A stretch of 64,000 bases of DNA from Chitinophagales bacterium (lineage in GTDB: Bacteria > Bacteroidota > Bacteroidia > Chitinophagales > Saprospiraceae). Positions 1-64,000 of the stretch are shown here, in pieces (positions within the stretch are counted from its first letter, which is position 1; each line of letters starts with the position of its first letter). Under the pieces are notes generated by a model, which saw only the letters and a list, made by a program, of their open reading frames with translations, did no database searches and was not told where the DNA came from. The position numbers and the translations under genes were made by a program. Location: NCBI GenBank assembly GCA_017303875.1, contig JAFLBP010000031.1, forward strand, positions 1,661-65,660, read 5' to 3'.

Positions 1-291
1 GAGCCGGTGGGTATTGATACTACCGTTGATGACACCGTTCGACCACTTAATCAGGGAGCGGAGTTTTGGCCCCAGGTCGGTGTAATGCAAAAAAGCGTCT
101 TTGCGATGCCCGATGTCGACAAAGGCCGCATTGAGGCCGGGCATCATTTTGCGAATTTTTCCGATCAGGATATCGCCTACGCTAAGGTTATTATTGGTTT
201 TCTGGTGATGCAGCTCTACGAGTTTACCGCCTTCGAGCAAGGCCAGTTCGACGCCTTTTTCGGAGGCATCAATAATAAGTTCTTTCTCCAC
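1..291 (-). CDS. rng: Rne/Rng-family ribonuclease (RNase G/E), N-terminal S1-domain part; the gene runs off the left edge
   Basis: Not in the ORF track because it is open to the window edge. Reverse-strand translation from GTG at 291 gives (M)EKELIIDASEKGVELALLEGGKLVELHHQKTNNNLSVGDILIGKIRKMMPGLNAAFVDIGHRKDAFLHYTDLGP..., a typical RNase E/G N-terminus with the S1 motif. The frame stays open upstream, so the start codon is uncertain. Confidence 0.75.
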   Translation of the reverse strand, partial: MEKELIIDASEKGVELALLEGGKLVELHHQKTNNNLSVGDILIGKIRKMMPGLNAAFVDIGHRKDAFLHYTDLGPKLRSLIKWSNGVINGSINTHRL

Positions 292-608
292 AACGGGAAT
301 AAGTTTGTAGCAGACCGCGGTGGGAAACAGGATTTGCAGGTTTAAAAAATAGACAAATCCTTTCGTCCGAAACCGGGGTCGGTACGGGCGTCCAAACTTG
401 GAACCGTCGGGCGTACAAAAGCGCGAGCGAAATTCGGTATGACGGGCTGCGGAGGAGGGCTGATTCGCTTGTCAGGATTACCCGGGGTCAACAGGTACTG
501 AAACAAGCGCAGCGAAAAAATTGGGGTGAAGCTCTACAACGCGCGGCTACCGATCGGATCGGCGAGGCATTTGGTACTGGGTAAGGGCAAAGCTCCCTTA
601 TACATAGG

Positions 609-647
609 AAAAAACTTTCCGGCAGCCAGACAGCTTCCGGAAAGTTT
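609..647 (-). terminator. Rho-independent-type terminator downstream of the small basic-protein gene
   Basis: The arm ctttccgg (615-622) pairs with ccggaaag (637-644), extendable to about 11 bp, with a 14-nt loop. On the minus strand it is followed by TTTTTT (614-609). Confidence 0.6.
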
Positions 648-743
648 GTACGGGAACGACGGGAACGCAGTAAAGGCGCTGACTCCCGGCTGTTCGGCAT
701 CGATTCCCAAGGGGGATGAGGCCACAGCCTGCGTGGTCAGGTA

Positions 744-836
744 CTAGCGTTTCTTCTTGTGACGATTTTTGCGAAGGCGCTTTTTGCGCTTATGGGTCGC
801 AATCTTATGGCGTTTACGCTTTTTTCCGCAAGGCAT
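744..836 (-). CDS. 30-aa Lys/Arg-rich protein, bS22 / AURKAIP1(COX24)-like small ribosome-associated protein
   Basis: Below the ORF-track length cutoff. ATG at 836, TAG at 746-744. Translation is MPCGKKRKRHKIATHKRKKRLRKNRHKKKR, which matches from memory the small basic peptide family conserved in Bacteroidota. A terminator lies about 100 nt downstream. Confidence 0.6.
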   Translation of the reverse strand: MPCGKKRKRHKIATHKRKKRLRKNRHKKKR

Positions 837-926
837 ACTGCACAAAAGTTAGGAGTGTGATGAGATATGAGTTCGAGCAATTTGTCATGGCCTACCCTCA
901 GGGGGTTCCGCCTGTTTCAAATCGCA

Positions 927-1712
927 TTAGTTGCGTTGATTACATTTTTCAGCGAATGCGCTGGCTTTTCCGGCATCGCCGAGGCCTTCATAGGCTTTAG
1001 CGAGCAGGCAAGGTGCATTCGGGTTTTTCGGGTCGAGGCTGTACGCTTTTTCAAGGCGTTCAACCGCGCGTTCCCACTGGCCGGTTTTAATGGCCAATCG
1101 GCCCAGTGCATTATACACTGCCGGGCTGGTGGGGAATTTTTGTTCCAGGTCGCGCAGCATCATAACAGCCTGCATCGGATTTTCCGGCGAGGGTTCTTCT
1201 GCATACACCAGGGCCAGGTTGACACGATGCTCCACTTTATCAGGATTCAGTGAAGCGGCGCTTTCAAAGCCTTTGCGCGCATGTTCGGCATTGTAACGTC
1301 GTAAAGTCGGATCGGTGGCGGCAACCAGGGCATTAAAAAAGGTTGCACCACTGACCGACCAGGCAGCGTCAGTATTTTCAATTTCAGCAACTTGCTCTGC
1401 ATAGGCGCCCGCTACGGGCAATTGACCGGCGCGGTACCATACAGCGGAAAGCTGGCGAAGAAACCCGATGCGCGCAGTGTCGTTGCTTACACTTTGCAAT
1501 GCAGCTTCCAGCGACTGAATCTCGGAAGCTTCAGCAGCGCCGATATGCGCTTTTGCATCTTCGACAAGCTGATCCAGTCCGGTGCTTTCAGCTTGAAGTG
1601 CACGGGATCGTTCGAGTTTTCTCTGGGCGTCGGGTTTGGTATCAAAACCGAGATACAAGCCCAAAAACAGGAGCAAAGCGCCAGCGATGGCGAATATTTG
1701 TCCTTTAGTCAT
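927..1712 (-). CDS. Tetratricopeptide-repeat protein with an N-terminal membrane anchor
   Basis: 261-aa ORF. N-terminal hydrophobic helix IFAIAGALLLFLGLYLGF, followed by TPR-like Ala/Tyr/Leu periodicity (..AVYNALGRLAIKTGQWERAVERLEKAYSLDPKNP..). Confidence 0.75.
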   Translation of the reverse strand: MTKGQIFAIAGALLLFLGLYLGFDTKPDAQRKLERSRALQAESTGLDQLVEDAKAHIGAAEASEIQSLEAALQSVSNDTARIGFLRQLSAVWYRAGQLPVAGAYAEQVAEIENTDAAWSVSGATFFNALVAATDPTLRRYNAEHARKGFESAASLNPDKVEHRVNLALVYAEEPSPENPMQAVMMLRDLEQKFPTSPAVYNALGRLAIKTGQWERAVERLEKAYSLDPKNPNAPCLLAKAYEGLGDAGKASAFAEKCNQRN

Positions 1713-1760
1713 GGCTTGAAATTCGGTAGTAGTTTGTGTTTATGTGCGCTAACCATCAAA

Positions 1761-2072
1761 TCAATCCTCGCTTTCGTCTTTGGGCAGGGAAGTAACATTG
1801 TTCTTCACTTGCTCCATAAAGACTTTGGCAGGTTTGAAGGCCGGGATAAAATGCTCAGGGATTTCGATGGACTTGCCTTTTTTGATATGACGGCCCACTT
1901 TTTTGGCGCGGCGTTTAATGACAAAGCTACCGAAACCGCGGATGTAAACATTTTCACCCTGCTGCATAGTAGACTTGATCTCCTTAAACAACTCCTCCAA
2001 AGTAACCAGGACGTCAACCTTGGCTACGCCAGTCTTTTCGGAAATAGCATTCACAAGGTCGGCCTTTCTCAT
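1761..2072 (-). CDS. HU-family DNA-binding protein
   Basis: 103 aa. MRKADLVNAISEKTG..KVDV...LEELF..I...MQQGENVYIRGFGSF..K.R..K.GRH is the classic HU/IHF pattern. Confidence 0.9.
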   Translation of the reverse strand: MRKADLVNAISEKTGVAKVDVLVTLEELFKEIKSTMQQGENVYIRGFGSFVIKRRAKKVGRHIKKGKSIEIPEHFIPAFKPAKVFMEQVKNNVTSLPKDESED

Positions 2073-2208
2073 TGTTTATGTTGTTGATATTGAACAATTT
2101 ATGGTTAAAAAACGGCCTTTTTTAAAAAGGAGACGCAAAGATCGTACTATTTTTGAACCAAGCAAATAAAACCGCTAAAAAATCAGCCTTTTATTTTAAT
2201 AAAGCCCG

Positions 2209-2216
2209 TAAGTTTG
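2209..2216 (+). promoter_or_regulatory. Candidate Bacteroidota sigma-A -7 box (TAAGTTTG) upstream of the YicC-family gene
   Basis: Matches the TAnnTTTG consensus 72 nt upstream of the ATG at 2288. No clear -33 TTG element was seen. Confidence 0.35.
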
Positions 2217-2287
2217 CACGATTTCCCCAAATCTTGCGTCCTTGCGGCGGTGTTGAATTTTAAATCACTCTTATACTGACAGATACT

Positions 2288-3163
2288 ATGTTGCTTTCGA
2301 TGACGGGTTACGGCCGGGCCGGCGGCAGTTTCGGCGAGAAGATGATTACGGTGGAAATCCGTACCCTGAACTCCAAACTCACCGACGTTAAACTCCGCAT
2401 TCCGGGTGAATACAAGGAAAAAGAAGTGGAACTGCGCAAGCAAATTACCGATCATGCCGAACGCGGCAAAATTGAGGTAAATATTGATGTGCAAAACCTC
2501 GACGGTTCGGTAAACGTAAGCCTCAATGAGGCGCTTTTTAAAGGTTATTACCGCGAACTTAGTCGCCTCGTCAATGAATTGGGTATGCAAAACAGCGACC
2601 TGCTCCAATCCATTCTCCGTATTCCCAATGTCGTTTCTTCCCCTGCCGGTGAAGTAGACGAAGACGAATGGGAGGCTGTTACCGGGGTAGTTGGTCTGGC
2701 CCTGGATCATCTGCGCCATTTCCGCCGTCAGGAAGGCAAGGCCCTTGAGGCCGATCTGCGCCTGCGCGTTGCCAATATCCTGCTGCTGCTTGCCGAAATA
2801 GCACCCTATGAGCAGCAACGCCTAACCCGTATGCGCGAACGCCTGCAAGGCAATCTGGAAGAAAATTTTAAAAAAGATAAAATCGATACCAATCGCTTCG
2901 AGCAGGAAATCCTGTATTACCTCGAAAAAATGGACATTAACGAGGAAAAGGTGCGATTAGAGCAACACTGCAAATACTTTATCGAACAGGTGGAAAACCC
3001 CAAAGTATCGGCCGGCCGAACGCTGGGTTTTCTCTCGCAGGAAATGGGCCGCGAAATCAATACCCTCGGCGCTAAAGCCTACGACGCCGATGTGCAACGC
3101 CTTATCGTTCAAATGAAAGACGAGCTGGAGAAAATCAAGGAGCAGTTGGCAAATATATTGTGA
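2288..3163 (+). CDS. YicC/YloC-family stress-induced protein
   Basis: 291 aa. N-terminus M..SMTGYGRA.......ITVEIR.LNSK is typical of the family, and the C-terminal EMGREINTLG.KA motif is present. Confidence 0.9.
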   Translation: MLLSMTGYGRAGGSFGEKMITVEIRTLNSKLTDVKLRIPGEYKEKEVELRKQITDHAERGKIEVNIDVQNLDGSVNVSLNEALFKGYYRELSRLVNELGMQNSDLLQSILRIPNVVSSPAGEVDEDEWEAVTGVVGLALDHLRHFRRQEGKALEADLRLRVANILLLLAEIAPYEQQRLTRMRERLQGNLEENFKKDKIDTNRFEQEILYYLEKMDINEEKVRLEQHCKYFIEQVENPKVSAGRTLGFLSQEMGREINTLGAKAYDADVQRLIVQMKDELEKIKEQLANIL

Positions 3164-3386
3164 GGCCGCAAGGGCTTCCGTTTTTCCGTCATTTTGCAGC
3201 CGTTCGTCCCGCAAAATGTGCCATTAGCCGTATTTTTATGTTAAACCCTGCTTCTCCCTAAAATAAGAAGGGTGAAAATGATATTTCTATCGCCGTATAC
3301 ACCGCGATATGCCGTTGTATTTACCCGGTAAAAAGCCTTGTCAACCAAAGCGATCGTATCCGGTCAAGATTTACGGCACTAAAATC

Positions 3387-4325
3387 ATGGTAAAATTTAC
3401 TCCGATGGCAATACGCCAATTCGCCTTATTTGTCCTGATCGTTCTTGCTTGCCCCACAACGTCAAAGGCTCAAACCCCAGACCTGCGGCAAGACAAGGCC
3501 TTTTTCCGCCAAAAACGCTTAGATTTTAATCAGTGGCTTTGGCAAAACAAACTACACACCATCTTTCGGGCCGACAGCGTGGAGGCATCCGCCGGCAAAG
3601 TCACCTTATATATACGCCCCGTATATAAAGGCGCCCACGTCTGCGATTCCCTGCAATGCGCCTGGGACAAACTGGAACGCGCCAACCAGCGCGTCAACGG
3701 GCAGTACTTTCACGAACGCCTGTTGCACAAATGGGCTTTCTTAGCCGAAGTACGCCCCGATCAGGCCGAAGTGGTGGTGCGCTGCCACGATCCGGCCCAC
3801 TTTTTGGCCATCGCCAATTCAAAAAACGCGGAAGTGACCTACGCCGGCCGGAATATTCGCGGGGCGCAGGTAGCCGATGTACCCGTGCCAATGCCAGCCC
3901 AATTGCAGGCCGTTAATACCGGCGACAATAAAATGCTGGTGGCGAATAAACAGGTCGGCACACTATGCAGCGACGCACGGCGTTATCTAATCAAGTACTA
4001 TCAATCGAAAGGCACGCCGATTTTGTGGCGGGCAAGGGTCGACAGCTCCTATACCACTTATGATGAGTTTATTCTGGAAGTGACCCACCTGAACTACGAA
4101 ATTTGCCCCGACGGTTTCTTCGAGTACCACCGTATCTATATTAAAGGTGTTCAAAACGGCCCGAATGTGGAAGTTTCCTGGGAATTTCAGGGAAAATACG
4201 GCTCCGGCATTATTTTCCCACCCCGCAAAAACGACTACAAGGATATGGAGGGAAAATACAAAAACAACCTCGAAGAATACCAAAGACGCCTGTTTAAACA
4301 ATTAATGGATTACCTTCGCCGATGA
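3387..4325 (+). CDS. Hypothetical secreted protein
   Basis: ORF 3309-4325. An internal ATG at 3387 gives a signal-peptide-like N-terminus, MVKFTPMAIRQFALFVLIVLACPTTSKAQ. I recognise no family. Confidence 0.6.
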   Translation: MVKFTPMAIRQFALFVLIVLACPTTSKAQTPDLRQDKAFFRQKRLDFNQWLWQNKLHTIFRADSVEASAGKVTLYIRPVYKGAHVCDSLQCAWDKLERANQRVNGQYFHERLLHKWAFLAEVRPDQAEVVVRCHDPAHFLAIANSKNAEVTYAGRNIRGAQVADVPVPMPAQLQAVNTGDNKMLVANKQVGTLCSDARRYLIKYYQSKGTPILWRARVDSSYTTYDEFILEVTHLNYEICPDGFFEYHRIYIKGVQNGPNVEVSWEFQGKYGSGIIFPPRKNDYKDMEGKYKNNLEEYQRRLFKQLMDYLRR

Positions 4326-4816
4326 GTACAAGCAGCCGAACCATCGCCCGACCTATGTCGCAAACCGATACCGAAAAGGCCCAAACGGAGCAAAAAGCGC
4401 CGCTTTCGCCCCGCACCCGCATCGCGCGATTGATACTGATCTATCATTTCGCCCTGATTATCGTTGCCTCCATCTTTTACATCCTGCGGGGCTTCGATCC
4501 GGAAGAGTTTACCTCACTGCTGGGTATTCTGGCGCCCGTCACAGCGCTGTACGGCGGTGCCGTTTTCCGATTCCTGGGGCGCAGCATCACCGAGCCAAAC
4601 CTGAACGGCCAAAACGCCGCCCCTATCAGCAGCATGGTTAAATGGCTGGTTCACGGCCATTTTGCCGTGGTACTCTCCCTCATCAGCCTCAAAGCCTTGG
4701 CGCCTAATGTGCTGAATTTCCAGGACATGACCATGTTCCTCACCCTCGTCGAATCCGCCCTCGGCGTTTATATGGGCAATATTCTGCTGGCCCTTTTTGA
4801 CGGAAAACAGAATTGA
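4322..4816 (+). CDS. Hypothetical integral membrane protein (about 4 TM)
   Basis: 164 aa. The start overlaps the upstream stop (ATGA at 4322-4325), and several hydrophobic helices are present (LILIYHFALIIVASIFYIL, LLGILAPVTALYGGAVF, etc.). Confidence 0.6.
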   Translation: MSTSSRTIARPMSQTDTEKAQTEQKAPLSPRTRIARLILIYHFALIIVASIFYILRGFDPEEFTSLLGILAPVTALYGGAVFRFLGRSITEPNLNGQNAAPISSMVKWLVHGHFAVVLSLISLKALAPNVLNFQDMTMFLTLVESALGVYMGNILLALFDGKQN

Positions 4817-4820
4817 TATA

Positions 4821-4937
4821 ATTTTGGATTTTGGATGCTTGATTTTTGATTAAATTGTTCAAAATCAAAAATTTGCGCAGCAAATAAAAAACAATCAAGC
4901 ATCCAAAATCAAAAATCCAAAATCAAGCATCCAAAAT
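4821..4937. repeat. Word-like imperfect palindrome between convergent genes (probable bidirectional terminator)
   Basis: ttggatgcttgatt (4831-4844) is complementary to aatcaagcatccaa at 4893-4906 and again at 4921-4934. An inner stem atttttgat/atcaaaaat lies at 4842-4850 and 4864-4872. The element is built from GGATTTTGGAT/ATCCAAAATC words. Confidence 0.7.
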
Positions 4938-6890
4938 TCAACTGCGTAGTACCATAATTTTTCCGCTTTGCATCCGTCCTTTGCTCAGGATGCGGATGGT
5001 ATAAAAGCCCGGCGGCAGATCCTGCACTTCCACCTGGTGCTTGCCGGCACTTACTGATTCTAATTTACGGACGGCCTTGCCCTCGGCATCATAAAGGGTG
5101 ACGGATTGCACTTCCACAGGCAATTCAAGGGTAAACTGTACGCTGGCCGGATTGGGGTAATACAGGGCTTTCAGTTCAGGAGTATTTGTCTGCTGTTGCT
5201 GTTGGGTTTCAAAACGGATTTCCGATTGTCCCTTGCAGTTTTCTGTGGCGGTGTACTCCCCGATCAGGCGCACCAGCAGGTCGTTGAGCAATTCCACTTT
5301 ATATTCATCAGTCGTGGGCTCGAGGTGCTTACCGCCGATTCCGCTGTGGTCGGTCAGAAAAACGTAGGTGCCGTTGGTGGCCAGACCGAAAAATTTCATC
5401 AAAAATTCTGTATCTTTCTGGATGCCGCTGGCTGTAACGGGCACAATGCGGATACCGAGGCGTGCGGCTTCGCGGATGCTTCTTTGCAGGCTGGCGCTCA
5501 CTTCCGGGGTTTGGTGCGGACTGGCGTCGAGCACCAGAAAACAAATGCGCGCTACCGCATCCTGGCTCCAGGACTGGCGGAAAATGGCTTCTTCCAGGGC
5601 GCTGTGAACGGCTTCCGGGTAATCGCCGCCGCCGCCGGCAAACTGCTTGCGGATAAAGCCCACCGTTTTGGAGGCATCGGCGTTCAGGTTGCTGCTTTTG
5701 GTGAGGTAGTCGTCGCCGTTGTCGCGGTAAAACACCGTGCCCATGCGGATGGCGAGTTCGGGGTTGAGGGTTTTGACCCGGCCGATCACGTCGAGCAGTT
5801 CGGTTTTCAGGTATTCAATTTCATCGCCCATAGAGCCAGTGGCGTCAACGGCCCACACGATGTCCACATTTTTGGAAGCGCCGCAGGGGGCAGGCAGTTG
5901 CCAGGTATTTATCCCTGCTTTGGCCTCCTTGAGGTTGCGCCATTCCAGCGCCTGTCCCTGATAATTACAGCGCACTTGCAGTTGATCGGCTGCTTTGTCG
6001 TCGAACAGTCCGACCCAGAGTTCTGCCTTGCCGTTATTGTCGGTGCGGGCTTCCCAGAGCAGCGTGTTGCCGCTGTAGAGCGCAACGGGCTGGTCGGAAA
6101 CGGGCAGCCCCTGCGGGTTAGAGAGCAATACCGTGTAGCGGTGTTTGGGGTAAAAGCCGTAAGTTTTCTGGTGCTCGGCAATTTCGCCATCGGCGAGCAG
6201 GTCGAGCCAGTGCTTATCCCAGTTGTGGAGGTCGTTCCATTCGCCGGCAGTGAGCAGGCCGGCGCGGGGCGAAGGTGCAGCGCCGTGGATTTTGCCTTCG
6301 GCCGGGCTGATCTCATCTCCGCTTGCTATTTCCTCCTCGGTGATGGCGGGCTTTATTTTGTCGTATAGCACAGCGCCCTCCGTAAGCGGCGCTGGGGCGG
6401 GTTTGGCCGTCGAGCGGGGCGCTTCCCGCAAAATACTTTCGCTTTTCATAGTGGCTCGATCGCGGCTATGTGGTGCGGCGGACATCACGGCAACTTCGCC
6501 CATGGTTGTCGCTTCCGGGCGCTGGCTGAAATCCGAGACGGTCATTTCTTCCAGCTCCGCATCAGGTGCGAGCACGAAATTGACCGTATTTTTTTCTTTG
6601 TCTTTTACCGTCACGCCGAGGTAGCGATGGCCGGTGTAGCCCGGCTGCGTGCAGGTCAGCACATAAGTACCCGGCTCGATTTTCAGGGAAAACTGGCCAT
6701 TTTTGTCGGTTTTAAGGGTGGCGATAACTTTCGCCTCCTGTGTGATGACGATGCTGGCGCCGCTCAGGGCTAGGCCGGTGCGGAGATCGTTGACCTTGCC
6801 TTCGAGCAGGGTCGGGTTGTTGAAGAAGGGGAAAAATGCCGTGGAGATGAGGCCGACGGCGAGCAGTAAGATCCAATAGCGCATGTTCAT
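4938..6890 (-). CDS. Secreted vWA-domain protein with an N-terminal CarboxypepD_reg-like domain and a T9SS C-terminal sorting domain
   Basis: MIDAS-type vWA start VDIVWAVDATGSMGDEI. N-terminal motif ..GKVNDLRTGLALSGASIV...TDKNGQFSL.IEPGTYVL. C-terminal YYPNPASVQFTLEL...GFYTIRIL...KIMVLRS. Start taken at MNMRYWILLL (6890); alternatives are 6917 and 6884. Confidence 0.8.
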   Translation of the reverse strand: MNMRYWILLLAVGLISTAFFPFFNNPTLLEGKVNDLRTGLALSGASIVITQEAKVIATLKTDKNGQFSLKIEPGTYVLTCTQPGYTGHRYLGVTVKDKEKNTVNFVLAPDAELEEMTVSDFSQRPEATTMGEVAVMSAAPHSRDRATMKSESILREAPRSTAKPAPAPLTEGAVLYDKIKPAITEEEIASGDEISPAEGKIHGAAPSPRAGLLTAGEWNDLHNWDKHWLDLLADGEIAEHQKTYGFYPKHRYTVLLSNPQGLPVSDQPVALYSGNTLLWEARTDNNGKAELWVGLFDDKAADQLQVRCNYQGQALEWRNLKEAKAGINTWQLPAPCGASKNVDIVWAVDATGSMGDEIEYLKTELLDVIGRVKTLNPELAIRMGTVFYRDNGDDYLTKSSNLNADASKTVGFIRKQFAGGGGDYPEAVHSALEEAIFRQSWSQDAVARICFLVLDASPHQTPEVSASLQRSIREAARLGIRIVPVTASGIQKDTEFLMKFFGLATNGTYVFLTDHSGIGGKHLEPTTDEYKVELLNDLLVRLIGEYTATENCKGQSEIRFETQQQQQTNTPELKALYYPNPASVQFTLELPVEVQSVTLYDAEGKAVRKLESVSAGKHQVEVQDLPPGFYTIRILSKGRMQSGKIMVLRS

Positions 6891-6962
6891 TTTTTTTAAG
6901 TATTTCGCGTTGTACACCCCGCGTTGGGGCTGTTGCGCTATGGATGCCGGAGGAGGAAAAAT

Positions 6963-6999
6963 TACATAAACCGTCTTAACCGGGATTTGGGGGGATTTT
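6963..6999 (+). repeat. 37-bp repeat, copy A (tacataaaccgtcttaaccgggatttggggggatttt)
   Basis: 35/37 identical to 14943-14979 in the same orientation. The core is also present inverted at 15072-15119. Confidence 0.85.
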
Positions 7000-7046
7000 T
7001 TGGATTTGCATAACTTAACAGACTTGTGATGCTTTAAGAATTATAA

Positions 7047-7054
7047 TATCTTTG
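7047..7054 (+). promoter_or_regulatory. Candidate -7 box (TATCTTTG) with an upstream TTG for the vapBC operon
   Basis: A TAnnTTTG match lies 23 nt upstream of the ATG at 7077. TTG at 7024-7026 sits about 20 nt upstream of the box. Confidence 0.45.
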
Positions 7055-7076
7055 TTCCGGAATTAAAAAATAACGT

Positions 7077-7289
7077 ATGGCTCAACAATCCATCGCAGAA
7101 ATATTTTCTGTACTCCCACCGGCACAACAGCAGGAACTGTTGGACTTTGCAGACTACCTGATCAAGAAGTATAGTGATACCCAATCTAAATCACTTCATA
7201 AAAGGCAAGCAGGAACCATGAAAGGTTTGGTTCAATTTATGGCTGAAGACTTTAATGCACCACTTCAGGACTTTAATGCCTATATGTGA
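7077..7289 (+). CDS. DUF2281-type antitoxin (VapB-like)
   Basis: 70 aa. ..LPPAQQQELLDFADYLIKKY.. and the C-terminal KGLVQFMAEDFNAPLQDFNAYM are typical of DUF2281 antitoxins. The stop overlaps the downstream PIN gene start. Confidence 0.75.
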   Translation: MAQQSIAEIFSVLPPAQQQELLDFADYLIKKYSDTQSKSLHKRQAGTMKGLVQFMAEDFNAPLQDFNAYM

Positions 7290-7675
7290 TGAAGCATGTA
7301 TTACTCGATACACAGGTTTTAATATGGTACCTGGAAGGAGATGAACGCTTGCCTGACCATATCAAACAGCTTATAGAAGATTCCTCGAATAACATTCAAG
7401 TGCATATAGTTTCCTTTTGGGAAATCGCTATCAAACGCAGCTTAGGTAAACTACTATTATCACAAAGTACTATCAGTCTTATACGGGAATGCATCAGACA
7501 ACATATCAGTATATTACCATTGTCTCCCGAAGAATTGACCTCAGTGGAATCGCTCCCTTTCTATCACCGCGACCCTTTTGATCGTTTAATCATCAGCGCC
7601 GCCGTCAGTAATGGATTACTATTGGCCAGTTCCGACGAGCAATTTGACGACTATCCTGTTACCAGAATTTACTAG
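7289..7675 (+). CDS. vapC: PIN-domain toxin, type II TA VapC family
   Basis: LLDTQVLIWYL.., ..SFWEIAIK.., ..HRDPFDRLIISAA.. and ..LASSDEQF carry the conserved acidic PIN residues. ATG at 7289 shares one nt with the antitoxin TGA; a GTG at 7286 is also possible. Confidence 0.85.
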   Translation: MKHVLLDTQVLIWYLEGDERLPDHIKQLIEDSSNNIQVHIVSFWEIAIKRSLGKLLLSQSTISLIRECIRQHISILPLSPEELTSVESLPFYHRDPFDRLIISAAVSNGLLLASSDEQFDDYPVTRIY

Positions 7676-7857
7676 CCAATTCTCCACCACCAAATCCCGG
7701 CACCGATAAAATCCTTCAAATCAAAAAAAATCAAGCAAATCCTGATTCTAAACCTCCCCTGTACTACACTTCGCTGCGGCGGGCTGCTTCGCTTGCCCAT
7801 GCCGCTACTCCGTTCCGTTCAGGCCTTTTCGCTCAATTGATGGCCGGGATAGGCAAT

Positions 7858-10800
7858 CTACTGACTGGGGGACACGACCCGGAACCCGACACCGTAGCCG
7901 CGATTAACAGGACTGCGGTCGTAGCGATACGACACTCGGCCATACGTGGCGTCGTCGACCCAGGAGCCGCCACGCAGCACACGGCCCGAGCCGGAAGCAG
8001 GCCCTTGTGGGTTGGTCTGGGCCTCCGAAGGGTAGGCACCTTTCCAGTCGCTGCACCATTCCCACACATTGCCTGCCATATCATACAGCCCGAGGGCATT
8101 GGGCCGGAAAGAACCCACCGGGGTGGTTTTGCCGCGATACTCCCCGACGACGGAGTAAGGCTTTTTGTACTCGGCGCTGGCATCAAAATTAGCCTCCCTG
8201 GGGTCTAAAATATTTTTACCATTGCCAAACAAAACGGCTTTGCCGCCTTCGCGGGCAGCGTATTCCCATTCGGCTTCGGTAGGCAGGCGGTAGTTGCGGC
8301 CGGGGTAGCGGGCATTGAGTTTTTGCAGGAAGGTTTGTATGTCATCCCAGCTTACCTGTTCTACCGGGCAGTCGGGGCAGTCCTTAAAATTGGAAGGATT
8401 TTCACCCATTATCTCTTGCCATTGCCGCTGGGTGACTTCGTATTTACCCATATAAAAATCCGAGAGGGTCACGCGGCGGGTGGGTTTTTCGTCGTCGTAA
8501 CAGTCCTGCTGCTCGCTGGTACAGCCCATGGTGAAGGTGCCGCCTTTGATGCGTACCATGCTGGCTTCGGGGTCTTTGAGCAGGGCATCGCGTTCGGCGG
8601 TGGTAGCCGGGGCGAGTAGGGCTTGCTGCTGTGGCTGCTCAGGGGGCGGTGCTGAGCCTTCCACTTCGCGCTTGAAGGCGGCCCAGGCGGCGGCATCTAC
8701 TAATTTTTTCGGACTTTCCTTGCCGGTCAGGTCGTAGCTGCGGTAGAGGTCTTTGGTGCTCAGGCCGTAGCGTTGCAGCAGGGCGCGCACGAGGCGCACG
8801 GCATTGGCGCGGGTTTGGGGCCAGGGAGATTCGGGCTTATCGCTGTCGCAGAGCGTTATGCCCAGCAGCACCTTGTTGAGGCCATCCGGGTTTTGGCGCA
8901 GCAGTTCCTGCCCGAGGGGGCGGTAATTGGCACTGCCTGCATGGTAGGCGATTTCACCTTCCGGGATTACTTGGAGCAGCGTTTTGTCATCCACCACAAA
9001 ATGGGTTGAAGGCGGCCGGTCTATTTTGTTGTAATAATTCCATATTTGTCTCGCATTCAAAGGATCAAATGACCAATACAACACAATGCCCTTTACGGCC
9101 TGCATTTTATAGCGCAGCGAATCCTTCAGTGCAGGTCGGGTTTCGGGATTGCTCAGGAAATCCTGTACCACATCTGGCAGCACGGGGGTGTTTTGTATGG
9201 GGTAGTTTCGGCGCTTGGGGGGCTTGGGGGGCACTTCTCCAACGCCCTGCAACAAGGTTTCGAGGTTCACCGGCATATGCAGGCGCAGGGTATCGAAGTA
9301 GAGGGAGTCGGTTTCTGTCAGTAGTATATTATAATATCGTCTTGCCTCGTCTAACCTATTCCCTGCATTAATCAACGATCGAGTACTATTATTGGCATTT
9401 TTTCGATTTCCCGGATATTGTGCATACACTTTATCCTGAAAGTATGCCGACAGCCCAAGCGCATGCCAGATATTGGAACGCACTGGTGTTGATACTTGTA
9501 AATCTCCATTGCTCAGAGCGCGCCATTTGGCGTCTAAGGTATTAAAGTCAAATGTTCGGCTGAATCGGGTTGAGTCATTTGCATTATCATCCTCTTGTGC
9601 CAAAATGATCCCCCCATTTTGTATTGGAGCGGCAACCCTGATAGAATCATTCAGGTAAAAATTAAAATACTGTGCGATACAGTTGTATTTAAAATGCCCG
9701 GGATGATCAAAAGTTTGGGGCATTATGTCATCATCCGGCCGCCAAAGAAAAGGCCCGTCTATATAGCTATTGGCCTGCACTTTAAATTTCAAAAACAAAC
9801 TATCAGCCATCCTTATGCTGTCCTGATATGGGCCTATCCATTGAGAAAAAGATTTTACATTCCTGATATTCAGCGCCATCCACACCGCCTTATTGTGCCA
9901 AATCTGTGCGGAATCTACAAATTGCTCCTCTTGTATAAAGGTCTCATGGCTTTGCTGCTCCTTCAAGGTATTCAGGTGCGTATGCATCCAAAACGCATAA
10001 GCCCACATCCCCAGCGCAAGCAGTACGCCCAGCAGGCCCCACCAAAAATGGCGGGTAAAACGCGGGCGATGGGCCAGATAAGCCGCTACCGTGCTGACCG
10101 GCAGCGCAATGCGCCGATCCACAAAGCCATCGAGGGCGCGCAACTGCTCGGGCGAAAAATAGCCCAAGGCCAGCAGTTCGCGCAGGGCCTGGCGATGGCT
10201 TTCATTTTCAGGATCTAAGGTAAAGCGGTGCAGACTGAGGTTGGTTTTCCAGTCTATCTCGGCGTAGCTGCCGCGCACCTGGTCCTGTACGGCTTCCAGG
10301 GTTTCGGCGACGGCCAAGCGGGCTTCCCGCTCCTGCTCCGGACTCAGGCAGGCCAGCAGGGCATTGGCCAACTCGGGGTCATATTCATTACGGCTGAGCC
10401 AGGGCACACGACTGAGGCGCAGCAGCCGGTCGTGGGTGCAGTCCAACCCTAATCGTTTGCCAATGGCGAGGGTGAGGGCAAAGTCAGGCTGTACGCTCAC
10501 CGCCAGGGCGCAAAGCCAAGTAAAGGCTTCGGGGTCGTGCGCAAAATAGGCGCGGATGGCCTCGGGATCGCGCCAGTTCACGGTGCGCGGATTGGGTTCC
10601 GCGCGGCGGGCAGCGAGGCGCTCCTCCCAACGGTCATAGGGGCCGGGTTCGTATTCGTCGAGGGTTTCCAGGCTACTCAGTCCGGCCAGTATACCCTCCG
10701 TGTCGGCGGGGTACAGCAGCATTTCCCGGTGCAGCAGCACCTCGGTATCTTTCCAGGCGCTCAGGGGCTGTACACTCAGGAAAAGGCGTTTTTTCCAGCT

Positions 10801-12441
10801 CGCCAATCGCTGCATGGTTTCTGGCAGCAGGGCAGGCAGGCGGGTATCGTATACATTGAGCAGGCCCGCGCCGCTGCCGAGTAGCACGAGGCGGCGGTCG
10901 GCGAAATGTTGTTGTATTTTATCCAAATGCAGTCCCGCCGGATGGGCGTCGTTCCAGAAGTTGCGGTAGTCGCCATTGTGGTAAAAAACCTCCAGGGGGG
11001 CGTCCTGGCGCTGAAAAAACCTTCCCAAACGCTCCAGCAGGCGGCCTTGCTGATCAAAAGCCGTCGGCCGTTCGATGAGGAAAAGCCAGGCTGGCGGACT
11101 CTGCTCGCGGCGGCTTAGCAGGGTTGGGAAACCACCGGCATTGATGGTGGCGCGCACGGAAGCAGGGATATCCCAACTGCGTTTTTCGTTTTCTTCCCGG
11201 CGGCGCAGCAGTTCGGCCATGCGGAAAAAGTCGGGCGGCGTGGCAATTTTATCGTCCTGCGGCAGGTAAGGAATAAAATACGGTGCTTTGTCGTGTATCG
11301 GGTGCTGCTCGGCCAGTGCAGCCGGGTCGGCAGTTTCGTGCTTGCGGCGACGGGCCAGCCACCAGCGCCAAAAGCACCAGAGCGCAAACAACAGGGGCAA
11401 AAGCGGCAGCGCCCATACCCAGGCGTACAGGCGGTAGCGCATGGGCGTGGAAGTGTCGTAAGCCAAAGGCGCATACGCCAGCAGGGGCTTGCTGTTGCCA
11501 ACATCAAAAGCGAGCGTCGTGTCAGAATAGCAGTACAGGCTGTCCCGTGCAATCCGACAGCGCACCGTTGCAGAGCCGTTTTCGCGGAAGGTATAGCGGG
11601 CGGTATTTCCCCAAACGGAATCCTTGCGGTTGAATATCCAGCGTACCACAACGCCTTTTTCGGGCTTGGGCAGAGAAAACATGTAGGCAGTATCGGTGCG
11701 CAGGGGCGATTGAGGGGTTTTGAGGCCCAGGAGTGAAGGCGCTGCGGTGCAGTGTACCGACAGGAGCAGGGAATCCTTGCCGCGCACACCTGCGTGCAGG
11801 GATAGGCTTCGGTCGCGCCCGATGTCGGTGGCTGTCCAGCGGAAATGCTCAGAAGTATCGCGGCGTTCGAGTGCGCCGGTAGCGGCATCGCGGAGTTCCC
11901 AGGAGGAGGAATCGGGGTGCAGGTTTTCGCTCAGGTTTCGGAATACGTGGGGTTCGCCTTCGCGCAGGCGGCCGTCCGGCAGCAATTTTTCAAATTCCGG
12001 CGGCGGCAGCGGGGTTGTTTTGCCTGTTGGTGTTGTAAAAATAAAATAGGCTACCAGGCCCAGCAGCAACAGTCCCGCAACAGCGAGCAGCCATTGCCGG
12101 AAATCGCGGCGGGGCTTTATCGGGGGCGTTGGATCGGGTGTTGCCGGTGGTTCAAAGGGGATCTTTTCGGCGCTCCATTCGGCAGCTTCTTTTTCGCATT
12201 CGGCCCAAAATTGTTCAAAAATAAGATAAAAACGGCCTTGTTCTTCGGCATTGGTAGCGACAAATGGCGCGAGGCGTTGCGCCAACGCGCTGGCGGAGAA
12301 CTGGCCGATATGTTGGGTGGCGTATTGTTCAAATACCTGCAATAAGCGCAACTTCCGTCCGGTATCCATGCGGAAACCGGCGGCTTTGAGCTGGGCGAAG
12401 AGTTGCTCCAGCGGCAAAGGAATGTGTGCTTGCGGTGGCAT
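7858..12441 (-). CDS. 1527-aa three-TM multidomain protein: N-terminal helical module, MIDAS-less vWA-like cytoplasmic segment, and PGRP/amidase_2-like plus FGE-sulfatase-like C-terminal domains
   Basis: TM helices lie at about aa 117-136, 338-362 and 799-819, each flanked by R/K clusters on the predicted cytoplasmic side. aa ~423-590 reads WDIPASVRATINAGGFPTLLSRRE..PPAWLFLIERPTAFDQQ...LEVFYHNGD...RRLVLLGSGAG. aa ~1117-1247 is amidase_2-like (IVLYWSFD..STHFVVD..AYHAGSANY..LGITLCD..YRSYDLTGKESPK). aa 1295-1527 is FGE-sulfatase-like (MVRIKGGTFTMG...YMGKYEVTQRQW...RLPTEAEWEYAAR...YDMAGNVWEWC...RVLRGGSW). Confidence 0.85.
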   Translation of the reverse strand: MPPQAHIPLPLEQLFAQLKAAGFRMDTGRKLRLLQVFEQYATQHIGQFSASALAQRLAPFVATNAEEQGRFYLIFEQFWAECEKEAAEWSAEKIPFEPPATPDPTPPIKPRRDFRQWLLAVAGLLLLGLVAYFIFTTPTGKTTPLPPPEFEKLLPDGRLREGEPHVFRNLSENLHPDSSSWELRDAATGALERRDTSEHFRWTATDIGRDRSLSLHAGVRGKDSLLLSVHCTAAPSLLGLKTPQSPLRTDTAYMFSLPKPEKGVVVRWIFNRKDSVWGNTARYTFRENGSATVRCRIARDSLYCYSDTTLAFDVGNSKPLLAYAPLAYDTSTPMRYRLYAWVWALPLLPLLFALWCFWRWWLARRRKHETADPAALAEQHPIHDKAPYFIPYLPQDDKIATPPDFFRMAELLRRREENEKRSWDIPASVRATINAGGFPTLLSRREQSPPAWLFLIERPTAFDQQGRLLERLGRFFQRQDAPLEVFYHNGDYRNFWNDAHPAGLHLDKIQQHFADRRLVLLGSGAGLLNVYDTRLPALLPETMQRLASWKKRLFLSVQPLSAWKDTEVLLHREMLLYPADTEGILAGLSSLETLDEYEPGPYDRWEERLAARRAEPNPRTVNWRDPEAIRAYFAHDPEAFTWLCALAVSVQPDFALTLAIGKRLGLDCTHDRLLRLSRVPWLSRNEYDPELANALLACLSPEQEREARLAVAETLEAVQDQVRGSYAEIDWKTNLSLHRFTLDPENESHRQALRELLALGYFSPEQLRALDGFVDRRIALPVSTVAAYLAHRPRFTRHFWWGLLGVLLALGMWAYAFWMHTHLNTLKEQQSHETFIQEEQFVDSAQIWHNKAVWMALNIRNVKSFSQWIGPYQDSIRMADSLFLKFKVQANSYIDGPFLWRPDDDIMPQTFDHPGHFKYNCIAQYFNFYLNDSIRVAAPIQNGGIILAQEDDNANDSTRFSRTFDFNTLDAKWRALSNGDLQVSTPVRSNIWHALGLSAYFQDKVYAQYPGNRKNANNSTRSLINAGNRLDEARRYYNILLTETDSLYFDTLRLHMPVNLETLLQGVGEVPPKPPKRRNYPIQNTPVLPDVVQDFLSNPETRPALKDSLRYKMQAVKGIVLYWSFDPLNARQIWNYYNKIDRPPSTHFVVDDKTLLQVIPEGEIAYHAGSANYRPLGQELLRQNPDGLNKVLLGITLCDSDKPESPWPQTRANAVRLVRALLQRYGLSTKDLYRSYDLTGKESPKKLVDAAAWAAFKREVEGSAPPPEQPQQQALLAPATTAERDALLKDPEASMVRIKGGTFTMGCTSEQQDCYDDEKPTRRVTLSDFYMGKYEVTQRQWQEIMGENPSNFKDCPDCPVEQVSWDDIQTFLQKLNARYPGRNYRLPTEAEWEYAAREGGKAVLFGNGKNILDPREANFDASAEYKKPYSVVGEYRGKTTPVGSFRPNALGLYDMAGNVWEWCSDWKGAYPSEAQTNPQGPASGSGRVLRGGSWVDDATYGRVSYRYDRSPVNRGYGVGFRVVSPSQ

Positions 12442-12538
12442 TAGTTATTCAAATGCGGAATGTTTCAAATGCGGAATGCGGAGTGCGGAATACCCCTTCC
12501 TTCAGGAGGGCCGGGGTGGGTTGCGGAGTACGGATGAA

Positions 12539-12739
12539 CGACCCTGAAGGGGTCGAATATGAATAGCCCCGGATGCAATCCGGGGTTCGTAGTAACATAG
12601 CCAACGACCCTGAAGGGGTCGAATATGGCCCGGCGTATCCCGGCATTTTAATATTCGACCCCTTCAGGGTCGGATAAACCTGATTGATATACCCCGGATT
12701 GCATCCGGGGCTATCCATATTTGACCCTTTCAGGGTCTG
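12539..12739. repeat. Composite REP/BIME-like palindrome (U-P-U / U'-P'-U')
   Basis: Unit cgaccctgaaggggtcgaatat occurs at 12539-12560 and 12605-12626. Its exact reverse complement is at 12651-12672, with a diverged copy at 12717-12739. The hairpin ccccggatgcaatccgggg (12567-12585) recurs inverted at 12691-12712. GCGGAAT word repeats lie upstream at 12449-12491. Confidence 0.85.
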
Positions 12740-12807
12740 TGCATCCGGGTACAGGTGCATTGTGCAAGGATGCTGCCTGGTATCGCTTGTTGCCAATCGT
12801 CTGTTCC

Positions 12808-13731
12808 TCATGGCAAAATTTGTTTTAAAACCTTGTGCACGGCATCGAGGTCGTCCTTGGTTTTGATGAGGAAGGACAGGTTTTCTTCTTTGAGTTGGCG
12901 TTGTCTGGCGGTGTCGGCGCTCCAGAAGCCTTTGGTTTGCAGGAGTTTGAGCCAGGCAATCAACTCGGCGGTGGCCGGCGATTTGCGCACAGAAGCGGCG
13001 CGGATTTTTTCAAAAAAACTGATCAGGTCGTCGTAACCCGCTTTGGTTTGTTCGGTGATGCCGCCGAGGTGCAGCGACACGATGTCGCGCAGGTCCTGTC
13101 CCTTCGGAAATTCGATATGGTAAAAAGCGCAGCGGCGCAGAAAGGCGTCGGGCAGGTTTTTTTCCGAATTGGAGGTCAGGATAACCACAATATCGGCCGC
13201 CGGATTTTTCTGCGCTTTAAATCCGGGAATTTCGCGGATGGCAAATCGGTAGTGCAGGATTTCATCAAGCAGGTCGTTGGTGAAATCGCGGGGCGCTTTA
13301 TCCACCTCGTCGATGAGCACCACACTGCTTTTAGGCTGTTCGGGCAGCGCAATACCGAAGGTTTGCAGGAGCGCGGGGTCGAGTCCTTCCGGACGGGAAT
13401 AGGCCACTGCTTCCCCGAATGCGTTGAGACTGATGAAATTTTCGGCGGGCGTTGTGCGCTCAATATTGCGCAGGTTGGCGGCCTGGAAATGAGACAGTGC
13501 GTCGTAAGTATAGAACAAATCCGTGGCCCTCGACACCGTTTTGGTATTAAACACCAGCACTTCCTCATGGAATCGGCCGGGGTATTTGTTTTGCAGGTAC
13601 TCAAGTGCCCAGCGGGCCATTTCGGTTTTGCCGGTGCCCGGCTCGCCGGTGAGCAGGAGGGGTTGTTTCATCTGGACGGCGGCCTCAAAAGCATTTTTCA
13701 GGCTGTCGCTTGCTTTATATTTAATCGGCAT
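12808..13731 (-). CDS. MoxR-class AAA+ ATPase
   Basis: 307 aa. Walker A is LLLTGEPGTGKTEMA, Walker B is VVLIDEVDKAPRDF, sensor-1 is VVILTSNSEKNLP and the Arg region is DAFLRRC. The size and single-AAA architecture are typical of MoxR. Confidence 0.9.
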   Translation of the reverse strand: MPIKYKASDSLKNAFEAAVQMKQPLLLTGEPGTGKTEMARWALEYLQNKYPGRFHEEVLVFNTKTVSRATDLFYTYDALSHFQAANLRNIERTTPAENFISLNAFGEAVAYSRPEGLDPALLQTFGIALPEQPKSSVVLIDEVDKAPRDFTNDLLDEILHYRFAIREIPGFKAQKNPAADIVVILTSNSEKNLPDAFLRRCAFYHIEFPKGQDLRDIVSLHLGGITEQTKAGYDDLISFFEKIRAASVRKSPATAELIAWLKLLQTKGFWSADTARQRQLKEENLSFLIKTKDDLDAVHKVLKQILP

Positions 13732-13737
13732 AAGCGC

Positions 13738-14874
13738 TTATTTTTTCGAGTTGATGCGGGCAATGCGTTTGTTGTGTTCGATGATGCGCTCGCGGAGTAT
13801 TCGCTCCACGGCTTCCATATCCATTTGCTGGATGTTGCCAAAAAGCTGATCCACCATTTGATTTTCATCTTTATCCATATCCACCATAAGGCGGCGGTAG
13901 CGGCTGAACCACTCCACCATATCGGGGCGCGTAACGGCTCGGAGTTCTTCGAGGGTTTCTTGCGGGGCGGTGGCGGCGTGCTCGCGGATGACGGCGTCTA
14001 CTTCAGCGCGTTTGTTGGTGTTGTCCGCCGCGTATTCGATACCGAAGAAAAAGAAAAATTGAGGCGCCGTATCAGGCAGGGCAGCGGCGAGGAAGGTAGT
14101 GACAAAATCGCGGACAAAAACGGGGGTGACGGCCTTGTTCCAGTTAGCATCGTCCATGGTGATGAGCACGAACACGTAGTCGTTCGGGCCGTAGCTGCTC
14201 AGTTCGGGGCTTTGCAGCAATTCGCCGATATTTTTTTGTAAAATCGGCTCTTTTTCGTTTACTTTATCAAAAAAATTGGCCAAAAGCGCTTTAATTACCT
14301 CAATTTTATACAGCATGGGCACAGAGCGCACGCTTGGTTTGAGGTATTTAAACAGGACTTTGGTGCCCGATTCGTATTGCCCGTTTTCCCAGTTGAGCAG
14401 TTGGCCGCCTTGTTCGCGGCCGAGGCGTTCGTGCAGGCTCTCATGCGCCTGCGCGGCATCGCCGTAGAGGTAAAATTTATGTATTTTTTTGCCCTGTCCG
14501 TCGGTGTAAAAATACAATTCAAAGGCGTCGCGCTGGGCAAAGCGGTCGCAGGTCAGGGCGTGGTATTCGGGCAGGCAAAAATGGTCTTTGCAATTGGCCT
14601 GCCAGGCCTCGTTGAGGTCTTCAAATCGGATGCGTTCGATAAACCAAAGCAGGGCTTCGGCAACGCTGTTAAAGGTTTTGGATTGATCCCGGAAGTCAAT
14701 TTGACCGAAATGCCCGGCAGCGCGGGCGTTGTTGTAGCGCGACTGGAGGAGGATGAGTTCGTTGTAACGCGGGCTGTCTTGCTGGAGCGCTTCCTCAATA
14801 CTGGCAATCACCTCATCGTAGCGGGCTTCGCCGACAAGGTTTTTCCAATTGTATTTAAGGGCTGCCTCCAACAT
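13738..14874 (-). CDS. Hypothetical protein: EAD-like helical N-terminal module plus an alpha/beta region lacking a Walker A motif
   Basis: 378 aa. The stop is 6 nt from the MoxR start. The N-terminus ..YDEVIASIEEALQQDSPRYNELILLQSRYNNARAAGHFGQIDFRDQSKTFNSVAEALLWFIERI resembles the helical effector-associated domains at the N-termini of Bacteroidota STAND/TIR proteins. YLYGDAAQAHESLHERL sits where a P-loop would be. The function call is an inference. Confidence 0.65.
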   Translation of the reverse strand: MLEAALKYNWKNLVGEARYDEVIASIEEALQQDSPRYNELILLQSRYNNARAAGHFGQIDFRDQSKTFNSVAEALLWFIERIRFEDLNEAWQANCKDHFCLPEYHALTCDRFAQRDAFELYFYTDGQGKKIHKFYLYGDAAQAHESLHERLGREQGGQLLNWENGQYESGTKVLFKYLKPSVRSVPMLYKIEVIKALLANFFDKVNEKEPILQKNIGELLQSPELSSYGPNDYVFVLITMDDANWNKAVTPVFVRDFVTTFLAAALPDTAPQFFFFFGIEYAADNTNKRAEVDAVIREHAATAPQETLEELRAVTRPDMVEWFSRYRRLMVDMDKDENQMVDQLFGNIQQMDMEAVERILRERIIEHNKRIARINSKK

Positions 14875-14952
14875 TGATTTTCAAGAAGATTGAAGGGCAA
14901 ATATATTAAAATTAACACAAGCACTATGGAAGATTATATTGCTACATAAATC

Positions 14953-15119
14953 GTCTGAACCGGGATTTGGGGGGATTTTGAGATTCAGGGATTGGATTTT
15001 TTGAAGTTTTTTGGATGTTTCTTTCAAAACAAAGACGAACTTATTCCCCAAACCATAAAAAGACTATCACAAAAATCCTCCAAAATCCAATCCCTGAATC
15101 TCAAAATCCCCCCAAATCC
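14953..15119. repeat. Perfect 48-bp inverted repeat with a 71-nt spacer
   Basis: gtctgaaccgggatttggggggattttgagattcagggattggatttt (14953-15000) is the exact reverse complement of 15072-15119. It lies directly downstream of the gcvT stop and upstream of the 378-aa gene. Confidence 0.9.
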
Positions 15120-15135
15120 CGGTTCAGACAACTAC

Positions 15136-16263
15136 TCACACGCCGCCGTTCAGGAAGGGCAGCTTCACGATCACGGCTTCCAGCTTTTTGCCGCCGGCTA
15201 CGATGTGAATTTTTGAGCCGACCTCGGCGTATTTGGCTTTTACGTAGCCCGTACCGATGGGCTTATCCAGCGAAGGCGAGTGGGTACCGGAAGTGACTTC
15301 GCCAATGGCTGCGCCGCGTTTGCTCTCAATGACGTAGCCGTGGCGGGGTACGCGGCGTTCGTTTTCCAGCAGGAAACCGACGAGTTTGCGCTTGACGCCT
15401 TCCGCTTTTTGCTTGCGGAAACGTTCGATGGAGGGGAAATCAACACCTTTATTGAGTTTGGTAATCCAGCCCAGACCGGCTTCCAGCGGACTGCTTTTAT
15501 CGTCAATATCGTTGCCGTACAGGCAATAGCCCATTTCGAGGCGGAGGGTATCACGGGCGCCGAGGCCGCAGGGTTTGATGCCGTGTTTGGCGCCGGCTTT
15601 CATCACTTTATCCCAAATTTTGGCGATATCTTTGTTTTTTCCGTAAATTTCAAAACCGCCCGCGCCGGTGTATCCGGTAGCCGAAACGATGATGTTGTTG
15701 CAGCTGGCAAAGCGGCCGCGGCGGAAATTGTAGTATTTGATGTCGCCGAGGGGCAGGTCGGTGAGTTTTTGCAGGGCCTCTACGGCTTTGGGGCCTTGCA
15801 CGGCGATCAGGCCGGTTTTAGAGGAAATATTCTGCATTTTCACCTGAAAACCACGTGCTAAGCGCTTGAGCCAGCGCCAGTCTTTGATTTCATTGGAGGC
15901 ATTCACTACCAGCATATACGACTCCTCTCCTGCCACAGTCATTTCCGCCACATCGTCGAGGCGGTACACGAGCAGGTCGTCCACAATACCGCCTTTTTTG
16001 TTGGGCATGCAGGAGTATTGAATTTCACCCGGTTTCAGCTTGGATACGTCGTTCGAGGTGGCGCTTTGCAGAAAAGCGGTGGCTTCCGGCCCGCGCACGA
16101 TGAATTCGCCCATGTGGCTGACATCAAAAATACCTAGCGCCAAGCGCACGGCGTGATGCTCCTCGCTGATGGTCGAGTAAGAAATGGGCATGTTGTAGCC
16201 TGCAAATTCGGCCATTTTGGCACCCAGCTCAATATGCCGGGAAGTTAGTGGTGTTTCTTTCAT
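15136..16263 (-). CDS. gcvT: Glycine cleavage system aminomethyltransferase (T protein)
   Basis: 375 aa. ..TPL...H..LGAKM..FAGY.MP..Y..I.EEH.AVR...[13 protein letters not shown], with typical full-length GcvT organisation. Confidence 0.95.
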
Positions 16264-16280
16264 GTGTATTGATGATGGTT

Positions 16281-16412
16281 GAAGGTTAGGTTCGGAGGTT
16301 TGGGGTTCGGAGGTTTGAGGTTAAGCCCCTCCCAGGGCTTTGGAGTTAAGCCCCTCCCAGGGCTTTGGAGTTAAGCCCCTCCCAGGGGTTTGGGGTCGGG
16401 GTGGGGTCGGGG
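16281..16412. repeat. Tandem repeat block: (ggttcggaggtttgg)x2, a 25-bp unit ttaagcccctcccagggctttggag x3 (16321-16395), and a G-tract run
   Basis: Direct reading of the sequence. The third 25-mer diverges into ggggtttggggtcggggtggggtcgggg. A related inverted copy lies at 33399-33451. Confidence 0.85.
16385..16412 (+). other. Canonical G-quadruplex-forming motif (five GGGG tracts with 1-3-nt loops)
   Basis: GGGGTTTGGGGTCGGGGTGGGGTCGGGG lies on the + strand and abuts the stop codon (16413-16415) of the minus-strand peptidase gene. Confidence 0.6.
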
Positions 16413-17690
16413 TCACTGTTTTTCTTTGGCCTTGTCTTTAATCGCCTTTTTATTTTGCAGCTCCGAAGGTTTGATGTTTTGCATATTCACTTTGGCGGGT
16501 TCGCTTTGCGTTCCTTTTTTATAAGGCACCATCACTTCGCCGGCTTTAAAGCCGAGGCGTTTTTGCACGTCTTCAGGCAAAGCATTTTTATTGATCAACA
16601 GCGAAACGGTATTCAGGCGCATGTAAGCATCGGAAAGGTACAACATGCCTTCGCGGCCGGAATCGGCGCCCCAGGAATTTTTTAGCACATAATACAATCC
16701 TGAATGGGTTTCATCGAGAATACCAGTGATGTGCATGAGGTGGTCGTCGGTTGTTTCTACGCGGTCGAAGGCGGTTTGCCGCAATTCGGGGGTAATTTTT
16801 TGTTCCGGCTCCCAATTGACAAAATTCTGTTTGATTTCTGCTTCCGTTTTATCTTTCAGGGCTTTTTCGGGCACAATTCCCAGGCCTTTAACCCGATCTA
16901 AACCCGGATTGGAAACATCGCCATCCCACACCACTGAGTAGCCCTGCTGAATGGAATAATTCAGGCAACGCAGCAGGTCGTTGAGCGGCAGGTTGTAGTA
17001 TATCCCGCCGGCCCAGTTGTCCGGAATTTCGAGGTTAAACGGCTCATAAAACGGGTGATGGGTAAAAGAGGTAAGGCTGATGTATTCTTCGGGCAAAATA
17101 CCGAGATAATCGCGGTAGCTCTGGGGTGTAAATTCTTTGCCTTCGGCGCTAAATTTTTGCGGTACGGGGCCAAAAAAATCATCAAAAACGCGATCAATAT
17201 CCTGCATCCAGGCACTGCCGAGCTTGCCGATTTTGGCGCGTTGCGCAAAATTGCTGCACATGCCGTCGAGGGTTTTCTCCAACTGGGAATGATCGGGGAC
17301 GGCATCACCCCTTGTACCGGGGTAAGCAGCGGTGGGCACCACACCATAACGGCGCACCGCATTGAGTACATCATGTGCCAGTCCGGCGCCGCCATTCAGG
17401 CTGGAACCGCCCTGCCGACGCACATAGTTATAACATTTTTCGCGATACATACAGCGCATGAGATACAGCGCCGACAGATCGCGCTTCCCCTTGCTCAGGC
17501 GTATTAACTCGCTTTCCAGCATGGAAGTGGTGGAATATGCCCAACAGGCATTAGTTTTGCCCTGGTCTTTAACCGGCGTAGCTTCCAGGGTGTAAACCGT
17601 TTTAAACTCGTATGGCTCGGTATTTTGCTGGGCAACAAGCGGCGCCAGCGGGAGCATTAAAAATGCTAAAAGTCTGAAATTCAAGGACAT
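16413..17690 (-). CDS. C1-family cysteine peptidase, aminopeptidase C / bleomycin-hydrolase-like
   Basis: 425 aa with the signal-like N-terminus MSLNFRLLAFLMLPLAPLVAQQ. The catalytic Cys context is KDQGKTNACWAYSTTSMLESE, and the length and later motifs (..NSWG..) fit C1B. Confidence 0.8.
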   Translation of the reverse strand: MSLNFRLLAFLMLPLAPLVAQQNTEPYEFKTVYTLEATPVKDQGKTNACWAYSTTSMLESELIRLSKGKRDLSALYLMRCMYREKCYNYVRRQGGSSLNGGAGLAHDVLNAVRRYGVVPTAAYPGTRGDAVPDHSQLEKTLDGMCSNFAQRAKIGKLGSAWMQDIDRVFDDFFGPVPQKFSAEGKEFTPQSYRDYLGILPEEYISLTSFTHHPFYEPFNLEIPDNWAGGIYYNLPLNDLLRCLNYSIQQGYSVVWDGDVSNPGLDRVKGLGIVPEKALKDKTEAEIKQNFVNWEPEQKITPELRQTAFDRVETTDDHLMHITGILDETHSGLYYVLKNSWGADSGREGMLYLSDAYMRLNTVSLLINKNALPEDVQKRLGFKAGEVMVPYKKGTQSEPAKVNMQNIKPSELQNKKAIKDKAKEKQ

Positions 17691-17759
17691 GCGTTTGAGC
17701 GTTGGTCTTAAATGCTGTGCAAAATTGCTGAAACCTTTTCTTTTAAACAGAAAGAATCC

Positions 17760-19487
17760 ATGTTTTTGAAAAAAATTGCGCTTTTAACCCTGTCCGGCCT
17801 GCTCGCCGCAACATGTTTTTTCTGGGCATGCGCACCCACAACAAACAAAAAAATGCCTACTGTGATTCTGTACAATGGCATTTTTTTCACAGCCGACTCG
17901 CTACAACCACAGGCGCAAGCGGTGGCCCTGCTCGATGATCGCATCCTGGCAGTAGGCGCTGATGCGGAAATTCGCGCCCTGGCCGGCCCTCAAACGCAGC
18001 AGATCGACCTGAAAGGAGCTTTCGGGATGCCGGGTTTTATTGAAGGACACGGACATTTTTCCGGCCTCGGCAGCAGTCTGGAAAATATTAACCTGATTGA
18101 AACCCAAAGTTGGCAGGAGGTGGTCGGGCAAGTGCAAAACAAGGCACAAAACACGCCCGTCGGCGTGTGGATCGAAGGCCGGGGCTGGCATCAGGAAAAA
18201 TGGAATCAGTCGGCCGGGCGCACCTTCAACGGCTATCCCTACCACGACCAGCTCAGCGCGGCCGCTCCCGGGCATCCGGTGGTGCTGTTTCATGCCAGCG
18301 GCCATGCCCTTATTGCCAATGAAGCAGCGATGCAGTTGGCCGGTGTAAACGCCGAAACTCCCGATCCCAGCGGCGGGCGAATTGTACGCGACGCCGGCGG
18401 CAAACTCACCGGGGTATTTGAAGAAAATGCCATGGGCCTGATTGAGCGACCCTTGCAAGCCTGGAAAGACCAGCGGCCTGAAGCTGAAAAACAGGCGGCT
18501 TTTGAAAAAACTATTCAATTAGCGGTAAACGAATGTCTGCGCTACGGTATCACCTCTTTTCAGGATGCCGGCAGCAGTTTCTGGGAATTGGCCCAATACC
18601 GCCGCATGGCGGAAAGCGACAAACTCGGCATCCGCCTTTGGGCGATGGTGGCGCAACCACAACAACACCAATTAGAACAATTGAAAAATTACCCGCAAAT
18701 CGGGCTGGGCAAAGGCCACTTTACCAGCCGGGCCGTAAAAGTGTATTTCGACGGCGCCCTCGGCTCCTATGGCGCCTGGCTCTTGCAACCTTATGCCGAC
18801 AACCCCGAAATGACAGGGCAAAACACCACTGCCCTGGATAGCGTGGCGGCCATTGCCGCCGCCTGCCGCAAACACGGATTGCAGCTTTGCGTGCATGCCA
18901 TCGGCGACCGTGCCAACCGCGAGGTACTGAACCTGATGTCGAATCCCTCCTCCCCCAAAGGTTTGCGCTGGCGCATAGAACACGCACAACATATTGATCC
19001 ACAGGATATTCCAAGATTTGCTGAATTAGGCATTACGGCCTCCATGCAGGCCATTCACTGCCCGAGCGATGCCCCTTTTGTGGTTAAACGACTCGGCGTG
19101 GAGCGCGCGCGCAGCGGTGCATACGCCTGGCGCAGCCTTCTGGATGCGGGTGCGCGTTTGGCCAATGGCACCGATGCGCCGGTGGAGCTGGTCGCGCCGC
19201 TGCCCTGCATTTATGCGGCCGCCACGCGCAAATCCGTAAAACCGGAACAGCCTGCATTTTTCCCCGAACAAAGTATGACCCGGCAGGAAGCCCTGCTTTC
19301 CTACACCCTCTGGAATGCCTGGGCCGCATTTGAAGAAAAAGAAAAAGGCAGCCTGAGCGCCGGCAAATACGCCGACCTGGTTATTTTGGACAAAGACCTG
19401 CTGCGCTGCGCGCCGGAAACGATTTTGCAGGCCAAAGTACTGCACACCTGGGTAGGCGGAAAGCTCGTTTACCAGCACCCGGAATAA
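17760..19487 (+). CDS. Amidohydrolase-family metallohydrolase (Amidohydro_3 / YtcJ-like), secreted or lipoprotein
   Basis: The internal ATG at 17760 gives the signal peptide MFLKKIALLTLSGLLAATCFFWAC. The metal-binding GFIEGHGHF motif is present, followed by ..VHAIGD.., ..RIEHAQ.. and ..GTDAPVE. Confidence 0.85.
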   Translation: MFLKKIALLTLSGLLAATCFFWACAPTTNKKMPTVILYNGIFFTADSLQPQAQAVALLDDRILAVGADAEIRALAGPQTQQIDLKGAFGMPGFIEGHGHFSGLGSSLENINLIETQSWQEVVGQVQNKAQNTPVGVWIEGRGWHQEKWNQSAGRTFNGYPYHDQLSAAAPGHPVVLFHASGHALIANEAAMQLAGVNAETPDPSGGRIVRDAGGKLTGVFEENAMGLIERPLQAWKDQRPEAEKQAAFEKTIQLAVNECLRYGITSFQDAGSSFWELAQYRRMAESDKLGIRLWAMVAQPQQHQLEQLKNYPQIGLGKGHFTSRAVKVYFDGALGSYGAWLLQPYADNPEMTGQNTTALDSVAAIAAACRKHGLQLCVHAIGDRANREVLNLMSNPSSPKGLRWRIEHAQHIDPQDIPRFAELGITASMQAIHCPSDAPFVVKRLGVERARSGAYAWRSLLDAGARLANGTDAPVELVAPLPCIYAAATRKSVKPEQPAFFPEQSMTRQEALLSYTLWNAWAAFEEKEKGSLSAGKYADLVILDKDLLRCAPETILQAKVLHTWVGGKLVYQHPE

Positions 19488-19558
19488 AATTATGCAAGGC
19501 AGATAACGCTTTTTAGAGAAATTCTTTAAAAAGTTAAAAAATGTTATAAGGGAAAATC

Positions 19559-19566
19559 TACCTTTG
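19559..19566 (+). promoter_or_regulatory. Candidate -7 box (TACCTTTG) upstream of the PUR-like gene
   Basis: A TAnnTTTG match lies 44 nt upstream of the start at 19610. Confidence 0.35.
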
Positions 19567-19609
19567 CTCTTAATACTGTCATCACAACTTATCATCAAAT
19601 ACACAACAG

Positions 19610-20338
19610 GTGGAATACGGTAAATTTAGCCGGGGTGGTTTTAACAGAGATCGCGACCGGGATCGTGGCGGAGACCGCGGAGGCTTCAACCGAGGCGGCG
19701 GCGGCGATCGCGGCGGTTTTAATCGCGACGACCGCGGAGGTTTCAATCGAGGCGGCGGCGACGACCGTGGTGGTTTTAATCGCGACCGGGGCGGCTTCAA
19801 TCGCGACGATCGCGGTGGTTTCAATCGCGACCGCGGCGGAGATCGCGGCGGCTACAACCGCGGCGGTGGCGGCTACAACCGCGACTTTCGGGACCGCGAC
19901 CGGGATCGCGACCGCGATATGGAAGAAAGCGTTTTTTCCAAACGCGTACGCGCCGGCAAACGCCGCACGTATTTCTTCGACGTGAAAAAGACACGCGGTG
20001 AAGACTTCTTTATCACCATTACGGAAAGCACCCGCAAAGACGACGGCTTCGGATACAAGCGCCATAAAATTTTCTTGTACAAAGAAGATTTCAACCGCTT
20101 TGTCGCTTCGCTGAACGAAGTAGTCGATCACGTCAAAACCGAGCTGATGCCCGAATTCGACTACGAAGAGTTCGATCGTCGCCAGGCGGAATGGGAAGCC
20201 CAAAACCGCGACGGTGAAGATGACGATCAGTTTGAAGGCGATGACGACCTCGAAAACAGCCGCGACGCCGGCGAAGAAGGGGAAGAACAAGAGCCGCGCA
20301 AACGCAAAGGCGACGAAGAAGAGGACATGAACTGGTAA
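19610..20338 (+). CDS. PUR-alpha-like (DUF3276) nucleic-acid-binding protein with an N-terminal RGG/FNRD repeat array and an acidic tail
   Basis: The core is KRVRAGKRRTYFFDVKKTRGEDFFITITESTR...YKRHKIFLYKEDFNRFV. The N-terminus has 7x GGFNR plus 2x GGYNR, and the C-terminus is Asp/Glu-rich. GTG start as in the ORF track. Confidence 0.8.
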   Translation: MEYGKFSRGGFNRDRDRDRGGDRGGFNRGGGGDRGGFNRDDRGGFNRGGGDDRGGFNRDRGGFNRDDRGGFNRDRGGDRGGYNRGGGGYNRDFRDRDRDRDRDMEESVFSKRVRAGKRRTYFFDVKKTRGEDFFITITESTRKDDGFGYKRHKIFLYKEDFNRFVASLNEVVDHVKTELMPEFDYEEFDRRQAEWEAQNRDGEDDDQFEGDDDLENSRDAGEEGEEQEPRKRKGDEEEDMNW

Positions 20339-20462
20339 GTTCCTGTATCTCGCTCATTTATAATTGAAATATTTTCTATTGTCGGACGCGCCCCCGCGCG
20401 CGGCATGAGTCATTCTGTCACAGGGTGGCTCATGTTATTTTCCGGCATTCCGAAATCAACTC

Positions 20463-21314
20463 ATGGCTGAATTACCCAAACTTACAGAACTTGCCACACA
20501 AGTCCGCCGCGACATCCTGCGGATGGTCTACACCGTACAAAGCGGCCACCCCGGCGGCTCATTGGGCTGTGTAGAATATTTTGTGGCCCTCTACGGCGCC
20601 GTACTGAAGCACCGCGCCAAACCTTTCCGCATGGAAGGTAAAAAAGAAGACCTCTTTTTCCTCTCCAACGGCCACATCTCTCCGGTCTGGTACAGCGTGC
20701 TGGCCCGCAGCGGTTATTTCCCCGTCGCCGAACTCAACACCTTCCGCAAGCTCAACACACGCCTGCAAGGTCACCCCACTACCCACGAAGGACTCCCCGG
20801 CGTGCGCATCGCCTCCGGCTCCCTGGGGCAGGGCATCTCCGCCGCCATCGGCGCCGCACTGGCCAAACGCCTCGATCAGGATGATCGTTTTGTGTTTTGT
20901 CTCACCGGCGATGGCGAATTGCAGGAAGGCCAGTGCTGGGAAGCCATCATGTTTGCCGCCCACCACAAAGTGGACAAGCTTATTGTGACGGTTGACTGGA
21001 ACGGACAACAAATTGACGGCGCCAACGACGATGTTATTTCGCTCGGCAACCTGCCCGCCAAATGGAAAGCTTTCGGCTGGGACGTGCTCGTACTCGAAAA
21101 CGGCAACGATCTCGGCGCGGTCATCGCCATGCTGCGCCGCGCAAAACGCCGCTGCGGCAAAGGCAAACCCGTTGTCGTGTTGATGAAAACTGAAATGGGC
21201 TACGGCGTGGATTTCATGCAAGGCACCCACAAATGGCATGGCAAAGCGCCCAATCAGGAGCAATTTGAACAGGCCATGGCACAATTACCCACCACCAGCT
21301 TAGGCGACTACTAA
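20463..21314 (+). CDS. Transketolase, N-terminal (TPP-binding) subunit
   Basis: 283 aa. ..SGHPGGSLG..., ..LSNGH.SP..Y, ..GHP......PGV...SGSLGQG and the GDGE..EG motif. Confidence 0.9.
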   Translation: MAELPKLTELATQVRRDILRMVYTVQSGHPGGSLGCVEYFVALYGAVLKHRAKPFRMEGKKEDLFFLSNGHISPVWYSVLARSGYFPVAELNTFRKLNTRLQGHPTTHEGLPGVRIASGSLGQGISAAIGAALAKRLDQDDRFVFCLTGDGELQEGQCWEAIMFAAHHKVDKLIVTVDWNGQQIDGANDDVISLGNLPAKWKAFGWDVLVLENGNDLGAVIAMLRRAKRRCGKGKPVVVLMKTEMGYGVDFMQGTHKWHGKAPNQEQFEQAMAQLPTTSLGDY

Positions 21315-21319
21315 ACACT

Positions 21320-22288
21320 ATGAAACTGCAAGATATTCAATCCTCCGGCAGCAAAGCCACCCGCGATGGCTTCGGCGCCGGACTACTCGAAGCAGGCCGC
21401 CAAAACCCCAATGTGGTGGGCCTCACCGCCGACCTGCTCGAAAGCCTGCAAATGCAGCACTTCCGCAAGGAATTCCCCGAACGCTTTTTCCAGTGCGGTA
21501 TCGCCGAAGCCAATATGATGGGCATCGCAGCCGGATTAGCCTCCGGTGGTAAAATTCCTTTTACCGGCACTTTTGCCAACTTCAGCACCGGCCGCGTGTA
21601 CGACCAGATTCGTCAGAGCATCGCTTATTCGCATAAAAATGTGAAAATCTGCGCTTCGCACGCCGGCCTGACCCTCGGTGAAGACGGCGCCACCCACCAA
21701 ATCCTTGAAGATGTCGGGATGATGCGCATGCTGCCCGGTATGGTGGTCATCAATCCCTGCGACTACAACCAAACCAAAGCTGCCACCCTCGCCATTGCCG
21801 AATATTACGGCCCGGTTTACCTGCGCTTCGGCCGTCCGGCCTGGCCGGTATTTATGCCGGAAAACCAGAAATTCGAGATCGGCAAGGCAGTATTACTCGC
21901 GGAAGGTACGGATGTTACCATTTTCGCCACGGGGCACTTGGTCTGGACGAGCATCGAAGCGGCAAAAGCCCTCGCAGCCGAAGGCATCTCCTGCGAAGTC
22001 ATCAATATTCACACCATCAAACCGCTGGATGAAACAGCGGTGCTGGATTCCGTGAGTAAAACCCGCGCCGTGGTGGTGGCAGAAGAGCACCAGCGCAACG
22101 GAGGCCTCGGCGATGCCATTGCCAACGTGCTGGTGCATCAATTGCCCGTGCCGGTGGAATATGTAGGGGTAAAAGACAGCTTCGGAGAAAGCGGCAAGCC
22201 GCTGGAGCTGCTGGATAAATACGGCCTGGCGCAAAAAGACGTGATCTGGGCCGTTAAAGATGTGTTGGAGCGCAAACCAAGTCGCTAA
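21320..22288 (+). CDS. Transketolase, C-terminal (pyrimidine-binding) subunit
   Basis: 322 aa. ..FPERFFQCGIAEANMMGIAAGLA..GK.PF..TFA.F and ..EDG.THQ..ED. It lies adjacent to the N-terminal subunit gene. Confidence 0.9.
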   Translation: MKLQDIQSSGSKATRDGFGAGLLEAGRQNPNVVGLTADLLESLQMQHFRKEFPERFFQCGIAEANMMGIAAGLASGGKIPFTGTFANFSTGRVYDQIRQSIAYSHKNVKICASHAGLTLGEDGATHQILEDVGMMRMLPGMVVINPCDYNQTKAATLAIAEYYGPVYLRFGRPAWPVFMPENQKFEIGKAVLLAEGTDVTIFATGHLVWTSIEAAKALAAEGISCEVINIHTIKPLDETAVLDSVSKTRAVVVAEEHQRNGGLGDAIANVLVHQLPVPVEYVGVKDSFGESGKPLELLDKYGLAQKDVIWAVKDVLERKPSR

Positions 22289-22336
22289 TTACTCGGCAGC
22301 GAAGTTCCGCTTCGCAAATCTGTCGGACACATACAC

Positions 22337-22380
22337 TAGCTATCCCGATTTTTGAAAATTATCAAATTTCGGGATAGCTA
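22337..22380. terminator. Hairpin between convergent genes (bidirectional terminator candidate)
   Basis: tagctatcccga (22337-22348) is complementary to tcgggatagcta (22369-22380), with an AT-rich loop. Confidence 0.55.
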
Positions 22381-22425
22381 CTTTATATTTCCAGTTACTT
22401 CGAAAGTTGTTTTTTCCGTACGTCA

Positions 22426-23049
22426 CTAAAACCCCATCCGCGCCTGCAATATTTCAAAAAATTGCCCCACATGGTAGCCATCCACCAAGGCATGGTGCAC
22501 ATGGACAGAAACGGGCATCAGCAATTGATCGCCCTGGGGAATGATTTTGCCGACTGAAATTTTAGGGACGCTATCCGGAAAAGCAAAGCTGCGCGCATGG
22601 GAAAGGCTGGTAAAATGCACCCAGGGCAGCGCCGAAAAATGAATGATATTGTTCCGAAAACCCGCCAGCTCCAGGCCGCTTCCTGCCTGTACCCGCGCAA
22701 TTTCCGCCTTTCCCTTTTCCTGAAACTGTTCAAAATCCGGGATAAATTCCATGTAAGAAAACCCGAATGTATGATCGGGACGGTTCACCGTCGGCGAAGC
22801 ATCAACGCGTTCATACACAAACACCTGCTCGTCTTCAATCCGGTAATGAAAAGGTTCCACGGCATTGACGGCGCATAGTATATCGTGCAGGTAACGCAGG
22901 AAAAAAGACTGCTCTTTTGCTTTGGCATCGTTGTAGGCGGCACGGCAATCCACCGTAGCCGTCAGGCCGAAGAACGGCTCCTCAAATTGCCGGAAAAAAT
23001 GAAAATGGTCGCGGCGCGCCCAGCTTTCGATATCGAGTGCAGTTTTCAT
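22426..23049 (-). CDS. cat: Type A chloramphenicol O-acetyltransferase-family protein
   Basis: 207 aa. ..W.RRDHFHFFRQFEEPFFGLT..VDC.. and the catalytic region MPVSVHVHHALVDGYHVGQFF are present. Confidence 0.8.
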   Translation of the reverse strand: MKTALDIESWARRDHFHFFRQFEEPFFGLTATVDCRAAYNDAKAKEQSFFLRYLHDILCAVNAVEPFHYRIEDEQVFVYERVDASPTVNRPDHTFGFSYMEFIPDFEQFQEKGKAEIARVQAGSGLELAGFRNNIIHFSALPWVHFTSLSHARSFAFPDSVPKISVGKIIPQGDQLLMPVSVHVHHALVDGYHVGQFFEILQARMGF

Positions 23050-23060
23050 TGTATTTTGAT

Positions 23061-23738
23061 CTATAAAAACGCCAAAATAGCATCAATCTGCTCCACCTGC
23101 CGGAAATTTTCGTGCTCAATTTTGAAATCAATTTTCTCCAGCGCCCAGGTGGTATGGTAAGGCACATGAATGCCGTGACCGCCGAGGTTGAGCACCGGCA
23201 ACACATCCGATTTCAGGGAATTGCCGATCATGGTAAACTGCGCCGGCTCAATATCAAGGTGGCGAATCAGTTTGCGATAGTCATCTTCCGCTTTTTCCGA
23301 CATGATTTCAATGTGGTGGAAATATTTTTCCAGACCCGATTTGCGCAATTTGCGCTCCTGATCCAGCAGGTCGCCTTTGGTGGCCACCACCAATCGGTAT
23401 TTGCCGTAGAGCGATTCCAGCACGGTTTCCACGCCCGGCAGCAACTCAATGGGCTGATTGAGCATTTCCTTGCCGTATGCAATGACTTTTTCAATGGCAC
23501 TTGCCGGAATAGTCCCTGCCGAAACGCGAATGGCCGTTTCAATCATGGAAAGGATAAAGGCTTTTACGCCATATCCGTAGAGCTTGATATTCTGAATTTC
23601 CGTCTGCAACAATTCCCGCTCCACCGTGTGATGCGGCAAAAAATCTTCGAGTAGTTCGCAGAATTTGCGCTCGGTTGCCTGAAAATAAGGCTCATTTACC
23701 CAGAGGGTATCATCTGCGTCGAAAGCGATCACTTGCAT
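23061..23738 (-). CDS. HAD-superfamily hydrolase
   Basis: Motif I is VIAFDADDTLW, followed by ..VVATKGD.. and ..MIGNSLKSDV. Confidence 0.8.
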   Translation of the reverse strand: MQVIAFDADDTLWVNEPYFQATERKFCELLEDFLPHHTVERELLQTEIQNIKLYGYGVKAFILSMIETAIRVSAGTIPASAIEKVIAYGKEMLNQPIELLPGVETVLESLYGKYRLVVATKGDLLDQERKLRKSGLEKYFHHIEIMSEKAEDDYRKLIRHLDIEPAQFTMIGNSLKSDVLPVLNLGGHGIHVPYHTTWALEKIDFKIEHENFRQVEQIDAILAFL

Positions 23739-23750
23739 AAGGTATCAGCA

Positions 23751-24941
23751 TTAGTGATGCAGCTCCTGCAATGCCGTCCAGGCCATCAGGCCGGCGCCAA
23801 TTTCCAGGGCCGATTCATCAATGTCAAAAGTAGGGGTATGCACAGGCGAATTGGTCCCGCCTTCCGGATTGGCAGTACCGAGGCGATAAAAACAAGCGGG
23901 AATCACCTGGGAGTAGTAGGCAAAATCTTCGGCCGTCATGCGGGGTGGCAGGTCAATGACGTGTTCTTTGCCTAAATATTCAATTGCGGCTGCCCGGGCA
24001 CGGCGGGTGAGTTTAGGCTCGTTGATGAGCGCCGGGTAGCCGTGGTGGATGTCGAATTCACAGCTGCCACCATAGGCTTCGGCAATGCCTTCGGCAATTT
24101 TTTTCATCCTGACATGCGCCTCTCGCCGCCAGTTTTCATCCATCGTGCGAAAAGTACCTTCGAGGTATACTTCGCCGGGAATGATATTGGTAGCGCCGCC
24201 ATCCGACTGGATTTTACCAAAAGTAAGCACCGTCGGAACCACGGGATCGGCAATACGACTGACCAATTGTTGCAGGGCCACAATGATTTGCGCTGTCAAT
24301 ACAATCGGGTCTACCCCTTCGTGGGGCATGGCGCCGTGGCCGCCGCGGCCTTTTACCCGAACGTACAATTCGTCTGTAGATGCCATAAACATACCGGGGC
24401 GAAAGCCCACTGTTCCGGCCGGTAAACTCGGATGCACGTGTTGTCCGAAAATACCCGCAGGCGCCGGATTTTCCAAAACGCCTTCCTTAATCATGATACT
24501 GGCGCCGCCGGGCAACAACTCTTCACCCGGCTGAAAAATACATTTAACCGTACCCTCAAACTGATCGCGCAGGCTGTGTAAAATTCGGGCGGCGCCAAGC
24601 AGGGACGCACTGTGCACGTCGTGTCCGCAAGCATGCATCACGCCCGGATTGACGCTTTTATACGGCGTCTCGTTCGCTTCCTGAATAGGGAGGGCGTCCA
24701 TGTCGGCGCGGAGGGCGACGATATGTTTATCCGGATTTTTCCCCTGAATGAGCGCCACAATACCATTACCGCCAATGCCCGTCTGGTGTTCAATACCAAA
24801 CGCGCTGAGGCGCGTACTGATGTACTGCGCCGTCAGGGTTTCCTGAAAAGAGAGTTCGGGATGTTGGTGCAGGTGGCGTCGGTCTTTGACGATTTCCTCG
24901 AAAAAGCGCCGGGCAAGTTCCTGAACAGTCTCTTTTGTCAT
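23751..24941 (-). CDS. M20-family amidohydrolase (N-acyl-amino-acid / hippurate hydrolase-like)
   Basis: 396 aa. ..R..LH..PELSF.E..T.., ..ALRADMDALP..E.., ..MHACGHD.H and ..FQP.EE. Confidence 0.85.
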   Translation of the reverse strand: MTKETVQELARRFFEEIVKDRRHLHQHPELSFQETLTAQYISTRLSAFGIEHQTGIGGNGIVALIQGKNPDKHIVALRADMDALPIQEANETPYKSVNPGVMHACGHDVHSASLLGAARILHSLRDQFEGTVKCIFQPGEELLPGGASIMIKEGVLENPAPAGIFGQHVHPSLPAGTVGFRPGMFMASTDELYVRVKGRGGHGAMPHEGVDPIVLTAQIIVALQQLVSRIADPVVPTVLTFGKIQSDGGATNIIPGEVYLEGTFRTMDENWRREAHVRMKKIAEGIAEAYGGSCEFDIHHGYPALINEPKLTRRARAAAIEYLGKEHVIDLPPRMTAEDFAYYSQVIPACFYRLGTANPEGGTNSPVHTPTFDIDESALEIGAGLMAWTALQELHH

Positions 24942-24952
24942 AAAATTTAAAA

Positions 24953-26263
24953 CTAAATCGGGCGATTCGGATCGAATTGCTCGAGGTAATCCGCCACGCG
25001 ACGCAGGAAGGAACCGCCCAGCATGCCGTCAACCACACGGTGGTCGTAGGAAAGCGAGAGGAACATCATCTGGCGCACGGCAATCACATCGCCGTATTCT
25101 GTTTCCAGAACAGCGGGTTTTTTACGGATGGCGCCCACGGCCATGATGGCTACCTGCGGCTGGTTGATGATGGGGGTGCCCATCACGTTGCCGAAGGTAC
25201 CTACATTGGTGAGGGTAAAGGTGCCACCCTGAATTTCTTCCGGTTTGAGCTGGTTTTGGCGGGCGCGGCTGGCCAGGTCATTCACCGTTTTGGTCAGTCC
25301 GGCGAGGTTGAGCATATCGGCGCCTTTGATAACCGGCACAATGAGGTTGCCGCTGGGCAGGGCCGCTGCCATACCGATATTCACATCTTTTTTAAGGATG
25401 ATCCGCGTGCCGTCAATTGAGCAGTTGATCATCGGGAAATCGCGGATGGCGCGGGCGATGGCCTCCACAAAAATGGGCGTGAAGGTGATGTTTTCGCCGT
25501 ATTGCTTTTTGTATTTGTCTTTAACCTGATTGCGCCAGTTCACGAGATTGGTCACGTCGGCTTCCACGAAGGAAGTTACGTGCGGGCTGGTGTGTTTGCT
25601 CATCACCATGTGGTCGGCGATGAGTTTGCGCATACGGTCCATTTCAATGATCTCCACGTTGCCGCTGATGGAAACGGCGGGGGGCGCCACGGGTGCGGGC
25701 GCAGGCGCGGCAGGTGATGCCGGTGCGGCAACAGGTGTTGGCGCGGGTGCGGCAGCCGGAGCGGATTTGCGCTGTGCGACGAAAGCCAGCATGTCTTTTT
25801 TCGTCACGCGGCCTTCCATGCCCGTACCAGGGATGGCGTCGAGTTCGGCCTGCGAGATATTTTCTTCTTTAGCGATGGTGCGTACCAGCGGGGAGTAAAA
25901 GCGCTCGCTGCTGCTCTGTACTGCTGCTGCCGTGGTGTTTGCAGGAGCGGGTACGAAGGGCGGCTCGGTAGCGGCAGCCGGGGCTGCGGGTGTGGCCGGA
26001 GAAGCGGCGGCGGTAGCGCCAGCTTCCGTTTCGATGATGGCGATGGGCGTGTTGATGGCCACCACGTCGTTCTCCTTAAAAAGGATTTCCACGATGGTAC
26101 CGGCGACGGGCGAGGGCACCTCGCTGTCTACTTTATCGGTGGCAATATCCAGTACCGGTTCGTCCAGCTCGACGCGATCGCCGGGCTTTTTGCGCCAGGT
26201 AAGGATGGTGGCTTCCATGATACTTTCGCCCATTTTGGGCATAATAAGGTCAACGCGTGCCAT
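24953..26263 (-). CDS. 2-oxoacid dehydrogenase E2 component (dihydrolipoamide acyltransferase)
   Basis: Lipoyl domain MPKMGESIMEATI..W.KK.GD.V......DIATDKV..EV.SP..G, followed by Ala/Pro linkers. The catalytic C-terminus is ..LSLSYDHRVVDG...G.FL. Confidence 0.9.
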   Translation of the reverse strand: MARVDLIMPKMGESIMEATILTWRKKPGDRVELDEPVLDIATDKVDSEVPSPVAGTIVEILFKENDVVAINTPIAIIETEAGATAAASPATPAAPAAATEPPFVPAPANTTAAAVQSSSERFYSPLVRTIAKEENISQAELDAIPGTGMEGRVTKKDMLAFVAQRKSAPAAAPAPTPVAAPASPAAPAPAPVAPPAVSISGNVEIIEMDRMRKLIADHMVMSKHTSPHVTSFVEADVTNLVNWRNQVKDKYKKQYGENITFTPIFVEAIARAIRDFPMINCSIDGTRIILKKDVNIGMAAALPSGNLIVPVIKGADMLNLAGLTKTVNDLASRARQNQLKPEEIQGGTFTLTNVGTFGNVMGTPIINQPQVAIMAVGAIRKKPAVLETEYGDVIAVRQMMFLSLSYDHRVVDGMLGGSFLRRVADYLEQFDPNRPI

Positions 26264-26416
26264 ATCAGGATTTATCGAATTGCTGTTTTACCTCAAAACA
26301 AGGCAAACAGGCGTGTGGTTTGAATAAAATTTGGTTAAGGCTTCAAAAAGCGCCGCAAAGGTATAATTTATTTGGCAATGCTTGTCGGTCAATACTGCAA
26401 TTTGTCAACTTGCAGC

Positions 26417-28594
26417 TCACAAACGCAAAAAAGGCAATACTACGGTTTGTCCCGCTGCCAACACCTGCACGCCATACCATCCGGGCTGCTGCATCCCGGC
26501 ATCAAGCCGAAGGGTTTGTCCGGCAGGAAGAACGCCCTGGGCAAGGGTTTGCCCCACGATATTGACGACGCGATAAACAGCATCACTGTGGTACAGGTTT
26601 TCCACCTGCACGGGTGTTGCACTGCCAGCCGGGTTGGGATAAATGCGGAAAAAAGCAGCAAAATCGCGTACCGCCTGGGTACTGCTGGTATTGCCGCCCA
26701 CTGGCCCGTCGGCAGGATTAACAAAATTCCCGGCACGCAAACAAGCCAACACGGCGCTCTGACCAGCGTACTGCGTTTGTCCCCAGGCGGGTGTCGCCTG
26801 CACGGGGAGTTGTGCGCCTGCGCCCGTGTGCATGCCCACCACCAGCAGCGCCGAATCTGTTTTCCATACACCCATCAGCCGCACATTATCGCCACCCGCC
26901 TGCGTCAGCGTATCCCAGGCGCCTACAAGCAGGGAACTGTACAGGGGTTTGGATAAATCGGGCGTATACAAACGCACAAATTCATTCCAGCAGGAAAGGC
27001 CGCCATTGCCGGGTTTCACCATTTTCTGGTAGGCATTGGCGGTCGTGATGGTGCGTCGGCCTTTACCCAGCACCAAAACGGAGCCATCGGCACTTACTTT
27101 CAAGCGGTTTTTTCCCAAATAAGTCGTATTCAGGGTAGGCCATCCGACATTGGGATTGGGCCAGCTGTCGAGGTTCGGGTCAGGGTGCGCTGCGCCGAGG
27201 CCGGTAGCGCCTTCGGCAAATTCGCCAATGTAGGTGCTGTGGCGCAGCACGCCGTCGGCGCATTGCAATTTACCCAGCCAGGAAAGGTGAATATTGCCAC
27301 TGCTGCCGGTGAAGTTGTTCTGAAAGCCACTGGCCGCAGGATTAGCAGCAATTTTATTGCCCTCCCAAAGATTTTCCACGTTGTTGCCGTGGGCGCGGGC
27401 ATTAACCACCAGTAGGTCATTTTTATAATCAATCGCCAGCGCATCCACATACTGATCGGGCGTAGAAACCAGGGTGTCGCCCGCAGGATTAACTTCGTGG
27501 TACAAGCGCGACCACCAGCGCAAGGCGCCATCGGCGCGCATGGCCATCACGGCCGGTTCAAAGTCCGGATTGCCGTCGGGCAGCACGCTTTTGGCATTAA
27601 AACCAATATACATATCGCCGTTTCGGCGGTCGATACAAATGGCTTGCGGGCCGTAGGTGAAGGTGCCGGGCGGCGAGTAGCCCGAATAGCCCGGGCCGGA
27701 AGTGGTATTGCCGGATACGCCGGGCGTACAGGGGGCTTTGAACAGGACATCGAGGGGCCAGCGGCCTTTTTTCATGCCGCCATTGCCATCGGGTTGCCAG
27801 AGGTCATAGTCCTGCAAATTGGTGGAGCGCAGCTCACAGCGGTTGCCATCGCGTTTGAACACGATGCCGCTGTACGCCAGCGGATTGGCGCCACTATAAG
27901 TGTCGGCGGCACCGTAATATTCACCGCCACCGCTGATCCAGTGTACACGCCAGTTGGGCATGAGCTTGTCCTGTCCAAGACTGTCGAGGGCGTAAATAGC
28001 CGACCAGTTGTAGGCATGGGAATCGCCGGCGGCAAAAACCACTGTGCCATCGGGGCCGACATCCCAGGGCCGGTACTGATCGGGGTAGGCGTCTTTTTGC
28101 GCTTTAACCGAACGCGCCCAGGCCAGACCTGTAGGTTTGGCATCTACAAAATTTTCATTCAGCCGGGCGATGAAGTAGCCGCCGTTATTGCTGTCGTCGG
28201 TATCGCCGCTGAGGTAAACGGCGCCGGTTTTTTCGCCGGGCGCATTGCTGAGTTTGATATGGCGAATGTCTTGCGCAGCATTGGCCGGCAAGAAATAGAT
28301 GCCCAAAATTTCCTGCAAAGACTGATTAAATTCCAGTAAAAAAGCGATGCGGTTGTTGCCCTGATTGTTGGGAATGGGCGGTGTTTGCAAAGCGATACGG
28401 GGGGTGCCGGCGGGCAGCCAGTCGAGGTTATCTGCTACCCCGGAAACGAGGTAGTGGCCGTTGGAAAGCTGAACAACATCGGTAAATGCTTCATTTTCAT
28501 TACTTCCGGCATAGGTAACAAATTGTTGTTGGGCTTGCAATGGAAGTACAAATGTCGCAATCAGACTGACGACAAGCGGAAGATGTTTCAACAT
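26417..28594 (-). CDS. Hypothetical secreted protein with a T9SS C-terminal sorting domain
   Basis: 725 aa. The signal peptide is MLKHLPLVVSLIATFVLPLQAQ. The C-terminus is FRIYPNPAGS...VVNIVGQTL....GWYGVQV...VVLPFLRL. Confidence 0.7.
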   Translation of the reverse strand: MLKHLPLVVSLIATFVLPLQAQQQFVTYAGSNENEAFTDVVQLSNGHYLVSGVADNLDWLPAGTPRIALQTPPIPNNQGNNRIAFLLEFNQSLQEILGIYFLPANAAQDIRHIKLSNAPGEKTGAVYLSGDTDDSNNGGYFIARLNENFVDAKPTGLAWARSVKAQKDAYPDQYRPWDVGPDGTVVFAAGDSHAYNWSAIYALDSLGQDKLMPNWRVHWISGGGEYYGAADTYSGANPLAYSGIVFKRDGNRCELRSTNLQDYDLWQPDGNGGMKKGRWPLDVLFKAPCTPGVSGNTTSGPGYSGYSPPGTFTYGPQAICIDRRNGDMYIGFNAKSVLPDGNPDFEPAVMAMRADGALRWWSRLYHEVNPAGDTLVSTPDQYVDALAIDYKNDLLVVNARAHGNNVENLWEGNKIAANPAASGFQNNFTGSSGNIHLSWLGKLQCADGVLRHSTYIGEFAEGATGLGAAHPDPNLDSWPNPNVGWPTLNTTYLGKNRLKVSADGSVLVLGKGRRTITTANAYQKMVKPGNGGLSCWNEFVRLYTPDLSKPLYSSLLVGAWDTLTQAGGDNVRLMGVWKTDSALLVVGMHTGAGAQLPVQATPAWGQTQYAGQSAVLACLRAGNFVNPADGPVGGNTSSTQAVRDFAAFFRIYPNPAGSATPVQVENLYHSDAVYRVVNIVGQTLAQGVLPAGQTLRLDAGMQQPGWYGVQVLAAGQTVVLPFLRL

Positions 28595-28610
28595 ATACTC
28601 TTATCCGTAA

Positions 28611-29543
28611 TTAATGCACCGGTGGCAAAAACACCTCAGCCATCATACAACGCGCCGAGCCACCGCCATAGGTTTCGATGGTGGTGAGGGTGCTGTGCAG
28701 GAGTTGGGTGTGTTTTTCCAATTGTTTCACCTGTTGGGGGTTCAGCACGGAGTAGGCTTTTTCCGACATGACCAAAATTGTCTGGCCAGCGGTGTTGCGC
28801 ACCTGGAGCATATTACCGGCAAAGCCGTTCATTTGTTCGAGGGAAATTTCCACGATTTCCTTACCGTTTTTTTGGAAAGTCTCGACCAGCATTTGGCGTT
28901 CGGCGGCATCGCGCACCGAGTCTAGGCAAATGACGACAAAGGTTTCGCCCATGGCCATCATCACATTGGTGTGGTAGATATCCTGGCCGTTTTGGTCGAC
29001 GGAATGAAAAACCACGGGTTTGTAGTCCATTTCCTGACAAAGTTCGTCCAGCAGCCGCGCATCGGTACGGGGGCTGAGGCAGGCGTATGCGAGTCGGTTG
29101 CGGTGGTCGAACACGATGCTGCCGGTACCTTCGAGGAAGCGTTCGCGTTTTTCGTTGAACGCGAAATTAATGAATTTATCGGAGCGAAAGCCTTCCAGAA
29201 GCACCGTTTCTATTACTTTGCGGCGGCGTTCTTTGCGGCGTGTGGGTGCGAACATGGGATAGGTTACGATATAACCTTCCTGGTGAAAGGTGACCCAGTT
29301 GTTGGGAAAAACCGCATCGGGTTTTACTGGTTTGGCCGAATCTTTGGCCACAATCACCTGCACCCCTGCGGCGCGGAGTTTTGCCACGAAATTGTCGAAC
29401 TCCGCCATGGCGCGTTTGCGCATTTCTTCGGCGCTGAGCAGGCCATCGCGGCTTTGGAATGCGTTATTGGCGGCGGTTTCTTCATTAAAGGCGAAGTTTG
29501 ACGGCCGAACCATTAAAATATGGGCTGTGGTTTGTTGACGCAT
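28611..29543 (-). CDS. Amidinotransferase-fold protein, citrulline utilization hydrolase CtlX-like
   Basis: MRQQTTAHILMVRPSNFAFNEETAANNAFQ.. and the C-terminal ..GGGSARCMMAEVFLP, which carries the catalytic Cys context. Start taken at the ATG at 29543; the ORF extends to 29618. Confidence 0.75.
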   Translation of the reverse strand: MRQQTTAHILMVRPSNFAFNEETAANNAFQSRDGLLSAEEMRKRAMAEFDNFVAKLRAAGVQVIVAKDSAKPVKPDAVFPNNWVTFHQEGYIVTYPMFAPTRRKERRRKVIETVLLEGFRSDKFINFAFNEKRERFLEGTGSIVFDHRNRLAYACLSPRTDARLLDELCQEMDYKPVVFHSVDQNGQDIYHTNVMMAMGETFVVICLDSVRDAAERQMLVETFQKNGKEIVEISLEQMNGFAGNMLQVRNTAGQTILVMSEKAYSVLNPQQVKQLEKHTQLLHSTLTTIETYGGGSARCMMAEVFLPPVH

Positions 29544-29599
29544 AGATTGTTTTGTTTGACGCCGCAAGAAAAGCATATTTTTGTCTTTTACCAATACAG

Positions 29600-30748
29600 A
29601 TGAAAAGCTACTGTTCAAATTGCCACCATCTATTGCCCGATTCCGGGAAATTTTGCCCGCAATGCGGACAAAAAACAGGCCCTGTGAAACTCAGTTTCTG
29701 GGATATGCTGCGCAAACTGTGGAGCAACACCTTCCACCTGGAGAGCAAATTTTTACGCACCTTCTGGGAATTGTTTATCCCCGCACGCATTACCCTCAAT
29801 TTTTTTGGCGGCAAGCAACAGCGCTACCCGCCACCTTTGCGGGTATTTGCCATTGTGGCTTTCTTTTTCCTCTTGTTAGCCAATCATTTATTTGAACAAC
29901 AAGCACAATCTTCCGGATCAAACAAGCAAGGTGGTGTACAACTCAAAGTGGACGACAGCGGCGACACTACGCGCAACCGCAATATCCGGCTGCAAAGTAT
30001 GGGCGCCGATTTGTTCAAATATGGCGCTTATATAACCCAAAAAAAAGGGGTTCAACAACGTGTTGCCCAACACCCCGACTGGCAAACAGACAGCAGCGCC
30101 CGCAAAGCCGTCGATTCCCTGCTGCAATGGATGCAACCCCATGTAGACAGCTCTATTATACTGCTACTGGAAAGCAAAGACCCCAAAACCGGAAAATCCT
30201 TACTCGCCGATACCCTGCCGATCAATATGGGTTTTCACTCCGTTTGGCTGCGTGCCGAGGATATTTTTTTGTATGATGTAGACACCATCATACAACGCTA
30301 TGGCTTTAGCGACTGGAAAGACAAACTCGTGGTGCGGCAAGGCATAAAATCCATGCGCGACCCCAGCGCAATGGTGCATAACTATATTGGCAGCATTACC
30401 TGGACGCTGCTGTCGATCATCACACTTATGGCCTTGGTTTTGAAGCTTTTATACCGCCGACAACAGCGTTATTACATGGAGCATTTTATCTTTTTGCTCC
30501 ATTACCATACGTCGGGCTTACTGGTATTGGGCCTTGCGCTTTTTCTTGATTATCAGTTGCATACAAGCTGGTTTGCCAGTATTGCCATACTGGGGCTTGC
30601 CTTTTTTCTGCTGATTGCCATGCGGCGTTTTTACAAACAGTATTGGGGCAAAACGCTTTTGAAATATTTCATTTTTGCGCCTGTATATTTTATCGCTTCC
30701 CTCGCACTATTTTTGCTGGGCGTATTGGTGGTTTTGATTATTTTTTAG
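29600..30748 (+). CDS. DUF3667-family membrane protein (zinc-ribbon N-terminus)
   Basis: C.NC.H.L....KFCPQCGQK then ..NTFHLESKFLRTFWELF.P......F.GKQQRYPPPLR.F, followed by multiple TM helices. Start at MKSYCSNC (29600). Confidence 0.8.
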   Translation: MKSYCSNCHHLLPDSGKFCPQCGQKTGPVKLSFWDMLRKLWSNTFHLESKFLRTFWELFIPARITLNFFGGKQQRYPPPLRVFAIVAFFFLLLANHLFEQQAQSSGSNKQGGVQLKVDDSGDTTRNRNIRLQSMGADLFKYGAYITQKKGVQQRVAQHPDWQTDSSARKAVDSLLQWMQPHVDSSIILLLESKDPKTGKSLLADTLPINMGFHSVWLRAEDIFLYDVDTIIQRYGFSDWKDKLVVRQGIKSMRDPSAMVHNYIGSITWTLLSIITLMALVLKLLYRRQQRYYMEHFIFLLHYHTSGLLVLGLALFLDYQLHTSWFASIAILGLAFFLLIAMRRFYKQYWGKTLLKYFIFAPVYFIASLALFLLGVLVVLIIF

Positions 30749-30821
30749 TCAAATTTAAAAAATACCTCATGCACGCAAAAAGCTTCAAAAACTACTCAAA
30801 TCCGCCCAAACACTGAAATAA

Positions 30822-31883
30822 ATGGCTCCTACGGGAAAAAAATATTGCCGAAATTGCTTCCATCCGCTGGAGCCGAGGGCCAAGTTTTGTAGCGAATGCG
30901 GCCAGCGGGATACCGACGGCAAAGTGACCATGCTGAGCCTCTTGCAGCGCTTTTGGAACAACCTTTTCCATTTGGAAAGCAAATTCCTGCGCATGGTCTG
31001 GCATTTGCTCAATCCGGGGTATGTCACTAAAGAATATTTTTCCGGCAAACACAAACGCTATCCGCACCCGGTACAGTTCTTTTTCGTCATCATGTTTTTT
31101 GCCCTGCTGATTGTTAATCTGCGTACAGACAATAATCGGGGCATTAACCTTGTCGGGGACAACCTCTCGCAGGAAAATATCGGAAAACTGCGGGGTGAAT
31201 TAGAGGTAGTAAGCGCTATCCGAAAGAATATCGACTCCCTGCCCAAATCACTTAACAATACCGAAACCCGCCTTGCCATTGACAGCCTGCTCACTTTCAC
31301 CTCCGAAAAATATGGCTTGAATGTACTTGAAAAAGACTCCATTGGCGTACTGACCTGGGATGATGGCAAGGGCATCAGTTTTGCGCTCAGCGATGTCGTG
31401 CGCATGACGCCTGATTCTTTGGTGGAATATTACCAGATCAACAATTATTTTCTCAAGCTGCTGAGCAAACAAATGCTCAAAACCGCGCACGATGGCAAGG
31501 GCATGGCCAAATTTTACATTGCCTCTTCTACCTGGGCTATTCTGGTACTCATTGCCCTGATGGCTGCCTGGCTGAACATCACGCACCAAAGTAAACGCTA
31601 CCGTTATGTGGAGCATTTTGTGCTGATGCTGCACCTGATGTGCGGCATTATTTTCCTGGCCATCATCACGGTCGTCGTCCGGCATTATTTGAACCTGAAA
31701 TTCATTCCTGCCTGGCCGCTTTTATTGTATGTCAACTTTGCGCCTTTGCTCGCTTTCAAGCGTTATTATGGCCAAAGCTGGCTGCGCACCACGCTAAAAT
31801 GGATGGTTTTTATGTTTATCCAGACTTTTTGCCTCATCTTTGTCTTTCTGCTGGGTTTCGGCGTTTGTCTGCTCATTTTTTAA
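30822..31883 (+). CDS. DUF3667-family membrane protein (tandem paralog)
   Basis: CRNCFHPLEPRAKFCSECGQ then ..NLFHLESKFLRMVWHLLNPGYVTKEYFSGKHKRYPHPVQFF. The architecture matches the upstream gene. Confidence 0.8.
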   Translation: MAPTGKKYCRNCFHPLEPRAKFCSECGQRDTDGKVTMLSLLQRFWNNLFHLESKFLRMVWHLLNPGYVTKEYFSGKHKRYPHPVQFFFVIMFFALLIVNLRTDNNRGINLVGDNLSQENIGKLRGELEVVSAIRKNIDSLPKSLNNTETRLAIDSLLTFTSEKYGLNVLEKDSIGVLTWDDGKGISFALSDVVRMTPDSLVEYYQINNYFLKLLSKQMLKTAHDGKGMAKFYIASSTWAILVLIALMAAWLNITHQSKRYRYVEHFVLMLHLMCGIIFLAIITVVVRHYLNLKFIPAWPLLLYVNFAPLLAFKRYYGQSWLRTTLKWMVFMFIQTFCLIFVFLLGFGVCLLIF

Positions 31884-31957
31884 AATTCATTTACCCCAGA
31901 CTCCGCAGACATATCCGTAAAAAACCTGCCTGAGTTTTTAAAAATATTACTGAAAAG

Positions 31958-33418
31958 ATGGCCTACGAAACCGTCATTGGGCTGGAAGTACACGTTCAGC
32001 TTGCCACACAATCCAAAGCATTTTGCCGCGACAGTGCTGCTTTTGGCGGCGCGCCCAATACGCATACCGGCGTTATCAGTCTGGCCCACCCCGGTACTTT
32101 GCCGCGCCTGAACAAAACCGCTGTTCAATACGCCGTGCGCCTTGGCCTGTCGCTGGGTTGCCGCATCAACCGCCGCAGCACCTTCGACCGGAAAAATTAT
32201 TTCTATGCTGATTTGCCCAAAGGTTTTCAGACCACGCAGGACGCCAACCCCATTTGTATCGGCGGCAGTTTGCAGGTAAAAAGGGGTGATGCGCTGGCGC
32301 CCATTCGTCTGCACCATATCCACCTGGAAGAGGATGCGGGCAAAAGCCTCCACGACCAGGATCCACACGACTCGCTCATCGACCTCAACCGAGCGGGCGT
32401 GCCTTTGCTGGAAATTGTAACCGAGCCGGATTTTAGAAGCGCCGAGGAGGTGAGTCAGTTTATGGAATCCATGCGCCGCTTGGTGCGTTGGATCGGTGTT
32501 TCCGATGGCAATATGGAGGAGGGGTCTCTGCGTTGCGATGTGAACATTTCCATTCGGCCGGAAGGCTCAGAAACATTCGGTACCCGCTGCGAAATCAAGA
32601 ACATGAACTCCATGCGTTTTGCCCGCCGCGCCATTGCGTATGAGGTGGAAAGGCAGATTAAAGTGTTGGAGTCCGGCGGCCGGATTGAACAGGAAACCCG
32701 GGGCTTCGACCCGCAGAGTGGTGAAACGTATTCGCTCCGCGAAAAGGAAAACGCACATGATTACCGCTACTTCCCCGAGCCGGATTTGCCGCCGGTACTA
32801 CTCTCGGAGGACTATATAGCGCAGGTTGCACATGCCCTGCCCGAGCTGCCCGAAGCTGCGCAGGCGCGTATGCAAAGTATGTATGAATTGAATGTACAAG
32901 ACGCACAAACCCTGTGCAATGAGCGCAGTGCCGCCGAATACTTTTTTCTTTTAGCGGAAAACGCGCAAAAAGCAGGTGTTTCGGGCAAATTATGTGCAAA
33001 TTTCATCATCAACCAACTCCTGCCCTGGTCGGCGGGCAAACACCTTCAACTATCCGAATCCCCGGTGCGCGTGGAAAACTGGACGGCCATGCTCACCCTC
33101 ATTGAGAAAGGCGCCATCAGCGCTTCGGCCTGCTACCAACGCCTGCTGCCGGCCCTGCTCGACAACCCCGAAACACCGCCGCAAACCTTAGCCGAACAAT
33201 TAAATCTGCTGCAAGACCAGGACAGCGACGCCCTCAGCAGCGCCGTTGCCGCTGTACTCGCCAAATATCCGGAAAAAGTTGCGGAGTATAAAAAAGGCAA
33301 AAAGGGATTGATCGGCTTTTTTATGGGCGAGGTGATGAAGGCCAGTAAGGGTAAAGCCAACCCCCAGGAAGCTACAAAAATGATTGAAGCACATATTACC
33401 CCGACCCCAAACCCCTAA
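31958..33418 (+). CDS. gatB: Asp-tRNA(Asn)/Glu-tRNA(Gln) amidotransferase subunit B
   Basis: 486 aa. MAYETVIGLEVHVQL.T.SK.FC...., ..NRAGVPLLEIVTEPD.RS.EE and the ..KGKANP.. tail. Confidence 0.95.
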   Translation: MAYETVIGLEVHVQLATQSKAFCRDSAAFGGAPNTHTGVISLAHPGTLPRLNKTAVQYAVRLGLSLGCRINRRSTFDRKNYFYADLPKGFQTTQDANPICIGGSLQVKRGDALAPIRLHHIHLEEDAGKSLHDQDPHDSLIDLNRAGVPLLEIVTEPDFRSAEEVSQFMESMRRLVRWIGVSDGNMEEGSLRCDVNISIRPEGSETFGTRCEIKNMNSMRFARRAIAYEVERQIKVLESGGRIEQETRGFDPQSGETYSLREKENAHDYRYFPEPDLPPVLLSEDYIAQVAHALPELPEAAQARMQSMYELNVQDAQTLCNERSAAEYFFLLAENAQKAGVSGKLCANFIINQLLPWSAGKHLQLSESPVRVENWTAMLTLIEKGAISASACYQRLLPALLDNPETPPQTLAEQLNLLQDQDSDALSSAVAAVLAKYPEKVAEYKKGKKGLIGFFMGEVMKASKGKANPQEATKMIEAHITPTPNP

Positions 33419-33451
33419 GGGGCTGACTTCAAACCTCCAAACCTCCAAACC
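33399..33451. repeat. Inverted copy of the 16.3-kb repeat family (ccccgaccccaaacccctaaggggct...aaacctccaaacctccaaacc)
   Basis: The reverse complement ggtttggaggtttggagg...ggggtttggggtcgggg matches the words at 16290-16412. It overlaps the last codons and stop of gatB. Confidence 0.75.
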
Positions 33452-33462
33452 TTTTTCCCGAC

Positions 33463-34035
33463 ATGCAACGACCAAAAAAAAGCGAATACGCGCCTTTTCA
33501 CGCCACCTACATCAATGCCCTGCCGCCGCGCAGCGGAGCCAAAACCCTGTTGCGCAAAAGTTTTAAGGAAATACAGGCAATGATGAATGCCCTGCCCGAA
33601 GCTGCGGGTGACTACGCCTATGCCCCCGGCAAATGGACCATCAAAGAATTACTGATGCACATGATTGACACGGAGCGGGTGTTCAGCTACCGGCTTTTAT
33701 CGTTTATGCGCGGCGACCGGATTGCGCTGCCCGGCTTCAACCAGGATTTCTGGATGGAGCAGGTTTTTGTCAAAGACCGCAGCATAAAAGACTTGATGAA
33801 AGAATGGAAGGCGGTACGCGATAACACCCTTTTTCTGCTGGGACAATGCACGGAGGAGCAATCGAAATTTATCGGTACGGCAAGCAACTGGAAGGTATCG
33901 GTTCGGGCGTATTTTTATATTGTTGCCGGGCATCAGTACCACCATATGGGGGTATTGCGGGAGATGTATTTGCCTGCGCTTAGTGAAGAATTATCGGGAA
34001 ATCCTGAAAACTATTCAGGTACTCGCTTAAATTGA
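33463..34035 (+). CDS. DinB-family (DinB_2) protein
   Basis: 190 aa. ..YAPGKWTIKELLMHMIDTERVFSYR.. and ..HQYHHMGVLREMYL carry the His-rich metal triad pattern. Confidence 0.8.
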   Translation: MQRPKKSEYAPFHATYINALPPRSGAKTLLRKSFKEIQAMMNALPEAAGDYAYAPGKWTIKELLMHMIDTERVFSYRLLSFMRGDRIALPGFNQDFWMEQVFVKDRSIKDLMKEWKAVRDNTLFLLGQCTEEQSKFIGTASNWKVSVRAYFYIVAGHQYHHMGVLREMYLPALSEELSGNPENYSGTRLN

Positions 34036-34459
34036 TGTTGCCGCAACTTACCAGATTGTCTTTGACAGTAATTCTCAAAAACAACTGATTACCACTACTT
34101 GATCCAATATTATTCAATTGATACAATTCATTCAGCAGATTTTGACGAATCAATATCGGCTTTTGCCATGTATCTGCAAATCGAATAACAAAAGCATAAA
34201 CGAGCAGCGGGGGTGATATTGTTTTAAGCTGCTGAATATTGATATTAAATTGCGCCTGAACAGCCTGATTTGCTAACAATCGACCACTTGCCGTTTTCAC
34301 TTGCACCCTTATTAAATCCCCGTTGATATCGCGAACAACAAAAATATCATCACCAACATCCACTTCAGGAATGGCTACATTCCAGCCTCGACAAAGCAAC
34401 TCCGACATAATTACAAATTGCCCGGCTTTGCCTAAGTAAAGATTATGCTTCTTGGACAT
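33980..34459 (-). CDS. Hypothetical protein with a PD-(D/E)XK-nuclease-like N-terminal motif set
   Basis: GKAGQFVIMSELLCRGWNVAIPEVDVGDDIFVV....LIRVQVKT follows the E...D...(Q/E)VK pattern of restriction-endonuclease-fold proteins. Start taken at the ATG at 34459 (the ORF track uses a TTG at 34471). The local DNA is AT-rich. Confidence 0.55.
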   Translation of the reverse strand: MSKKHNLYLGKAGQFVIMSELLCRGWNVAIPEVDVGDDIFVVRDINGDLIRVQVKTASGRLLANQAVQAQFNINIQQLKTISPPLLVYAFVIRFADTWQKPILIRQNLLNELYQLNNIGSSSGNQLFLRITVKDNLVSCGNINLSEYLNSFQDFPIILH

Positions 34460-34763
34460 GAGGCAGGGCAAATGAATAAATTTCCTGATTGTCCAAGCTA
34501 TTCATAAATCTCACATTATCAATTTTTTGGGACAATGTCTCAATTTCTAATCCGGTAAGAAAAGGCAATATATGTTTTTCAATGCGGGGTTGAAAAGCTG
34601 AAAACTCTTGCTTGGCATCGAGTGATATGAATACATGGGTTAGTGGTGTTGCATCCGGAAAATATTCCGTAAGCAACCTGCGCGTTTGCGGCGAAAGACT
34701 AAAGTTGCAACCTCCAATCTGGCGGTTTACATCAATCATCAGCGTATTCATTACCAATTCCAT
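34443..34763 (-). CDS. Hypothetical protein (106 aa), upstream partner of the nuclease-like gene
   Basis: An ORF in the same AT-rich patch, overlapping the downstream gene by 17 nt. I recognise no family. Confidence 0.45.
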   Translation of the reverse strand: MELVMNTLMIDVNRQIGGCNFSLSPQTRRLLTEYFPDATPLTHVFISLDAKQEFSAFQPRIEKHILPFLTGLEIETLSQKIDNVRFMNSLDNQEIYSFALPHVQEA

Positions 34764-34880
34764 TTACAGGCAAAAATAAGTCAATTTCTGTTGCATTACC
34801 AAATTTAAAATTATGTCCATCACAAAAAAACCTGGCCCGCTCGCTAAAATCCCGCCCAAATCAAAGCTACCTTCGCATCA

Positions 34881-35816
34881 ATGAGAACCCTGCTCCAAAT
34901 TCGCCTGTTGCAGGCGCGACGCGAAAGCGCCGACCTGAACCTGCTGCATTATGCCGTGCTGCTGCTGATTGCGGTTCTGGTATTCGGCTCCATGTATCAG
35001 CAGGCAAGTAACAATGCCTCCATCGCCTGGCTGTTTGCCGGGTTGATTGCTTTCTCGGCTGGCGGCTTACACCTGCAACGCAAAGACCATCGTTTGCTGG
35101 CCCTCGCCATCAAGGATCCGCGCCCGCTGCTGGCATTGGAATACCTGCTGCTGGCACTTCCCTTTTCGCTTACCCTGCTCCTCGCTGCCCGGCCGCTGCA
35201 AGCCCTTTGCAGTCTTTTACTTTCAGCCATGTTCGCCTGGACGCCGGTTCGCCCCAAACGCGGTGGCCGCGCGCGCACATGGCTCAACCGCTGGATTCCA
35301 GCCGATAATTTTGAATGGATTGCCGGTGTGCGCAAACTCGATTTTGCGATCGCGCTTATCTACGGCGCGGCGCTCTTTTTCAGCCCAAAGCCTATTGTCA
35401 GCCTGATCCTTTTGTGGTTTTTGCTTTTGATGATCAGCGAATTTTACCGCTACGGCGAACCGCGCAGCTGGCTGCCCCTGTACGCTCCCACACAACGGGC
35501 TTTTATACATAAAAAACTGCGACGTCACATCGGCCTGCACGCGCTTGTCGTGGCGCCCGTACTGCTCTCCTACGCCGCATTTCAGCCCGATAAGTGGTGG
35601 ATCCCAGCCGCTTACCTGCTGTTTTCAAGCATTGCCATAGCCTGTATGATACTGGCTAAATACAGCGCCTACACCCCCAACAGCAACATCAGGGCCAATA
35701 GCACCATTACGGCTTTGGTGCTGTTGAGCGTGGTAGTCATCTTTTTCCTTCCGGTGCCGGTGATGGCGCTGGGCTGGTATTATGTACGGGCGCGCAATCA
35801 CGATTTTTGGCCGTAA
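34881..35816 (+). CDS. Hypothetical polytopic membrane protein (possible permease partner of the downstream ABC ATPase)
   Basis: 311 aa with at least 6 hydrophobic helices. It lies 15 nt upstream of the ABC ATPase gene. Confidence 0.6.
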   Translation: MRTLLQIRLLQARRESADLNLLHYAVLLLIAVLVFGSMYQQASNNASIAWLFAGLIAFSAGGLHLQRKDHRLLALAIKDPRPLLALEYLLLALPFSLTLLLAARPLQALCSLLLSAMFAWTPVRPKRGGRARTWLNRWIPADNFEWIAGVRKLDFAIALIYGAALFFSPKPIVSLILLWFLLLMISEFYRYGEPRSWLPLYAPTQRAFIHKKLRRHIGLHALVVAPVLLSYAAFQPDKWWIPAAYLLFSSIAIACMILAKYSAYTPNSNIRANSTITALVLLSVVVIFFLPVPVMALGWYYVRARNHDFWP

Positions 35817-35831
35817 ACAAGTTGTTATAGC

Positions 35832-36512
35832 ATGTTGGAAATAAAAAACCTTCAGGTCGCTTACGGCGGCAAACCGGTCTTAAAAGGCCTTGATCTTTCG
35901 CTGGAAAGTGGCAAGGTACATGGCTTGGTGGGACTAAACGGCGCCGGAAAAACCACTTTTTTAAATACGTTATTCGGTTTTGTAAAAGCGCAATCCGGTC
36001 AAATGATCTACAACGGCGCGCCATTGCAACGCGAACAAGTCGGTTTCCTGGAAACCAATCCGGCCTTTTACCGAAATCTTACCGGCCGTGAATTTTTACG
36101 ACTTTATCAAAATGAGCATTTTAAAACAGATGCCTGGGAAGACCTGCTGCAAGTGCCCTTGGATATGCTGATCGATCACTACTCTACCGGCATGCAGAAA
36201 AAATTAGCACTGATGGCCCTGCTCAAACAAAACCGCCCGATCCTGCTGCTCGACGAACCCTACAACGGCCTCGACCTCGAAGCCGCACACCGCTTGCAGG
36301 AAATCCTCAAACGCCTCCGCCTGCAAGGCAAAACCATGCTGTTTACCTCGCATATTCTCGAATCCCTGCTGCCAGTCTGTGATTATATTCACCACCTCGA
36401 CAATGGCGTGATCGCCGCCACTTATGCGCCCGAACAATTCGACCTGTTCTCGGAAAACCTGCGCGCCCAACTCCAGCTCGGCCTCGACGAAGCGCTCGAT
36501 GGCTTAACCTGA
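35832..36512 (+). CDS. ABC transporter ATP-binding protein
   Basis: Walker A is GLVGLNGAGKTT, the signature is YSTGMQKKL, and Walker B is ILLLDEPYNGLD. Confidence 0.9.
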   Translation: MLEIKNLQVAYGGKPVLKGLDLSLESGKVHGLVGLNGAGKTTFLNTLFGFVKAQSGQMIYNGAPLQREQVGFLETNPAFYRNLTGREFLRLYQNEHFKTDAWEDLLQVPLDMLIDHYSTGMQKKLALMALLKQNRPILLLDEPYNGLDLEAAHRLQEILKRLRLQGKTMLFTSHILESLLPVCDYIHHLDNGVIAATYAPEQFDLFSENLRAQLQLGLDEALDGLT

Positions 36513-36519
36513 ACCGACA

Positions 36520-38577
36520 CTACCCTTCCCGCTTGCGCACCATCGTCAGAATGGTTGCTATGGCCACCGATTCGCCGCTTTCATCGTACACGTCCACGTA
36601 CCACTTTACAATGCCGCGCGGAATGGCCGCTACGCCTTCTTTGGCCGGGTCGTATTCCTGCTCGGCTTTTTCCCGGACGGTAAGCTTCACCCCGATGGTC
36701 ATACCCGGATAAACCGGTTTTACAAAACGGCATTCATCTAAGCCGTAATTCAGCAAAACCGGCCCTTTTTTGGCATCTACAAACAAACCGGCCGCCTTGG
36801 AAAGGATAAAATATCCGTGCGCCACACGGCCCTTGAATGGAGTACCTTCCAGCGCCGTGGCATCCATGTGGGCATAAAAATTATCGCCACTGACATTGGC
36901 AAAATTGTGAATATCCGCCTCCGAAACAGTGTGTTTGGCCGTTACCAAGGTTTCACCCACAAACAAATCTTCAAAGTATTTTTTGAACGGATGCACCGGC
37001 GTTTCGGTCTGCTCCGCGCCGGGTTGATACTGGCGCGTAACGTTCATAATATCCGTCGGCGTGCCCTGAATGGCCGTGCGCTGCATATAGTGCAACACGC
37101 CGCGCATGCCGCCCATTTCCTCGCCGCCGCCCGCATGACCCGGGCCGCCATGTACCAGCATGGGCATGGGCGAGCCGTGTCCGGTGCTTTCTTTAGCCGA
37201 GTGTCGGTTGAGCATCAGGATGCGGCCGTTCCAGGCAGCTGCTTCCAGCACAAACTGCCGCTGAATATCGCGGTCGTAAGTGCAAATGGTGCTCACGAGC
37301 GATCCTTTGCCCATTGCCGTAATTTCAAGAGCTTCTTCGAGGTTTTTATAGGGCATCAGCGTGGAAACCGGGCCGAAACACTCGGTTTCATGGGAAAGCG
37401 TTTGCGTTAGCGGCTGTTCATTCAACAATAAAACCGGCGGAATAAATGCGCCTTTTTCGCGCTCGGCGCCGCGCACTTCAAAGTTGTCGAGGTCGCCGTA
37501 AACCATGCTGCCCACGCCGCTGAGTTCGCTCAGTTTTTCGCGCACGCGACCGAGTTGCTGGCGGTTGATGAGGGCGCCCATCCGCACCCCTTCCACGGAA
37601 GGATCGCCGACGGCAGTTTTAGCCAGTTCGGTACTGAGGGCTTTTTGAACGGCTTCCAGCAGGTTTTCCGGCACGAGAATACGGCGCACGGCGGTACATT
37701 TTTGTCCGGCCTTGGTCACCATCTCGCGGCGTACTTCCTTGATAAAGAGGTCAAATTCCGGTGTTCCGGGCTGCGCGTCGGCACCCAGCACGGCGGCGTT
37801 CAGCGAATCGGCCTCCATCGTGAACGGCACGGAGTGTCGGATAATGGCCTCATGCGCACGCAGGCGCTTGCCCGTGCCCGAGCTGCCGGTGAACGTAACA
37901 ACATCCTGCGTACGCACATGGTCGAGAATACCCCGGCCTGCGCCGCCGATGAATTGAAGGGCGCCTTCGGGCAGGATGCCGGAGGCGACAATATCCTGCA
38001 CCATCGCTTCGGTGAGGAAGGAGGTTTGTTCGCTGGCCTTCACCACGGCCGGCATACCGGCGAGCAGGTTGACCGCTATTTTTTCCAGCATACCCCAAAT
38101 GGGGAAGTTGAAGGCATTGATATGCACCGCCACGCCGGGCTTAGGCGTCAGGAGGTGGTGGCCGATGAAGGTGCCCTCTTTAGAGAGGCGTGCCAGCTCG
38201 CCTTCCACATAGAAAGGTTCGTCGGGAAATTTCCGGCGCAGGCTTGCATTGGCAAAGAGGTTGCCGATACCGCCTTCAATATCCACCCAGCTGTCGGCGC
38301 GGGTAGCGCCCGTTACGTGGCTGATAGCGTAGTAGCGCTCTTTTTGCTCCATAAGGTAGAGGGCGAGGGCCTTGAGCATGCGGCCGCGCTCGTGAAAAGT
38401 CATGCGGCGCAGGGCCGGACTGCCTTTGGCGCGGCCATATTGCAGGATTTCGGCGAAATCCAGCCCCTCGTCGGAGACGGTACTGTATACGGCTCCGGTA
38501 AGGGCGTGGTATTGTGGGATACCTTCGCCGCTGCCAGCCATCCACTGACCGAGTATGTAGTTTTTGATTTGTTGCAT
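36520..38577 (-). CDS. paaZ: Bifunctional aldehyde dehydrogenase / MaoC-dehydratase, PaaZ-like
   Basis: MQQIKNYILGQW..G.G......A.TG......S..GLDF....YGR..G...LR.MTFHERG.MLKAL. The MaoC hot-dog C-terminus is ..VAHGYF.LS.AAGLF. Start at the ATG at 38577 avoids overlap with the radical SAM gene. Confidence 0.85.
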   Translation of the reverse strand: MQQIKNYILGQWMAGSGEGIPQYHALTGAVYSTVSDEGLDFAEILQYGRAKGSPALRRMTFHERGRMLKALALYLMEQKERYYAISHVTGATRADSWVDIEGGIGNLFANASLRRKFPDEPFYVEGELARLSKEGTFIGHHLLTPKPGVAVHINAFNFPIWGMLEKIAVNLLAGMPAVVKASEQTSFLTEAMVQDIVASGILPEGALQFIGGAGRGILDHVRTQDVVTFTGSSGTGKRLRAHEAIIRHSVPFTMEADSLNAAVLGADAQPGTPEFDLFIKEVRREMVTKAGQKCTAVRRILVPENLLEAVQKALSTELAKTAVGDPSVEGVRMGALINRQQLGRVREKLSELSGVGSMVYGDLDNFEVRGAEREKGAFIPPVLLLNEQPLTQTLSHETECFGPVSTLMPYKNLEEALEITAMGKGSLVSTICTYDRDIQRQFVLEAAAWNGRILMLNRHSAKESTGHGSPMPMLVHGGPGHAGGGEEMGGMRGVLHYMQRTAIQGTPTDIMNVTRQYQPGAEQTETPVHPFKKYFEDLFVGETLVTAKHTVSEADIHNFANVSGDNFYAHMDATALEGTPFKGRVAHGYFILSKAAGLFVDAKKGPVLLNYGLDECRFVKPVYPGMTIGVKLTVREKAEQEYDPAKEGVAAIPRGIVKWYVDVYDESGESVAIATILTMVRKREG

Positions 38578-38617
38578 GGTGTAGGGAATGTTGAGGGGCA
38601 AAGGTATGATGCTTCCC

Positions 38618-39691
38618 TCAAAACAAGCGCAACTGCCCGTCCTTAAACTGCTCGTGCAGTTCGAGGTTGTATTTGGGCAATTCCTTTCCTGCAAAATACT
38701 TTTGCTTCGCTAATTGATATTGTGCGCGGATGATTTCCGCAATTTTTCCTTCGCCGCGCATCCGCACCCCCGGGCGGAAGTCGCCCAGCTCGCCGCCATG
38801 CACTTCGCGGATTTTATTCAGCACCTTATCGGCGCGATCGGGCATATTTTTTCGGATCCAGTCTTCAAACACCAGGGCCACATCGTCGTTGAGGCGCACC
38901 ATGGTATAGCCGGCGCCCAAGGCGCCGAGTTCGGAGACCGTTTCAAAGACTTTGAAAATTTCGTGCTCGTTGAGTCCGGGAATAATAGGCGCCATCATCA
39001 CGAAAACGGGAATGCCGTTGTCGGAAAGTGTTTTTACCGTACGCAGGCGCTGCTGTACGGTGGCGGTGCGGGGTTCGAGGAAGCGGCGCAGGTCTTCATC
39101 GAGGGTGGTGATGCTGATGGCAACGTGTACTAAGTTGTGCTCGGCCAGTTGGCGCAGCAGGTCGAGGTCGCGGAGGATGAGGCTGTTTTTGGTGATAAGG
39201 CTGACCGGGTGTCGGTATTTCCAGAACACTTCAAGGCATTGGCGGGTAATGCCGAATTTGCGTTCGGCGGGCTGGTAAATATCCGTATTGCCAGCAAACA
39301 TAATGGGTGCGGCTTTCCAGGATTTTTTCTTCAGCGCGGCTTCCAGCAGGCTGGCGGCATTGCGTTTGATGAGGATTTTGCGCTCAAAATCGAGGCCAGC
39401 GCTGTAGCCCCAGTAAGGATGGGTATTGCGGGCGTAACAATACACGCAGCCGTGTTCGCAGCCCTGGTAGGGGTTCATGCCCCAGGCCAGCGGGATGTCG
39501 GCGCTGTCTACTTTATTGAGGATGGTTTTGGGGTGGGTCTCCAGGTATTCCGTTTTGAGTTGTTCGGTTTCCCATTCGGATTCCACGAGCGCCCAGTCGA
39601 GCGCTTCGCTGTCGCGCACCACTTTTTCATACGGTGAAGGCGGATTGATTTGTGCGCCGCGACCGGAGAGGTAGGGTTTATCCTGATTCAT
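38618..39691 (-). CDS. PA0069-family radical SAM protein
   Basis: ..GRGAQINP.....K.........NPYQGCEHGCVYCYAR contains the CxxxCxxC cluster motif. 357 aa. Confidence 0.85.
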   Translation of the reverse strand: MNQDKPYLSGRGAQINPPSPYEKVVRDSEALDWALVESEWETEQLKTEYLETHPKTILNKVDSADIPLAWGMNPYQGCEHGCVYCYARNTHPYWGYSAGLDFERKILIKRNAASLLEAALKKKSWKAAPIMFAGNTDIYQPAERKFGITRQCLEVFWKYRHPVSLITKNSLILRDLDLLRQLAEHNLVHVAISITTLDEDLRRFLEPRTATVQQRLRTVKTLSDNGIPVFVMMAPIIPGLNEHEIFKVFETVSELGALGAGYTMVRLNDDVALVFEDWIRKNMPDRADKVLNKIREVHGGELGDFRPGVRMRGEGKIAEIIRAQYQLAKQKYFAGKELPKYNLELHEQFKDGQLRLF

Positions 39692-39818
39692 TGGAGACGG
39701 AAGGTATACTTTTTGAGCCTACAAGAATACGACTTTTTGAAGCATGTAAACGGATTCCGATAACAAATATTTACGAATCATTGACAGCCTGCCACAAAGC
39801 CGGGGCCTGCATACGCCG

Positions 39819-39826
39819 TACTTTTG
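39819..39826 (+). promoter_or_regulatory. Candidate -7 box (TACTTTTG) upstream of the HMA-domain gene
   Basis: A TAnnTTTG match lies 97 nt upstream of the ATG at 39923. The leader contains the 18-bp inverted repeat 39837-39854 / 39894-39911. Confidence 0.35.
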
Positions 39827-39922
39827 CAGAAATTTCGTGTTTATGTGTTTTAGTATTTTGGCGTACAATGATGTATTACCCAAACACAAAAACACTAAAA
39901 CACAAAAACACTTAAAAAAAGC

Positions 39923-40297
39923 ATGAAAAAATCACTTTTGTTGGCATTTTTTGCCTTTATGACCTTGGGCCTTGCTGCCCAGAGCGACAATTCCGGTTTC
40001 GTTAAAAAGAAAGCGGCAACTGCGAGTACGGTAAAAACCGAGACCTTTAAGGTGCTTGGCAATTGCGGTATGTGCGAAAAAACCATCGAGAAAGCCGCAA
40101 GCAATGCCGGCGCCACAAGCGCCGAATGGAACCGCGAGCTGAAGCAAATCACGGTGATATTCGACAGCGCAACGACTACACTTGACGCAATACAGAAGGC
40201 CATTGCTACGGCGGGTTACGACAATGCTACCTACAAGGCCTCCGACGAAGCCTATGATAAACTCCACGAATGCTGCCACTACGAGCGGGAACAGTAG
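39923..40297 (+). CDS. Heavy-metal-associated (HMA) domain protein, secreted
   Basis: The signal peptide is MKKSLLLAFFAFMTLGLAAQ. The GMCEKT metal-binding loop is FKVLGNCGMCEKTIEKA, and the C-terminal ECCHYE is Cys/His-rich. Confidence 0.8.
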   Translation: MKKSLLLAFFAFMTLGLAAQSDNSGFVKKKAATASTVKTETFKVLGNCGMCEKTIEKAASNAGATSAEWNRELKQITVIFDSATTTLDAIQKAIATAGYDNATYKASDEAYDKLHECCHYEREQ

Positions 40298-40305
40298 TAC
40301 CGGGC

Positions 40306-40340
40306 AAAAAAAGGGCTGCTTTGGGGGAGACAAAGCAGCC
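40306..40340 (-). terminator. Rho-independent terminator (strong on the minus strand; also a hairpin after the HMA gene)
   Basis: ggctgctttg (40314-40323) pairs with caaagcagcc (40331-40340). The minus strand reads stem-loop then TTTTTTT (40312-40306). Confidence 0.75.
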
Positions 40341-40403
40341 GCTCGAAAACGGGAAACAGGTCGGAATAATGGGTGTGTTTGTGCCTGTAACAGCGATCAA
40401 ACA

Positions 40404-40496
40404 CTAACGGCGGGGGCCGAATGCGAGATAGGTCATCGCTTTAGGCAGCAAATAAACCAATGCCAACGCGACAACCAGGGTGAGTAAAATAAGCAT
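40404..40496 (-). CDS. Candidate 30-aa hydrophobic small protein
   Basis: Below the ORF-track cutoff. ATG at 40496 and TAG at 40406-40404; translation MLILLTLVVALALVYLLPKAMTYLAFGPRR. A TATCTTTG box lies on the minus strand at 40573-40566, and the terminator lies about 64 nt downstream of the stop. Confidence 0.35.
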   Translation of the reverse strand: MLILLTLVVALALVYLLPKAMTYLAFGPRR

Positions 40497-40667
40497 AGCA
40501 ACAGCTTGTTAGAATGAACGTTTGCGAAAGACAGATAATCCAGAAGAAACATTCGCTCTTCGGATCAAAGATAGATATAAGTTGCAGAAATTAAAGCCAT
40601 TTCCCATTAAAAGTTTTTGTTAAGCTTTAATTTACCAAATTCTGAAGGAGCATAAGGAGTTTTTCCC

Positions 40668-40675
40668 TATCTTTG
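40668..40675 (+). promoter_or_regulatory. Candidate -7 box (TATCTTTG) upstream of the cysteine-synthase-family gene
   Basis: A TAnnTTTG match lies about 108 nt upstream of the ATG at 40783. Confidence 0.35.
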
Positions 40676-40782
40676 CGGTGGATTATTAGCCCCAAACCTG
40701 TTACCTGAACCCGTCGAGAACATACAAAACTGCTTCCTGAATCGTTCAGCACATCCGTTGTACCTCCTAAAAAGTTATCCGA

Positions 40783-41802
40783 ATGGTTTTTAACAACATT
40801 CTGGAAACGATCGGCAAAACGCCGCTCATTCGCCTTAACAACATCGTTGCGCATATTCCGGGTACGGTTTATGCCAAAGTCGAAGCCTTCAACCCTGGTC
40901 TGAGCGCTAAAGACCGCATTGCCCTGCACATGATTGAGCGCGCCGAGCGCCTCGGCAAACTCAAACCCGGCGGCACCGTCGTTGACGCGACCAGTGGCAA
41001 TACCGGCTTCAGCCTCGCTATGGTCAGTGCCATCAAAGGTTACCGCTGCGTACTGACAGTCACCAGCAAAATCTCCGACGATAAACTTAACAATTTGCGT
41101 GCCATGGGCGCAGAAGTGATCCTTTGCCCGCAAAATGCCAAGCCGGACGACCCCAATTCCTACTACTCGATGGCTAAAAAATTAGCCTCCGAGATTCCCG
41201 GCGCTTACTACATCAACCAGAACTACAACCTCGAAAACAGCGAAGCCCACTACTTCAGCACCGGCCCCGAAATCTGGGAGCAAACCCAGGGCAAAGTCAC
41301 CTGGATCATCGGCAGCACCAGTACCGGCGGCACGCTCTGCGGCTCCGCACGATACCTGCGCGAACAAAACCCGAATGTAAAGGTGGTCGGCGTGGATGCC
41401 TATGGTTCTGTACTGAAAAAGTACCACGAAACCGGCATTTACGACGAAAAGGAAATCTACTCCTACCGCATTGAAGGCACCGGGAAAAATATCATCCCGG
41501 CCAATATGGACTTCAAGCTCATCGACCGTTTTGTAAAAGTAACGGATAAAGACAGCGCCCTGCGTGCCCGCGAACTGGCCCGCACCGAAGGTCTTTTGGT
41601 AGGTTACTCCAGTGGCGCAGCCCTCCAGGCACTCGAACAATTACAAGACGAAATTCAGGAAGACGACGTGGTCGTGCTGCTCTTTAGCGATCACGGCTCG
41701 AAATACACGGCAAAAATTTTCAACGACCAGTGGATGCGCGAACAGGGCTTTATGCCGGAAGAAACACCTGCCCCGCAAACGGCAGACAGCGCTACGGTTT
41801 AA
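40783..41802 (+). CDS. Fold-type II PLP enzyme, cysteine synthase / cystathionine beta-synthase family
   Basis: ..IGKTPLIRLN......VYAKVE.FNPG.S.KDRIAL.MIE.AE..G.L.PG.T.V.ATSGNTG..LA includes the PLP lysine context S.KDR. 339 aa with no CBS pair. Confidence 0.85.
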   Translation: MVFNNILETIGKTPLIRLNNIVAHIPGTVYAKVEAFNPGLSAKDRIALHMIERAERLGKLKPGGTVVDATSGNTGFSLAMVSAIKGYRCVLTVTSKISDDKLNNLRAMGAEVILCPQNAKPDDPNSYYSMAKKLASEIPGAYYINQNYNLENSEAHYFSTGPEIWEQTQGKVTWIIGSTSTGGTLCGSARYLREQNPNVKVVGVDAYGSVLKKYHETGIYDEKEIYSYRIEGTGKNIIPANMDFKLIDRFVKVTDKDSALRARELARTEGLLVGYSSGAALQALEQLQDEIQEDDVVVLLFSDHGSKYTAKIFNDQWMREQGFMPEETPAPQTADSATV

Positions 41803-41946
41803 GAAAAACGAGCCGGGCCGGATGCAAAAACGAACCATTTTGCATCCGGCCTATACCAGAACAACACCTTGAACGCCCTGGGCCAAACAACAGCGCCCAT
41901 TTCCGCCCCCCCGGATATTCACGTAAACACACACTACTACTACGCT

Positions 41947-42810
41947 ATGTTGAAACTACTTCCCATCGAGCGCCGCACGGGTCTCGGCCGTGAGGAGTTC
42001 ATCGAAAATTATCTAAAACCCCGCAAACCAGTCGTCTTTACGGATTTGTCCAAAGACTGGGCCGCCACAAGCAAATGGACCTTTGAATTCCTCAAAAAGG
42101 AATACGGCCATTTGGAAGTGCCCGTCGTCGGGCCAGACTTCCACAAGCCGGGGCCAAACTACATGAAAAGTACCTTGACCATGAAGTTTGGCGATTACCT
42201 CGACCTCATCCAAAAAGGCCCGACGGAATACCGGATCTTTTTGTGGAACATCCTTGACCATGCCAAAGAACTTACCGGTGATGTCGCCCAACCAACCATC
42301 TGCGACGGATGGGTCGACAACTACCCCTTCATGTTTTTCGGCGGCGCCGGCGCGGTAACCGGTATGCACTACGACATCGACTGCTCCCACGTGTTTCATA
42401 CCCATTTCTGGACACGCAAGCATGTGGTGCTCTTCGATCAAAGCCAAAATGAACTGCTGTATCAACACCCCTTTACCGTACAAAGCCGCGTAGATCCGCT
42501 CAATCCGGATTATGAAAAATATCCGGCCCTCAAAAACGCCGTCGGTTATGAAACCATCCTGACGCATGGAGAAACCCTGTTTATCCCAACTATGTGGTGG
42601 CACCATATTGTGTATGTGGATGGCGGATTTTCCCTGAGCCTGCGCTCTGTAGACAATGTGTTCACGCAGGCCAAAGGCCTGTACAATATTGCCCGCCACT
42701 TCGTCGTCGATAAAGGCATGAACGCTGTTATGGGACCGAAATGGAAGGACTGGAAAGAACAAAAAGCCATTCAGCGCGCAAACGAGCGTATGGAGGCTGT
42801 TGGTGCATAA
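41947..42810 (+). CDS. JmjC/cupin_8-like domain protein
   Basis: From ATG 41947: MLKLLPIERRTGLGREEFIENYLKPRKPVVFTDLSKDWAATSKWTFEFLKKEYG.. then ..GAVTGMHYDIDCSHVFHTHF...K.V.LF and ..GETLFIPTMWWHHIV. These form the HxD...H cupin pattern. Confidence 0.75.
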   Translation: MLKLLPIERRTGLGREEFIENYLKPRKPVVFTDLSKDWAATSKWTFEFLKKEYGHLEVPVVGPDFHKPGPNYMKSTLTMKFGDYLDLIQKGPTEYRIFLWNILDHAKELTGDVAQPTICDGWVDNYPFMFFGGAGAVTGMHYDIDCSHVFHTHFWTRKHVVLFDQSQNELLYQHPFTVQSRVDPLNPDYEKYPALKNAVGYETILTHGETLFIPTMWWHHIVYVDGGFSLSLRSVDNVFTQAKGLYNIARHFVVDKGMNAVMGPKWKDWKEQKAIQRANERMEAVGA

Positions 42811-42850
42811 ACGCAGCATTTCGCCTGCGTACAAACAATTTTTAAGACAA

Positions 42851-44095
42851 ATGGATTTATTTGACCGCATTCTCAAACAAGCCGGCCCCTTGGGTAAATA
42901 CGCCGAAGTAGCTGAAGGCTACTACATGTTCCCACAACTTGAAGGCGAACTCGGCAACCGCATGAAATTCAAAGGCAAAGAAGTGGTTTGTTGGAGTATC
43001 AACAACTACCTCGGCTTAGCCAACCACCCGGAAGTACGCCAGGAAGATGCCGAAGCCGCTGCGCGCTGGGGCTTCGCTTACCCGATGGGCGCACGCATGA
43101 TGTCGGGTGAAACCACCCAACACCAGAAACTCGAACAACAGCTCGCTACGCATGTCGGCAAAGAAGCCGGCTTGTTGGTCAACTACGGCTATCAGGGCGT
43201 ACTCTCCGCCATTGATACGCTGCTGAGCCGCCACGATGTCGTTGTGTATGATGCTGAAAGCCACGCCTGCATCGTAGATGCCGTGCGCATGCACATGGGC
43301 AAACGCTTCGCCTTTACCCACAATGATATCGGCAGCCTCGAAAAATGCCTGGAACGCGCCAAACGCCTCACCGATGGCACCGAAGGCGGTATCCTCGTCA
43401 TCACCGAAGGCGTATTCGGGATGCGCGGCGATCAGGGCAAACTCCGCGAAATCTGCACATTAAAAGAAAAGTACGGTTTCCGACTCTTCATCGACGATGC
43501 CCACGGCTTCGGCATGCTCGGCGCTACCGGCGCAGGCGCCGCTGAAGAGCAAGGCGTTACCGATGATGTGGATATCTACTTCAGCACTTTCGCCAAAAGT
43601 ATGGCCCTCATCGGTGGCTTTCTCGCCGGCCGCAAAGAGGTCATCCAGTTCCTGAAGTACAACATGCGCTCGCAAATCTTCGCCAAGTCGCTGCCCATGC
43701 CCTTGGTAGAAGGCCTGCTCAAACGCTTCGAGCTGCTCAAAACCCGCCCGGAACTGCGCGAAAAACTTTGGTACAACGTCAATAAACTGCAAAACGGACT
43801 GAAAGAGCGCGGTTTCGACATCGGCGATACCAACACCTGCGTAACGCCCGTGTACATGCACGGCGAAGTGGAAGAAGCCATGGCCCTCGTGAAAGATATG
43901 CGCGAGAACTACGGCGTATTCTGCTCCATCGTAGTGTACCCGGTCATCCCGAAAGGTATGATTATCCTGCGCCTCATCCCCACCGCTGTACACACCGACG
44001 AAGACATCGAGCAAACGCTCGAAGCCTTCACCGCAGTGGGCGCCAAGCTCAAAAGCGGGGAATACAAAAACTGGGTACCTGAGGTAATTGCCTGA
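42851..44095 (+). CDS. Alpha-oxoamine synthase family PLP enzyme (KBL/BioF/serine-palmitoyltransferase-like)
   Basis: From ATG 42851: ..CWSINNYLGLANHPEV.., ..LFIDDAHGFG..G..G.G and the PLP-lysine context ..FSTFAKSMA.IGGF. Confidence 0.85.
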   Translation: MDLFDRILKQAGPLGKYAEVAEGYYMFPQLEGELGNRMKFKGKEVVCWSINNYLGLANHPEVRQEDAEAAARWGFAYPMGARMMSGETTQHQKLEQQLATHVGKEAGLLVNYGYQGVLSAIDTLLSRHDVVVYDAESHACIVDAVRMHMGKRFAFTHNDIGSLEKCLERAKRLTDGTEGGILVITEGVFGMRGDQGKLREICTLKEKYGFRLFIDDAHGFGMLGATGAGAAEEQGVTDDVDIYFSTFAKSMALIGGFLAGRKEVIQFLKYNMRSQIFAKSLPMPLVEGLLKRFELLKTRPELREKLWYNVNKLQNGLKERGFDIGDTNTCVTPVYMHGEVEEAMALVKDMRENYGVFCSIVVYPVIPKGMIILRLIPTAVHTDEDIEQTLEAFTAVGAKLKSGEYKNWVPEVIA

Positions 44096-44121
44096 ACGGA
44101 AACTTTGGGCTGAAAATATTT

Positions 44122-44161
44122 CGGGGTAAGCGACATGTAGCTGCTTACCCCGATTTTTTTT
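44122..44161 (+). terminator. Rho-independent terminator after the alpha-oxoamine synthase gene
   Basis: cggggtaagc (44122-44131) pairs with gcttaccccg (44143-44152), followed by T8 (44154-44161). Confidence 0.8.
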
Positions 44162-44184
44162 AATTGCCAGACGCTTGGGATGTG

Positions 44185-45123
44185 TTATTTGCCCGCAGCT
44201 TTACTCGGATCAAGCAGGTCGTAGAACTGATCCAGCTTGGGCAGGATGATAATCCGTGTCCGGCGATTGGTAGCCCGACCTGCCTCTGTATCATTGCTTG
44301 CAAGCGCATTATATTCGCCGCGACCGGCAGCAATAAGGCGATTGGGATTTACCTTGTACTGCTTCTGGAGTGCCCGAACGACAGCTGTAGCCCGCTTTAC
44401 GCTTAAGTCCCAGTTGTCTTCCATACAGCTGTTTTTAATGGGCACATTATCGGTATAACCTTCTACCATTACTTCCAGTTCGGGACGGGCACTGACAATC
44501 TGGGCTATTTTATCCAAAACCTCCTGTGCCCTTGGCGTAAGGGTTGCATTGCCGCTTTGGTACAGCATTTTATCAGAAAGATTGACAAATACTACCGTTT
44601 TGTCCACTTTAATTTCGATATCCCGATCTTCGATGCCATCGCGCAGCATTTGGGTAAGGTTAACTGCCAGGGCAAGGTTGATAGAGTCGGCGCGCGTTTT
44701 AGCCGCCTGCAATAAGTTCAGGTATTTATCCTTGCGTTCCAGTTGGGAGAGCGTTTCCCGGATATTATCGTTGGCCGACTTATTAATTTTGGTCAGATCA
44801 CCTACCTGAGAAAGCTGTTTATCGCGAAGGTTTTGACAATCAGCCAACTGCGATTTCAGAAACAGTATCTGATCTTCATACAATTGCTGCCCCTTCAAGG
44901 CATTGGCTCGTTCCTGTTCGCAAATCGAAAGGCGATTCATGTACTCATTAAGGCTGACGCCACATTTGCCAAGGTCTTTGTTGGCCGCAGCCAATTCTGT
45001 TTTGCTTAAAGCCAATTCCTGCTGAAGTGCCGTAAATTTCTTTTTCGCTACACAGGAGCTTAAACTTGCAAGCAACAAAAGCAGTAATGCGAATTTACTG
45101 AAAGTGTTCATCATATGAATCAA
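44185..45123 (-). CDS. OmpA/MotB-domain lipoprotein with a coiled-coil N-terminal half
   Basis: The lipobox-like sequence is LLLLASLSSC. The OmpA C-terminal region is VEGYTDNVPI.......NWDLSVKRATAV...L.......RL.AAGRGEY.P.A.N.T..GR..NRRT.I. Alternative ATGs lie at 45114 and 45111. Confidence 0.85.
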   Translation of the reverse strand: MIHMMNTFSKFALLLLLLASLSSCVAKKKFTALQQELALSKTELAAANKDLGKCGVSLNEYMNRLSICEQERANALKGQQLYEDQILFLKSQLADCQNLRDKQLSQVGDLTKINKSANDNIRETLSQLERKDKYLNLLQAAKTRADSINLALAVNLTQMLRDGIEDRDIEIKVDKTVVFVNLSDKMLYQSGNATLTPRAQEVLDKIAQIVSARPELEVMVEGYTDNVPIKNSCMEDNWDLSVKRATAVVRALQKQYKVNPNRLIAAGRGEYNALASNDTEAGRATNRRTRIIILPKLDQFYDLLDPSKAAGK

Positions 45124-45163
45124 TGTGTTTTATGAGTGTGGGTTAAACAATGCGCGTTGACAC

Positions 45164-45198
45164 GAAAAAAACGGGGCACTTTGCTTTCAAAGCGCCCC
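45164..45198 (-). terminator. Rho-independent terminator after the 1086-aa repeat protein gene
   Basis: The minus strand reads ggggcgctttg-aaag-caaagtgcccc followed by TTTTTTT. The stem is 45173-45183 / 45188-45198 with one mismatch, and the A-run is 45164-45171 on the + strand. Confidence 0.75.
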
Positions 45199-45251
45199 TC
45201 TGGTTTTAAACAAAATACACAAAATTTCCAAAGAAGTTCCCCGAATTTACC

Positions 45252-48200
45252 TTAGCGGGTGATCACAAGACGTTTGACAGAAACCACATTTTCACCTACC
45301 AATCGAACCAACAATACACCTTCCGGCAATGCATCCAGCGGAATGCGCACATTGGACGAATTCAAGGGGAGTGCCTGCAACAAACGTCCATTTTGCTCAT
45401 ATAATTCAATGCGCAGTGTAGCGTCGACAGGTAATTCCGACAACTGTATATCCACAAAATCAGAAGCCGGATTCGGTTGCAATTTCCAATTTTCCTGCGA
45501 TACCAGGTGCTTTGTTCCGACAATAGTCACCTGCGTACAGGTAGAAGTAATCACACAAGCGTCTTGCGTAACAATCACGGCATAACTACCGCTGCTTGCA
45601 GGCGTGAAACTGCTGCCTGTTGCACCACTGATTGGTTGATTGTTCTGACAATCAATCCATTGATAGCTTGAGTTGGCCGCAGCTGTCGCTACAAGGGTAT
45701 TGTTATCAAGCGCAACGCTCACGGTGGGCGTATTCACCACAAGCGTCAGTTGCACCGTAGAATCACAGCTATTGACACTCGACAATACTGCCGTATACAG
45801 ACCGGGCATCGTCAAGGTTTCACCATTAAAAACATAACTTTCACCGGCACAGATACTGGCATTGATCGCTGTGGGCGGAACTGCCGGGAAAATGGTCAGC
45901 ACCAATGTCACAAGGGAGTCGCAGCCATTTGCACCGGCCCCCGGGAAGTCGAAGGTGTAGGTTCCGCTGGTGGTCAGGGTCAGGCCATTGTACAAATATG
46001 GTGCGCCATCGCAGGAGTAGGCAGCAACCATACCCTGTGCCAGTGGCGCCACGCTAAGATTAAGTACCACAAGCGAATCGCAACCATTACTATTCTCCAA
46101 TACAGCAGAATATTGTCCGGCCTGAGTCAGTGCAGCCCCGTTAAAGAGGTAGCTGTCGCCGGCGCAAATACTTTCATTAATCGTAAGCACTTGTTCCGGC
46201 AGCACCGTCAGGTTGAGCACAATTGTAGAATCGCAGCCATTGGAGGCCGTTTGCAGGAAGCTGTAAGTGCCGGAGGTACTCAGTATCCCTCCATTAAATG
46301 AATATGTTTCTCCGTTGCAAATCGTGACATTTTCCTCCGTCTCAAGGGCGGGAAGCACCGTCAGGTTGAGCACAATTGTAGAATCACAGCCATTAGAGGC
46401 CGTTTGCAGGAAGTTGTAAGTGCCGGAGGTACTCAGTATCTGCCCATTGAACGGATATGTTTCTCCGTTGCAAATGGTGGCACTTACCGGCGTCTCAATG
46501 GCCGGCAGCACCGTCAGGCTGAGCACAATTGTAGAATCGCAGCCATTGGAGGCCGTTTGCAGGAAGCTGTAAGTGCCGGAGGTACTCAGTATTTGCCCGT
46601 TATACGGATATGTTTCTCCGTTGCAAATGGTGGCACTTTCCTGCGTCTCAAGGGCAGGCAGTACCGTCAGGTTGAGTACAATTGTGGAATCGCAGCCGCC
46701 GACAGCCGTAAATACTTTGGTGTAAACACCGGATGCTCCCAGGGTATCATTACCCAGGATAAAAGTTTCACCAGCACAAACCACCGCATCAAGTGTACTA
46801 CTGTAAGCCGGCACATAGTTCAACACCAAGGTAACTGTTGAGTCGCAGCCGGCAACCGTATTGAGCAAGGTATCATAAGTGCCTGCGGCATTAATGGTAT
46901 CTCCAAAAAAGACATACGATTCACCATCGCAAAGGGTCAGTTCAATGAACGTCGCAGCGCTCGGGAAAACATCAAGCCGGACAGAAACCAATGAGTCACA
47001 TCCATTTACGCCGTCGAACGTATAATTATAAACACCATTTTCAGTCAATGCATTACCATTATACCACAAAGTGTCACCCGTGCAGATGCTGTACAGCAGG
47101 GCTGTTTCCGCCACAGGCAGCACCTCAAGGGTGAGTACCAGTGTGGAGTCGCAACCATTGCTTGCGGTGAAGTTAAATTCATACACCCCACTTGCGGTCA
47201 GGGAAAGCCCACCGAACAGGTAGGGTTCATTGGCACAGGTAGTTGCATTTTGATTCGTGGAAATTTTGGGCAAAAACGTCAGGTTTAATGTCACGGTGGA
47301 GTCGCAGCCATTCCCGCCGGTATACGTTGCCGTATAAACGCCTGGCAAATCAAGACTATCGCCATTAAAGACATATATGTCGCCCGCACAAACGGAAGCC
47401 TCGATACTGCTTTCCAATAGCGGCAATACCTCAAGCGTCAGCGTCACGGTGGAGTCGCAACCATTCACGCCGGTATATTGATAGGCATAAATACCACTTT
47501 CACGCAAGGTATCTCCTTCAAAAAGGTAAATATCTCCCGTACAAATGCTTGCTTCGAGTGTCTCCGTAATTTGTGGCAACACGCTGAGTTGCAGCACCAG
47601 CAAAGAATCGCAACCACCGGCAGACAGCAGAGAATCAATATAAATGCCACTTGAACCAAGGGTATCTCCACCAAAAACATAGGTTTCTCCAAAACAGATT
47701 GACGCTTCAAAATTTACTTCAAAGTAATCAACCACGTCGAGCTGAAGTACAAGTACAGAGTCGCAGCCATTTACGGCAATCAAGGTGTCGCGATATGTAC
47801 CTGCGGCGCTAAGGGTATCGCCCTGAAAAATGTACGAATTGCCGGTACAAATTGTGGCGCTTAAGTTCGTTGCGGCTACAGGCAGCACCTTAAGGTCGAG
47901 TACAACGATGGAATCACAAAGCCCCACCGCCGTCAGGGTATCGGTATAAATACCACTTTGCGTCAGGGTGTCGCCATGAAAAACATAAAACGTATTGGCG
48001 CAAACCTGCGCTGACAGCTGAACCAGGTATTGATCTACAAGTGTAAGGTGCAGGGTAGCAATGGAATCGCAACCATTGGCAGCGCTCAAGGTAGCTTCAT
48101 AGGTGCCCGTTTCGGTAAGTACCTGACCGTTAAAAACTACGCTATCGCCTGCGCAGATTGCGATACTGTCGGTGCTGTAAGCAAGCGGCGACACTCCTAA

Positions 48201-48512
48201 ATCCAACACAAGCGTTGAGTCTTGTCCGTCGGCGCCTGTGAGCACCCGGGTGTAAATACCTGCTTCGCTGAGGGTATCCCCCTCAAATACGAGAAACGTA
48301 TTTTCGCAGATCTGAGCGTTTAAATAGGTGGTATCGCCTTCGGCCACCGGCTTAAAGTTGACGCCCGGCTGCCCGAAGTGGTCGGTGCCGGCATTGGCCG
48401 CTATAAGCCAAAGGGATAATATCGCCAGGACAGCGCACGACACCCCAAGTTTGTTAATCAGCGCTGCTTTGGAAGGCAGCAATGAAGTGATGATTTGTTT
48501 AAAATGTTGCAT
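45252..48512 (-). CDS. Large secreted protein with about 17 tandem Cys-containing modules of about 50 aa and a T9SS C-terminal sorting domain
   Basis: The module consensus is C.G(D/E).Y.F.G..L..(S/A)G.Y......NGCDS.V.L.L.V.P; I counted 17 (N/G)xCDS-type ends. The C-terminus is WKLQPNPASDFVDIQL...GVLLVRLVG....VKRLVITR. Confidence 0.8.
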   Translation of the reverse strand: MQHFKQIITSLLPSKAALINKLGVSCAVLAILSLWLIAANAGTDHFGQPGVNFKPVAEGDTTYLNAQICENTFLVFEGDTLSEAGIYTRVLTGADGQDSTLVLDLGVSPLAYSTDSIAICAGDSVVFNGQVLTETGTYEATLSAANGCDSIATLHLTLVDQYLVQLSAQVCANTFYVFHGDTLTQSGIYTDTLTAVGLCDSIVVLDLKVLPVAATNLSATICTGNSYIFQGDTLSAAGTYRDTLIAVNGCDSVLVLQLDVVDYFEVNFEASICFGETYVFGGDTLGSSGIYIDSLLSAGGCDSLLVLQLSVLPQITETLEASICTGDIYLFEGDTLRESGIYAYQYTGVNGCDSTVTLTLEVLPLLESSIEASVCAGDIYVFNGDSLDLPGVYTATYTGGNGCDSTVTLNLTFLPKISTNQNATTCANEPYLFGGLSLTASGVYEFNFTASNGCDSTLVLTLEVLPVAETALLYSICTGDTLWYNGNALTENGVYNYTFDGVNGCDSLVSVRLDVFPSAATFIELTLCDGESYVFFGDTINAAGTYDTLLNTVAGCDSTVTLVLNYVPAYSSTLDAVVCAGETFILGNDTLGASGVYTKVFTAVGGCDSTIVLNLTVLPALETQESATICNGETYPYNGQILSTSGTYSFLQTASNGCDSTIVLSLTVLPAIETPVSATICNGETYPFNGQILSTSGTYNFLQTASNGCDSTIVLNLTVLPALETEENVTICNGETYSFNGGILSTSGTYSFLQTASNGCDSTIVLNLTVLPEQVLTINESICAGDSYLFNGAALTQAGQYSAVLENSNGCDSLVVLNLSVAPLAQGMVAAYSCDGAPYLYNGLTLTTSGTYTFDFPGAGANGCDSLVTLVLTIFPAVPPTAINASICAGESYVFNGETLTMPGLYTAVLSSVNSCDSTVQLTLVVNTPTVSVALDNNTLVATAAANSSYQWIDCQNNQPISGATGSSFTPASSGSYAVIVTQDACVITSTCTQVTIVGTKHLVSQENWKLQPNPASDFVDIQLSELPVDATLRIELYEQNGRLLQALPLNSSNVRIPLDALPEGVLLVRLVGENVVSVKRLVITR

Positions 48513-48714
48513 GTGATTAAAAGTTGATGAAAGATTATAAAAATTCAGGCCCGCAGTGGCGCAGGTGAATTGTCGGTGAAAAGGATAAGGCTAATCAGAT
48601 TTGTAATTGGGGAACAAGCGGGGGTACTCAGTACCTACACCGGAAAATTAACGCTGCAAAAGTCCGGGCATAAGCCTTTAATGCCATTAAACAGCAGTTA
48701 AAATGTAATTAAAA

Positions 48715-50109
48715 TCAATTTTTAGGGAATGCAGGCAGCTGCACTTCAAATACAGTACCGCTACCCGATACGGAGCTGACCTGTAAATGGCCGCGATGCA
48801 AGTGCACAATTCGCTGACACAGGGAAAGCCCTATACCATAACCTTTTGCGTATACCTGCGCTTCAGCGGTTCGATAAAAAGGGGTAAAAATGCGCGGCAA
48901 ATCCTCTTGTGCGATCCCGATCCCTTTATCCCTGAACACGACATGAATAAAGGCAGGATCCACCCCGAATTGAATACGCACAGTATGGTCGGCCGAGAAC
49001 TTGCAGGCATTGTCCATCAGGTTAAGGAAGGCAGTACGCAACAAATATTCATTGCCCAGCACATTCAGTTGGGCTTCCTCTTCCGGGAGGGTTTCATATT
49101 CAAAAAGGAAATGATAGCCCGGATGCGTTTTAGCCAGTTCATTCTGTGCAGCAAACAGCACTTCATCCACGCGTACAGGCATCAGTTGCAATTTGCGTTG
49201 CTCAATATCCGACTGGGCAAGCGTGAGCAGTCCGTTGGTCAGCTCAATGAGGGTCTGTGTATCATCCAGCACCGAGTGCAGCGTGCGTTCATACTCATCG
49301 GCATCGCGTTTTTTCTCCAAGACAAGCTGTAGCTGACTGGATATGGCCGCCAGCGGGGTGCGCAGCTCATGAGAGGCGCTGCTTACAAACTGTTGCTGCA
49401 TTTCAAAGGAGGATTCCAGTCGCCGGAGCATCAGATTAAAATTAATGGCCAATTGAGCCACCTCATCACTTCGCTGCCCTTCATCCACGCGTTTATTCAG
49501 GTTGCCAGCATTAATCTCTGAAATTTCCTGATTCAAGGCTGCCACAGGGCGCAGTACAATCTGGGAAAACACCGCGCCGGCCAATACGATGGCGAGTATA
49601 CCAATGGTAAAACCGATTAATAACACATTGCGCAGGTTTACCAGTTTGCTGCGTCCATAACGGTCTATCGCCGACGACAACACCACATAATTGCCTTCTT
49701 CCCGCTGAAAAACAAAACCCACCCGTTCAACACCCGCTTTTGACTCCCGTATCACGCCCTGCTCCCGGATTTGCCGGATTAATTCAGGAGGACAATCTAA
49801 GGGCAAATCATCCAGGCTGCTGTACATCAGTGCATCATCCGGCGCAAAAACAACAATTTTTTCCTGAAACATGGCATGAATCGTGTTCTTGTCGATAATG
49901 CGCAACAAATTATTGTCTACCTCCTGCACCGTAACCAACAGGCGCGCCGTCGTCAGGCCACGACTCTCTAAACGCTCATAAAACTCCTCCCGGCGATATT
50001 CCGCAGAGGCATAATATACTGCCACAGAAAAAACAAGCAAAATAGTGGCAACAATTGCCGTAAACCGGAGCGTGAGCTTGGTGCGGATATTCATAAGCTT
50101 AACCGGCAA
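48715..50109 (-). CDS. Sensor histidine kinase (TM-HAMP-HisKA-HATPase_c)
   Basis: The H-box is SASHELRTPLAAI, followed by N-, G1- and G2-like motifs (..NLMDNACKFS.., ..DKGIGI.., ..GYGIGLS..). There are two N-terminal TM segments. Confidence 0.9.
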   Translation of the reverse strand: MPVKLMNIRTKLTLRFTAIVATILLVFSVAVYYASAEYRREEFYERLESRGLTTARLLVTVQEVDNNLLRIIDKNTIHAMFQEKIVVFAPDDALMYSSLDDLPLDCPPELIRQIREQGVIRESKAGVERVGFVFQREEGNYVVLSSAIDRYGRSKLVNLRNVLLIGFTIGILAIVLAGAVFSQIVLRPVAALNQEISEINAGNLNKRVDEGQRSDEVAQLAINFNLMLRRLESSFEMQQQFVSSASHELRTPLAAISSQLQLVLEKKRDADEYERTLHSVLDDTQTLIELTNGLLTLAQSDIEQRKLQLMPVRVDEVLFAAQNELAKTHPGYHFLFEYETLPEEEAQLNVLGNEYLLRTAFLNLMDNACKFSADHTVRIQFGVDPAFIHVVFRDKGIGIAQEDLPRIFTPFYRTAEAQVYAKGYGIGLSLCQRIVHLHRGHLQVSSVSGSGTVFEVQLPAFPKN

Positions 50110-50800
50110 TTACCCCGATATAATATCCTAATCCGGGTTTGGTATGAATCAATTTGGGTTCAAAATTACGGTCAATCTTTTTGCGCAAAAAATTGATATA
50201 CACTTCCACTACATTGGTGCCGGTATCAAAATTTACATCCCAAACCGCCTCAACGATTTCATGCCTTGAGGCAATCCGGCCATTCAGCCGCAGCAAATAT
50301 TCCAGCAGGCAGTACTCTTTGGCCGTAAGTTCAATGGGCTGCCCGTTGCGCCTGACCGATTTAAAAGCCGTATTCATTTCCAGATCCGCAACCTGTAATA
50401 CTTCATCCTCATTGTCGCCTCCGGCCGAATTGCTGTTGCGCCGAAGCAAGGTTTTTATGCGAACCGTCAGCTCGCGCAAATCAAAGGGTTTTACCAGGTA
50501 ATCATCAGCACCGGCATCAAAACCCATAAGTTTTTGTTCAATACTGCCCAGGGCCGTTACCATAATAATTGGGATTGCCGGATTAGCCGTTCTGATTTCC
50601 CGACACAGCTCCTGCCCGCTGATATACGGCAAATTAAGATCCAGCAAAATAAGGTCGTACTTATTTTGCCGGATCAAAAAACGCCCCACGGCGCCATCTG
50701 GTGCAAGTTCAACGGCAAAACCGTTTTCTTCCAGCCAGGTGCGAACTGACGCAGCAACTTTAGGCTCATCTTCGACAAGCAGAATGCGATATTTTTGCAT
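50099..50800 (-). CDS. OmpR-family response regulator
   Basis: The receiver is ILLVEDEP..., DLILLDLNLP and ..VKPF. The winged-helix C-terminus is ..LTAKEY.LLEYL......SR..I...VW and ...IHTKPG.GY. It overlaps the kinase gene by 11 nt. Confidence 0.9.
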   Translation of the reverse strand: MQKYRILLVEDEPKVAASVRTWLEENGFAVELAPDGAVGRFLIRQNKYDLILLDLNLPYISGQELCREIRTANPAIPIIMVTALGSIEQKLMGFDAGADDYLVKPFDLRELTVRIKTLLRRNSNSAGGDNEDEVLQVADLEMNTAFKSVRRNGQPIELTAKEYCLLEYLLRLNGRIASRHEIVEAVWDVNFDTGTNVVEVYINFLRKKIDRNFEPKLIHTKPGLGYYIGVIAG

Positions 50801-50872
50801 AATTTACCGCAAAATTAAGCTGCATTCAAGCAAGGGGCCTTAAATGCTGATTAAAAAAGCAGGGCAATTGGC

Positions 50873-51559
50873 CTACTGCCCGTATTTACTCAACTCCATC
50901 CAGCCCTCGGATTTGCCATTTTTGTCGTAATTCTCGGATTTGACAAGGCCCACCCCCGGCGCCATCCATTGCACCACGTGGAAGGTGCGGGATATAATGG
51001 CATTAACCTCCATATCATAGGAAATTTTGTAAGCCTCAAATGTTCCGGCTTTTACCGTAATACTTTCTTTGGTTTCAACCTTGCGATTAGAGATAGTAAA
51101 GGTCATTTTCATGATCTGAATACCGCCGGATTTCAGGCTCATCGTCAGGTCGCCGCCAGACAGGGTTTGTCCCGGACTGAGTTTTGAAGGCATTTCTAAG
51201 GGCGTACCGCTCACCGTTACTTCGCCGTCTTTGAAAGCGCGGGTGAGGTCGCCGCTCAGCATGGAACGCAAATCAATGTATACCATACCTTTGGCACAAA
51301 TGGCGTCTACCGTTCCGGCGCCCACTTCTTTGCCTTTTTCATTAAAGGTCTGCGATTTGATGGTGGCCTTCATGCTGTCGCGCACCTGCGTGATGGAAAG
51401 CACTTCCGAACTGCTGCTGCTTTGCAGCTTGCCTTTTTTATCATAATTGTCAAAAGTGTAGCGCATCCCCTTGGTGTAGGGGAAAAAATCACTTTTGCAA
51501 TCCTGTGCATTGGACAAAAAGGGGGTAAGCAGTAAAATCAGGACAAAAAAACGTTGCAT
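50873..51559 (-). CDS. Hypothetical secreted protein
   Basis: From ATG 51559: MQRFFVLILLLTPFLSNAQ is a signal peptide. I recognise no family. Confidence 0.6.
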   Translation of the reverse strand: MQRFFVLILLLTPFLSNAQDCKSDFFPYTKGMRYTFDNYDKKGKLQSSSSSEVLSITQVRDSMKATIKSQTFNEKGKEVGAGTVDAICAKGMVYIDLRSMLSGDLTRAFKDGEVTVSGTPLEMPSKLSPGQTLSGGDLTMSLKSGGIQIMKMTFTISNRKVETKESITVKAGTFEAYKISYDMEVNAIISRTFHVVQWMAPGVGLVKSENYDKNGKSEGWMELSKYGQ

Positions 51560-51739
51560 GTTGTATCGGTTTGAGTTTGAACAAAATTGATCAGATAGTC
51601 GTAAGCCGCGCCGGCAGGTAAAGCATACGGCACACAAGGATATGCAAAATTATTACTTTCAAGTGAAGATAATACGTCGGCAAAACGCTACTTTCGCAGC
51701 AGTACATCTTTCCCCGAAAATAAAAAACATACGAACACA

Positions 51740-52831
51740 ATGATCCAGAGTATCCAGACAGAAGTTGACGCCTGCTACCTCTACCAGAAACTGGCAGAAA
51801 ACGAGTCCGAACCCGTTGTCGCAGAAGTATTTCGCGAAATGAGCGATATTGAAAAAGGCCATGCCCTTGCTTTTCTGCGCAAACATTATCCCGATCAGGC
51901 GGGCGAGCTGCCGCCGCCTTCGCGCCGCGCCCGCACCCTGAATACCATCGGCAAATTATTCGGCTACGATTATGTGCTTGGCGTTTTGATGGACACAGAA
52001 AAAAGCCTCGCCAACGGGGTTTTAAAAGCTAAAAAAAATCTCAACCTGCCGGTGCGCGGCACAGAAAGCAACCACGTCACCATCCTGCGTACGCTGGTGG
52101 AAAAAGACCCGCGCATTGCCGGCGAACAACTCGCCAAGTTTGAACGCCGGCACCGCACCCTTGGCGGAAATGCCCTGCGCGCTGCCGTCATGGGCGGCAA
52201 CGATGGCTTAGTGTCCAATTTCAGCCTGGTAATGGGCGTTGCAGGTGCTACTTCCGGACAGGAAGGCGTACTCGTGGCCGGACTTGCTGGTTTGCTGGCT
52301 GGCGCACTCTCCATGTCGCTCGGCGAATGGATTTCGGTTAAAAGTTCTCAGGAGCTGTACGAAAACCAGATGGAGATCGAGATGGAAGAACTGGAAGTAA
52401 ACCCGGAAGGCGAAATGCGCGAGCTGGTACTCATTTACCGGGCCAAAGGCATTCCGGAAGCACAGGCCAGGGAGATGGCAGCCGAGCTGATGAAAGACAA
52501 AGACGAGGCCCACAAGGTACTGGTTAAGGAAGAGTTGGGCTTTAGTTCCGAGGAAATGGAAGGCTCGCCCATGGAAGCCGCGCTGTATTCCTTTTTCCTG
52601 TTTGCCATTGGCGCCATTATCCCCGTTTTCCCGTTCTTTTTTGTGCAGGGCACTACCGGCATTATACTGAGCGCGGCCATCAGCGCGGTCGGTTTGTTTA
52701 TCATTGGTGCGGCCATTACCTTGTTTACAGGTCGCAATTTATGGCGTTCCGGTTTCCGACAAATGCTGTTCGGGCTGGCTGCCGCCGCCATCACATTTGG
52801 CGTGGGCAAGCTGATAGGAGTGTCGATTTAA
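51740..52831 (+). CDS. VIT1/CCC1-family iron/manganese transporter with an N-terminal ferritin-like domain
   Basis: ..LRAAVMGGNDGLVSNFSLVMGVAGA.., ..GALSMSLGEWISV.S and C-terminal TM helices. The N-terminal helical part is Y.KLAE.E......F..M...E..HA. Confidence 0.85.
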   Translation: MIQSIQTEVDACYLYQKLAENESEPVVAEVFREMSDIEKGHALAFLRKHYPDQAGELPPPSRRARTLNTIGKLFGYDYVLGVLMDTEKSLANGVLKAKKNLNLPVRGTESNHVTILRTLVEKDPRIAGEQLAKFERRHRTLGGNALRAAVMGGNDGLVSNFSLVMGVAGATSGQEGVLVAGLAGLLAGALSMSLGEWISVKSSQELYENQMEIEMEELEVNPEGEMRELVLIYRAKGIPEAQAREMAAELMKDKDEAHKVLVKEELGFSSEEMEGSPMEAALYSFFLFAIGAIIPVFPFFFVQGTTGIILSAAISAVGLFIIGAAITLFTGRNLWRSGFRQMLFGLAAAAITFGVGKLIGVSI

Positions 52832-52844
52832 ACACTTGTACAGC

Positions 52845-52887
52845 GCAATTGTATCGTGTTTTTACGTGAAAAACACGATACAATTGC
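52845..52887. terminator. Perfect 19-bp stem hairpin between convergent genes (bidirectional terminator)
   Basis: gcaattgtatcgtgttttt (52845-52863), loop acgtg, then aaaaacacgatacaattgc (52869-52887). The U/A tracts are built into the stem ends. Confidence 0.8.
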
Positions 52888-54372
52888 CTAATTTTTATCG
52901 CGGGCGACTGCCAGGGAGGCTTTTTCAATCAACCAGTCGCGGTAGGGAACATTAGGAGTACTTCTTATTTCATCAAGCATTACCTGTGCTTTGTCGGCAT
53001 CGGTATTCCAGCGACGGCGTTCCATTTTTTCCAAAATCCGGATAAAATTATAATAACGTTGTTTCACACCCTGCCCCAGTTTGCTGCGTCGAACTTTTTG
53101 ATCCAGCGCCTTGAGGCGGGTTTCGAGCAAGGGACTGTTGGTTTCGTAATAGATTTTGATCAGCAGGCTCTCCGCAACAATCATCAGAAGCGGATGCTCA
53201 AAGGGTTTGTAGGAGAGTAAATCGGCTGCTTTTTTATAATCACCGAGGTGAAAATAATAGTCTGCCCAATTCAGGCTGGAAGCCTCGGCCGGGTAGCGGG
53301 TGCCGCAAAGCCGTTCGGGCGGGTATTGTTCCAAAACGGTACGCACCCAATCGAATTGCTGCTGTTTGAGTGCATGTACAACCAACATGGAGAGATTGGC
53401 TACGTGCAGCGAACCTTCGTAATCCAGCAGTCCGTTTTCCAGGTGTGCTTTCAGCAAATGGAAAAGTTTTTGCTGCATTGCCGACGCGCCGGTCCGGCTG
53501 TAATGCCAGGCATACATATTGCGCAAATGGGTACACAGTGCAATTCTGATCTTTAGTGGAACGGCTGTTTGGCACTTATCGAGTTGTTGCTCAAAGGTTT
53601 GCAACAAGTCCAGACCATCAGAATGCTCATTGAGTTTCATCACCAGGTCGTAGAGCAGGAAGACAGGATTTTCTGCAGTGGCACTGCTTTGCGCAAATTC
53701 AATGACGGCATTATTCAGTTCCTGCGTTACTTTAAAGCGCGGATCTTTGGCAAAAATATTGTTCTGCATCCGCAGTGCGCTCAGGTAATCCATTTTTTGC
53801 AGCGCATACAACATATCCAGGTTGTAATGCACATTAAAACTTTCTTCCTCGATCTGGTGCGGCGTGAGCAAGGTGCCGAAATACAGAAGTTCGTGCGCGG
53901 TTTTCAGCCGGAGTGTATAATAGGTTTCATCCCGGAAGGGGTATTCCTCTATCACCTGCCGGAGCTGATCGGCACAGTGCTGAAATCGCTCTTCCATCCC
54001 GAACTTTCGGTAAAAACGCATTTGAGACAATAAGTCTTCCGGCGCCTTAAGCGCATTTTGCTGAAATCCGCTTTGGGTCAGGAATTGCCTGACGAGTATC
54101 AGCAAATCCGACGTGAGTGCGTCCAGCGGGCCTTTTGCGTTTTCTTTGTATTCAAAATCAGGATAAAAACGCCTGCTCACCTTTTCTTTATTCAGCGCAG
54201 GCCGATGCTCGTCGGCATCATATCGCATGATGTAATCATACAGCTGAAGCAACTCATCGGCATTGCGCCTGACATGCTGGCTGAAATACGGCGATTGAAT
54301 AAACAGGCGCAGCTGACGGTGTTCCTGCTTGCTCAGGCGGCTTAAAAATTCCAGCAACTTGCGATTTAACAT
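52888..54372 (-). CDS. Hypothetical all-helical (TPR-like) protein
   Basis: From ATG 54372: MLNRKLLEFLSRLSKQEHRQLRLFIQSPYF... The composition is helical-repeat-like with no TM or signal peptide. The function is unknown. Confidence 0.6.
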   Translation of the reverse strand: MLNRKLLEFLSRLSKQEHRQLRLFIQSPYFSQHVRRNADELLQLYDYIMRYDADEHRPALNKEKVSRRFYPDFEYKENAKGPLDALTSDLLILVRQFLTQSGFQQNALKAPEDLLSQMRFYRKFGMEERFQHCADQLRQVIEEYPFRDETYYTLRLKTAHELLYFGTLLTPHQIEEESFNVHYNLDMLYALQKMDYLSALRMQNNIFAKDPRFKVTQELNNAVIEFAQSSATAENPVFLLYDLVMKLNEHSDGLDLLQTFEQQLDKCQTAVPLKIRIALCTHLRNMYAWHYSRTGASAMQQKLFHLLKAHLENGLLDYEGSLHVANLSMLVVHALKQQQFDWVRTVLEQYPPERLCGTRYPAEASSLNWADYYFHLGDYKKAADLLSYKPFEHPLLMIVAESLLIKIYYETNSPLLETRLKALDQKVRRSKLGQGVKQRYYNFIRILEKMERRRWNTDADKAQVMLDEIRSTPNVPYRDWLIEKASLAVARDKN

Positions 54373-54606
54373 ACTTCCCAGATATTGTTCAGGTCGCAAA
54401 TATGCGCAAATACTTGGAAATATTTTTACTTTTTTGTTATATAATATTTGTAAATATATTTGATTATAAAATATTTATACATTGATTTTTATATAACCTT
54501 TACTAAAACAAGTGGAAAAATAGATCAAACTGTAGTTGCGCACGCATAAACCAGTCTCTATTTTTGATCTTTCATTTCTTAAAGTGTTCACGCTCATTCT
54601 TCTCGC

Positions 54607-55767
54607 ATGCAAATTACTACACGTCTTTTATGCTTCGTCGTGCTTTTGTGCCTTTTGGGCATCCCCTCGCGGGCAGGCAACCCCACCATTCCAGAAAAAA
54701 ACAACCTGTGGTACAGCCCGCCCTCCGGCTGTGAACTGCCAGCACCCGGCAATGTTCAGGTAACGGCCCTCGGTCCGGATTTTGCGGATCTGGACTGGGA
54801 TGATGTACCTGGAGCCAGTGGATACCAGGCCGTTCTGACCGACCTTACCGTCAGCCCCAATATCTCAATTTCAACGAATACCACGAGCAGCAACATTTCC
54901 TATAACGCCTCCCTCATCACACCGGGGCATACTTATAAGTTTGAAGTTGCTTCGATTTGCACAAACAACCAGATCGGTGCTTATTCAGCGTCTGTGACCT
55001 TCACGGCGCCGGTCATTATTGTTGTGATAGATATTGTAACCCGCCAGTGCACCCCATCGACACCGGCAGACGTTGGTTTACATTTTCTGCCCAACAACAT
55101 CGGATACAATCCGGGAACAGCCGTGAGCTTTGACCTGATTCACAATGGCGCTGTTTTTGGGTTTGAGGCGCAAACCATGCCGAACGGGCACCTCAGATTT
55201 GATGTCAATTCCGAATCTTACCAATATGGCTTTAATGATTTTTGTATCGTCACGAACACCGTCGGCTGTAGCAATGTGGGAATAAGACGAGTCATCAATG
55301 GCACAGAAACATTAATTGCTTCCTTTTCTCCCCAGACAATCGGAACGAGTCGCTACCTCAAAGTCAACTACCTGCTAAATGGCGCAACATTGAGAAAATG
55401 TGCGCCGGGCCGCGGGCTGGTAGCGCCAAGTGGAATCGGAATGCTCGGGCAGCAAAGTGTCGATGCGCCGCAAGCCACCGACGATGCGCCATTGCAAGGT
55501 ACTGGCCAGGCAAGCCTGCAAGCAACGCCCAACCCATTCTCCCATACGCTTGATTTACGCTTCAAGCTGCCCAAAAGCAGCAGTATTGCCAAGCTCGCCA
55601 TCAGCGATATGAACGGCAGGGTGGTTTATCAGGAGACACTGGGAACGCAGCTGGTGCCAGGCGAGTATACCCACACATGCATGCTCACTGATCTGGATTC
55701 GGGTGTATACCTATTGACGCTGCTCACCGAACAGGGACTGCTCAGCCAACGAATACTTAAACCATAA
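54607..55767 (+). CDS. Secreted FN3-like domain protein with a T9SS C-terminal sorting domain
   Basis: The signal peptide is MQITTRLLCFVVLLCLLGIPSRA. The FN3-like segment is PGNVQVTALGPDFADLDWDDVPGASGYQ. The C-terminus is ATPNPFSHTLDLRF....GVYLLTLLTEQG..SQRILK. Confidence 0.75.
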   Translation: MQITTRLLCFVVLLCLLGIPSRAGNPTIPEKNNLWYSPPSGCELPAPGNVQVTALGPDFADLDWDDVPGASGYQAVLTDLTVSPNISISTNTTSSNISYNASLITPGHTYKFEVASICTNNQIGAYSASVTFTAPVIIVVIDIVTRQCTPSTPADVGLHFLPNNIGYNPGTAVSFDLIHNGAVFGFEAQTMPNGHLRFDVNSESYQYGFNDFCIVTNTVGCSNVGIRRVINGTETLIASFSPQTIGTSRYLKVNYLLNGATLRKCAPGRGLVAPSGIGMLGQQSVDAPQATDDAPLQGTGQASLQATPNPFSHTLDLRFKLPKSSSIAKLAISDMNGRVVYQETLGTQLVPGEYTHTCMLTDLDSGVYLLTLLTEQGLLSQRILKP

Positions 55768-55982
55768 GCACCTGTATAACATAAATATCCATACGAAAAC
55801 AAGCCCGTCTATTAGTATTTGGCAAAGAGTAGCCCCGTGAAGATAAGTTGGTAGCACAACCATTTCAACTACGACGCCCGCAGACAGAATTTTCTCCTGC
55901 GGGCGTTTGGCTTTTAAAATGCTTTGCATACACATCAAAAGCTGCTTTGTACACAACATTATTTATATAAAACAAACATTCC

Positions 55983-57509
55983 ATGCAAAAACGATTGCTT
56001 TTAACACTCTTGTGCTATTGCCTGGGCCTGCTTACGGTCAGTGCACAAGAAAACTCCCCCTGTATGTGCATCAACGGCGAACCGCTTGATTGCGCACTGG
56101 AAGCCCAGCGCCCCAATCCACACCTGTTAAACGGGAACAGCCTGGTACTTCAAATTTCCGACATCCCGCGCTCCCTCGGCATTAATCCGCAGGCCAGATA
56201 CAAGGCTTTCTGGATGTTTGGCGACGGCAACTTCAAGTACTACCCGCATGGCGACATGAATGCAGACCTCGCTACCCTGCGCCAGCCCTACGCTTATCAC
56301 CAAACAGGCACCTACACGGTAGACATTGTTTTATCGGAGAAAAAAAGTAACAAACAACCGCCGGATAAGGAGTCGCGTGTGGTAATTGTAGATACCATTA
56401 CTCAGCTGGGCAGCCCCTTTACACAAACCCTGCCACCCGGCGCTCAGGGCATTAATGTATTACCAAACGACCTGTTCAGACCAAAATACCCGACCGCATT
56501 CGCCGTTTCTGTACCCGCCGACCCGGGCATCAAGGGCATTTACTTTTTTTACAACAGCAAAGCCCTTTCCGGTGGCGGCTTTGAGCCGGATACCTTGCAT
56601 CGTCTTGACGAAGTTATTTTGCCCTTGTATATCAGACAGGCAGGCATAGCAGTTACCACCGGGCTGACGGCAAATTTACCGCTCGAACTTGCAGAAACAG
56701 CGCCAATACTGAAGCAGCAATTTCGCAACTATATCTATGTCCCGCTTAATGCAAATGCCCTGGCAGCGATGCCTCCGGGCTTCTCCGAATATCGTTTTTT
56801 CCCGGTAATCACTACCCTTTGGGCCAATGGATTGGTTAATGGCCAGATTGCGGCGCTATCAGTTGGAGATGCCGCCCCCCCACTTAGTGGATTTAACGCA
56901 TCAGATCTTGAAAAACTAAGTGCACGCCTGCTATCGATGTTTCCGGGCAATAATGCTATTGGAAACAATTTCGTCGCAGGCCGAAAAAACGACGGCAGCG
57001 CGGTATTTATACGCGGCGCTGTCCAGTTTACAATGGAAATGGTCGGATCAATCGACCCTAATCAGATCAAAGTAGCCGCCATTGAAGATTTAAAGAACGG
57101 ACAATATAAAGCTACCTGCCGATTAGAGGTTTGCAATAAAGGTCGCCTGGCCGAAGATTACGTACAGGTTTCAGTACGAGATCACCGCGACCTGTTTAGC
57201 AATTTCAAGTTACTTAGCCAGGATACTGTTTCTGTCATCAGCGAGCAAATCCTCAGCAATGTACATCAGTGGCAGTTTGTCTGGACAGCATTACTCGACG
57301 AGGTACCGTGGTCGGGCGCCTACGATAAAGGGTTTGAAGAAGTATGCAACGACCTGCTTTTTTCCATAGAAACCGATGCACTCGGATTGCAACACCTGAT
57401 TGCCGGCGACGGACTGGAGTTGTGCAGTACCTTCAGTTTATCGAATAGTAAAAATCCGGAAGAATGCGTGTGCAACTTACCAATACCGGATAAAATTGAT
57501 AAAAATTAG
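55983..57509 (+). CDS. Hypothetical secreted protein with a PKD-like segment; no recognisable T9SS CTD
   Basis: The signal peptide is MQKRLLLTLLCYCLGLLTVSAQ. The PKD-like motif is FWMFGDGNF....YAYHQTGTYTVDIV. Confidence 0.65.
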   Translation: MQKRLLLTLLCYCLGLLTVSAQENSPCMCINGEPLDCALEAQRPNPHLLNGNSLVLQISDIPRSLGINPQARYKAFWMFGDGNFKYYPHGDMNADLATLRQPYAYHQTGTYTVDIVLSEKKSNKQPPDKESRVVIVDTITQLGSPFTQTLPPGAQGINVLPNDLFRPKYPTAFAVSVPADPGIKGIYFFYNSKALSGGGFEPDTLHRLDEVILPLYIRQAGIAVTTGLTANLPLELAETAPILKQQFRNYIYVPLNANALAAMPPGFSEYRFFPVITTLWANGLVNGQIAALSVGDAAPPLSGFNASDLEKLSARLLSMFPGNNAIGNNFVAGRKNDGSAVFIRGAVQFTMEMVGSIDPNQIKVAAIEDLKNGQYKATCRLEVCNKGRLAEDYVQVSVRDHRDLFSNFKLLSQDTVSVISEQILSNVHQWQFVWTALLDEVPWSGAYDKGFEEVCNDLLFSIETDALGLQHLIAGDGLELCSTFSLSNSKNPEECVCNLPIPDKIDKN

Positions 57510-57522
57510 CGTGATTTATGAA

Positions 57523-57554
57523 GAACGCCCGCCAGTTTATACCAGCGGGCGTTC
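57523..57554. terminator. Hairpin between convergent genes
   Basis: gaacgcccgc (57523-57532) is complementary to gcgggcgttc (57545-57554). Confidence 0.55.
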
Positions 57555-57577
57555 AATACAATATTTATAATACTCTA

Positions 57578-59110
57578 CTACCGATGCATAATCAGCACTA
57601 ATTTCGCCTGGCGGCCATCTGCCTGCTGAATACTCAGGGTATATTGGCCGTCGGGAACATCCGATACGTCCAGCTGTTGCGTCCCGTTGAGGACAAAGGA
57701 CTTTAACAATGAACCCTGCATGGAAAAGAGCTGTGCCGTGCCTTCGGCAAACGGCGTGCTGAAGCGAATAAACTGATCGGCCGGATTGGTAAAGCGCAAC
57801 ACTTGTTGATCAGATTCCAGCGCAACCCCATTATTCCGAACATCCGTGCCGCCGCCGCTGAAGCCTTCGCAGTTGGTAACGTAAATATACTCACATTGAC
57901 CTACCGGATCACAGCCAGGTTGTACCACCCTGAAGCAAACCTTAACCCATTGATTATCACCTTCATTAACAGGATAGTAGGCAACCAAACCCTCCGGATT
58001 GTTTACATAGGGCTGATCGTTGACGCTGCTTTGAATGATCGTGCCGGCAGGAAAGGGATCATCCGGAACGACTGTAAAAGTATTTTTGCTACAGAATAGT
58101 TGTTGCACATCTATATTCCAGTCGATACAGGTATTGAAATTGCAGGTGGGAAGACTTCCCGCTTTGGTTTGAAATCTAAAAGTAGCTATCCGTATGACCG
58201 GGCAACCAGGGCGATTCAACAAATACGTTAACTCATAACAGCCACTGTTGAGTGGCAGCATGAAGGTATTGTGATCTTTCCACAAGATCAGTTGTGGCTC
58301 GTAGACAGGCTCTATATTGAGCTTACAATCGGTGTCCCGGGTCAGAATAAATTCATCCTGCGAGATGCTTCCACCCGGCACCTCATTGTTAAGAGTTACC
58401 TCCACCCAGCCACCTTCATGCTGGCAAACTTCAAAAGAAACAGGGTCGGCTACACAGGTAATGTCTTCAATGCATACATTATCAAGGTGAAATTGAGCAC
58501 GAAATGACATATTGGCCATTGCGATATCTTCATCAAGAAATGGGCGAAACCAAATATGGCTGAAGTTGCTTTGCGCTGTAAATTCGAGTGTTTTCTGATT
58601 CCAGAACAAAATCGGCGCAGAACTACGATTGACCGCGCCTAAAGTCTGTGCCGTTTGTGGTATACCAGGGATTATATCATCATTATCACATGTGCCTGAC
58701 CCTCCATTATTGGCTAAATCATTGACGAGGTGAAAGCCCATAAATGGATTATCACCAACCGGATTATGTGTGCTCTCAATAAAATACTTAAACCTGACAC
58801 GATAGCGGCGGCCACTAGTAAAGGAATGTTCCAAGGCAATGCCGTCACCGTGCGGCTGGCTGTCATTGCCACACTTTCGTAACCTCATCGTAGCATAGCG
58901 AAGATTGGAGGGAGCAACCGCACTTATTGAATTGGATTCATTTCCCGGACTCCCCGAAGTGGCAATGGCATCCGTAATGCAGCCCGACAAGAAGGCATTG
59001 TTTGGCTGCGGACAACTCTCTTCGAAATCCCAACACGTAACGACGGGTTGTTGAGCCTGTACGCCCCATGCTGCCATGAGTAACAAGAACAGTGCAATAT
59101 ATTTTTGCAT
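57578..59110 (-). CDS. Hypothetical secreted protein with a T9SS C-terminal sorting domain (paralog 1)
   Basis: From ATG 59110: MQKYIALFLLLMAAWGVQAQ. The C-terminus is VLRFTNPADQFIRF...GQYTLSIQQADGRQAKLVLIMHR. It is colinear with the neighbouring paralog. Confidence 0.75.
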   Translation of the reverse strand: MQKYIALFLLLMAAWGVQAQQPVVTCWDFEESCPQPNNAFLSGCITDAIATSGSPGNESNSISAVAPSNLRYATMRLRKCGNDSQPHGDGIALEHSFTSGRRYRVRFKYFIESTHNPVGDNPFMGFHLVNDLANNGGSGTCDNDDIIPGIPQTAQTLGAVNRSSAPILFWNQKTLEFTAQSNFSHIWFRPFLDEDIAMANMSFRAQFHLDNVCIEDITCVADPVSFEVCQHEGGWVEVTLNNEVPGGSISQDEFILTRDTDCKLNIEPVYEPQLILWKDHNTFMLPLNSGCYELTYLLNRPGCPVIRIATFRFQTKAGSLPTCNFNTCIDWNIDVQQLFCSKNTFTVVPDDPFPAGTIIQSSVNDQPYVNNPEGLVAYYPVNEGDNQWVKVCFRVVQPGCDPVGQCEYIYVTNCEGFSGGGTDVRNNGVALESDQQVLRFTNPADQFIRFSTPFAEGTAQLFSMQGSLLKSFVLNGTQQLDVSDVPDGQYTLSIQQADGRQAKLVLIMHR

Positions 59111-59217
59111 GAGAAAATGTTTAAAATAAAAAATGATGTTTCCAACAGAAAGCAATGGCATACTGCCTCCCTACCGGCAAAACCGGCAAGGAGGCAGCGC
59201 TTTGCAACTATAAAGTC

Positions 59218-60732
59218 TTACGGCCGGTGCATAATCAACACCAACTTCGCCTGGCGGCCATCTGCCTGCTGAATACTCAGGGTGTATTGCCCGTCGGGCA
59301 CATCCGATACATCCAGCTGCTGCGTCCCGTTGAGGTCAAAGGATTTGATGAGCGAACCCTGCATGGAGAAAAGCTGCGCCGTGCCTTCGGCAAACGGAGC
59401 GCTGAAGCGGATAAACTGATCGGCCGGATTGGTAAAGCGCAATACGGGTTTATCGGTTTCCTGTGTGGCGCCATTGTTCCGGTCATCGCTGCCGCCACCC
59501 GTGAAGCCTTCGCAATTTACCACATAAACATATTCGCACTTGACTACCGTGGGGCAATCTTTTTGAAACACAGCAAAGCATACCTCAAGCCAGAGATTAT
59601 CGCCATCAATAAGCGGAAAATGCTGAATCACACCACTCGGATTAACAGTCGGCCCCTGATCATTTACACTGCTGGTAATAATCGTGCCGGCAGGGAATGG
59701 AGAATCTGGCAACACTGTAAAGGAGATACCATCACAGGAAAAGTCGGATACTTCAATACGCCAATCGATACATTGTTCCGGCTGACAAATCGGGATACTT
59801 TCTTTTTGTGTCGACAGCGTCTGACTTACAAATTTAGAGCTACAACCGGGTTGGCTGAAAATATACCCCAAACGGTAGCAACCACTGTTTAGCGGCAGTG
59901 TAAGGGTATTATGGTCTTGCCAGTTAAGGGTTTGTGGCGGCCACAGGGTGCCTGCCGACGGAGAACAGCTCGCGAGTCGGAACAAACGCCACTGGCTTTG
60001 CGGAATATCTTCAGCTCCAACAATATTCACTTGCACATTCCCGTCACTTTGTACACACACATCCAAAGTAAATGGATCCGGCGTACAGGTAATATCTTCA
60101 ATGCAGACATTATCTATATGAAACCGGGAAAGGAATTCAGATTGCAACTCCGTCAGATCTAAAAATGGCCGAAACCAAACCTGATTAAAATTATCGCTTG
60201 CCGTGAATTCATACACCTTGTTCTGCCAGGTCATAGACGCAACAGAATTGCGATTTACAGCCCCCAGCGTTTGCGAAATCTGCGGAATGCCCGGAATACG
60301 ATCATTCGCTACGCATGTGCCCGGACCACCGAAAGCGGGCAAATCATTGACCAGGTGTATTCCCATAATCGGGTTGTCGCCAAAAGGCCCCAGGCCACCT
60401 TCATGCAGGTAGTTGAATGAAATCCTGTAACGATTGCCGCTTACCAGATTGGTGTTTAAGGCGATGCCATCACCATGCAGGCGGGTCGCATTCAGGCAAT
60501 GCCGAATGTACATGGAAGCATAACGCGAACCGGATACAGCACTTACACCAGCTGTATTGGAAGCATTACCGGGGCGGCCAGAGGTCGCAATAGCATCCGG
60601 AATACAACCCAGTAGAAAGGCATTGCTTTGTTCCGAACAACTTTCCTCAAAATCCCAACAACCAATTGTGATTTGGGCATGCATGCTCAGGGAGACCATG
60701 AGCAATAAAAACAGAGATAAATACTTTTGCAT
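59218..60732 (-). CDS. Hypothetical secreted protein with a T9SS C-terminal sorting domain (paralog 2)
   Basis: From ATG 60732: MQKYLSLFLLLMVSLSMHAQ. It shares CWDFEESC, HGDGIAL, FGDNP.MG.HLVNDL, IPGIPQ..QTLGAVNR, WFRPFLD and DNVCIEDITC with paralog 1. Confidence 0.75.
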   Translation of the reverse strand: MQKYLSLFLLLMVSLSMHAQITIGCWDFEESCSEQSNAFLLGCIPDAIATSGRPGNASNTAGVSAVSGSRYASMYIRHCLNATRLHGDGIALNTNLVSGNRYRISFNYLHEGGLGPFGDNPIMGIHLVNDLPAFGGPGTCVANDRIPGIPQISQTLGAVNRNSVASMTWQNKVYEFTASDNFNQVWFRPFLDLTELQSEFLSRFHIDNVCIEDITCTPDPFTLDVCVQSDGNVQVNIVGAEDIPQSQWRLFRLASCSPSAGTLWPPQTLNWQDHNTLTLPLNSGCYRLGYIFSQPGCSSKFVSQTLSTQKESIPICQPEQCIDWRIEVSDFSCDGISFTVLPDSPFPAGTIITSSVNDQGPTVNPSGVIQHFPLIDGDNLWLEVCFAVFQKDCPTVVKCEYVYVVNCEGFTGGGSDDRNNGATQETDKPVLRFTNPADQFIRFSAPFAEGTAQLFSMQGSLIKSFDLNGTQQLDVSDVPDGQYTLSIQQADGRQAKLVLIMHRP

Positions 60733-61156
60733 GGATGACGCTTTTAATGTGAAAAAAATTTGCATTATGTCTTTGCGACAAGGCAAAAATGAGCACACCA
60801 AAGCTCCTTAACCAACTACTAAACTTTCCGTTTTTTCCACCATTTACAAGCATATCAAAAACAACAAATTGCGAAATAATTGATTAAAAAATGTTAGGAA
60901 AATAAAAATACAAACACTACTTCTACTATCTACCAAAGCACTTTTTCCACTTTTTTCAAACCCCCGGAATCCGTTTACAGATTATTCCTTTTTTCCAAAC
61001 ATCAAGCCATTCTTCAATCCGATTACGCTTGTTAATAATCGCTGTACCAAAATACAAGCACCGGAAAAGCAACCGCAAAAGCACTTACGCCAAAGTGATT
61101 TTTTCCAATATTATACCCATATCCGGGTAAATATGAAGATGGCAGCGCACACGGGT

Positions 61157-61210
61157 TTTAGCATGTGTTTGGGAACTCATGATCCTGTGTGTTCCCAAAC
61201 ACGTGCTAAA
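61157..61210. terminator. 20-bp-stem hairpin immediately downstream of the PorQ-like gene
   Basis: tttagcatgtgtttgggaac (61157-61176) pairs with gttcccaaacacgtgctaaa (61191-61210) with one mismatch. No U-tract follows. Confidence 0.45.
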
Positions 61211-61227
61211 GCTCAAAATGAGGTACT

Positions 61228-62289
61228 CTAAAAAAAGTCCTTCAAATTCGTGCTCAAACCCAGATGCATCACCCCACCCGCAAGGTGGTAAGACCCATAG
61301 CCCACATCAAGGCGAAAACGATTGATCTTGATACCCACACCACCCGAAAAACCGGCCAGACTGCGGTAATTGCGCACCGTAAGTTCGCGCTTGCGCATAT
61401 GATTATAGCCAATACGCAGGCGGAAAGACTCATTGCGCCCCAGCAAAAACTCTCCGTTGAAAATAAAGTGGCGGAAGAAATTATCCACACCCGGGTTGCC
61501 CTTGTCCTGATCGGTATTGTCGCCACCAATAGATAACACCTGATCATCCTCCAGCGCCGGATCGTCATAGCGAATATCCCAGCGGTTCAGGGTGTGCGCC
61601 AGAACACTCAGGCGGAATGGCAAATAACGCAGGCGCTTGCTGAATGCAATTTGCAAATTGGATTCCATCGCCTCTTTGGTATCAAAGTAGTTCGCCGTTT
61701 GGGTACCGAGGTTGCGCCAGACAAAAGCAATATTCATTCTTTTAACGGTATCGGCATACATCAGCCCTATATCGGTGCTGAGTGCGGAAGCACGCGCCAT
61801 GTCTAAACGAGAAAATGCCATACGCGCATTCAGCCCCAGGGTCAGCTTGTCGCTCAGGGGCCGGGCAGCCCCCAGCAGGAAAGCATTTTCGGAAGCCGGG
61901 ACGGTACCAATCCTGTTGCCATATTCGTCGGCCCGCACGATATCACCATAATTCAGGTACTGAATACCGCCCTGTACCGTCATATTGATTTTGGGCAGGG
62001 TATGCGCATAAGCCACATAACCGTGCTGAATATCCGTCAGGAAAAAATTATGGTTAAACGCCAATCGGCCATCCATCAAGGGGTTGAGCGCTGCCGGATT
62101 GAGGGCTGCGAGCGAGACATCCTCGTCGCGCACCGAAATCTGGGCGCCACCCAGGGCCGTAGCCCGCGCCGAGGGGGAAAGCGTCAGGAACTGAAATACC
62201 TGTCGGCCACCATTTACCTGTGCCAGGGCTGTGGTGCTGCAAGCACCTAACACAAGCGCGAAGACCGCGCTTAAGTAGATTTTTTTCAT
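61228..62289 (-). CDS. Outer-membrane beta-barrel protein, T9SS PorQ-like (PorV/PorQ family)
   Basis: From ATG 62289: the signal peptide is MKKIYLSAVFALVLGACSTTALAQ. It is followed by G.QVFQFLTLSPSARATALGGAQISV.DEDVSLAALNPAALN, which I recall as the PorQ-type N-terminal motif. Beta-strand alternation runs to the C-terminal F. Confidence 0.6.
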   Translation of the reverse strand: MKKIYLSAVFALVLGACSTTALAQVNGGRQVFQFLTLSPSARATALGGAQISVRDEDVSLAALNPAALNPLMDGRLAFNHNFFLTDIQHGYVAYAHTLPKINMTVQGGIQYLNYGDIVRADEYGNRIGTVPASENAFLLGAARPLSDKLTLGLNARMAFSRLDMARASALSTDIGLMYADTVKRMNIAFVWRNLGTQTANYFDTKEAMESNLQIAFSKRLRYLPFRLSVLAHTLNRWDIRYDDPALEDDQVLSIGGDNTDQDKGNPGVDNFFRHFIFNGEFLLGRNESFRLRIGYNHMRKRELTVRNYRSLAGFSGGVGIKINRFRLDVGYGSYHLAGGVMHLGLSTNLKDFF

Positions 62290-62297
62290 TTTGAAGC

Positions 62298-62927
62298 TTA
62301 TTTTTCTAATTTCCAAGAGGTTTTGCAAATGCCGTTTTCGCAATTGGCAATGCGCACCACCTGCCCCTGCTCATTGTATTCCTTGAGTTCTCCCTGCTCT
62401 ACGGCGCGCTCTTCTGCTTCATTAAACACGTATGCGCCCTCCGCCTTCAGGGTTCCCGATTCGTAATACTCATAAAACGGCCCGCTTTCGTTGTTGTCCT
62501 TGAGCATTACTTTTTCCATAATTTGCCCGTTGGGATAGTAGCGGATACTCCAGCCGTTGAGCATGTTATTCACAAAGGTTTGCTCCAGTTCCAATTGTCC
62601 CTGCTCATTCCAACGCTTGTACGGGCCTTCAAACTTACCGTTTTTGTAGGTTTCCAACACCTCCAATTTACCGTTCCGGAAGAAAATTTTACGCTCCCCG
62701 TCAAGGCTGTCGGCCGTATACTGCGCCGTTTCCATCAGTGGACCTTCGGCAAAATAAAGCTCATAAACGCCTTGTTTGGCAAAATCCTGTTTGCGTCGCT
62801 GAAAACGTTCCCGACGACCAAACTCGTCCTTGCGCTCTGTCCATTCTGTACCGGCAGCAGCCGAATCGCCGCCCGCAGTATTGCAGGCCATGAGCAAAAG
62901 CAATAAAAAAGGAAAAAACCGTAGCAT
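62298..62927 (-). CDS. MORN-variant repeat lipoprotein (YwqK-family-like)
   Basis: The lipobox is LLLLMAC. The repeats are ...F.NGKLE...TYKNGKFEGPYK.WNEQGQL......F.NN.LNG.S..YYPNGQ..E. Confidence 0.7.
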   Translation of the reverse strand: MLRFFPFLLLLLMACNTAGGDSAAAGTEWTERKDEFGRRERFQRRKQDFAKQGVYELYFAEGPLMETAQYTADSLDGERKIFFRNGKLEVLETYKNGKFEGPYKRWNEQGQLELEQTFVNNMLNGWSIRYYPNGQIMEKVMLKDNNESGPFYEYYESGTLKAEGAYVFNEAEERAVEQGELKEYNEQGQVVRIANCENGICKTSWKLEK

Positions 62928-62929
62928 TT

Positions 62930-63229
62930 CAGTGAACAGTTATCAGTGAACAGTTATCAGTCAGCAGTCAACAGTCAGCAGTGAACAGTCAGCAGTGAGC
63001 AGTTATCAGTCAACAGGCCTTGAGATTTATAGGCCAAAAGTACTGAATAAACCTCAATCCAATCAGTTATCAGTGAGCAGTTATCAGTGAGCAGTCATCA
63101 GTTAACAGTGATGTCGACGGCTGAATGATAACTGCTCACTGATAACTGATAACTGATAACTGCTCACTGATAACTGATAACTGATAACTGATAACTGATA
63201 ACTGATAACTGATAACTGATAACTGATAA
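62930..63229. repeat. Heptamer repeat arrays forming a long imperfect palindrome: (CAGTNAN)n blocks and (CTGATAA)n
   Basis: 12 consecutive CAGT[GTC]A[ATG] heptamers lie at 62930-63013 and 7 more at 63064-63112, with a central gtcgac. The complementary CTGATAA/CTGCTCA heptamers lie at 63139-63229, including 9 uninterrupted CTGATAA at 63167-63229. Confidence 0.9.
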
Positions 63230-63386
63230 ATGGTGCGTATTATGGGAAAAGGGATGCCTGTGAATTGGCCAGATTTGGCAAAAATGACAATTGCGCTACC
63301 ATCTTCAGGTCGAAGCGGCCTTCGGCAAATTAAATCTTATCATTTTTTTTAGAAATCCCGGAACAAGGGGAAATGGAACACGGGGT

Positions 63387-63980
63387 CTACCCGGCCACAT
63401 TAAGCACTTCCGGGCGGGTGCTGAAAATCTTGCGCACCTTGGAAACAAGGTGTTCGCCGCCAAACGTGACGGTCTGATAAAAAGAGCAATAAATAACCCA
63501 ATCCAGCGCGGCAGAGAAAATCATGCCTTCGTGCGTCCAGTCGAAAATTTCCTCCGGCTCAATGCGGAACAGGCCGTTTTCGCAATCCAGCAGGTAAAAT
63601 TGCTGCTGGCCCTCCTGACGGAGTGCGGCCGCTATCTGTTGCTTGTATTCCAGCGCCTCCGGCTGCTGCAAATACACCACCTCGCCGGGCGCAGCATGGC
63701 TGACGGGATCCCAAAACTGGCATTCAAAATTCCAGCGCTCGCGCAGGCGTTGTTTCAATACGGTTGCCTCTTCGCCTTTTACCCGGCGCTGGGCATGATC
63801 AATCACCAACTCCGGTTGTAGGGCATCCACCGAAACCTTTGCCAGGCCCCGTGCAATGGTGCGCGCCGAAGCCTCAAACCCGCGCAAAAACTCCTGTAAA
63901 AAATCGGGCACATCCGGCGAAATCGGAATTTCTACCTGCTTGTTCTCTTCTCCGATATAAATTTCAAAATCAAATTGCAC
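63387..63980 (-). CDS. Hypothetical protein; the reading frame stays open to the right window edge, so the 5' end may be missing
   Basis: 197-aa ORF from a GTG at 63980. The in-frame codons 63981-63998 contain no stop. I recognise no family. Confidence 0.5.
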   Translation of the reverse strand: MQFDFEIYIGEENKQVEIPISPDVPDFLQEFLRGFEASARTIARGLAKVSVDALQPELVIDHAQRRVKGEEATVLKQRLRERWNFECQFWDPVSHAAPGEVVYLQQPEALEYKQQIAAALRQEGQQQFYLLDCENGLFRIEPEEIFDWTHEGMIFSAALDWVIYCSFYQTVTFGGEHLVSKVRKIFSTRPEVLNVAG

Positions 63981-64000
63981 CGGCGAAGCCGCAGCAACAA

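What the first reader, a model, noticed from the sequence alone, without database searches (positions are those of the whole stretch)
7858..14874. Three-gene operon (EAD-like adaptor, MoxR AAA+ ATPase, 1527-aa transmembrane vWA-like/PGRP-like/FGE-like protein): candidate envelope-sensing NTP-dependent conflict system
Seen in the sequence:
- The three ORFs are co-directional. The stop of the first (13738) is 6 nt from the MoxR start (13731).
- MoxR and the giant gene are separated by 366 nt that are filled by a palindromic repeat cluster.
- MoxR has intact Walker A (GEPGTGKT), Walker B (VVLIDEVD) and sensor-1 motifs.
- The giant protein has three TM helices (about aa 117-136, 338-362 and 799-819) with R/K clusters (KPRRDFRQ, ARRRKHE, HRPRFTRH).
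- By the positive-inside rule, those clusters place aa 1-116 and 363-798 in the cytoplasm and aa 137-337 and 820-1527 outside.
- The cytoplasmic segment at about aa 423-590 has the beta-alpha alternation and the preceding 'DIPASVRATINAGGFP' motif that I associate with CoxE/vWA partners of MoxR. The MIDAS DxSxS is replaced by E-R-P-T-A.

Established knowledge:
- MoxR ATPases normally act on a vWA partner.
- Comparative-genomic work, which I recall from the Aravind group, described vWA-MoxR-associated ternary conflict systems that use FGE-sulfatase-type and effector-associated (EAD) domains.
- To my knowledge these systems are untested experimentally, and this transmembrane PGRP-containing architecture has not been described.

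Inference: the protein acts as a periplasmic ligand sensor coupled across the membrane to a MoxR-remodelled vWA-like module and an EAD-type adaptor. No obvious effector enzyme is encoded in the operon.
Basis: partly seen in the sequence, partly recalled or inferred. Interest (0 to 1): 0.85.

Follow-up and report, generated by a model that had tools for sequence, protein, structure and literature searches.

The report
Membrane-spanning iSTAND–MoxR–vWA conflict system
This three-gene operon is a member of a bacterial "ternary conflict system" class that has been described by computation but never tested; its giant membrane protein displays a catalytically dead cell-wall-binding domain and a hypervariable lectin-like domain in the periplasm.

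Summary

The operon is an iSTAND-type MoxR-vWA ternary system, a class defined by Kaur et al. 2020 (eLife). Their description already includes TM segments, FGE-type (FGS) domains in about 22% of cases and peptidoglycan-binding domains after a TM. So it is a new member of a known, experimentally untested kind.

- **Gene order.** EAD11-iSTAND, then AAA+, then the giant protein is conserved in about 30 of 37 genome loci, almost all Saprospiraceae or Lewinellaceae.
- **vWA-like region.** The fold is supported but not proven. This copy has lost both hallmark aspartates.
- **Dead enzymes.** The Amidase_2 domain lacks all three zinc ligands, and the FGE domain lacks both catalytic cysteines. Both are binding modules.
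- **Hypervariable tip.** The FGE tip (7891-7986) carries a diversity-generating-retroelement (DGR) signature. Three related loci have reverse transcriptase and template repeats; this window has neither.
- **Spacer.** The 366-nt spacer is an inserted cluster containing a dispersed palindromic repeat.
- **Effector.** None lies in the window. TIR-EAD11 proteins encoded elsewhere in other Bacteroidota genomes are the likely partner type.

I favour outside-in sensing, which is an inference. Interest is moderate.

The parts
13738..14874 (-). Third component: 378-aa cytoplasmic EAD11 + inactive STAND (iSTAND) protein
   Evidence: Pfam finds EAD11 at aa 6-82 (1.2e-14) and iSTAND at aa 107-278 (9.5e-13). 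The P-loop site reads YGDAAQAHES, with no GK[ST] in any of 31 orthologues. No TM segment is present.
14629..14859 (-). EAD11 adaptor domain (aa 6-82)
   Evidence: It is the only EAD11 in the window. In related locus L036 a TIR domain occupies this position, and TIR-EAD11 plus EAD11-Fib_succ_major genes lie downstream.
14041..14556 (-). iSTAND domain (aa 107-278)
   Evidence: Pfam PF19995, 9.5e-13. The Walker A lysine is absent across the family.
12808..13731 (-). 307-aa MoxR-like AAA+ ATPase, predicted active
   Evidence: Best Pfam hit is AAA_5 (3.5e-9, profile positions 1-138 of 139). Best solved-structure matches are Midasin, a MoxR-clade protein (2.8e-5). Walker A (13624-13647), Walker B (13300-13323), N188 and R199-R200 are invariant in 37 orthologues.
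12442..12807 (.). 366-nt spacer: inserted cluster of palindromic repeats
   Evidence: Repeat structure is shown. In homologous operons the AAA+ to giant-gene gap is typically -11 to +6 nt. The spacer is identical in two other assemblies, whose contigs break inside it. Its 21-mer occurs in 57 metagenome stretches, never near operon homologues and never inside a long reading frame. No Rfam family matches.
7858..12441 (-). 1527-aa three-TM 'vWA component' carrying the variable periplasmic modules
   Evidence: The core family has 2914 representative clusters at E<=1e-3. NCBI names this protein MBN8684468.1, 'SUMF1/EgtB/PvdO family nonheme iron enzyme [Chitinophagales bacterium]'.
12094..12441 (-). 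Cytoplasmic N-terminal domain (aa 1-116), conserved
   Evidence: It is detected in 117 of the 155 family representatives and has many invariant residues. It is a candidate for the CoxE-type four-helix N-domain described by Kaur et al. That assignment was not tested structurally.
11431..12033 (-). Periplasmic loop domain (aa 137-337) between TM1 (12034-12093) and TM2 (11356-11430)
   Evidence: Hydropathy and K/R flank counts. Conserved in 75 of the 155 representatives. No Pfam hit.
10642..11124 (-). Cytoplasmic vWA-like alpha/beta domain (about aa 440-600) with a degenerate metal site (E457, S523)
   Evidence: AlphaFold model from a 46-sequence alignment has pLDDT 88.7. Its strand and helix order is b1-a-b2-b3-a-b4-a-b5-a-b6-a. 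Foldseek's top hit is RGLG2 vWA (E 1.7e-3, prob 0.91); NorD of the NorQD complex ranks 3; TM-scores are 0.3-0.36. VWA_CoxE is the only Pfam family hit recurrently, in 11 of 46 members. The family consensus has D at 457 (58%) and D at 523 (60%).
10048..10641 (-). Cytoplasmic helical domain (about aa 601-798), highly conserved, leading to TM3 (9985-10047)
Evidence: W642, R708 and others are near-invariant. It may correspond to the vWA-L linker of Kaur et al. 2021. That was not tested.
9262..9984 (-). Periplasmic domain of unknown fold (aa 820-1060) ending in the conserved DSLYFDTL...PVNL motif
   Evidence: Alignment. Single-sequence search detects it in only 23 of the 155 representatives.
8656..9096 (-). 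Amidase_2 / PGRP-like domain (aa 1116-1262), predicted catalytically inactive
   Evidence: Pfam 1.6e-11. The zinc ligands of PlyL (H29, H129, C137) align to Y, S and S here. They are intact (H, H, C) in relatives P0012, P0065 and P0068. pN/pS is 0.31 against the sister strain.
7873..8565 (-). FGE-sulfatase / C-type-lectin-fold domain (aa 1293-1523), non-catalytic
   Evidence: Pfam 1.9e-54. It matches the Treponema DGR variable protein TvpA at 1.6e-27 (whole protein) and 3.3e-30 (domain alone). Human FGE Cys336 and Cys341 align to D and G.
7891..7986 (-). Probable DGR variable region (codons 1486-1517)
   Evidence: Compared with a 95%-identical strain, 23 of 25 nucleotide differences fall at codon positions 1-2, against 61 of 163 in codons 1061-1485 (Fisher 2.5e-7). 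17 of 32 residues differ, against 50 of 425 (1e-7). The differing codons align with AAY codons of the template repeat in relative L007. No template repeat or reverse transcriptase lies in the window.

Best explanation
This is an iSTAND-type MoxR-vWA ternary conflict system of the membrane-spanning subtype.

**Shown**
- Three conserved, co-oriented genes encode an EAD11-iSTAND protein with an eroded P-loop, an AAA+ ATPase with intact motifs, and a three-TM giant protein.
- The giant protein has a cytoplasmic vWA-like module and a variable periplasmic C-terminus.
- Here the periplasmic end is a zinc-less Amidase_2 (PGRP-like) domain plus a cysteine-less FGE/C-type-lectin domain. The tip of the lectin domain varies between near-identical strains in the manner of a DGR target.

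**Inferred mechanism (outside-in sensing)**
1. The periplasmic binding modules recognise an envelope-level cue. Candidates are a phage or other invader surface protein for the variable lectin tip, and muropeptide or damaged wall for the dead amidase.
2. The change is passed through TM3/TM2 to the cytoplasmic vWA-like module.
3. The MoxR-like ATPase sets or resets the state of that module, acting as an ATP-dependent threshold.
4. The iSTAND protein then assembles. Through homotypic EAD11 contacts it recruits an EAD11-tagged effector encoded elsewhere, most plausibly a TIR-EAD11 protein.

My confidence that the system belongs to this class is about 0.85. My confidence in the direction of signalling and in the effector is about 0.4-0.5.
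For: **Class**
- Pfam finds EAD11, iSTAND, AAA_5, Amidase_2 and FGE-sulfatase.
- The gene order is conserved in all five loci found by protein identity and in about 30 of 37 genome loci, with unrelated flanks.
- The core is homologous to the large third gene of proteobacterial iSTAND operons. Those operons carry DUF4062- or CHAT-iSTAND proteins, and their large proteins carry WD40 or IcmF_C domains.
- The class description in Kaur et al. 2020 matches point by point.

**vWA-like module**
- Fold model, Foldseek hits to vWA and NorD, recurrent weak VWA_CoxE hits, and family-level aspartates at the ends of strands 1 and 4.

**Binding modules rather than enzymes**
- All three zinc ligands are lost in Amidase_2, and both catalytic cysteines are lost in FGE.
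- Both regions are nevertheless under purifying selection, with pN/pS about 0.3.

**Variable receptor**
- DGR-type hypervariation at 7891-7986.
- Genuine VR/TR pairs with adenine-specific mismatches next to reverse transcriptases in relatives: L007 19/19, L023 12/13, L021 15/17.

**Topology**
- Hydropathy and the positive-inside rule. The 2+1 TM layout dominates the family.

**Effector in trans**
- TIR replaces EAD11 on the iSTAND protein of L036, with TIR-EAD11 next door.
- TIR-EAD11 is a recurrent stand-alone family in other Bacteroidota contigs.

**Prior proposal**
- Dore et al. 2024 proposed the sensor reading for vWA + lectin proteins.
Against: - No experiment exists for any iSTAND system.
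- PADLOC has no model that matches.
- The window copy has lost both vWA aspartates (E457, S523), so canonical peptide capture by a metal site is unlikely.
- Foldseek TM-scores are low, and other Rossmann-like folds score similarly.
- No Pfam vWA model hits this protein.
- No EAD11 partner, reverse transcriptase or template repeat lies in the 64-kb window.
- The direction of signalling is not constrained by sequence. Kaur et al. proposed the opposite flow.
- The 366-nt repeat insertion may uncouple expression of the giant gene from the other two genes.
- Topology rests on hydropathy and charge counts only.
Confidence: 0.5

Rival explanations
1. Inside-out model, as originally proposed by Kaur et al. 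The cytoplasmic iSTAND protein is the invader (nucleic-acid) sensor. MoxR-vWA acts as a threshold switch. The periplasmic Amidase_2-like and variable lectin domains are the output: 'neutralising' binders or wall-associated modules deployed at the envelope to block entry or spread of the invader.
For: - This is the published model for the class.
- C-terminal modules vary between relatives like effector cassettes: FGE, TPR, Cys-rich repeats, and active-looking Amidase_2 in P0012, P0065 and P0068.
- The C-terminal third has a separate evolutionary history from the core.
Against: - Both periplasmic domains here lack catalytic residues, so they cannot damage anything.
- They are already outside the membrane, so 'release' by a cytoplasmic switch is hard to picture.
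- DGR diversification is typical of ligand-recognition surfaces.
- The EAD11 adaptor implies a further, separate effector.
Confidence: 0.25
2. The system is not immunity. It could be an envelope-surveillance or cell-cell (kin or filament neighbour) recognition receptor of filamentous Saprospiraceae-type bacteria. The variable lectin tip and the muropeptide-binding pseudo-amidase would report wall status or neighbour identity to a cytoplasmic ATP-gated switch.
For: - The family is almost confined to Saprospiraceae, Lewinellaceae and Haliscomenobacter. From my own knowledge these are largely filamentous, gliding bacteria.
- The system sits among housekeeping and type IX secretion genes rather than in a defence island.
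- The pseudo-amidase fits sensing of the cell's own wall.
Against: - EAD11, iSTAND, TIR, CHAT and trypsin partners in relatives are hallmarks of conflict and cell-death systems.
- C-terminal cassette turnover and DGR targeting fit an arms race.
Confidence: 0.15
3. It is a decaying relic. This copy has lost the vWA aspartates and the amidase zinc site, and it has been split by a repeat insertion. The operon may therefore no longer function as a unit.
For: - E457 and S523 replace the family's aspartates.
- Y/S/S replace H/H/C in Amidase_2.
- A 366-nt insertion lies between the ATPase and giant genes.
- No DGR cassette lies nearby.
Against: - All three ORFs are intact.
- pN/pS is 0.13-0.15 in the core and about 0.3 in the C-terminal modules against a sister strain.
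- The ATPase motifs are perfect.
- The same degenerate residues and the same spacer are kept in independent assemblies.
- About 40% of family representatives also lack D at one or other of these positions.
Confidence: 0.08

Closest known systems
iSTAND ternary systems (MoxR-vWA-iSTAND), Kaur, Burroughs, Iyer & Aravind 2020, eLife 9:e52696
   Same: - The same three components in the same operon logic.
- An EAD on the N-terminus of iSTAND.
- A MoxR without the VMAP-type extensions.
- A vWA component with a conserved N-terminal domain, TM segments and a variable C-terminus.
- FGS as the commonest C-terminal domain.
- Wall-associating domains after a TM.
- Enrichment in Bacteroidetes with a multicellular habit.
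   Different: - The wall module is an Amidase_2/PGRP-type pseudo-enzyme. The paper lists PEGA, OmpA, PASTA and Sel1 instead.
- A 2-TM periplasmic loop domain sits between the N-domain and the vWA-like domain.
- Both vWA aspartates are lost in this copy, whereas the paper says most ternary-system vWA domains keep them.
- The paper describes DGR targeting for VMAP systems, not for iSTAND systems, in the text I could read.
DGR-diversified 'putative antigen sensors' next to MoxR ATPases (Dore et al. 2024, PNAS 121:e2316469121)
   Same: - A large protein with a C-terminal variable C-type-lectin domain directly after a MoxR-like ATPase.
- Some versions have TM segments that put the lectin domain in the periplasm.
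- The sensor-to-ATPase-to-effector model.
- Real DGR cassettes in three relatives of this gene.
   Different: - Those examples are VMAP-type or lack a recognised third component, and they come from purple sulfur bacteria and cyanobacteria.
- Here the third component is EAD11-iSTAND in Bacteroidota.
- The window itself has no reverse transcriptase or template repeat.
CoxD-CoxE and NorQ-NorD type MoxR-vWA chaperone pairs
   Same: - An AAA+ ATPase of the MoxR type encoded next to a vWA-fold partner.
- VWA_CoxE is the only Pfam family recurrently hit by the core (11 of 46 members).
- NorD ranks third among fold matches.
   Different: - No metalloenzyme client lies in the neighbourhood.
- The partner is a 1527-aa membrane receptor-like protein.
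- The metal-binding site is degenerate.
- An iSTAND third component is present.
Animal non-catalytic peptidoglycan recognition proteins (PGRPs), from my own knowledge
   Same: An Amidase_2 fold with the zinc-ligand cysteine replaced by serine, which in animal PGRPs is associated with recognition rather than cleavage (alignment; the animal comparison is recalled, not tested).
   Different: - All three ligands are lost here, not only the cysteine.
- The domain is part of a bacterial inner-membrane protein.
- Muropeptide binding is untested.

Membership tests
iSTAND ternary system (Kaur et al. 2020) | Third component with an inactive STAND NTPase domain | tested here: met
   Pfam PF19995 at aa 107-278, 9.5e-13 against a cut-off of 24 bits. 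The P-loop site lacks GK[ST] in 31 of 31 orthologues.
iSTAND ternary system (Kaur et al. 2020) | Adjacent AAA+ ATPase with intact NTPase motifs | tested here: met
   Walker A, Walker B, sensor-1 N188 and R199-R200 are invariant in 37 orthologues. AAA_5 is the best Pfam hit.
iSTAND ternary system (Kaur et al. 2020) | The ATPase belongs to the MoxR clade (helix-2 insert) | tested here: inconclusive
   The best solved-structure hits are Midasin, but only over the P-loop region (2.8e-5). AAA_5 rather than the MoxR model AAA_3 is the Pfam hit. About 100 residues separate Walker A from Walker B, which fits an insert. No structure was modelled.
iSTAND ternary system (Kaur et al. 2020) | Partner protein with a vWA fold (six-stranded alpha/beta) | tested here: inconclusive
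   The model has pLDDT 88.7 and a vWA-like strand and helix order. The top Foldseek hit is RGLG2 vWA (E 1.7e-3) and NorD ranks 3, but TM-scores are 0.3-0.36 and other Rossmann-like folds are close. VWA_CoxE is hit in 11 of 46 family members (best E 0.015), though not in this copy.
iSTAND ternary system (Kaur et al. 2020) | Two conserved aspartates at the ends of strands 1 and 4 (metal site) | tested here: not met
   The window has E457 and S523. The family consensus has D at both positions (58% and 60%). The class definition says 'most' members keep them, so this lowers the likelihood of canonical peptide capture rather than class membership.
iSTAND ternary system (Kaur et al. 2020) | Conserved three-gene neighbourhood | tested here: met
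   The order iSTAND, AAA+, giant protein is found in L001-L007 and in about 30 of 37 genome loci, with different flanks.
iSTAND ternary system (Kaur et al. 2020) | Variable C-terminal modules on the vWA component | tested here: met
   Relatives carry FGE, TPR, Cys-rich repeats or Amidase_2+FGE. The C-terminal third diverges about 10-fold faster than the core between sister strains.
iSTAND ternary system (Kaur et al. 2020) | Four-helix CoxE-type N-terminal domain | not tested
   A conserved N-terminal domain exists, detected in 117 of the 155 representatives. No structure or profile comparison was run for it.
EAD principle (Kaur et al. 2020, 2021) | A second copy of the same EAD fused to an effector, in the operon or elsewhere in the genome | tested here: not met
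   No second EAD11 occurs in the 64-kb window. It is seen in relative L036 (TIR-EAD11, EAD11-Fib_succ_major) and as stand-alone TIR-EAD11 genes in other genomes. The rest of this genome is not available here.
DGR target (variable protein) | C-terminal C-type-lectin/FGE-fold domain with a hypervariable tip | tested here: met
   The domain matches TvpA at 1.6e-27 (whole protein) and 3.3e-30 (domain alone). Codons 1486-1517 differ at 17 of 32 residues between 95%-identical strains. 23 of 25 changes fall at codon positions 1-2, at sites aligned with template AAY codons.
DGR target (variable protein) | Cognate template repeat with adenine-specific mismatches, plus a reverse transcriptase | tested here: not met
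   Neither is found in the window. Both are present beside relatives L007 (19/19 mismatches at A), L023 (12/13) and L021 (15/17). They may lie elsewhere in this genome.
N-acetylmuramoyl-L-alanine amidase (Amidase_2) as an enzyme | Zinc ligands His, His, Cys | tested here: not met
   PlyL H29, H129 and C137 align to Y, S and S. Relatives P0012, P0065 and P0068 keep H, H, C.
Formylglycine-generating enzyme | Catalytic cysteine pair (human C336, C341) | tested here: not met
   The pair aligns to D and G in 'GGSWVDDATYG'. The NCBI name 'SUMF1/EgtB/PvdO family nonheme iron enzyme' therefore describes the fold, not a function.
Catalogued anti-phage defence systems (PADLOC 2.0) | Significant match to a system model | tested here: not met
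   The giant and iSTAND proteins have no hits. The ATPase has only weak P-loop-level hits (IetA 4.5e-8 over 28 residues).

The most novel reading that the evidence does not exclude
The giant protein may be a programmable trans-membrane immune receptor. Its periplasmic lectin tip would be rewritten by a remote DGR. Together with a PGRP-like pseudo-amidase, it would detect invaders at the envelope and signal across the inner membrane through an ATP-gated, metal-independent vWA-like switch. That switch would act on an iSTAND/EAD11 hub that recruits a TIR effector. This would be a bacterial counterpart of receptor, adaptor and TIR signalling in animal innate immunity, with somatic-like receptor diversification.
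Probability: 0.3. Interest if true: 0.75.

Novelty: new member of a known kind. Interest (0 to 1): 0.42.

Why it matters
Ternary MoxR-vWA systems are a large class of predicted bacterial immunity or cell-death machinery, and none has been tested experimentally.

This family offers a compact three-gene version with a clear topology. All candidate recognition modules are periplasmic and non-catalytic, the ATPase is intact, and natural variants differ almost only in the receptor tip. That makes the central open question directly testable: which end senses and which end acts.

The analysis also corrects a misleading database name ('nonheme iron enzyme'). It shows DGR cassettes beside iSTAND-type systems in Bacteroidota, and it points to TIR-EAD11 proteins as the likely missing effector type.

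It is not a new kind of system.

Tried and rejected
- **Solved-structure sequence searches.** Profile searches with the core alignments A2 and A3 gave no vWA hit. The best was a PglZ protein at 0.053.
- **First structure model.** The model of aa 363-798 from 8 sequences was poor (pLDDT 63.7) and its fold search was uninformative. A deeper alignment was needed.
- **Pfam, NCBIfam and PADLOC on the giant protein.** Nothing was found for aa 1-1115.
- **NCBIfam 'MadB family AAA-type ATPase'.** The hit scores 81 bits against a cut-off of 475, so the ATPase is not a member. A literature search for MadB found nothing relevant.
- **EAD11 alignment against the 5.8-billion-protein set.** This returned nothing. 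I replaced it with local HMM searches and a TIR-EAD11 query.
- **Template repeat and reverse transcriptase in the window.** Neither is present.
- **The spacer.** Rfam gave only sub-threshold chance hits. The sigma-70 promoter and intrinsic-terminator scan showed nothing in the spacer on the coding strand, but that scan does not cover Bacteroidota promoters.
- **ORF 12449-12811 (120 aa).** It lies inside the spacer, has no family hit and overlaps the palindromes, so I rejected it as a gene.
- **Supplement of Kaur et al.** The one file held as text contains no mention of amidase, PGRP or Saprospiraceae.

Full report
**1. Observation**

The three ORFs exist exactly as described, all on the minus strand: 13738-14874 (378 aa), 12808-13731 (307 aa) and 7858-12441 (1527 aa). 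Six nucleotides separate the first two.

A 366-nt spacer (12442-12807) separates the second and third. It holds four copies of GACCCTGAAGGGGTCGAATAT and two of CCCCGGATGCAATCCGGGG, arranged as nested inverted repeats with arms up to 47 nt at 94% complementarity. These sequences occur nowhere else in the window.

Walker A (GEPGTGKT) and Walker B (VVLIDEVD) are present. Hydropathy peaks lie at aa 117-136, 338-362 and 799-819, and the flanking K/R counts fit an N-in topology. That puts aa 1-116 and 363-798 in the cytoplasm and aa 137-337 and 820-1527 in the periplasm.

**2. What the proteins are**

| Protein | Domain | Residues | E-value |
|---|---|---|---|
| 378-aa protein | EAD11 | 6-82 | 1.2e-14 |
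| 378-aa protein | iSTAND | 107-278 | 9.5e-13 |
| 307-aa protein | AAA_5 | 24-200 | 3.5e-9 |
| Giant protein | Amidase_2 | 1116-1244 | 1.6e-11 |
| Giant protein | FGE-sulfatase | 1293-1523 | 1.9e-54 |

PADLOC has no matching system. The iSTAND P-loop site (YGDAAQAHES) lacks GK[ST] in all 31 orthologues. The ATPase's Walker A, Walker B, N188 and R199-R200 are invariant in 37 orthologues. One NTPase is therefore dead and the other looks live. The best solved-structure matches of the ATPase are Midasin, a MoxR-clade protein, but only around the P-loop.

**3. The class is already described**

Kaur et al. 2020 (PMC7159879, section 20) define 'iSTAND ternary systems' as MoxR + vWA + an inactive STAND protein. 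Their description includes:
- EADs on the iSTAND N-terminus;
- a CoxE-like N-terminal domain on the vWA component;
- TM segments in about 28% of cases;
- FGS as the commonest C-terminal domain (about 22%);
- peptidoglycan-associating domains preceded by a TM;
- concentration in cyanobacteria, proteobacteria and Bacteroidetes with a multicellular habit.

Amidase and PGRP are not mentioned in the text or in the one supplement held. Dore et al. 2024 (PMC10907252) proposed that the vWA + lectin protein is the sensor, with MoxR relaying to the third component's effector. They noted TM versions with periplasmic lectin domains.

**4. Conservation**

A word-indexed search found only seven relatives, at 39-50% identity. 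A full HMM scan with the cytoplasmic core found far more: 2914 representative clusters at E<=1e-3 and 795 at E<=1e-30. Most are 1000-1900 aa long, with the core starting near residue 350.

Five homologues looked up by identity all sit in the same three-gene order with unrelated flanks. The ATPase-to-giant gap there is -11 to +6 nt. A scan of species-representative genomes returned 37 loci. Almost all are Saprospiraceae, Lewinellaceae, Haliscomenobacter or related Bacteroidota MAGs, and about 30 show iSTAND, then AAA+, then the giant protein.

Four distant loci came from Belnapia, Gammaproteobacteria and Acidobacteriota. In three of them the large gene still matches the core in the local search (E 1e-14 to 1e-17). 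At least three are iSTAND operons with DUF4062- or CHAT-iSTAND proteins, and their large proteins carry WD40, PASTA or IcmF_C domains.

**5. Is aa 423-590 a vWA domain?**

No Pfam vWA model hits the window protein. Profile searches of solved structures also find nothing.

A 46-sequence alignment of aa 378-625 gave a confident model (pLDDT 88.7, pTM 0.81). Its order of elements is b1(452-457)-a-b2-b3-a-b4(517-522)-a-b5-a-b6-a, which is the vWA order. The Foldseek results were as follows:
- the top hit is the RGLG2 vWA domain (E 1.7e-3, prob 0.91);
- NorD of the NorQD complex ranks third;
- RGLG1 vWA ranks sixth and tenth;
- TM-scores are only 0.3-0.36, and flavodoxin-like, transhydrogenase and TIR folds score nearby.

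Each of the 46 members was also scanned against Pfam. VWA_CoxE is the only family hit recurrently: 11 members, best E 0.015, with the next family at 3 members.

In 156 aligned sequences the residue ending strand 1 is D in 58% and E in 18%. The residue ending 'RLVVLGD' (strand 4) is D in 60% and N in 19%. The window has E457 and S523.

My verdict is a CoxE-type vWA-like module that is probable for the family and has a degenerate metal site in this copy.

**6. The periplasmic modules are binders, not enzymes**

Aligned to PlyL and XlyA, the three zinc ligands of Amidase_2 (H29, H129, C137) are Y, S and S in the window and Y, N and S in its sister strain. Relatives P0012, P0065 and P0068 keep H, H, C. 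Human FGE Cys336 and Cys341 align to D and G.

Single-sequence searches of the 155 family representatives detect FGE in 77 and Amidase_2 in five. The Amidase_2+FGE combination therefore recurs but is a minority.

**7. A mosaic gene with a DGR-type variable tip**

A 95%-identical protein (P0009, locus L045) allows a codon-level comparison.

| Codons | pN | pS | pN/pS |
|---|---|---|---|
| 1-1060 | up to 0.005 | 0-0.03 | 0.13-0.15 (codons 363-798 and 820-1060; no differences in 1-116 or 137-337) |
| 1061-1527 | about 0.09 | about 0.30 | about 0.3 |

The C-terminal third thus has a separate history, most simply explained by recombination, yet it remains under purifying selection.

Within codons 1486-1517 (window 7891-7986), 17 of 32 residues differ. 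Of 25 nucleotide differences, 23 lie at codon positions 1-2, compared with 61 of 163 in codons 1061-1485 (Fisher p = 2.5e-7). The differing codons align with AAC/AAT codons of a template repeat found in a relative.

That relative, L007, has HRDC and reverse-transcriptase genes directly after the giant gene. It also has a 133-nt template repeat whose 19 mismatches to the gene's 3' end all fall at template adenines. L023 (12 of 13) and L021 (15 of 17) show the same pattern.

The window has no reverse transcriptase and no template repeat. The cognate retroelement must therefore be elsewhere in the genome, or it has been lost.

**8. The spacer**

The 366-nt spacer is identical in two other assemblies, whose contigs end inside it. 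It is absent from homologous operons.

Its 21-mer occurs in 57 metagenome stretches, many from one sample. None is near operon homologues and none lies inside a long reading frame. Rfam has no match.

It is an inserted cluster containing a dispersed palindromic repeat, not a conserved part of the system. Its effect on transcription is unknown.

**9. The missing effector**

No second EAD11 exists in the window. In L036 the iSTAND protein carries TIR instead of EAD11, and TIR-EAD11 and EAD11-Fib_succ_major genes follow the giant gene.

TIR-EAD11 is a recurrent roughly 265-aa family. In other Bacteroidota contigs it is encoded as a stand-alone gene away from iSTAND operons. By the 'EAD principle', a TIR-EAD11 protein encoded elsewhere is the most plausible partner. 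This is an inference.

**10. Mechanism and verdict**

I favour outside-in sensing. Periplasmic non-catalytic binders detect a cue, the vWA-like module and the ATPase form an ATP-gated switch, and iSTAND/EAD11 recruits an effector.

The inside-out model of Kaur et al., a non-immune envelope or kin-recognition role, and a decaying relic remain possible. The relic reading is disfavoured by the selection data.

This is a new member of a known, computationally defined class. Its notable particulars are the PGRP-like pseudo-amidase, the 2-TM loop insertion, the degenerate metal site and the DGR-type tip. Interest is moderate: it makes a good experimental entry point but would not surprise a specialist.

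Noticed in passing
window 6983-7754 (PIN ORF 7286-7675, + strand): A roughly 770-nt segment carrying a PIN-domain (VapC-like) gene lies just downstream of the giant gene. It is absent from the otherwise 97%-identical sister assembly L045, so it looks like a strain-specific toxin-antitoxin insertion.
   Followed up: partly
window 4938-6917 (- strand): The next gene downstream encodes a type IX secretion substrate with CarboxypepD_reg, a canonical VWA domain and a Por_Secre_tail. It is also the neighbour in L045 but not in more distant loci.
   Followed up: partly
window 7858-12441: NCBI names this protein (MBN8684468.1) 'SUMF1/EgtB/PvdO family nonheme iron enzyme'. Both catalytic cysteines are absent, and 85% of the protein is unrelated to that fold.
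   Followed up: yes
window 9262-9300 region (around codon 1050-1060): There is a sharp boundary in divergence from the sister strain. Synonymous divergence is about 0.01-0.03 upstream and about 0.30 downstream, which points to a recombination breakpoint at the start of the variable periplasmic cassette.
   Followed up: partly
window 10001-12000: GC content is 0.61 here, against about 0.51 in the flanks and 0.46-0.57 across the rest of the window. The stretch encoding the giant protein's first ~810 residues (N-terminal domain, TM1-TM3, periplasmic loop and cytoplasmic core) is compositionally distinct.
   Followed up: no
window 12448-12478: A tandem direct repeat, TTCAAATGCGGAATG x2 with 16-nt spacing, sits immediately upstream of the giant gene's start codon. 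It is separate from the palindromes and could be a regulatory or promoter element.
   Followed up: no
L017 2868-5963 and 8910-12974: One Saprospiraceae MAG locus carries two giant-protein paralogues flanking the iSTAND and AAA+ genes.
   Followed up: no
L038 2249-7048: A Haliscomenobacter locus has the giant gene with about 2.2 kb of upstream sequence but no detectable iSTAND or AAA+ gene there. It is an exception to the conserved order.
   Followed up: no
L036 9449-11758 and 6867-7634: EAD11 is also fused to a Fib_succ_major-domain protein, and a second Fib_succ_major gene follows the giant gene. This suggests EAD11 partners other than TIR.
   Followed up: no
L049-L105: The spacer's 21-mer is found in contigs spanning 33-61% GC, with about 14 hits in one sample (Ga0193752). 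No locus contains the second palindrome motif from the window's spacer. The element family and its host range are unclear.
   Followed up: partly

What the first reader, a model, noticed from the sequence alone, without database searches (positions are those of the whole stretch)
8701..9093. PGRP / amidase_2-like domain with all three zinc ligands apparently substituted (predicted non-catalytic muropeptide binder)
The segment aa 1117-1247 aligns by eye to the T7-lysozyme/PGRP pattern:
- ..IVLYWSFD.. against IFVHCSAT
- STHFVVD against GYHFII
- AYHAGSANY..LGITLCD against GSHAKGYN..IGVCLVG
- LYRSYDLTGKESPK against LRAHHEVAPKACPS

The positions of the Zn ligands (His, His, Cys in T7 lysozyme) read Tyr, Ser/Tyr and Ser here. 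Non-catalytic PGRPs with a lost Cys ligand are established peptidoglycan sensors in animals. A dead PGRP module in the predicted periplasmic part of a MoxR-linked bacterial protein suggests sensing of cell-wall fragments, for example from lysis or attack.
Basis: partly seen in the sequence, partly recalled or inferred. Interest (0 to 1): 0.65.

Follow-up and report, generated by a model that had tools for sequence, protein, structure and literature searches.

The report
Dead cell-wall amidase in defence scaffold
A large membrane protein of a predicted bacterial immune system carries, on its periplasmic side, a well-folded copy of a cell-wall-cutting enzyme that has lost its entire active site, so it most likely only binds the cell wall, much as insect immune receptors do.

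Summary
Residues 1116-1244 of the 1527-aa protein (window 7858-12441, minus strand) are a true Amidase_2 domain: Pfam E=1.6e-11; AlphaFold pLDDT 90.8; best structural matches are the prophage endolysins XlyA, PlyL and PlyG.

All three zinc ligands are replaced (H→Y1122, H→S1235, C→S1243), and so is the catalytic Glu (→T1196). These four columns are 99-100% conserved in 147 homologues. The domain keeps 28 of 35 conserved positions and is under purifying selection (dN/dS 0.16), so it is a maintained pseudoenzyme, not a relic.

It belongs to the phage/bacterial endolysin branch, not to animal PGRPs.

The host protein is a three-pass membrane scaffold. It follows EAD11-iSTAND and MoxR-like AAA+ genes, as in the iSTAND ternary conflict system of Kaur et al. 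2020. This gene order is conserved in about 30 Saprospiraceae-type genomes.

The next domain, FGE/C-type lectin, also lacks catalytic cysteines. Its tail is hypervariable like a diversity-generating retroelement target, and two relatives carry the retroelement in cis.

Peptidoglycan binding, and whether the module senses or merely anchors, are inferred and untested. I rate it a new variant of a known kind, of moderate interest.

The parts
8710..9096 (-). Amidase_2-fold pseudoenzyme domain (aa 1116-1244). The structured core in the model spans aa 1091-1261, window 8659-9171.
   Evidence: Pfam PF01510 E=1.6e-11; AF2 pLDDT 90.8; Foldseek top hits XlyA/PlyL/PlyG; dN/dS 0.16 against allele L001.
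9076..9078 (-). Y1122, at the position of the first Zn ligand (PlyL H29 / T7 H17).
   Evidence: His in 100% of 147 homologues.
8854..8856 (-). T1196, at the position of the catalytic Glu (PlyL E90).
   Evidence: Glu in 99% of homologues. PDB entry 2ar3 is the E90A mutant of PlyL.
8737..8739 (-). S1235, at the position of the second Zn ligand (PlyL H129 / T7 H122). It is Asn in the allele P0001.
8713..8715 (-). S1243, at the position of the third Zn ligand (PlyL C137 / T7 C130).
8719..8721 (-). K1241, the retained conserved Lys (PlyL K135 / T7 K128).
7858..12441 (-). 1527-aa three-pass membrane scaffold that carries the domain.
- N-terminal cytoplasmic helical region: aa 1-117
- TM1: aa 118-136
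- Periplasmic loop: aa 137-337 (a PKD domain sits here in relatives)
- TM2: aa 338-356
- Conserved cytoplasmic alpha/beta plus helical module: aa 366-795
- TM3: aa 799-817
- Periplasmic C-terminal region: aa 818-1527
7873..8565 (-). FGE-sulfatase / C-type-lectin-fold domain (aa 1293-1523), without the FGE catalytic cysteines.
   Evidence: Pfam E=1.9e-54; the family profile hits T. denticola TvpA, 2y3c; tail sequence.
7882..7971 (-). Hypervariable tail of the FGE domain (aa 1491-1520), a candidate DGR variable region.
   Evidence: Against L001: 23 nonsynonymous and 1 synonymous change, dN/dS 9.7, differences 14/8/2 at codon positions 1/2/3. Relatives L020 and L017 carry a cis TR with adenine-specific mismatches, and L020 also a full-length RT.
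12808..13731 (-). MoxR-like AAA+ ATPase (307 aa).
   Evidence: Pfam AAA_5 and AAA; found next to the scaffold gene in about 30 of 36 related loci.
13738..14874 (-). EAD11 + iSTAND protein (378 aa).
   Evidence: Pfam EAD11 E=1.2e-14, iSTAND E=9.5e-13; conserved upstream of the AAA+ gene in related loci.

Best explanation
The segment is a catalytically dead N-acetylmuramoyl-L-alanine amidase module of the XlyA/PlyL endolysin type. It sits in the periplasmic C-terminal region of the large membrane-spanning third component of an EAD11-iSTAND / MoxR-like ternary conflict system in a Saprospiraceae-like Bacteroidota bacterium.

The module has lost the zinc site (Y1122, S1235, S1243) and the general base (T1196). 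It keeps the fold and most other conserved residues.

Proposed mechanism: it binds the MurNAc-stem-peptide part of peptidoglycan without cutting it. That would dock the ectodomain on the cell's own sacculus, or report the state of the sacculus, next to a hypervariable, DGR-type C-type-lectin (FGE-fold) ligand-binding domain. The two non-enzymatic binding modules would together form an extracytoplasmic receptor or anchor head. This head is coupled through three TM helices to a conserved cytoplasmic module that the MoxR-like ATPase and the EAD11-iSTAND protein act on.

Shown: fold, loss of catalytic residues, purifying selection, operon conservation, hypervariability of the neighbouring domain.

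Predicted: topology.

Inferred: peptidoglycan binding, and the direction of signalling (sensor versus anchor).
For: 1. Domain identity and fold.
2. Loss of exactly the four 99-100% conserved catalytic or zinc residues, while 28 of 35 conserved columns are kept, including H1147, D1151, E1163, H1167, N1189, R1234, D1237, K1241 and P1244. The chance of this pattern is 6.7e-4.
3. Purifying selection on the domain: 29 synonymous against 19 nonsynonymous differences to allele L001, dN/dS 0.16, Fisher p=4e-9. This is similar to the scaffold (0.15) and to the FGE core (0.12).
4. All five scaffold-borne Amidase_2 lineages lie beside iSTAND and AAA+ genes, and all deviate in at least one of the five catalytic positions. 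Only 5 of 140 free-standing homologues do so (Fisher p=5e-7). Catalysis therefore seems dispensable in this context.
5. A scaffold paralogue, P0003, carries an unrelated peptidoglycan amidase fold (Amidase_3) in the same slot with intact H/E/H/E. This points to peptidoglycan as the partner of that slot.
6. Kaur et al. 2020 (PMC7159879) already report peptidoglycan-associating domains (OmpA, PASTA, PEGA, Sel1) after a TM segment in iSTAND systems, with FGS as the commonest C-terminal domain.
7. Periplasmic location follows from three TM segments with a positive-inside pattern.
8. The neighbouring FGE domain is non-catalytic and hypervariable. Relatives have a cis DGR.
Against: - No binding data exist, and no coordinates were available to inspect the groove.
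- Tyr at 1122 is bulky and could partly fill the former metal site and alter the groove.
- Only two close alleles carry this fully dead form, so the selection estimate rests on one pairwise comparison in a region that looks recombinant.
- The published model for these systems calls the C-terminal domains 'effectors' and places invader sensing in the iSTAND protein. A sensing role for the ectodomain is therefore not the published expectation.
- A vWA domain, expected in the third component, could not be detected in the cytoplasmic module.
- No DGR template repeat or reverse transcriptase lies in the 64-kb window.
Confidence: 0.55

Rival explanations
1. The dead amidase fold is a protein-protein interaction module that does not bind peptidoglycan. 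It might hold the neighbouring lectin domain, a periplasmic partner or another scaffold copy. Precedents are T7 lysozyme binding T7 RNA polymerase and PGRP-LF binding PGRP-LC.
For: - The domain is under purifying selection without catalytic residues.
- The substitutions include a bulky Tyr in the metal site.
- The domain evolves faster than its free-standing relatives: it is 36-40% identical to them, whereas P0019 is 46% identical to P0020.
- That T7 lysozyme and some PGRPs moonlight as protein binders is established knowledge.
Against: - Most non-catalytic conserved residues of the active enzymes are retained.
- An intact Amidase_3 sits in the same slot of a paralogue.
- Other peptidoglycan-associating domains occur in this system class.
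All three observations point to peptidoglycan.
Confidence: 0.17
2. The domain is a specific sensor of soluble muropeptides or of damaged wall. Fragments released by phage endolysins, predators or neighbours' lysis would bind the domain and trigger the MoxR/iSTAND machinery from outside to inside.
For: - The logic parallels the non-catalytic PGRP receptors of animals.
- The ectodomain pairs the dead amidase with a hypervariable receptor-type lectin domain.
- The system belongs to predicted conflict systems.
Against: - Nothing separates sensing from anchoring.
- Published models place invader sensing in iSTAND.
- The periplasm always contains the cell's own peptidoglycan and its turnover products, so a specific danger signal would need discrimination that has not been shown.
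Confidence: 0.2
3. The domain is an evolutionary relic of a formerly lytic effector. It decays neutrally and has no present function.
For: - Relatives carry more complete catalytic sets: P0046 and P0081 have H, E, H, C, and P0019 lacks only the Glu.
- Position 1235 differs between the two close alleles (S versus N).
- Amidase_2 is rare in the family: 1 of 36 GTDB species loci.
Against: - dN/dS is 0.16 with 29 synonymous changes.
- There are no frameshifts or stops in three independent assemblies.
- The model has pLDDT 90.8.
- 28 of 35 conserved columns are kept.
Confidence: 0.06
4. The domain is still a peptidoglycan hydrolase that uses a non-canonical, metal-independent mechanism.
For: K1241 and several polar groove residues are kept.
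Against: All three metal ligands and the general base are replaced by Tyr, Ser, Ser and Thr. To my knowledge no metal-independent Amidase_2 enzyme has been described. In the PlyL family the E90A mutant was made as the inactive form (PDB 2ar3).
Confidence: 0.02

Closest known systems
XlyA / PlyL / PlyG-type prophage endolysin amidases (Amidase_2, PF01510; PDB 3hmb, 3rdr, 1yb0, 2l47)
   Same: They share the fold (Foldseek E about 1e-12, TM 0.81-0.87), detectable sequence homology (phmmer E=1e-8) and the same conserved motifs (SxHY, VDD, AYHxG, GIxxC, RxxDxxGKxxP).
   Different: Those enzymes have His-His-Cys zinc ligands plus Glu and Lys. Here the residues are Y1122, S1235, S1243 and T1196. The domain is an internal periplasmic module of a 1527-aa membrane protein, not an N-terminal lytic domain with a wall-binding C-terminus.
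Non-catalytic animal PGRPs (Drosophila PGRP-SA, -LC, -LE; mammalian PGLYRP1)
   Same: They share the superfold and the loss of the Cys ligand (Ser in its place). They use a dead amidase as a recognition module. PGRP-LC is, like this protein, a membrane receptor that feeds a death-domain/caspase pathway (the PGRP biology is established knowledge; Foldseek hits 1s2j and 2f2l).
   Different: They are only distant structural matches (E about 3e-4, rank 38 and below). The origin is independent, from the endolysin branch. Here all three ligands and the Glu are lost, not just the Cys. Binding has not been demonstrated.
iSTAND ternary conflict systems (MoxR - vWA component - iSTAND; Kaur, Burroughs, Iyer, Aravind, eLife 2020, PMC7159879)
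   Same: The locus has an EAD-iSTAND gene, a MoxR-like AAA+ gene and a large third component with TM segments. That component has a variable C-terminal region ending in an FGS/FGE domain. Peptidoglycan-associating domains after a TM segment are described for this class. [quoted passage not shown]
   Different: An Amidase_2, PGRP-like or Amidase_3 module is not mentioned in the text of either eLife paper (0 occurrences). Only one supplementary text file of the 2020 paper was held and searched, also with no match. I could not detect a vWA domain in the third component.
DGR variable proteins with an FGE-type C-type-lectin fold (Treponema denticola TvpA, 2y3c; Bordetella phage Mtd)
   Same: The adjacent domain has the same fold (family profile against TvpA, E=2.5e-37) and a C-terminal hypervariable stretch with changes at codon positions 1 and 2. 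Relatives carry HRDC-RT-TR in cis.
   Different: No TR or RT lies in this 64-kb window. This comparison concerns the neighbouring domain, not the amidase-like segment itself.
Degenerate cell-wall hydrolase folds used as regulators in bacteria (LytM-type EnvC/NlpD; CwlM)
   Same: The general principle is the same: a peptidoglycan hydrolase fold that has lost metal ligands and is retained for binding or regulation (established knowledge; pseudopeptidase review PMC11266112 listed).
   Different: The folds differ (LytM/M23 or Amidase_3) and the job is housekeeping cell division, not a conflict-system ectodomain.

Membership tests
Amidase_2 / PGRP homologous superfamily (PF01510) | Sequence match above the curated Pfam threshold | tested here: met
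   45.1 bits against a cut-off of 26, E=1.6e-11, covering profile positions 5-129 of 131.
Amidase_2 / PGRP homologous superfamily (PF01510) | T7-lysozyme/PGRP alpha/beta fold | tested here: met
   AF2 pLDDT 90.8. Foldseek against PDB: XlyA, PlyL, PlyG, LysGH15, AmiE, AmpD, T7 lysozyme and PGRPs, 41 hits with E<=1e-3. BFVD endolysins also match.
Zinc N-acetylmuramoyl-L-alanine amidase (enzyme class) | His-His-Cys/Asp zinc-binding triad | tested here: not met
   Y1122, S1235 and S1243 stand at the three positions.
Zinc N-acetylmuramoyl-L-alanine amidase (enzyme class) | General base or transition-state residues (PlyL E90; Lys K135 / T7 K128) | tested here: not met
   Glu is replaced by T1196. 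Lys is retained as K1241.
Zinc N-acetylmuramoyl-L-alanine amidase (enzyme class) | Hydrolysis of the MurNAc-L-Ala bond | not testable with these tools
   This needs a biochemical assay.
Animal-type peptidoglycan recognition proteins (PGRP) | Closest relatives are PGRPs (membership of the PGRP clade) | tested here: not met
   The nearest sequences and structures are endolysin-type amidases. PGRPs appear only at Foldseek rank 38 and below.
Animal-type peptidoglycan recognition proteins (PGRP) | Demonstrated binding of peptidoglycan or muropeptide | not testable with these tools
   Inferred only.
iSTAND ternary system (Kaur et al. 2020) | iSTAND protein with an N-terminal effector-associated domain | tested here: met
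   EAD11 E=1.2e-14 and iSTAND E=9.5e-13 in the product of 13738-14874.
iSTAND ternary system (Kaur et al. 2020) | Adjacent MoxR-type AAA+ ATPase | tested here: inconclusive
   AAA_5 and AAA matches and a partial MadB-family match. Placement in the MoxR clade was not tested phylogenetically.
iSTAND ternary system (Kaur et al. 2020) | Third component contains a vWA domain | tested here: inconclusive
   No Pfam VWA hit. The AF2 model of aa 366-795 is an alpha/beta plus helical module, but Foldseek against PDB gives no significant match. A profile search of PDB hits only the FGE domain. A highly divergent vWA is not excluded.
iSTAND ternary system (Kaur et al. 2020) | Conserved three-gene neighbourhood with a variable C-terminal region in the third component | tested here: met
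   The order iSTAND -> AAA+ -> scaffold is found in about 30 of 36 GTDB loci. C-terminal modules vary: FGE, Amidase_3, TPR, CarboxypepD_reg, beta-helix-like, redoxin.
DGR target protein (for the adjacent FGE domain) | Template repeat with adenine-specific mismatches, and a reverse transcriptase | tested here: not met
   Neither is present in the window. Both are present in relative L020. In L017 the TR is present, with only a partial RT match at the contig end. The window has only the variable-region signature.

The most novel reading that the evidence does not exclude
This may be a bacterial counterpart, evolved independently, of the insect PGRP-LC/Imd receptor logic. A membrane receptor has an ectodomain that pairs a dead peptidoglycan amidase with a DGR-diversified lectin domain. 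It would read cell-wall damage or invader-derived ligands in the periplasm and relay this across the membrane to a MoxR/iSTAND machine. That machine would recruit death-type effectors through EAD11 adaptors; caspase-EAD11 genes sit beside the homologous systems in L041 and L042. If so, the system is an outside-in, programmable innate immune receptor in filamentous Bacteroidota.
Probability: 0.2. Interest if true: 0.8.

Novelty: new variant of a known kind. Interest (0 to 1): 0.52.

Why it matters
Predicted NTPase-centred conflict systems of multicellular or filamentous bacteria are almost entirely uncharacterised experimentally. It is not known what they sense or where.

This locus gives a concrete, testable handle. 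It has a small, well-folded, soluble periplasmic module (about 170 aa) whose only plausible job is ligand binding. It sits next to a hypervariable lectin domain.

Three observations suggest that contact with the cell wall is a recurring requirement of this system class:
- Amidase_2 modules recur in these scaffolds.
- Those modules are nearly always catalytically impaired.
- An intact Amidase_3 occupies the same slot in a paralogue.

It would also be a clear case, outside animals, of a peptidoglycan amidase fold converted into a non-enzymatic recognition module within an immunity-type system.

Tried and rejected
1. A word-indexed homologue search with the 206-aa domain found nothing. The exhaustive representative search was needed.
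2. I looked for a vWA domain in the cytoplasmic module with Pfam, AF2 plus Foldseek, and a profile search of PDB. None gave a significant match.
3. PADLOC gave no hit for the scaffold or the iSTAND protein, and only weak P-loop matches for the ATPase.
4. I searched the window for a DGR template repeat with blastn at word size 7, and with an adenine-tolerant scan of both strands. Nothing was found. I also searched for a reverse transcriptase with Pfam on 20 ORFs and with tblastn using the L020 RT, again without a hit.
5. A metagenome scan with a 23-nt constant VR flank returned only an unrelated high-GC contig.
6. A crude NJ tree of the domains was meant to decide whether the scaffold-borne amidases share one origin. 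The window domain grouped with P0046, P0081 and P0129, while P0019 fell among free-standing proteins. Long branches make this unreliable, so I do not claim a stepwise decay series.
7. No second EAD11-bearing gene is present in the window.
8. Literature searches found no description of a dead bacterial Amidase_2 module in such systems.
9. A register-shift rescue of the ligands is rejected. The neighbours of each ligand position are Leu/Trp, Arg/Tyr and Glu/Pro, and no His, Cys or Asp lies within one residue.
Full report
**1. What is at the coordinates**

Window 8701-9093 (minus strand) encodes aa 1117-1247 of a 1527-aa ORF at 7858-12441, minus strand. Pfam finds two domains in this protein:
- Amidase_2 at aa 1116-1244: E=1.6e-11, 45.1 bits, gathering cut-off 26.
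- FGE-sulfatase at aa 1293-1523: E=1.9e-54.

Searching the domain against PDB sequences gives the prophage endolysin amidases XlyA (3hmb, E=1e-8), PlyL (1yb0) and PlyG (2l47). An AlphaFold2 model of aa 1085-1290, built on a 150-sequence alignment, has mean pLDDT 90.8. Foldseek against the PDB ranks XlyA, PlyL and PlyG first, with E about 1e-12 and TM 0.81-0.87 normalised to the target. Then come LysGH15, AmiE/AmiA, AmpD, AmpDh2, AmiD, LytA and T7 lysozyme. Animal PGRPs appear only from rank 38, at E about 3e-4. Against predicted viral structures the best matches are phage endolysin amidases.

**2. The ligand positions**

In the HMMER alignment to PlyL the catalytic positions map as follows (numbering checked; PDB 2ar3 is the E90A mutant):

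| PlyL | T7 lysozyme | Window protein |
|---|---|---|
| H29 | H17 | Y1122 |
| E90 | – | T1196 |
| H129 | H122 | S1235 |
| K135 | K128 | K1241 (kept) |
| C137 | C130 | S1243 |

An exhaustive HMMER search of 1.84 billion cluster representatives found 1219 proteins with E<=1e-3. I aligned the best 148. In 147 of them (leaving out the window protein, its close allele and P0019), the His, Glu, His and Cys columns are 99-100% conserved.

Of 35 columns that are at least 80% conserved, the window protein keeps 28. Its seven changes include all four of those near-invariant columns. By chance that would happen with p=6.7e-4. No alternative His, Cys or Asp lies next to any ligand position, so a register shift cannot restore the site.

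A 97%-identical allele (P0001) was assembled independently from two sequencing runs. It has Y, T, N and S at the same positions. The substitutions are therefore real.

**3. Maintained or decaying?**

I compared the window gene codon by codon with the allele on L001.

| Region (codons) | dS | dN/dS | Notes |
|---|---|---|---|
| Scaffold, 1-1000 | 0.017 | 0.15 | nearly identical |
| Amidase-like domain, 1111-1250 | 0.375 | 0.16 | 29 synonymous, 19 nonsynonymous; Fisher p=4e-9 |
| FGE core, 1293-1490 | 0.475 | 0.12 | – |

From about codon 1060 onward the two alleles diverge strongly. The dead domain is thus under purifying selection comparable to the rest of the protein, which argues against a neutral relic.

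Two caveats apply. This is a single pairwise comparison. The sharp jump in dS also indicates that the C-terminal part was exchanged by recombination.

**4. The protein and its operon**

Hydropathy gives three TM segments, at aa 118-136, 338-356 and 799-817. Basic residues cluster before TM1, after TM2 and before TM3. This predicts:
- a cytoplasmic N-terminus;
- a periplasmic loop at aa 137-337, where relatives have a PKD domain;
- a cytoplasmic module at aa 366-795;
- a periplasmic C-terminal region at aa 818-1527 that holds the dead amidase and the FGE domain.

Directly upstream on the same strand are a 307-aa AAA+ ATPase (AAA_5/AAA; 12808-13731) and a 378-aa protein with EAD11 and iSTAND domains (13738-14874).

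This is the arrangement that Kaur et al. (eLife 2020, PMC7159879) call the iSTAND ternary system. They report four features of that class:
- the third component often has TM segments;
- it has a highly variable C-terminal 'effector' region;
- the commonest C-terminal domain is FGS/FGE (about 22% of examples);
- peptidoglycan-associating domains (PEGA, OmpA, PASTA, Sel1) occur after a TM segment.

A scan of one genome per GTDB species found 36 loci with the same scaffold. Nearly all are from Saprospiraceae or Lewinellaceae MAGs. The order iSTAND, AAA+, scaffold is kept wherever the contig allows, in about 30 loci.

I could not confirm the vWA domain expected in the third component. Pfam finds none. 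The AF2 model of aa 366-795 (pLDDT 81.5) is an alpha/beta plus helical module with no significant PDB match. A family profile hits only FGE structures.

**5. The amidase slot across the family**

The scaffold is conserved up to about aa 1075, and the region after that is a cassette. Relatives there carry SH3-like, beta-helix-like, TPR, CarboxypepD_reg or redoxin modules (the first two labels are from my reading of the sequences; the others from Pfam). P0003 carries an Amidase_3 domain. That Amidase_3 has all four canonical residues (His, Glu, His, Glu) when aligned to solved Amidase_3 structures.

Amidase_2 is rare in the family. Among the 36 GTDB loci it occurs only in the locus of P0019. The exhaustive search showed four further scaffold-type proteins with Amidase_2. 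Each lies beside iSTAND and AAA+ genes.

| Protein | Residues at H-E-H-K-C |
|---|---|
| Window / P0001 | Y-T-S(N)-K-S |
| P0019 | H-T-H-K-C |
| P0046 | H-E-H-G-C |
| P0081 | H-E-H-D-C |
| P0129 | H-K-F-K-C |

So all five scaffold-borne lineages deviate in at least one of the five catalytic positions, against 5 of 140 free-standing homologues (Fisher p=5e-7). Two caveats apply: the lineages may not be independent, and the alignment around the Lys in P0046, P0081 and P0129 contains insertions.

The window protein is the extreme case of a general trend. In this context the amidase fold appears to be used without efficient catalysis. A crude NJ tree did not resolve whether these domains share one origin, so I do not claim an ordered decay series.

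**6. The neighbouring domain (seen in passing, but relevant)**

The last 30 codons of the FGE domain (aa 1491-1520, window 7882-7971) differ from the L001 allele by 23 nonsynonymous changes and 1 synonymous change (dN/dS 9.7). The 24 nucleotide differences fall 14/8/2 at codon positions 1/2/3. In the FGE core the distribution is 11/10/51. This is the signature of adenine mutagenesis by a diversity-generating retroelement (DGR) on AAY-type codons.

The same stretch is also hypervariable between other close pairs in the family (P0006/P0007 and P0003/P0004, sequences). It lacks the two catalytic cysteines of true FGE enzymes (the position of those cysteines is from my own knowledge).

Two relatives carry the retroelement in cis:
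- In L020 the scaffold gene is followed by an HRDC-domain gene, a reverse transcriptase (RVT_1) and a template repeat. The template repeat differs from the variable region at 13 positions, 12 of them adenines in the template.
- L017 has a template repeat with 15 of 17 mismatches at adenines.

The window itself contains no template repeat and no reverse transcriptase. If a DGR acts here it is encoded elsewhere. Kaur et al. note this possibility for VMAP systems.

Both periplasmic end modules are therefore non-enzymatic binding folds. This fits a receptor or anchor head better than an enzymatic effector.

**7. Most likely mechanism**

I propose that the dead amidase binds the glycan-stem-peptide part of peptidoglycan without cleaving it. 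This would dock the ectodomain on the sacculus or read its state, beside the hypervariable lectin domain. The ectodomain is coupled through the membrane to the conserved cytoplasmic module, which the MoxR-like ATPase and EAD11-iSTAND act on.

- Shown: fold, loss of all catalytic residues, purifying selection, operon conservation, the trend among scaffold-borne domains, and hypervariability of the neighbouring domain.
- Predicted: topology.
- Inferred: peptidoglycan binding, and whether information flows outside-in (sensor) or the module merely anchors or positions the protein.

The first two cannot be excluded. The last two are unlikely on the selection and residue evidence.

**8. Comparison with what is known**

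- The domain is a member of the Amidase_2 homologous superfamily (threshold and fold tests met). It fails the defining features of the enzyme class (zinc triad, general base).
- It works like a non-catalytic PGRP but is not a member of that clade. It derives from the endolysin branch.
- The system matches the published iSTAND ternary class in gene content and order.
- An amidase-fold or PGRP-like module is not mentioned in the text of either eLife paper. The one supplementary file held as text for the 2020 paper also has no match.
- My literature searches found no description of a dead bacterial Amidase_2 module in such systems.

**9. Verdict**

I rate it a new variant of a known kind: a pseudo-amidase added to the list of peptidoglycan-associating modules of iSTAND ternary systems, paired with a DGR-type variable lectin domain. 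Interest is moderate, because the function is inferred and the system class was already predicted to contact the cell wall. The module is nevertheless an unusually tractable entry point for experiments.

Noticed in passing
window 7882-7971 (- strand; aa 1491-1520 of the same protein): The C-terminal tail of the FGE/C-type-lectin domain is hypervariable against the 97%-identical allele L001. There are 23 nonsynonymous changes and 1 synonymous change, and the differences fall 14/8/2 at codon positions 1/2/3. This is a DGR variable-region signature. No template repeat or reverse transcriptase is present in the 64-kb window.
   Followed up: yes
L020 7809-9655; L017 10304-10826: Scaffold-family relatives carry a DGR in cis. 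In L020 the scaffold gene is followed by an HRDC gene, an RVT_1 reverse transcriptase and a template repeat; the variable region and template differ at 13 positions, 12 of them adenines in the template. L017 has a template repeat with 15 of 17 mismatches at adenines and a partial RT match at the contig end. DGR diversification therefore occurs in iSTAND-type systems of Saprospirales.
   Followed up: yes
window 12442-12807: The 366-bp spacer between the MoxR-like gene and the scaffold gene is filled with nested palindromic repeats (GACCCTGAAGGGGTC hairpins, CCCCGGATGCAATCCGGGG hairpins, and a 47-nt inverted repeat that is 94% complementary). It looks like REP/MITE-type elements. The 120-aa ORF at 12449-12811 is probably spurious.
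   Followed up: partly
window 7858-12441 versus L001 146-4729: Divergence is mosaic. Codons 1-1000 have dS 0.017, whereas codons 1061-1170 have dS 0.5-1.1. This implies a recombination breakpoint near aa 1060, at the start of the variable C-terminal cassette region.
   Followed up: partly
P0003 (aa 1054-1242), a scaffold paralogue: An Amidase_3 domain with intact His/Glu/His/Glu occupies the same slot before the FGE domain. It is a second, unrelated peptidoglycan amidase fold recruited to this position.
   Followed up: partly
L041 2180-3538; L042 2260-3639: Related systems that carry Amidase_2 scaffolds have an extra upstream gene encoding caspase (Peptidase_C14) fused to EAD11. This is the presumed partner effector for the iSTAND adaptor. 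No second EAD11 gene is present in the window.
   Followed up: partly
window 4938-6917 (- strand): The gene immediately downstream encodes a T9SS-sorted protein with CarboxypepD_reg, VWA and Por_Secre_tail domains. The same neighbour is present in L001 but not in L003. It is unclear whether it belongs to the system.
   Followed up: partly
window 19610-20338 (+ strand): This ORF encodes a protein with a long N-terminal RGG / DRGGFNR repeat region and an acidic C-terminus. It was not analysed.
   Followed up: no
window 29552-30748 and 30822-31883 (+ strand): Two tandem paralogous genes each carry a DUF3667 domain.
   Followed up: no
L040 (unrelated high-GC metagenome contig) 2245-8728: The contig holds a MoxR-like gene, two FGE-domain regions, an HRDC gene, a reverse transcriptase and a partial FGE copy at 7569-7700 that may be a template repeat. 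It looks like another MoxR-linked DGR locus. It was found by chance through a shared 23-mer.
   Followed up: no
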